DNA of 18,660 bases from a bacterium (GCA_044869275.1 JBIOXB010000233.1:1-18660), one strand, 5' to 3'; shown: positions 1 through 18,660, counted from the stretch's first letter. Program-made: numbers and translations. Notes: generated by a model not told the origin, from the letters alone.

Positions 1-1118
1 AGCCCGACGCCGGTGGCATGATTGGGCTTGTTGGCTTCTGAGATCACCGTGTGCACGGAATTCGGAAAGCCGATTTTTCCGGGCAGATTGAGAATTTCTT
101 CGGACATTTCAAGCAGCCCCGGCAACAAGGCCGTGCCGCCGGTGAGCACCACGCCCGCGGTCATCAAATTGAAATAGTCTGATTTTTTCATCTCTAAAAG
201 CGCGAGCGACAGAATTTCCTCGATGCGCGGCGAAATGATGTCAACCAAAACCTGCCGTGAAACACGGCGGGCCGCGCGGCCGCCCACGCCCGGGACCTCG
301 ACGACTTCATCGCGGCCCTGCTCCAGGCCCATGGCCGCGCCGTGTGAGATTTTAATGAGCTCCGCTTGATCCAGCGGCGTGCGCAAGCCGTGCGCCAGAT
401 CGTTGGTGATGTTTTTCCCTCCGAGCCCGACGATGGCGGTATGGCGAATGCAGCCGTTGTAGAACATCGCGATATCCGTCGTACCGCCGCCGAGGTCCAA
501 CAACGCCACGCCGAGATTTTTTTCGTCCTCCGTCAACGTGGAAAAACTCGAGGCCAGGGGCTCGAGCACGAGATCGTGCACGGTCATGCCGGCGCGCTCG
601 ATGCAGCGGCAAATGTTCTGCGCGGAAGTCACCGCGCCGGTGACGATATGCACCTCGGCTTCGAGGCGCACGCCGCTCATGCCCACGGGATCGTCGATGC
701 CGCGTTGATCATCGACGATGAACTCCTGCGGCAAAATGTGAATGATTTCGCGATCGAAGGGCAGGGCGACGGCTTTTGCCGCCTCGATCACCCGGCGCTT
801 GTCATCCGGCGTGATCACGTGATCTTCGCCCGCGACCGCCACCACGCCGCGGCCGTTGACGCTGCGAATGTGGTCGCCGGCGATGCCGGCATACACCGAA
901 TGAATCTCGACGCCGGCCATGCGCTCGGCTTCCTCTTTCGCGCGCAAAATGGAATGCACGGTGCGGTCGAGATTGATCACCACTCCGCGGCGCAAGCCGT
1001 CTGAGGGCGCGACTCCCATGCCGATGATCTTGAGGCGGCCGTGATCATCCACTTCCGCGATCAGGGCGCAAATTTTAGTCGTGCCGATGTCCAAAGCACA
1101 AATGTAGTCAGTGATCAT
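1..1118 (-). CDS. ftsA: Cell division protein FtsA (3' end truncated by window edge)
   Basis: Not in the ORF track; translated by hand from ATG at 1118: MITDYICALDIGTTKICALIAE...GLRRGVVINLDRTV...VYAGIAGDHIRS...GMSGVRLEAEVHIVTG...LVLEPLASS...LLDLGGGTTDIA...GVVLTGGTALLPG. These are actin-like FtsA motifs. SD AAGGAGG just upstream; follows ftsQ. Confidence 0.97.
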   Translation of the reverse strand, partial: MITDYICALDIGTTKICALIAEVDDHGRLKIIGMGVAPSDGLRRGVVINLDRTVHSILRAKEEAERMAGVEIHSVYAGIAGDHIRSVNGRGVVAVAGEDHVITPDDKRRVIEAAKAVALPFDREIIHILPQEFIVDDQRGIDDPVGMSGVRLEAEVHIVTGAVTSAQNICRCIERAGMTVHDLVLEPLASSFSTLTEDEKNLGVALLDLGGGTTDIAMFYNGCIRHTAIVGLGGKNITNDLAHGLRTPLDQAELIKISHGAAMGLEQGRDEVVEVPGVGGRAARRVSRQVLVDIISPRIEEILSLALLEMKKSDYFNLMTAGVVLTGGTALLPGLLEMSEEILNLPGKIGFPNSVHTVISEANKPNHATGVG

Positions 1119-1163
1119 AACTGCCCCCTCCTTTTTGGGGGTTAAAAGTCCGGTGCGCAAGCT

Positions 1164-1898
1164 TCAAGGCTCAAATTCTCCTTTCGCCACCACTTGATGA
1201 TCAAAACGCAAATCGAGGGCGGCCATTCTCCCGGGCTGCGAAGAAACCTGGCGCAGCACGGTTTGCAGCCGTTCGCATTTTTCCAGCCAGTCTTCCCGTC
1301 CTAAATAAACCGGCGTGCCGTTCTGGAGCAAATATAGCCTCGAATTGCCGCGGCTATCAAAATTGAATTCGGAGGTTTGATGATACAGGAGCGGGTATTG
1401 CATCTTCAGGGCGCTGATGAATTCAATGGCCGGCATGCCGGTTTCGGCGATCACGGTGTTATTGCCGTCCACGCGCGTCGGCACGCCGGAAAGAACCGGA
1501 AGATCAAAGCGTGCAGGGCCTTCCAGGCGCGGCAGCACGAAGCCCGTGTGATCCACCGGCCGCAGCTCTCTTTTGCTCAACAGCGCAATGGGTTCCCTTT
1601 CGACAATCGTGATTTCCAGCGTGGAGGGAAAAAGGCGCGCCACCAATGCCTGTTGCACAAAGGGCAAGGCCTCGACGCTTTCCTGTATGGGCTCGAGATC
1701 GACGTCAAAAATTCTTTTGCCCAGGGCCCCCTGCCCCAGCGACCGCACGCTTTCTTTGCTAAAATGCTCCACGCCTTCCACCACCACGTGCTGCACGCGA
1801 AAGCTGGAGTCTTCGCCGACCCAACTGCTCATGTGCAGGCCGAAGAGAACCACGGTGGTGGACAACAAAAAAGGTTTGCCGAGTTTTTGAATCGCCAT
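1164..1898 (-). CDS. ftsQ: Cell division protein FtsQ/DivIB (POTRA domain)
   Basis: N-terminal hydrophobic segment, POTRA-like FRVQHVVVEG...LPFVQQALVARLFPSTLEITIVEREPIA, C-terminal LDLRFDHQVV; located between murG and ftsA. Confidence 0.9.
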   Translation of the reverse strand: MAIQKLGKPFLLSTTVVLFGLHMSSWVGEDSSFRVQHVVVEGVEHFSKESVRSLGQGALGKRIFDVDLEPIQESVEALPFVQQALVARLFPSTLEITIVEREPIALLSKRELRPVDHTGFVLPRLEGPARFDLPVLSGVPTRVDGNNTVIAETGMPAIEFISALKMQYPLLYHQTSEFNFDSRGNSRLYLLQNGTPVYLGREDWLEKCERLQTVLRQVSSQPGRMAALDLRFDHQVVAKGEFEP

Positions 1899-1942
1899 GA
1901 TGCCAGCTCGTGTTTACGGAATGACCTCGCCTTAGGATTTCT

Positions 1943-3061
1943 TCAAAACGACAACATCTTCAAACAAGTCTCAACAATCTCCTGCAGCGCGCGCGGCCTC
2001 GCAAATTGGCGCGCCGCCTGCGACATTTTGCCGCGCATTTCGAGGTTCGCAACCAACTCATGAATCGCGGCAAACATCTCCTCGACATTCAGAGCATGCT
2101 CAACGAACACGCGCGCCGCGCCGGCTTTTTCCAGCGCGCGGGCGTTATGGGTTTGATGATCGGCCGTCGCATACGGGAACGGCAGCAAGAGGGCCGGCAA
2201 ACCGCACTGCGCCAGTTCGAAAATCGTCGAAGCACCGGACCGGCAAAGGACAAAGTCCGCCAGGGCATAGGCGAGACCCATGTCGTCCAAATAGGGCACG
2301 GCACGAACGCGGTCTTGCGTTGCGATCTGCCGCGCGACCATTTCAAAGTGCGCCGGGCCGGTGGCCCATAGAATTTGCAGAGGCGAAATCGTGGCCAGGC
2401 GCGGCAGCAACTCGAGCATCACGGTATTGATGCGGCGCGCGCCCTGGCTGCCGCCAAACACCAGCAGCGTGACCCTATCCGCGCGCAAATTCCATTTTGC
2501 CGCCGCCGCTTCGCGTTGCCGTGGCGTGCGCTCCCGCAAGCTCGCGCGCACCGGATTGCCAACCACGTGCAGGCGCTGCGGATTGTTGAAAAATTTCCGG
2601 CTCTCTGCAAAACTCAGAAACACCGCGCCGGCATATCGGCCGAGCCTGCGATTCACCAAACCGGGAAAGCTGTTCTGCTCTTGAATCACAAACTCGCGCC
2701 GCGAGAGCCATGCGGCGAGAAGTGCCGGCAGACTCACATAGCCGCCGGTGCCGATGACTAAATGCGGCTGAAACTCGTGAAAAAACCGCAGGCAAATTCT
2801 GACGCTTTGCCACAAGCGCACCGGCAGCAGCAGATTGCTCCATGCCAGCTGCCGCAACAGGCCGCGCACGGGCACCACAATCAGGCGATAGCCCAATGGC
2901 GGCAACACGCGCGCCTCCAGGCCTTGCGCCGTGCCGATGAACACCACTTCACATTTCGGCGCGCGCTGCTGGAAAGCTTCTGCCATTGCGATCGCGGGAT
3001 AAAGATGGCCGCCGGTGCCGCCGCCCGCAAAGACCAGCCGCAATTCGCGCTCAGCCGCCAC
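1943..3061 (-). CDS. murG: Undecaprenyl-PP-MurNAc-pentapeptide GlcNAc transferase MurG
   Basis: Motifs AGGGTGGHLYPA, GTGGYVS, EQNSFPG, GNPVR, FGGSQGA, RSGAST, HQTHNA. Start placed at GTG 3061, overlapping the ftsW stop; GTG 3073 is an alternative. The ORF-track start at 3154 is over-extended. Confidence 0.96.
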   Translation of the reverse strand: MAAERELRLVFAGGGTGGHLYPAIAMAEAFQQRAPKCEVVFIGTAQGLEARVLPPLGYRLIVVPVRGLLRQLAWSNLLLPVRLWQSVRICLRFFHEFQPHLVIGTGGYVSLPALLAAWLSRREFVIQEQNSFPGLVNRRLGRYAGAVFLSFAESRKFFNNPQRLHVVGNPVRASLRERTPRQREAAAAKWNLRADRVTLLVFGGSQGARRINTVMLELLPRLATISPLQILWATGPAHFEMVARQIATQDRVRAVPYLDDMGLAYALADFVLCRSGASTIFELAQCGLPALLLPFPYATADHQTHNARALEKAGAARVFVEHALNVEEMFAAIHELVANLEMRGKMSQAARQFARPRALQEIVETCLKMLSF

Positions 3062-4259
3062 GTTTGCGATCACGATACCACCGCACCTGCGCGAGCGGAA
3101 CGCTGGCCGCGCCTTTTTTCGAATTTTGGCGCGAGGCGCTGTGCAGCGAAACATTCAGCAACAAGCCAATGGCCATCAAATGGACGAGCAGCGATGATCC
3201 GCCGTAACTTACGAAAGGCAGCGGCACCCCGGTCGTCGGCAGCAGGTTTGTAACCACGGCGATATTGACAAAGGCACCGATGCCAATGGCAGAGGCGATA
3301 CCCAGCGCCAGCAAACGGCCGCTGTCGTCCGGCGCTTGCTGCGCGATTTTGAAGCCGCGCCAGAGGATGACGAAAAACATCGCGAGCACGAGGAGCGTGC
3401 CGATCAAACCGAGCTCCTCTCCGATCACCGACATAATAAAATCCGTGAAGGGATCGGGTAGAAAAAAAAGTTTCTGTTTGCTCTTGCCCAAACCCAGTCC
3501 GGTCAATCCGCCATGGCCAAGGCCAATGAGCGATTGTTTCACCTGCCATGCCGGCTCGGAATCACCCAGCACCGATTCGATGAAGGCTTCGATGCGGTCG
3601 CGTTGATAGGCAACTTTGGAAAGAAACGCGAGCGCCACCAAGGCGCCGGAAGAGATCAATGCGAACAGGTGCTGTAACTGCGCGCCCTGCATGAACAGCA
3701 TCATCAACGCGATGAGGGTGATCAGCAGCGCCGTCCCCATGTCCGGCTCGATCGCCACGAGCAACACGGCCACGCCGATGAGCAACAACTGCGGCAGCAA
3801 GCCGTCGGTAAAGTTGCGCAAATCCAAACTCGGCTTGGTAAGATTGGCCGCGAGATACATAATCAAGCAGAATTTCGCCAGCTCCGAGGGCTGGAGCTGC
3901 AGCGAACCCACGCTGATCCAGCGGTGCGCGCCGCGAATCGCCATGCTCTCCGGCAGAAAAAGCAATACCAGCAGCAAGATCACGGCCATGCCAAAGAACA
4001 ACGGCGACCAGCGCAACACGACATGATAGTCCACGCGCAGCATCAGGAACATCAAGATCAATCCCAGCGCGAGGCGCAGCAATTGCCTTTTTAAATAGAA
4101 GGCACTATCGTCGTGCGCGCGCTCGGCTTTGGCAGAGCTGGCGGTATAGACGAAGCACACGCTGAACACCAGCAGCACCAGCACCGCCATGAGCAGGATA
4201 AGGTCGAAGCCTGGTCGATTCATTCTGTTATTTTTGTGGCTTTTCAGTTTCCCCTGCAT
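3051..4259 (-). CDS. ftsW: SEDS peptidoglycan polymerase FtsW
   Basis: Polytopic membrane protein with GAHRWI, LQPSELAK, EPDMGT, LPDPFTDFIMSVIGEELG, PTTGVPLPFVSYGGSS. Alternative start ATG 4223. Confidence 0.95.
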   Translation of the reverse strand: MQGKLKSHKNNRMNRPGFDLILLMAVLVLLVFSVCFVYTASSAKAERAHDDSAFYLKRQLLRLALGLILMFLMLRVDYHVVLRWSPLFFGMAVILLLVLLFLPESMAIRGAHRWISVGSLQLQPSELAKFCLIMYLAANLTKPSLDLRNFTDGLLPQLLLIGVAVLLVAIEPDMGTALLITLIALMMLFMQGAQLQHLFALISSGALVALAFLSKVAYQRDRIEAFIESVLGDSEPAWQVKQSLIGLGHGGLTGLGLGKSKQKLFFLPDPFTDFIMSVIGEELGLIGTLLVLAMFFVILWRGFKIAQQAPDDSGRLLALGIASAIGIGAFVNIAVVTNLLPTTGVPLPFVSYGGSSLLVHLMAIGLLLNVSLHSASRQNSKKGAASVPLAQVRWYRDRKRGG

Positions 4260-4293
4260 GGCCTTGCTGCGCCTGCAGGGATCTCCGGTTCCG

Positions 4294-5379
4294 TTACCGC
4301 ACTTTGAAGGTCAGCAAGCTCAGCAGCGCCAGCAGCACGCCGACGATCCAAAAGCGCACCACGACTTGCGGCTCGCTCCATCCTTTCAATTCAAAATGAT
4401 GGTGCAGCGGCGCCATACGAAAAATTCTTTTCCCTCCAGTGTGTTTAAAGTACCAAACCTGGAGAATGACAGATAAACTTTCAGCGACAAAGACGCCTCC
4501 GATGATGGGGAGCAGCAATTCCTTCTTCAACACGATGGCGAGCGTACCGAGCGCGCTGCCGAGCGCAAGCGAGCCGGTGTCGCCCATGAATACATGCGCA
4601 GGATGTGTATTGTACCATAAAAAGCCGAGCGCGGCTCCGATCAAGGCGGAGCAGAACACGGTCAACTCGCCCGCGCCGGGCAAGTACAGGATGTTCAAAT
4701 AATCGCTGAAATCGACGCGGCCGGAAAGATAGCTGATGCCGGCCCAGGCGATCGCCGAGATCGCCACCAGGCCGATGGCCAGGCCATCGAGGCCATCCGA
4801 AAGATTCACGGAATTGCTCATGGCCGTGATAATGAACATCACCATCGGGATGTACAGCCAGCCGAAGTCGAATTCATAGTTTTTGAAAAACGGAACCGTC
4901 GTCATCGTCGCGATGCCCTCGAAAGCGGGCGCAATATAGATGATACAGCCGACGACGAGGCCCAGTGAAATCTGTCCGGCAATCTTGTAGCGGCCGATCA
5001 GGCCCTTGGGCAATTTTTTGATGACTTTCAAGTAGTCGTCCAAATATCCGACGATGCCCATCCACAGGGTGGCCAGCAGCACCAGCAACACATCGAGATT
5101 GGGCTTTGCCCAAAGCAGGGTTGGAACCAGCAACGCGAGCAGAATGATCAATCCGCCCATCGTCGGCGTGCCCGCCTTCTTGAGATGCGTTTGCGGTCCT
5201 TCCTTGCGAATCTCCTGCCCGATTTGGCGCTCGCGCAATGTATGAATGATGCGCGGGCCAACGATAAAGCTGATCAGCAACGCGGTGAGCGCCGCGCCCG
5301 CCGAGCGAAACGAGATGTATTGAAAAATATTGAAGCCGGAGACGTACTTGCTCAACGGGAACAAAAGCTCATACAGCAT
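4294..5379 (-). CDS. mraY: Phospho-N-acetylmuramoyl-pentapeptide transferase MraY
   Basis: KAGTPTMGG, LDDYLK, NSVNLSDGLDGLA, FMGDTGSLALG, MAPLHHHFE motifs; 361 aa. Confidence 0.98.
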   Translation of the reverse strand: MLYELLFPLSKYVSGFNIFQYISFRSAGAALTALLISFIVGPRIIHTLRERQIGQEIRKEGPQTHLKKAGTPTMGGLIILLALLVPTLLWAKPNLDVLLVLLATLWMGIVGYLDDYLKVIKKLPKGLIGRYKIAGQISLGLVVGCIIYIAPAFEGIATMTTVPFFKNYEFDFGWLYIPMVMFIITAMSNSVNLSDGLDGLAIGLVAISAIAWAGISYLSGRVDFSDYLNILYLPGAGELTVFCSALIGAALGFLWYNTHPAHVFMGDTGSLALGSALGTLAIVLKKELLLPIIGGVFVAESLSVILQVWYFKHTGGKRIFRMAPLHHHFELKGWSEPQVVVRFWIVGVLLALLSLLTFKVR

Positions 5380-5429
5380 AGCGGCTCCGGCGATTCATTT
5401 TTGTGATGAACAGGATTGACATGTACGGT

Positions 5430-6806
5430 TCACGCGCTGGCCAAGTGCTGGATCACCTCTTCCATCGCCATGCCGCGGCTGCCCTTGAGCAGCAGCACGT
5501 CCCTCGCCCGCACTGATTGCTTCACTTCCGCAATCAATTCTGCTTTTGTATCAAAGTGCAAAGCCCAAAACTCCTGGCCGACCGCCTCCACCAGTGCCCG
5601 CATGTGGGGACCGTAAGCGAGCACGGCTTGCAGCGGCAGCGTTCTGAGCCATTCACCCAGCTCGCGATGGCAGCTTTCCGCCGCCGCCCCCAATTCCAAC
5701 ATGTCTCCCAAGATCGCGACGCGGCGACCGCCGCGCAGCAGGGGTTTCATCGCGAGAAACTGCAACGCCGCGCGCATGGATTCGGGATTGGCATTGTAAG
5801 TGTCATCGATGATCGTCATGCCGCCGAACTGCAGCACCTGCATGCGCTTGGAGGGCGCTTCGCAAGCTTCCAATCCTCGCTTGATCGCCGCGGCGCTCAC
5901 CCCGAGAAAATCACCGGCAGCAATTGCAGCCAAAGCGTTGCCCGCATGATGCGTGCCGGGAATTTTCAATTGTATGTCCACATTTTTCCAGGCCACCGTG
6001 GCGCAACCGTTTTCATCGTGGCCGGCAATTCTGCCCTGAATCTGCGCCGGATTGTGCAAGCCGAACGTGACCGATTTCAGTCTTGCCGGCAACGCCGTCA
6101 TGAGATGGTGATCGTCGGCATTGACCAAGGCGACGCCGTCGTGCCCATGCAGATAATCGAACAACTCTTTCTTGGCTTTTGCGACACCGGCGAGATCGCC
6201 GAAAAACTCGAGGTGCGCATGGCCGACATTGGTGATCAATCCCAAATCCGGTCCGGCGATTTCACACAGGTGCGCGATTTCGCCGAAATGATTCATGCCC
6301 ATTTCCACCACGGCCATTTCATGCGCGGGCGCCAATGCCGACAAGGTGAGCGGCACACCGATATGGTTGTTCAAATTGCCCGAAGTTTTATGAATGAAGC
6401 ACTGCTGGCCCAACACCGCCGCAACCATTTCTTTCGTGGTGGTTTTGCCATTGCTGCCAGTGATCGCAAGCACGCGGCCGCCCCATCTTTTTCGAATCAT
6501 CCGGCCGAGTTGCTGCAAAGCCTGCAAAGATTCTTCGACGATCAAAAAATCGCCGCTGCGTTTCTGCTGCCGTTCGAACCATTGCGCTTCGACCACCGCC
6601 GCCAGTGCGCCTTGATGGAAGACTTCCTCAATAAAATCGTGGCCGTCGAACTTTTCTCCCCGCAAGGCAAAGAAGAGCATCTCCGTGCTGCAGGTGCGCG
6701 AATCAATTGAAACCGCGGCGGCGCGGCGGGTTAACGCTTTTTCATCGCCGGCATAGCGCGCGTTCATCGCACGACGTGCTTCGCCGAGAGTGGGAATGAT
6801 CGCCAT
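5430..6806 (-). CDS. murF: UDP-MurNAc-tripeptide--D-Ala-D-Ala ligase MurF
   Basis: IDSR, LRGEKFDGHDF, ITGSNGKTTTKEM, GNLNNHIGVPLTL, EMGMNHFGEI, DDTYNANPESM, LGDMLELG, LKGSRG are MurF-specific motifs. Start placed at ATG 6806 (MAIIPT), 458 aa; a single ligase, not a MurE-MurF fusion. Confidence 0.95.
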   Translation of the reverse strand: MAIIPTLGEARRAMNARYAGDEKALTRRAAAVSIDSRTCSTEMLFFALRGEKFDGHDFIEEVFHQGALAAVVEAQWFERQQKRSGDFLIVEESLQALQQLGRMIRKRWGGRVLAITGSNGKTTTKEMVAAVLGQQCFIHKTSGNLNNHIGVPLTLSALAPAHEMAVVEMGMNHFGEIAHLCEIAGPDLGLITNVGHAHLEFFGDLAGVAKAKKELFDYLHGHDGVALVNADDHHLMTALPARLKSVTFGLHNPAQIQGRIAGHDENGCATVAWKNVDIQLKIPGTHHAGNALAAIAAGDFLGVSAAAIKRGLEACEAPSKRMQVLQFGGMTIIDDTYNANPESMRAALQFLAMKPLLRGGRRVAILGDMLELGAAAESCHRELGEWLRTLPLQAVLAYGPHMRALVEAVGQEFWALHFDTKAELIAEVKQSVRARDVLLLKGSRGMAMEEVIQHLASA

Positions 6807-6820
6807 GTTGATTCCATTGT

Positions 6821-6863
6821 ATCCAGCATCCAGCAATAGATACTGGATGCTGGATCCTGGATA
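6821..6863. repeat. Heptamer tandem repeats in inverted arrangement (hairpin)
   Basis: ATCCAGC x2 (6821-6834) opposite CTGGATG/CTGGATC/CTGGATA (6843-6863). Perfect 13-bp stem 6821-6833/6843-6855 with a 9-nt loop. Confidence 0.85.
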
Positions 6864-6877
6864 TTGATCACTAACAA

Positions 6878-9094
6878 CTACTCCACCACCGCTACTTCCC
6901 TTGCGGCCGCCGCCTTCGCCTGGCATCGCAATTCACAGCGCACGCCCGAGGAAACCACGGTGCCCGCGGGCGGATATTGCTGCACCACGCGGCCGCTGCC
7001 CGTGACCTGAGCATCGAGGCCGTGCAAAGACAATTGCTGCAACGCTTGCCGCAGCGACAAGCCCACGAGCGCGGGCATGTGCAATTGCCGCTGCACGCGA
7101 TCGATTTCAAAAAGCTCCAAAGTCACTTTCGCGTGGCGCGCAACGGTGGCGCCTGGCGGCGGCATTTGATGGAGGATGAAATCGCCCTTGCCGTCCCATA
7201 CCGCTTCCAGGCCGAGCGTGCGCAGCATTTCTTCGCCGGCAGCGCGGCGATGATTGGTCAAGTCGGGAAGAATAATCGTGCGGGTGTCATCCATGATCGT
7301 CTCACCGGTGTTGAGCGTGAACGATTTGTCCTGCTCGGTTGAGGGGCGGGCAGGTTCTGCAAACAAAATCCTTTGCGCGATGCGCTTGAACGTCGGCGCG
7401 GCGGCCAGCCCGCCCCATTGCGAGGTGCGCGGACTCTCCAGCATCACAAAAATCAAATAGCGCGGATTGGGCACGGGAAAAAATCCGGCGAAAGAAACAT
7501 TCAGTTCCGAGGACGAGTAACCGCGCGCGCGCGCCAGGGCTTTGTGCGCGGTGCCAGTCTTACCGGCGATGCGCACACCGGGAATCGCGGCGTTTTTGGC
7601 CGTGCCGCTAATCACTGCGCCTTCCATCATCGCGGTCAACGTGCGCGCGGTTTCACCGGTCACCACACGGCGCACGACTTCGGTTTCGTCGAAGCGGAGC
7701 ACCTCACCCTCGGGATCTGCCACCGCGGCGATGAGCTTGGGCTGCAGCAACTCTCCGCCGTTGGCGATGGCGCCGTAGGCCATTGCCACCTGCAAAGCAT
7801 TCACCGAAACTTCATAGCCCATCGACATGGCCGCCAGCGAATAACCCGACCATTCTGCCGGATGCTTCAATGTGCCCGCGGCTTCACCGTCGGTGTCGAT
7901 GCGCGTGGGCATGCCAAAGCCGAAATCGCGCGCGTAGCGGTAAAACTTGTCGCGGCCCAGCAGGCGTGCCAGTTTTGCGGTGCCAATGTTGCTCGAATAG
8001 GCGAGTACTTCCGCGACGGTGAGATTGCCATAACGCTCGCCATGGTCGGTGACCACTTTATCCGCAATTTTATAGGCACCGTTCTCGCAAAAAATAATAT
8101 CACGCGGCGTGCGAATTTTTTCTTGTATCGCGCCGGCGAACGTAATGAGCTTGAAAACCGAGCCCGGCTCGAACAAATCCGTCAGCGTGCGATTGCGGCG
8201 CGTGGCCGTGGCGAAAGCCGAAGCCTGGTTGGGATCGAAACTCGGTTCGCAGACCATGGCCAGCACTTCACCGTTCATGGGATTGGTGACCACGGCCAGG
8301 CCCCCGCTGGCGCCAAACAACTCCATCGACACGCGCAACTCTTCCGTGGCAATCGCCTGAATCAGATAATCAATGGTCAAAACCACGTGGCTGCCCTCCA
8401 CCACGGGCTTTTCTTCCGCGCCAAGATTCGGAAGCTTATTGCCCACGGCGTCTCTCTGCATGATCTTGCGGCCCTCCTGCCCGCGCAGCAAGGAATCGCA
8501 GGCGAGCTCGACCCCCGCAATGCCGCGATTGTCAATATCGGTATATCCCAGCAGATGCGCGGCAATCTCTTGGTGAGGATAGCGCCGGCGCGCATCTTTT
8601 TCGAGGCGGAGGCCCGGCACATTCAACGCCTTGATCTTGGGGGCGAGCTCGGCATCGACGCGGCGCTTGAGCCAGACGAAAGACCGCTCGGTTTTCATGC
8701 GCGCATACAGCGCGCTCGAGGATTCACCCAATAGCTTCGCCAGTTTTTCGGCGACCCCGCGGCGGTCTTTCACCTGCCGCAAATCCACGCCGACGGAGAT
8801 GCAGGCTTCGTTCAAGACCAGTGGATTCCGATTGCGATCATAAATCAAGCCGCGTTGCGCTTCGAGTGAAACCGTGGACTGATGCTGGACTTTGGCCATT
8901 TGTTGATATCTTCCATGTTGCAGTACAGCGATGTAAAAAAGGCGTCCCGCCAGACACAAGCCAAAGAGCAAAAAAAAACCTTCCACCACCGCCACGCGCT
9001 GCCAGCAGGAAGAAGATTTCGAAGAAGAGTGGCGCTGTTTGTTATTTTCCCGCTTGCGCTCCGGGTACGCGAGGGTGATGGCTTTCGTTCTCAT
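6878..9094 (-). CDS. ftsI: Class B penicillin-binding protein FtsI/PBP3 with two C-terminal PASTA domains
   Basis: N-terminal TM, RGLIYDRN, RRYP, GIAGVE, EPGSVFK (SxxK), YSSNIG (SxN), AGKTGTA (KTG). Two PASTA-like repeats (LPDLTN...ILHQMPPPG; MPALVGLSLRQA...VVQQYPPAG). ATGA overlap with the ftsL stop. Confidence 0.93.
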   Translation of the reverse strand: MRTKAITLAYPERKRENNKQRHSSSKSSSCWQRVAVVEGFFLLFGLCLAGRLFYIAVLQHGRYQQMAKVQHQSTVSLEAQRGLIYDRNRNPLVLNEACISVGVDLRQVKDRRGVAEKLAKLLGESSSALYARMKTERSFVWLKRRVDAELAPKIKALNVPGLRLEKDARRRYPHQEIAAHLLGYTDIDNRGIAGVELACDSLLRGQEGRKIMQRDAVGNKLPNLGAEEKPVVEGSHVVLTIDYLIQAIATEELRVSMELFGASGGLAVVTNPMNGEVLAMVCEPSFDPNQASAFATATRRNRTLTDLFEPGSVFKLITFAGAIQEKIRTPRDIIFCENGAYKIADKVVTDHGERYGNLTVAEVLAYSSNIGTAKLARLLGRDKFYRYARDFGFGMPTRIDTDGEAAGTLKHPAEWSGYSLAAMSMGYEVSVNALQVAMAYGAIANGGELLQPKLIAAVADPEGEVLRFDETEVVRRVVTGETARTLTAMMEGAVISGTAKNAAIPGVRIAGKTGTAHKALARARGYSSSELNVSFAGFFPVPNPRYLIFVMLESPRTSQWGGLAAAPTFKRIAQRILFAEPARPSTEQDKSFTLNTGETIMDDTRTIILPDLTNHRRAAGEEMLRTLGLEAVWDGKGDFILHQMPPPGATVARHAKVTLELFEIDRVQRQLHMPALVGLSLRQALQQLSLHGLDAQVTGSGRVVQQYPPAGTVVSSGVRCELRCQAKAAAAREVAVVE

Positions 9095-9603
9095 TCCGCA
9101 GAGACAACGATCAATTTCGGCGCCAATCCGATCAAACCGAGGCGTTCGTGCGCCAGGCGCGAAATCCGGCTGTAACTCGCCAGTTGCTCCGCGCGTGCCA
9201 AATAACGATTGTTTTCCTCCTGCAGTTGCACGCTCTGCAATTCAAGATCAGAATTTTTTTTCGCCAACTGCCCGACCGATACGCGCAAACCAATCAACAA
9301 CAGGCTCAAGATCAGAAGCAAAGCGAAGGGCACGAGCAACCACAAAGCCGCTGGACGCGCGCCTCGCAGGGCGGGAAGGGACTTCGCCCTCCAGGCGGCT
9401 TTTGCGCCTGGTTTTGCCGTGGCCGGCTTTTTTGAGATCACCGGTTTCGCGGTTGCCGGGATTTTTGCCGTCACCGCCCTGGCTTTTGCCGCCGGCCTAA
9501 GCGTGATGCCGCTGCGCGCGTGTGGCGTGGCCATATGCCTGGCAGGCGGGCGCATGGATTTTTTCATCTGCTGCCATCTCGTGCTTGCGATCGCCCTGAT
9601 CAC
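9091..9603 (-). CDS. ftsL: Cell division protein FtsL with extended basic N-terminus
   Basis: Lies between rsmH and ftsI. One TM (LWLLVPFALLLILSLLLIGL), a coiled coil, and the FtsL-like C-terminus LASYSRISRLAHERLGL. Start uncertain: GTG 9603 (GTGA overlap with the rsmH stop) or ATG 9567. Confidence 0.8.
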   Translation of the reverse strand: MIRAIASTRWQQMKKSMRPPARHMATPHARSGITLRPAAKARAVTAKIPATAKPVISKKPATAKPGAKAAWRAKSLPALRGARPAALWLLVPFALLLILSLLLIGLRVSVGQLAKKNSDLELQSVQLQEENNRYLARAEQLASYSRISRLAHERLGLIGLAPKLIVVSAE

Positions 9604-10547
9604 CTCTTTTGCAAAATGCGCAACTTGGCGCTGCGTGCGCGCCGGTTGGCTTTGATCTCTTCCGCCGCGGGTCGAAGCGGCTTCGGCGTGAGCACCGTCG
9701 CCTGGCTTTTTTTGCCGCACACGCACACCGGCAATTCCGGCGGGCAGGTGCAGGTTTTCGCCAGCTCGCGGAAATACTGTTTGACGATGCGATCTTCCAA
9801 GGAATGATAACTCATCACGGCCAGGCGCCCGCCCGGCCGCAGCAGCGCGAACGCCTGCGGCAAAAAATCCCGCAAGGCGCCCAGCTCATCGTTCACCGCG
9901 ATGCGCAGCGCTTGAAACACGCGCGCGACGGATTTAACCTGAAGAGGGCCGTGTACTACGCCTTCAATAATGCGACGAAGCTCAGACGTGGTGCCGATCG
10001 CGCGAGAACGCCGCTTGTGGATGATGGCGCGCGCAATGGCACGAGCGCGCTGCTCTTCGCCATAGTCCCGCAGAAGACGCACCAGTTCGTCTTGTTCCAG
10101 AGCCGCCAACAGCTCCGCTGCAGTTTGGGGGAGGAAAGGATCCAGGCGCAAGTCCAGCGGACCCTCTTCAAGATAACTTAACCCTCTTTCCGGCAGATCG
10201 ATTTGTCGCGAGCTGAGACCCAAGTCCGCGAGTACGCCGTCGAGCGAGGTACTACCCATCGCAGCCAGGAGGCTTGTGATCTGCCGGAAATTTCCGTGTG
10301 AGAAAGAACAACGAGCTTGGTATGTGGCCAGGCGCTGTTGCGCCGCGGCCAAAGAATTCGGATCGACATCCAATCCGACAATTTTTAACTCGGCATTTCC
10401 CGCCTGCAGCAGGGCTAGACTGTGACCGCCATCGCCCAGCGTGGCATCGACAATCAGGCGTGCCTGCGGCGTGGCCAGATATTTAACGACCACCTCGGAC
10501 ATGACCGGTTGATGATACTGTCCTTGTTGTAGAATCTTTTCGGGCAC
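9600..10547 (-). CDS. rsmH: 16S rRNA m4C1402 methyltransferase RsmH (MraW)
   Basis: HQPVM, VDATLGDGGHS, ADLGLSS, GPLDLRLD, FQALRIAVNDEL, SYHSLEDRIVK, NRRARSAKLR motifs; GTG start. Confidence 0.97.
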   Translation of the reverse strand: MPEKILQQGQYHQPVMSEVVVKYLATPQARLIVDATLGDGGHSLALLQAGNAELKIVGLDVDPNSLAAAQQRLATYQARCSFSHGNFRQITSLLAAMGSTSLDGVLADLGLSSRQIDLPERGLSYLEEGPLDLRLDPFLPQTAAELLAALEQDELVRLLRDYGEEQRARAIARAIIHKRRSRAIGTTSELRRIIEGVVHGPLQVKSVARVFQALRIAVNDELGALRDFLPQAFALLRPGGRLAVMSYHSLEDRIVKQYFRELAKTCTCPPELPVCVCGKKSQATVLTPKPLRPAAEEIKANRRARSAKLRILQKR

Positions 10548-10593
10548 GACATTATTCCGGATTCCCTAAATTTCTCACGCATTACCCATTTCG

Positions 10594-10647
10594 GCTTACG
10601 TTTCACGTCTCACGCCCAAGGTGATCCGTCATTCGTAAAACGCAAGC
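10594..10647 (-). repeat. Heptamer-based inverted repeat/hairpin between mraZ and rsmH
   Basis: GCTTACGTTTCACG (10594-10607) versus CGTAAAACGCAAGC (10634-10647). In the minus-strand mRNA this is a 14-bp stem whose two mismatches become G-U pairs. Units TTACGTT/TCACGTC/TCACGCC. Confidence 0.6.
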
Positions 10648-10652
10648 AACCT

Positions 10653-11138
10653 CTATGGTCGCGGCCGGTCCTCGTTGAGTGCCTGTACGGGCAACTTCTC
10701 ATTCCGCCCAATCTCACAAAACTGCTCGTAACTCGCCGCATCCCACATATCGAAAAAATCTCCCATGCCAACGTAACGAATTTCTTTCTCGATCCTTGCC
10801 GCCTGCAAAAACTCCGCGGGAATGTTGATGCGGCCCTGATTATCCAATTTCACTTGATGGCACAGCGCGAGAATAGATTGCATTTTGTAAATACCGATTT
10901 CAGTTTCTTCATCGAGATGAGAGGCCATCGGCAGGATTTTCTCGCGGAAATAGGAGACGGGGTAGGCGCGAATCATCGTCGCGTTCGATTTTTCGAAGAG
11001 CCGCAGCACCAGCGTGCGTATTTGCAGCAGCTCGACAATCTCGCGAATTTTTGCGGGAATCGCGGCCCTGCCCTTGTCGTCCAAAGTCTGCTTGTACCTG
11101 CCATAGAACTTTGGAATGATTTCGGTCAATTCAACCAA
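10653..11138 (-). CDS. mraZ: Transcriptional regulator MraZ
   Basis: Two SpoVT/AbrB-like repeats: FYGRYKQTLDDKGRAAIPAKIR and VKLDNQGRINIP...VGMGDFFDMWD. First gene of the dcw cluster; TTG start 7 nt after AGGA. Confidence 0.92.
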   Translation of the reverse strand: MVELTEIIPKFYGRYKQTLDDKGRAAIPAKIREIVELLQIRTLVLRLFEKSNATMIRAYPVSYFREKILPMASHLDEETEIGIYKMQSILALCHQVKLDNQGRINIPAEFLQAARIEKEIRYVGMGDFFDMWDAASYEQFCEIGRNEKLPVQALNEDRPRP

Positions 11139-11140
11139 TG

Positions 11141-11200
11141 CTTTATCCTATTTTCCCCAACTCTATCCACTTCTCCCTACTTTTCACCACTTCTACCCAA
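11141..11200 (-). promoter_or_regulatory. MraZ-binding direct-repeat array (6 units, 10-bp period)
   Basis: Minus strand reads TTGGGTAGAA GTGGTGAAAA GTAGGGAGAA GTGGATAGAG TTGGGGAAAA TAGGATAAAG. This matches the GTGG/TGGG 10-bp-spaced boxes known upstream of mraZ. Confidence 0.85.
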
Positions 11201-11229
11201 ATAATAAACCAAAGCAAGCTGAAAGTCAA
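11201..11229 (-). promoter_or_regulatory. Sigma70-type promoter of the dcw operon
   Basis: TTGACT (11229-11224), 17-nt spacer, TATTAT (11206-11201); A-tract-rich UP-like region at about 11232-11262. Confidence 0.8.
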
Positions 11230-11334
11230 GGTATTTTTTCATAATTGTTTGTTTTTTTAATAGTTGAACAGGTGTACAGCGACAGAATTTCACCAATTCT
11301 CAGCTCACGGACTGTGCGAAAACTTGGCAAGGCC

Positions 11335-11429
11335 GCACCCTGAGCTTGTCGAAGGGAGCTTGTCGAAGGGAGCTTGTCGAAGGGAGCTTGTCGAAGGGAG
11401 CTTGTCGAAGGGAGCTTGTCGAAGGGTGC
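11335..11429. repeat. Perfect tandem repeat GAGCTTGTCGAAGG x6 inside a REP-like palindrome
   Basis: Six identical 14-bp units at 11342-11425, flanked by inverted GCACCC (11335-11340) and GGGTGC (11424-11429). The single-unit form would be GCACCCTGAGCTTGTCGAAGGGTGC. Confidence 0.92.
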
Positions 11430-11697
11430 TAAGTTTAAAAGTGCGTTAAAACCAAGCGTTTTCAAACAACGTGATCCTTCATGAGCGCACCGAGACGAAT
11501 TGCGCTACAGCAGTGCATCGCAAAATCAAAGCTTGAAGTTTTGCTTGATGACTAGCACGACTTTTTCAGAGTGAGGAAGAAACGTGAAGGATAAAAACTT
11601 AGGCAGGATCTTTACGAGATTCGAATGCAAATCGACAATCGCAAATCGCTGATTGTAAATCACCGGTAGGGCAGGAGACCCCCAATGAGCATGATGA

Positions 11698-12921
11698 TCA
11701 CGACTCTGCGAAATTGATATCCCGGCCGTAAGTTTCATGGACGCCGTACAGCGAGACAAACGCCAGCAAAAACACCACGCCGCCAATCAGCATTGTGCTG
11801 TTGATCAGACCGAGATCATGCCGGAGGCTGGCGAGCACCAAAGTCATCGGCACCACCATCGCGCGCACGAGATTGGGCACGGAGGTGGTTACGGTCGCGC
11901 GAATGTTGGTGCCGAATTGTTCCGCGGCCATGGTGAGGAAAACCGTCCAATAACCCTGGCCCAAGCCGATAACGAAAATCGCCAGGAGAAACAAAGTCGC
12001 GCTCGCGCCCTGCAACCGCAAGAGGCCCAGCGTCAGAACGAGCATGCCCGCGAAACATACCCAAATTACCTTTTTCCGGTTTTTGATCATCTCGCTGATG
12101 ATGCCGCTCAGCCCGCTGCCGATCGCGAGGCCGATGGCCTGCCAGCGCAGCGTCTCCGCAGCCGTGAGCGCGCGGGTCAAATTCAGCGCGGCGCTGTATT
12201 CCGGCGAAAACGTGACGATGATGCCGGAGATGTACCAAATCGGCACGCCGATGGCCGTGACCGCGAGATATTTGAGCAGCGTTTTTTTCGAGCGCAGAAT
12301 CAACATGACGTCGCCTTTTTTGTGCGCGTCTTGTTTTTGTGCGTGGAACACGTGCGATTCTTGCAGGCCAATGAAACGCCCCGCCAAAACGATCAAACCC
12401 ATGGCGCCACCCACGAAATAGGCGGCGCGCCAGTCGAACCAGCTGCCGACAAACGAAGCCGTCAACGCGCCCAGCAGGCCCAAAAAGGAGATGATGGTCG
12501 TGCCGTAGCCGCGATATTGTCTGGGCATGATCTCCGCCACCAACGTAATGCCGGTGCCGAGCTCACCCGCCAGGCCCACGCCGGCGATGAAGCGCAGAGC
12601 CGCATAACTGGCGATATCGTGCACGAAACCGTTGGCGATATTTGCGAGCGAATACATCGTAATCGTGGCCAGCAGCGCGAACCGCCTGCCGATCTTATCT
12701 CCGATGATGCCCCACGCCACGCCGCCGATGAGCATGCCAATCATCTGCAAATTCAGCAGCAATATCCCCTGCGAGGTCAGCTCATCGCCCGCGATCCCGA
12801 TATCTTGCAGGCTCGCCACGCGCACCACGCCGAACAACACGATGTCGTACAAATCGACAAAATAACCCAGCGCGGCCACGGCCACGGAAAACGCCAGCTT
12901 GTTTTGAGGAGAAAGTGACAT
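11698..12921 (-). CDS. MFS transporter (substrate unknown; organic/aromatic acid symporter-like)
   Basis: About 12 TM segments, GYFVDLYD in TM1, motif A GIIGDKIGRR, RFIAGVGLAGE, AEQFGTNIRAT. Start placed at ATG 12921 (407 aa). Confidence 0.9.
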   Translation of the reverse strand: MSLSPQNKLAFSVAVAALGYFVDLYDIVLFGVVRVASLQDIGIAGDELTSQGILLLNLQMIGMLIGGVAWGIIGDKIGRRFALLATITMYSLANIANGFVHDIASYAALRFIAGVGLAGELGTGITLVAEIMPRQYRGYGTTIISFLGLLGALTASFVGSWFDWRAAYFVGGAMGLIVLAGRFIGLQESHVFHAQKQDAHKKGDVMLILRSKKTLLKYLAVTAIGVPIWYISGIIVTFSPEYSAALNLTRALTAAETLRWQAIGLAIGSGLSGIISEMIKNRKKVIWVCFAGMLVLTLGLLRLQGASATLFLLAIFVIGLGQGYWTVFLTMAAEQFGTNIRATVTTSVPNLVRAMVVPMTLVLASLRHDLGLINSTMLIGGVVFLLAFVSLYGVHETYGRDINFAES

Positions 12922-12970
12922 GCCTGACCTTGGTGGTGAAACGCTCTGCGCTCCAGCTTTTTGTCCGAAG

Positions 12971-13006
12971 CGGATTTTCATCCCGAAGGGTCGGGATGAA
13001 AATCTG
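12971..13006. repeat. Perfect 14-bp stem-loop between the TBDR and MFS genes
   Basis: GATTTTCATCCCGA-AGGG-TCGGGATGAAAATC (12973-13004); no U-tract follows on the coding strand. Confidence 0.8.
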
Positions 13007-13059
13007 ATGTAGGCGCTTAGCGATCTTCTCAGCAATCTTCGCGAGCTTGTTCCCGCAGC

Positions 13060-15537
13060 TCAGAATGAATACTTCAATTCTGCCGAAAACAATCTGCCGA
13101 TCGCCGGCGAGGCGACGAACTCGCGCACTTTCGAATCGAACAAATTGGTGACGTGGCCCGCGGCGGTCAGGCCGGGCATGATTCTATAGCCGGCGCTGAG
13201 ATCGAGGTTGACGAAATCACCGAGCGGGCCTTCATTGAAATCTCTGAAGACGCGCGTATTCTCAACGACCTGATCGCCGCCGATGACCAAACTCCTGTTG
13301 GTCTGGGCCGCGACATTGATGCCGGAAAAGAAGTCATAGGCTTCGACCCAGCGCACAAAGACGTTGCCGAAATACTTCGGCTGGCTCAGGCCCAGGCCGA
13401 GACCCAACTTGTTTTTCGGTGTATTGATGGGTAGGTCGTCGTCCGTCACCACGCCGTTTTTATTGGCGTCATTTTTCAAATCATTTTTGTCGAGGTCGAA
13501 ATCAAAGAACGAATAATTCAGCACGATGTTGACACTGTTGCTCAGATAGTAATTCAAACCCACATCGAAGCCGTAGGTGTTCACCTTCCCAAAATTCAGA
13601 TAGGTCAGTACCAGTGCGGCGCCTGCAGCCGGCGTGCCCGGAATCACTTCGCTCATGGGCTGATCGCCTCTGTGGGTGACGGTGCGGCCATTGGTGGCGA
13701 TGTTGACCAGCGGGCTGAGGAAATCTTCAGAGAAGTTATAATAGCCGTTGACATCCAGGAACAGTTTTTTTTCAGCCAGGACGCCTTTATAACCGGCCTC
13801 AACGGATTGAATGTTTTCGACCACCAGTGACGGAATTTTGCTGTTATCGCTCAAAGTGAAGCCTTCACCATTTCCCAAAACCAGACCGCCGAATATATTC
13901 GCACTCAGATTGAGGATGCTCGGCGAAGCAATGCCTTCACCGTAAGTCAAACGCCACGTGCCGCTGCCCTTGCTGTACAACAAGCCGGCTTTGGGAATGA
14001 GGTTGAAGCCGTAGAGCTCGTGATCATCCGCGCGTGCGGCCACCATGGCCTTGAGGCCGGAGCTACCGATCGGCTTCTCGATTTGTCCATAAAAGCCGTA
14101 CTGGTCCAATTCGATAATGCCCTGCTGGTCGAACAAATAGGTGTGTTTGCTGTCGGCAATGTCCCTCTGGAATTGCGCGCCTGCGATGACGTTGAAGCCG
14201 GCCCAGGTGTTGTTGTATTGCGCCTCCGCATTCCAGCGCCGCGAATTGTCCTTGAAATTCGCCTCGCGGTTGACACTTCTGCCGAGAGCAGCCACCCATT
14301 GTTCGTGCACGGAACGGCGCAAGGACTCTTCTTCGCTGAAGCCCGCGTTCTTGAAGCTCCAATAGTTTTGCGTGCGCTGGTTGAGCGCGAACGTGTCTTC
14401 AGTTTTGCTCCAAGTGTGATAAGCCTGCGCAAACACCCGCGGCGAAACAAAGCGGCCTTGTAAATAGAAAAGCTTCCAGTCGATGATCTGATTTCTGCCG
14501 GCATTGGTGACGCCCAGATTGTTGCTTTGGCTGCCGCCGCCCGCCAAAACCAAATCGGTTCCCGGTTTCAGGCTGTAATACAACGCCGTTTCTCCGCGAA
14601 GAGCATCGAATTTGCGATCGATTCCGACTTCTTCCGGAAAGGCAATGGCGCCGGTGCCGTTGTAAACCGTGTCGGTGTAAGCATATTCTTCGCCCCGAGA
14701 ATACTCGCCGCTGATCTTGTAGGCCACTTTATCGCTCACCACCTGCGCATGGCGCAGTCTTCCGCTGAACACACTGTGATTGCCGCCGCCGAGCGCGACG
14801 GTCGTGCCTTCCGACGTCCGCGGATCTTTGGTGATGGTATTGACCAGGCCATTGTGAGCGTTTGGACCGTAAAGCGCTGCCGCCGGTCCTAGAATCAATT
14901 CAACGCGCTCGATATCCTCTTTGACCGTGGTGCCCAACGGGCCGAAGGGCAGGCTGGTTGCAACCAAAGTGGAGAGGCGCATGTCATTGATCTGCAGATT
15001 TTTCGAATTGAAGGCGCTGTTGAAGCCGCGAATATTAAGACCCGCGCCTGCCACTCCGGAGCGCACGTAATCGACGCCTTTTTGGCGCGCGGCCAATTCT
15101 CCCGGGTTGAAAGCCGGATATTCGTCGATGCCGCGCGCATTGATGACCGACATGGTCGCCGGCGCCTCCGTTAGTTTCTCCGGCCGGCGGGAGGCGGTGG
15201 TCACGATCACATCGCCCATGAGATTGGCCTCGGCCAGCGCGACCTCGGCCGTCGCTGCCGCGCCGGCTGCAACATTGACCGGAACGCTGGCCTGCTCGTA
15301 GCCGAGAAAGGTCACCACCAGCGTGTGAGCTCCCGGCGGCACGTTCTTGATTTCAAACTGGCCTTTCGCGTCGCTGGAGGCGCCCATCGATGTACCTTGC
15401 AGAACCACGTTCGCGTTCCGCAATGCCTCGCCGGTTTTGCCATCGGTTACCCGTCCTTGAATGCTTCCGGTTTGCGCATAAGTCATGCCTGCCAGGAGAA
15501 AGGCAAGCATCGTGCAACACCAAGGCAAGCGTTTCAT
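13060..15537 (-). CDS. TonB-dependent outer-membrane receptor with N-terminal carboxypeptidase-regulatory-like domain
   Basis: Signal peptide (MKRLP...TYA-Q), GSIQGRVTDGKTGEALRNANVVL...TFLGY domain, TonB box/plug (DVIVTTASRR; IERVELILGPAAALYGPNAHNGLVNTITK), C-terminal LKYSF. Start ATG 15537 with SD GGAGG; 825 aa. Confidence 0.95.
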   Translation of the reverse strand: MKRLPWCCTMLAFLLAGMTYAQTGSIQGRVTDGKTGEALRNANVVLQGTSMGASSDAKGQFEIKNVPPGAHTLVVTFLGYEQASVPVNVAAGAAATAEVALAEANLMGDVIVTTASRRPEKLTEAPATMSVINARGIDEYPAFNPGELAARQKGVDYVRSGVAGAGLNIRGFNSAFNSKNLQINDMRLSTLVATSLPFGPLGTTVKEDIERVELILGPAAALYGPNAHNGLVNTITKDPRTSEGTTVALGGGNHSVFSGRLRHAQVVSDKVAYKISGEYSRGEEYAYTDTVYNGTGAIAFPEEVGIDRKFDALRGETALYYSLKPGTDLVLAGGGSQSNNLGVTNAGRNQIIDWKLFYLQGRFVSPRVFAQAYHTWSKTEDTFALNQRTQNYWSFKNAGFSEEESLRRSVHEQWVAALGRSVNREANFKDNSRRWNAEAQYNNTWAGFNVIAGAQFQRDIADSKHTYLFDQQGIIELDQYGFYGQIEKPIGSSGLKAMVAARADDHELYGFNLIPKAGLLYSKGSGTWRLTYGEGIASPSILNLSANIFGGLVLGNGEGFTLSDNSKIPSLVVENIQSVEAGYKGVLAEKKLFLDVNGYYNFSEDFLSPLVNIATNGRTVTHRGDQPMSEVIPGTPAAGAALVLTYLNFGKVNTYGFDVGLNYYLSNSVNIVLNYSFFDFDLDKNDLKNDANKNGVVTDDDLPINTPKNKLGLGLGLSQPKYFGNVFVRWVEAYDFFSGINVAAQTNRSLVIGGDQVVENTRVFRDFNEGPLGDFVNLDLSAGYRIMPGLTAAGHVTNLFDSKVREFVASPAIGRLFSAELKYSF

Positions 15538-15606
15538 ATGTACCCTCCGTTGCGTTGGGTTAGTGGGAGATGGTGAATTGTCGTCTTTTGCATTTACTCT
15601 CGTACT

Positions 15607-15685
15607 CTCGTTGCCACGTTCCACGTGGGAACGCATCTGAGGCGCTCTGCGCCAGAATGATTCCCACGCAGAGCGCGAGAATCAG
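15607..15685. repeat. Degenerate REP-like palindrome doublet
   Basis: CTCGTTGCCACGTTCCACGTGGGAACGCA (15607-15635) and TGATTCCCACGCAGAGCGCGAGAATCAG (15658-15685) are each imperfect palindromes. Internal GCGCTCTGCG (15642-15651) is the exact reverse complement of CGCAGAGCGC (15667-15676). Confidence 0.65.
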
Positions 15686-15709
15686 CGCACGCCGAGCAAA
15701 AAGCAGCTT

Positions 15710-17248
15710 TCACTTGGATAAAATACCCTGCAAGCTTTTCTTGTCAATTTTCCCAATCGCTGTTTTCGGCAATTCTTTCACGAAAACGATTTGTTGCGGC
15801 AGCTTGTATTTGGCCAGGCGTTCGCGCATGAATTCCAAAATCTCGGCTTCACTGACGGCATGCCCGGCCTCGGCCACCACGAAAGCTCTGCCCACCTCTC
15901 CCCATTTTACATGCGGTACGCCTATCACCGCGGCTTCGGCAACGCCGGGATGCGCATGCATCACACTCTCGACTTCAGCCGGATAAACATTCTCGCCGCC
16001 GCTGATGTACATGTCTTTGCTGCGGCCGATGATGTAGAAATAGCCTTCTTCATCCTGTTGCGCCAAATCGCCGGTGTGCAACCAGCCCCCACGCAAAATC
16101 TCGGCAGTGGCTGCGGGCTTGTTCCAATAACCCGGCGTAACATGCGGCCCGCGAATCAAAAGCTCTCCGGCTTCACCAGGAGCGCAGGCGGCCCCGTCCG
16201 GACGAACGACTTTCATGTCGATGTGGAAATTGGGATAACCCACGGAGCCGGCTTTGCGGCGCACGTCTGCCTGCGGCAGCCAAAAATTGTTGCCTGAGGC
16301 TTCGGTGAGGCCGTAGCCCATTTTGAAATCCACGCCGCGCGCCCAAAATTTTTCCATCACCGGCATGGGGCACGGCGCGCCGCCGCTGATCATCAGCTTG
16401 AGCCGGGAGAAATCAGTATGGTGCCAGCGCGGATGCTGTTGCATCAGCACGAACATCGTCGGCACCCCCACGAAATGCGTGAGGCCGCCGTGCGCGATCA
16501 AATCGAAGGTCTGCTCCAATTCGAATTGTTTGCAAAGCACCGTTTTGCCGCCCACGTGCACCAGCGGCAGCATGAAAATGTTCGGCCCGCCGATGTGAAA
16601 GATCGGCAATTGCAACGCGGCGCAGTCGTCAGCCGCCAGCCCCCAGCTCATGACGGTATTGATGCTGTTCCAGGCCATGTTGCCGTGGGTGAGAATCGCG
16701 CCCTTGGGCAGGCCCGTGGTGCCGCCGGTGTAATAAATGCCCCAGGGATCGTCCATGTGCAAATCGGGTCGATCCCGCAGAATCGGGTCATGTTCATCTC
16801 TTTCGGCGAAGAGCTTGTCGCCCACAAGCGCGCGTTGATCGAGGGCGATCACTGCACGAACCGTTTTAAAATACGGTCGCAATGCGTTGACCTGGTCGCG
16901 CCATTCGCCGGAATAAATCAAGACCTTTGGCTCAGCATCGTTGACGATGCCCTGCAGCTCGTGAACCGTCAGCCGCCAATTGAGATTGTGCAGAATCGCG
17001 CCAATTTTTCCGCAGGCGAAGAACAAATCCAAATACTCGGCGCAATTGCCTGCATAAACTGAAACGCGATCGCCTTTTTCCACGCCGAGCTGGCGCAAAA
17101 AATTGGCGGCGCGATTGGCTTGCGCATTCCATTCGGCAAAGGTGAAATCGCGGCCAGTGCTGGTGTCATGCAAGGCCACGCGCGAGGGCGTCAATTTCGC
17201 GCGCTTGTCCAGCCAGTCGGTGACGTAGAAAGATTTCTGCTTTTCCAT
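15710..17248 (-). CDS. AMP-forming acyl-CoA synthetase (fatty/aryl acid--CoA ligase, FadD/MenE-like superfamily)
   Basis: YTGGTTGLPKG, GYGLTE, GWLHTGDLA, GRSKDMYISGGENVYPAEVE, LPKTAIGKIDK motifs. Start ATG 17248 with SD GGAG; 512 aa. Confidence 0.95.
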   Translation of the reverse strand: MEKQKSFYVTDWLDKRAKLTPSRVALHDTSTGRDFTFAEWNAQANRAANFLRQLGVEKGDRVSVYAGNCAEYLDLFFACGKIGAILHNLNWRLTVHELQGIVNDAEPKVLIYSGEWRDQVNALRPYFKTVRAVIALDQRALVGDKLFAERDEHDPILRDRPDLHMDDPWGIYYTGGTTGLPKGAILTHGNMAWNSINTVMSWGLAADDCAALQLPIFHIGGPNIFMLPLVHVGGKTVLCKQFELEQTFDLIAHGGLTHFVGVPTMFVLMQQHPRWHHTDFSRLKLMISGGAPCPMPVMEKFWARGVDFKMGYGLTEASGNNFWLPQADVRRKAGSVGYPNFHIDMKVVRPDGAACAPGEAGELLIRGPHVTPGYWNKPAATAEILRGGWLHTGDLAQQDEEGYFYIIGRSKDMYISGGENVYPAEVESVMHAHPGVAEAAVIGVPHVKWGEVGRAFVVAEAGHAVSEAEILEFMRERLAKYKLPQQIVFVKELPKTAIGKIDKKSLQGILSK

Positions 17249-17284
17249 ATGGCTCCACATTGCCAAAAGAAGTCAAGCATTGTC

Positions 17285-17428
17285 GGATTGTTGGATCATT
17301 GGATTGAGGGATCATCGGATGAATGGATCATTGGATTGATGGAGTGATGGGTTCATCGCATGATCTAAGATCCAAACTCCATCAATCCAGCAATCCATCA
17401 ATCCATCAATCCACCTATCCGCCATTCC
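17285..17428. repeat. Octamer tandem arrays in inverted orientation (long imperfect hairpin)
   Basis: Eight GGA-initiated units (GGATTGTT GGATCATT GGATTGAG GGATCATC GGATGAAT GGATCATT GGATTGAT GGAGTGAT; 17285-17348), a spacer, then seven TCC-ending units (CAAACTCC ATCAATCC AGCAATCC ATCAATCC ATCAATCC ACCTATCC GCCATTCC; 17373-17428). Confidence 0.88.
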
Positions 17429-17473
17429 CTCTCTCCAGTCCTCCAGCCATACGCTCGTCCAAAACGCTGAGCT

Positions 17474-18517
17474 TCACGCTGGACCCCATCTCACACACGC
17501 CGCACCCCACACATATCCAATGCCGGCGCCGACGATCACCATCAAATCACCCTCACGCAATCGTCCTTGTTTCTCGCCCTCGATCATTGAAATAATGCTG
17601 TCCTGTTCGCCAATGTGGCCGTAATCTCCCAGATAAACCGACTGCTCCTCGCGCAGGCCGAGATGCTGCAGCATTTCACGATGTGCCGAGGGTTTGACCA
17701 GAATCATATTGAGATAATCGATGTCCGCGCGGGTGAGCGGCTGGCCTGTGGAGAGCGTGCCACTCTTGCGCAACGCCTCGTCGATGCAACGCAGCCAGTT
17801 TCGCATCGAGACTTCGTTGAGACGGCTCTTCATGGCTTCCGGCTCGACCAGATCGAAGTAGAATCGTCCGTGCGCGACGGCTTGGTCGGTCGGGTGCTGT
17901 ACGGTGCCGCTCGCCGGGATGATGACATGCTTGCTCATCGAGCCGTCGCTGAGCAGATGACTGGCCAGCACCCGATTGCGCGGCCAGTTCTTGTGCAACA
18001 ACATCGCCCCCGCGCCCGCGCCAATATTGAATAGAAACGAGGTGCGGTCATTCTTGAAATTGATGAAATCCGCAACGCGATAGCCTCCGGCGATCAAGAC
18101 CGTATTGATCTCGGGATCCGCCAGCATCATATCCTGTGCGGTTTTGATCGCGGCGATCGTGGTGCAGCAGCGCATGTGAAGGTCCATGGCCCAGGCATTG
18201 GTCGCGCCGATTTCATTCGCCAGGTCGATGCCGGCAGTCCACAGCAGATACTCTTTCCACTCTTCCGTGGTGCACAGAACGACGTCTATCTCTTCGGGCT
18301 TGAGGTCGCAGTTGGACAGGCAATTTTGCGCCGCCTTCACTGCCATTTGATTGGGATGCTCCTCCGGCCCGGCGATATGCTTTTTTTGGATGCCCAATTT
18401 TTCACGCACCACCCATTCCGGCATGCCGCTCTGCTGCGCAATCTCGGCCGCGGTGATGAAAGTCTCGGGCAAATACATGCCGGTGCTGACGATGCCGGCG
18501 GTGGTGTGTGGGGTCAT
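17474..18517 (-). CDS. FabH-like 3-oxoacyl-ACP synthase III family protein (atypical active site)
   Basis: GIVSTGMYLPE, EKLGIQKKHIA, WAMDLHMRCCTT (catalytic Cys region), GAGAGAMLL, YGHIG, GDLMVIVGAGIGYVWGAACVRW: KAS III fold. Confidence 0.88.
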   Translation of the reverse strand: MTPHTTAGIVSTGMYLPETFITAAEIAQQSGMPEWVVREKLGIQKKHIAGPEEHPNQMAVKAAQNCLSNCDLKPEEIDVVLCTTEEWKEYLLWTAGIDLANEIGATNAWAMDLHMRCCTTIAAIKTAQDMMLADPEINTVLIAGGYRVADFINFKNDRTSFLFNIGAGAGAMLLHKNWPRNRVLASHLLSDGSMSKHVIIPASGTVQHPTDQAVAHGRFYFDLVEPEAMKSRLNEVSMRNWLRCIDEALRKSGTLSTGQPLTRADIDYLNMILVKPSAHREMLQHLGLREEQSVYLGDYGHIGEQDSIISMIEGEKQGRLREGDLMVIVGAGIGYVWGAACVRWGPA

Positions 18518-18523
18518 GAGGCG

Positions 18524-18660
18524 TTAGATTTTCTGGTTCTTCTTGAGAATCTGTGGGTAAACTCGTGTGGTCATTTGATTACTGTATTTTGTTCTTAAGG
18601 CATCGTCATAAGAATGGTCAGAACTCTGGCCTAAAACAAGAACGGAGAAGACCCTAGCCT
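18524..18660 (-). CDS. Possible 3' end of an upstream AT-richer gene
   Basis: Open frame from the window edge (...ARVFSVLVLGQSSDHSYDDALRTKYSNQMTTRVYPQILKKNQKI*) ending TAA 6 nt before the FabH-like ATG; no recognisable motif. Confidence 0.3.
   Translation of the reverse strand, partial: ARVFSVLVLGQSSDHSYDDALRTKYSNQMTTRVYPQILKKNQKI

Follow-up and report, generated by a model that had tools for sequence, protein, structure and literature searches.

The bacterium analyzed here likely depends on peptide fragments released by other bacteria to build its cell wall. To our knowledge, MurC, MurD, and MurE are considered indispensable and present in all bacteria with a wall. Neither these ligases nor MurI were found in a genome-wide search of this organism, and its gene content makes stem-peptide scavenging, in which Mpl would be the only entry step, the probable explanation. 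The DNA examined (the window) is a stretch of 18,660 nucleotides from an uncultured bacterium whose genome (G000) is 6.7 Mb in size, 94% complete, and divided into 255 contigs. The bacterium is likely a member of the KSB1 group; the nearest organism-named homologues of its MurF are KSB1 MurF proteins with 59–64% identity. The class consists of ∼100 bacteria with mostly large genomes (3–10 Mb).

The dcw genes lie on the minus strand of the window in the order mraZ-rsmH-ftsL-like-ftsI-murF-mraY-ftsW-murG-ftsQ-ftsA. The first gene, mraZ (10653..11138; PF02381, E 4e-17), is followed by rsmH, or mraW (9600..10547; TIGR00006, 302 bits, cut-off 154), an ftsL-like gene of uncertain start located between rsmH and ftsI (9091..9726; PF04977, 27.1 bits, slightly below the cut-off of 28.9), and ftsI, which encodes a class B PBP with PASTA (6878..9094; PF03717, PF00905, and PF03793). 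The murE slot that comes next is empty and spans 71 nt with a short inverted repeat inside (6807..6877, assuming that the ATG at 6806 is the murF start); murE is present there in all three sister-class loci. The sole Mur ligase gene remaining in the locus is murF (5430..6806; TIGR01143, 422 bits, cut-off 289), followed by mraY (4294..5379; TIGR00445, 404 bits), an empty murD slot of 34 nt (4260..4293), ftsW (3051..4259; TIGR02614, 359 bits, cut-off 337.5), and murG (1943..3073; TIGR01133, 296 bits, cut-off 250), whose ORF is open to 3154 with a likely start at 3061–3073. An empty murC(-murB) slot of 44 nt (1899..1942) separates murG from ftsQ (1164..1898; PF08478 and PF03799), and ftsA (3..1118; TIGR01174, 426 bits) is truncated at the contig end; ftsZ is on a separate contig (C44). 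These coordinates confirm all three intervals given in an earlier note on this DNA, which also described the locus as free of gene remnants and fusions. The latter holds as well: tblastn of the three gaps at E values up to 10, with E. coli MurC, MurD, MurE, MurB, Ddl, and Mpl and within-phylum MurD and MurE as queries, revealed no remnants, and every match below E 1e-3 was a cross-match to murF itself. The murF ORF (498 aa) was considered as a MurE-MurF fusion and rejected, as it falls far short of the fusion model (445 versus 1023); it scores as a plain MurF by TIGR01143.

The junctions were checked using contigs of four assembly runs. The entire stretch is spanned by X1, possibly the source assembly; contigs of X2 and X3 bridge the murG/ftsQ junction, a contig of X7 bridges the mraY/ftsW junction, and no piece outside X1 bridges the ftsI/murF junction among the matches listed. 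The three slots are empty in 17 of 17 dcw loci of relatives and in none of the three sister-class loci examined, which are canonical, so that misassembly, a concern of the earlier note, is excluded. The murC(-murB) slot is still occupied by murB in four of the 17 relatives. The earlier description of murB and ddl as missing is correct for the locus but not for the genome, where both genes lie elsewhere; since the three canonical sister loci likewise have no ddl between murB and ftsQ, the lack of this gene at that position is unremarkable.

The late dcw genes are kept in the 17 loci of relatives, bar one missing murG match and one missing ftsQ match. Their conservation argues against a reduced or optional peptidoglycan, with growth largely in the absence of a wall and some wall built when fragments are available. 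Such a state has parallels in Fidelibacter IA91, which becomes coccoid without muropeptides (PMC11652737), and in the atypical wall reported for the related LCP-89. It is nonetheless very improbable for G000, in which the divisome (ftsI, ftsW, ftsQ, ftsA, and ftsZ), the elongasome (mreBCD-mrdA), MurJ, MltG, Alr, and Ddl are intact.

The absence of MurC, MurD, and MurE extends beyond the locus. The whole genome harbors three matches to the Mur ligase family PF08245, namely MurF, Mpl, and FolC, and 43 within-phylum MurC, MurD, and MurE queries matched only these loci. The incomplete and fragmented assembly could be taken to mean that the genes reside in the missing ∼6% or elsewhere; more distant families, and only these, carry murE or murD genes outside the dcw locus, and a single genome (G041) carries a complete murE-murD-murC block. 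However, each of the three genes is found in 0/22 genomes of the order, eight of which are rated 99–100% complete, and MurC is found in none of the 101 class genomes, including the single-contig genome G102, whereas identical searches recover the genes in 24/24 sister genomes and 10/14 control genomes. There is hardly any chance that a gap or relocation accounts for G000, and at the lineage level this reading is already refuted, as is, for G000 and its order, the earlier suggestion that murCDE may have moved as a block. The three genes are missing by loss, not relocation. The G041 block, which no other genome carries, may be an ancestral relocated block, but re-acquisition is as likely, since in FastTree phylogenies with E. 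coli as the sole outgroup the MurD and MurE of G041 branch apart from the other copies of the phylum.

The extent of the loss was surveyed in 133 genomes of the phylum, each at least 85% complete, consisting of 24 sister genomes and 109 others (Mpl-type), with subsets for the class (101 genomes), the order (n = 22), the family (n = 14), and the sister family within the order (n = 8). The genomes are related by descent and not independent, and the counts are no statistical test. MurC, MurD, MurE, and MurI are each present in 24/24 sister genomes, which have no Mpl-tier and no AmgK-like matches (0/24 each). In contrast, the 109 other genomes harbor Mpl in 104 cases, an AmgK-like kinase in 89, MurE in 42, MurD in seven, MurC in one, and MurI in none. 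The split between Mpl and MurC, MurD, MurE, and MurI across the 133 genomes is near-exclusive. Within the class, Mpl is found in 96 genomes, MurE in 40, MurD in six, and MurC and MurI in none, and the loss is graded, with genomes present with or without MurA, MurE, and MurD. MurE occurs without MurD in 38/109 genomes and neither MurI nor Dat is present in 86/109; G102, 100% complete, lacks MurC, MurD, MurI, and Dat. The same skew is evident in a published KSB1 KEGG table (PMC9012183 supplement 7), with mpl in 40, murD in nine, and murE in 10 of 44 MAGs. Counter to scavenging, that table also reports murC (K01924) for 36 of the 44 MAGs and murI for four; its murC calls may be Mpl labeled twice. 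Outside subscription journals, no literature report of Mur ligase loss in KSB1 was found, and 'mur' is absent from the main texts of PMC9012183 and PMC11683472.

The remaining ligase of G000 is, as judged from its sequence, a true Mpl. It scores 431 bits with TIGR01081 (cut-off 388.7) and 320 with the MurC model (cut-off 335), and its best PDB match is PaMpl 3hn7 (330 bits), with MurC at ∼208. The protein keeps 14 of the 15 C-terminal peptide-site residues listed as Mpl-specific in PMC3060825, as well as the (S/T)AFFDK loop given there as Mpl-specific, with two residues changed after DK. This loop is present in 41/41 sampled in-group ligases versus 0/4 within-phylum MurC proteins, and in a quick tree all 41 fall on the Mpl side, grouped by family; the outgroup consisted of 40 of at least 80 loci, all from other phyla among the matches listed. 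The neighbors of mpl encode Omp85, UbiA, Dtd, Maf, RodZ, and R3H/Jag, and the loci examined have no stand-in and no recurrent ligase-like gene either next to mpl or within dcw. In the glycine-rich loop of the in-group Mpl, a MurC-like Gly replaces the Mpl Phe, a change that could point to an Mpl (or MurF) of widened specificity that adds the first residues singly, replacing MurC and perhaps MurD and MurE. Three genomes (G031, G081, and G085) would fit, as they have MurA, Mpl, MurD, and MurE without MurC, and Mpl may substitute for MurC there. Such widening is nevertheless quite improbable: the N-terminal domain of Mpl is built for UDP-MurNAc, the peptide-site motifs are those of an ordinary Mpl and do not differ in genomes that retain MurD, the change from Phe to a small residue also occurs within the set of at least 80 Mpl proteins from other phyla, and the three genomes lack MurI and Dat. 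We know of no precedent for a ligase that uses three different acceptors and acts on UDP-MurNAc-peptides.

Scavenging through Mpl, one of three options in the earlier note, is supported at the genome level by an Mpl above the curated cut-off, the genome-wide absence of MurC, MurD, and MurE, and an encoded salvage kit of AmpG-like, NagZ, NamZ, AnmK, AmgK/MurU-like, and LdcA proteins and amidases. AnmK, MurQ, NamZ, GH3, S66, and amidase domains score over cut-off; for AmpG, AmgK, and MurU, the scores do not reach the curated cut-offs, but the genes lie in the expected context. There are two NagZ-type GH3 proteins, Amidase_3 proteins, and four Amidase_2 proteins. Several results count against scavenging. 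Of the genes named in the earlier note, an AmpD orthologue was not found in G000, and Opp/MppA uptake is not supported, with one weak SBP_bac_5 match and no clear one. The AmpG-like query was found in 3/5 genomes tested and gave no match in one Mpl-type genome that is 100% complete. In the scavenging model, foreign muropeptides would be cut by hydrolases (NamZ, GH3, and amidases) and imported by the AmpG-like permease, LdcA would trim the tetrapeptide to the tripeptide, and Mpl would join the tripeptide to UDP-MurNAc, presumably supplied by MurA and MurB in G000 and by AnmK/AmgK/MurU-like salvage in many MurA-less relatives. MurF would then add home-made D-Ala-D-Ala. The pathway is predicted to yield a normal D-Ala-D-Ala lipid II, since the genome encodes Mpl, MurF, Alr, Ddl, MraY, MurG, MurJ, FtsW/FtsI, and MreBCD-PBP2. 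Recycling of the cell's own wall cannot yield net growth, and hence the cell would depend on a supply from outside. The 38/109 relatives with MurE but no MurD could also use L-Ala-D-Glu stubs, adding their own DAP. MurA is missing in 61/109 genomes (16/22 in the order and 11/14 in the family), of which 58 have an AmgK-like kinase, the other three being 85–87% complete; salvage would be the only known route to UDP-MurNAc in these relatives.

The precursor pathways of G000 are all kept, which counts against scavenging. MurA, Alr, Ddl, DapA/B/D/F, and LysA are over cut-off, MurB is present below cut-off with murB and murA on contig C41, a full lysC-asd-dapB-dapA-dapD-dapE-like cluster accompanies DapF and LysA, and a Dat-like enzyme reaches 276 bits (cut-off 277). 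DapF is kept in 100/109 genomes. Asp/Glu-racemase-family genes in G000 and 4/5 tested genomes may provide a D-Glu source, which likewise counts against scavenging. A YkfC-like stem-peptide-processing peptidase (70/109 versus 2/24 sister genomes) and an Ala-Glu epimerase-like protein (84/109 versus 3/24) are enriched, in favor of scavenging, and often encoded adjacently; some of these loci adjoin genes for NamZ, an amidase, or an SSF or POT-like transporter. Against scavenging, the two would destroy the tripeptide rather than save it.

The precursor pathways also fit a hidden de novo route, although the lysine pathway explains DAP. In such a prototrophic cell, an undescribed non-Mur system would assemble amino acids into a free di- or tripeptide for loading by Mpl. 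Ddl-like ATP-grasp ligases could do so, for example, and D-Glu could come from Dat or from the epimerization of L-Ala-L-Glu. In addition to Ddl, G000 encodes three Ddl-like ligases, two of which form a pair with a GNAT; the pair is found in 14/14 family genomes, the epimerase-like gene in 21/22 genomes of the order, other Ddl-like fusion proteins in G102 and G035, and four ddl-annotated copies in 6/6 clade I MAGs (PMC9012183 supplement 7). However, the pair (C179) is missing from the MurC-less sister family (0/8) and from f4, f5, and f8, which are MurC-less as well, and is present in 8/24 genomes with a complete MurC/D/E/I pathway; its distribution does not follow MurC/D/E loss, and it was rejected as a general stand-in. 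In a PF13535 search of five genomes, G019 (98% complete) displays only the true Ddl and G036 has no match. The lack of a recurrent ligase-like gene beside mpl or in dcw also argues against the route, and scavenging would be necessary anyway in the 11 family genomes without MurA. Undescribed synthesis, also raised in the earlier note, is thus unlikely, with no candidate tracking the loss. The phylum-wide profile covered the C179 pair; further ATP-grasp genes of G000 are on C168 and C98. No NRPS is present in G000, whose nine other AMP-binding ORFs are all stand-alone and 482–661 aa in length.

Among known systems, cultured Fidelibacter multiformis IA91 (2.79 Mb) requires exogenous muropeptides and has no synthesis of its own for MurNAc, D-Ala, D-Glu, DAP, or Lys (PMC11652737). 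IA91 and its class AB16 (Fidelibacterota/Marine Group A) resemble G000 in lacking de novo stem synthesis genes while having muropeptide recycling genes (PMC11652737), and in both lineages inheritance of the trait extends over a large clade of uncultured bacteria in the FCB neighborhood. G000 shares the absence of MurC, MurD, MurE, and MurI and the presence of uptake and recycling genes, but not the inability to make MurNAc, D-Ala, DAP, or Lys, since its 6.7 Mb still include MurA/B, Alr/Ddl, a Dat-like gene, and the DAP/Lys pathway. Dependence is proven for IA91 (PMC11652737) and predicted for G000, whose need would be the joined peptide only. G000 thus appears from its genes to work like IA91, as a narrower variant. 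The earlier note did not include this cultured precedent from a neighboring phylum, for which the concept is already published. The IA91 study reportedly looked for absent synthesis genes in about 16 phyla, which may include KSB1. The Xanthomonas MurD2/MurL pathway (PMC8788868) is a non-canonical early stem route in MurI-less bacteria. It still needs MurC, a MurD-type ligase, and MurE; G000, in contrast, has no spare Mur ligase. In the Mpl-dependent recycling known from E. coli and Psychrobacter arcticus, which uses AmpG, NagZ, AmpD, LdcA, and Mpl, the ligase belongs to the same family and has the same motifs as in G000, which also shares AmpG-like, NagZ, LdcA, AnmK, and MurQ partners; but there Mpl is non-essential beside MurC/D/E (PMC3060825), whereas in G000 it is the only ligase predicted to load peptide onto UDP-MurNAc, and AmpD and MppA orthologues were not found in the genome search. 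Tannerella forsythia, a MurNAc auxotroph without MurA/B, relies on AmgK/MurU salvage and takes a wall precursor from neighbors (PMC7670621), a parallel to the MurA-less relatives, most of which carry an AmgK-like kinase; G000 is its mirror image, with MurA/B kept and the peptide ligases missing.

A class of ∼100 mostly large-genomed bacteria thus has no MurC at all and mostly no MurD. If scavenging holds, dependence on the wall fragments of others would not be confined to small streamlined anaerobes, and KSB1 would have a concrete reason for remaining uncultured. The graded losses predict different donors: walls of the DAP type should be required by MurE-less cells such as G000, while for cells that retain MurE, trimmed stubs from any kind of wall could suffice.

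The dcw cluster lies on the minus strand of the window, contig C233 of the source genome G000 (6.67 Mb, 255 contigs, 94.4% complete), and consists of mraZ, rsmH, an ftsL-like ORF, ftsI, murF, mraY, ftsW, murG, ftsQ, and a cut ftsA. The coordinates confirm the three gap sizes given in the earlier note: ftsI/murF (6807-6877, 71 nt), mraY/ftsW (4260-4293, 34 nt), and murG/ftsQ (1899-1942, 44 nt). Its claim that no remnants are present also holds, as the three gaps contain no Mur ligase, murB, or ddl sequence. The murG/ftsQ junction is bridged by contigs of two metagenome runs (X2 and X3) and the mraY/ftsW junction by a contig of another (X7); among the pieces listed, the ftsI/murF junction is bridged by X1 alone, a run that is possibly the source. 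The proposed comparison with sister taxa was run, and the three slots are empty in 17/17 relatives' dcw loci, with murB retained between murG and ftsQ in 4/17, while 3/3 sister-lineage loci have the canonical order ftsI-murE-murF-mraY-murD-ftsW-murG-murC-murB-ftsQ. This synteny among the relatives settles the assembly question: the emptied slots are real and lineage-wide.

Several additional features are present in the window and in related loci. The ftsI/murF gap includes a short inverted repeat of 7-nt units (6820-6863), in which the X7 contig carries 14 additional bases, and the repeat is therefore length-variable. Upstream of mraZ is a perfect tandem array of about six copies of a 14-nt unit (11342-11425). 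Farther upstream on the minus strand, a FabH-like 3-oxoacyl-ACP synthase, an acyl-CoA ligase, a TonB-dependent receptor, and an MFS transporter (11698-18517) constitute a separate uptake or catabolic unit. Two opposed, degenerate 8-nt tandem arrays between the FabH-like and acyl-CoA ligase genes form a long imperfect hairpin (17275-17449) that looks like a REP-type element. Among other genomes of the phylum, G037 (locus L046) has no murG match between ftsW and ftsQ, and G035 (L055) has a second, shorter MurF-like gene outside the dcw cluster.

A six-frame search of G000 for the Mur ligase middle domain identifies three loci: the window MurF, FolC (contig C65), and a protein on C76. Queries from E. 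coli, from relatives, and from 43 within-phylum MurC, MurD, and MurE proteins (E 0.01) match these same loci only. The C76 protein (1335-2741, minus strand) reaches 431 bits with the Mpl model (cut-off 389) versus 320 with the MurC model (cut-off 335), and 330 bits with Psychrobacter Mpl (3hn7) versus about 208 with any MurC. The loop specific to Mpl is retained, as are 14 of the 15 C-terminal residues that PMC3060825 lists; the loop is present in 41/41 in-group ligases sampled and in 0/4 within-phylum MurC. In a quick IQ-TREE run, the 41 ligases and one Zixiibacteriota protein form a single group (SH-aLRT 94), which clusters by family and joins E. coli Mpl in the Mpl part of the tree. The mpl neighborhood is conserved, with a rodZ-like gene called directly upstream in 19/20 relatives' loci and maf, dtd, ubiA, and an R3H gene nearby.

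The genome-wide HMM search that had been suggested thus finds Mpl in G000 and no MurC, MurD, or MurE. On sequence evidence, the three genes are lost from G000, not moved, and the relocated murCDE block raised as one option is not borne out, either by the MurF, FolC, and Mpl loci or by the order (0/22 genomes). The reported lack of murB and ddl stands for the murG/ftsQ gap but not for the genome, which encodes MurB with MurA on C41 and Ddl on C112. Also kept are Alr (C211), a lysC-asd-dapB-dapA-dapD cluster with a dapE-like gene (C227), DapF, LysA, MurJ, MltG, and mreBCD-mrdA; a Dat-like aminotransferase falls one bit below the cut-off.

The distribution of these enzymes was profiled in 133 genomes of the phylum, all at least 85% complete, and cross-tabulated from full positive lists. 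Every family search matched in its control genomes (10/14 for MurA, MurC, MurD, and MurE). Proteins scoring 282-355 bits against the MurC model (the Mpl tier) were counted as Mpl, with 41 cases checked by alignment; the counts describe a pattern rather than a statistical test, as kin are not independent. In the sister lineage (24 genomes, families f16-f22), MurC, MurD, MurE, and MurI are each present in 24/24, with no second match in the Mpl tier. The other 109 genomes, made up of 101 from the own class and those of families f14 and f15, harbor MurC in 1, MurI in 0, MurD in 7, MurE in 42, and Mpl in 104; 64 are without all three ligases and 38 have MurE alone. The own class has MurC in 0/101, MurD in 6, MurE in 40, and Mpl in 96, and the own order has Mpl in 22/22 and each of the three ligases in 0/22. 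The single-contig, 100% complete genome G102 encodes Mpl, MurE, MurF, and MurA/B and is without MurC, MurD, MurI, and Dat; YkfC-like and epimerase queries found no match there.

The organism-named homologs closest to the window MurF come from 'candidate division KSB1 bacterium' (59-64% identity), and we infer that G000 belongs with KSB1. The gene pattern of its family is similar to that of clade I in a published KSB1 table, where murA, murD, murE, and murI are found in 0/6, murF, mpl, and amgK in 6/6, and ddl-like genes in four copies (PMC9012183 supplement 7). Taken at face value, that KEGG table conflicts with the counts here, as it lists murC in 36/44 MAGs and murI in 4/44. The murC calls are probably Mpl proteins, since 33 Mpl-tier proteins exceeded the MurC cut-off in our search. 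Most of the window is contained in two runs, both of them soil metagenomes from a single study.

FastTree trees with E. coli as sole outgroup place MurD of family f5 beside sister-lineage MurD and those of G041 and G100 outside, and they unite 12 MurE from seven families, all in genomes without MurD, in a single long-branched clade (L050, L052, L253-L260). These trees fit, weakly, an early loss of murC and murI, with murD and murE lost, moved, or regained piece by piece. The long-branched MurE are possibly salvage-specialized, and a Dat gene is located within a few genes of such a murE in f6 and f13. In G041 (L245/L246), an off-dcw murE-murD-murC block, which may have been re-acquired, coexists with Mpl and a dcw cluster without all three genes. 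MurA scores are two-tiered (about 430-495 and 540-590 bits); MurA of G000 (L113, C41:12900-16315), in an order where MurA is patchy, is in the lower tier and may be re-acquired.

Since recycling of the own wall gives no net growth and Mpl is the sole entry ligase, the stem peptide has to be external or made by an undiscovered synthetase. De novo synthesis by a family-specific or unrecognized enzyme is improbable. DapF is retained in 100/109 genomes, and the best candidate is a Ddl-like ATP-grasp pair with a GNAT protein (C179:29496-32120; L067/L068; a third on C168) found in 14/14 genomes of the family; however, the pair is present in 0/8 of the order's other family and is missing in f4, f5, and f8, 8/24 genomes with the full MurC/D/E/I pathway carry it, and no NRPS was found in G000. 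As a general stand-in the C179 pair is rejected, since it does not follow MurC/D/E loss. In other families, Ddl-like domains are fused to a methyltransferase or an uncharacterized domain (L310, L315). A weakly supported alternative is that Mpl has widened its specificity and adds residues stepwise in place of the lost ligases. Published side activities of Mpl are 0.7 per min with L-Ala and 1.4 with L-Ala-D-Glu, next to 260 with the tripeptide (PMC3060825), and three genomes have MurA, Mpl, MurD, and MurE without MurC. These genomes (G031, L054; G081, L251; G085, L249/L250), which also are without MurI and Dat, offer a natural test of whether Mpl can stand in for MurC.

The favored reading, on three results from gene content, is that the stem peptide would be taken from outside and attached by Mpl. 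It predicts that the tripeptide is taken up whole and that members without MurE require DAP-type donors. MurA is absent in 61/109 genomes (16/22 in the own order), and an AmgK-like kinase is present in 58 of these 61 versus 0/24 sister genomes, which makes most of the lineage dependent on foreign MurNAc whatever the peptide source; in f4, the kinase is found in 0/5 and MurA in 5/5. With MurI in 0/109 and Dat in only 23/109, D-Glu supply decayed along with MurC and MurD, an argument that falls short of proof because racemase-family genes of unassigned specificity occur in G000 and in 4/5 tested genomes. YkfC-like (70/109 versus 2/24) and epimerase-like genes (84/109 versus 3/24) are enriched relative to the sister lineage, and several loci group them with NamZ, amidase, SSF, or POT-like transporters. 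These genes can also be purely nutritional, as G070 (L305), which belongs to the sister lineage and has a complete Mur pathway, carries a cluster of amidase, YkfC-like, epimerase, and SIS proteins and two NamZ. Genomes with MurE alone would fit a trim-and-rebuild variant of scavenging: the YkfC-like gene is present in 32/38 of them versus 34/64 without both ligases, and 15 of the 19 listed in-group MurE have the DNPR motif for DAP; in the other four, the motif search matched at another position or not at all. Contrary to this variant, f8 keeps MurE in five genomes with no YkfC match.

G000 encodes AnmK and MurQ over cut-off, NamZ (C76), two GH3 NagZ-type proteins, four Amidase_2 and several Amidase_3 proteins, an S66 LdcA gene near mreB, and an Ala-Glu-epimerase-like enolase. 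An SH3-NlpC/P60 YkfC-like peptidase lies between two sodium-solute symporters (L104:1140-5485, C10), and an APH-RapZ_C kinase is followed by a MurU-like nucleotidyltransferase (C126). AmpG, AmgK, and MurU score under curated cut-offs, and the name AmgK draws on the domain, the gene order, and the KEGG annotation tabulated in PMC9012183; no AmpD or MppA orthologs were found in G000. The 629-aa AmpG-like permease (L105:1208-3094, C139) has ∼200 residues between its halves that are missing from the 422-aa G102 form, and its counterparts in G019 and G123 align over the full length. The insert may recall the periplasmic domain of Acinetobacter AmpG1 (PMC13507758). SSF or POT-like MFS genes adjoin the YkfC-like gene in own-family and f4 loci and, like the two G000 symporters, are candidate importers of stem peptide or DAP.

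Fidelibacter multiformis IA91, according to PMC11652737, grows only with exogenous muropeptides, is unable to make MurNAc, D-Ala, D-Glu, DAP, or Lys, and belongs to a class in which synthesis genes are missing and recycling genes are kept; its muropeptide dependence is cited as such in PMC13507758. The raw KSB1 ligase pattern is already in a published supplement (PMC9012183 supplement 7), and the main texts of PMC9012183 and PMC11683472 do not contain 'mur'. No report of Mur-ligase loss in KSB1 was found in the literature searched. The primary IA91 paper (Katayama 2024) reportedly covers about 16 phyla, of which KSB1 may be one. Tannerella forsythia (PMC7670621) is the sugar-only mirror case of G000. 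What is predicted for this class of large-genome bacteria is an auxotrophy limited to the peptide part of peptidoglycan, in which Mpl would be the only ligase through which that peptide enters.
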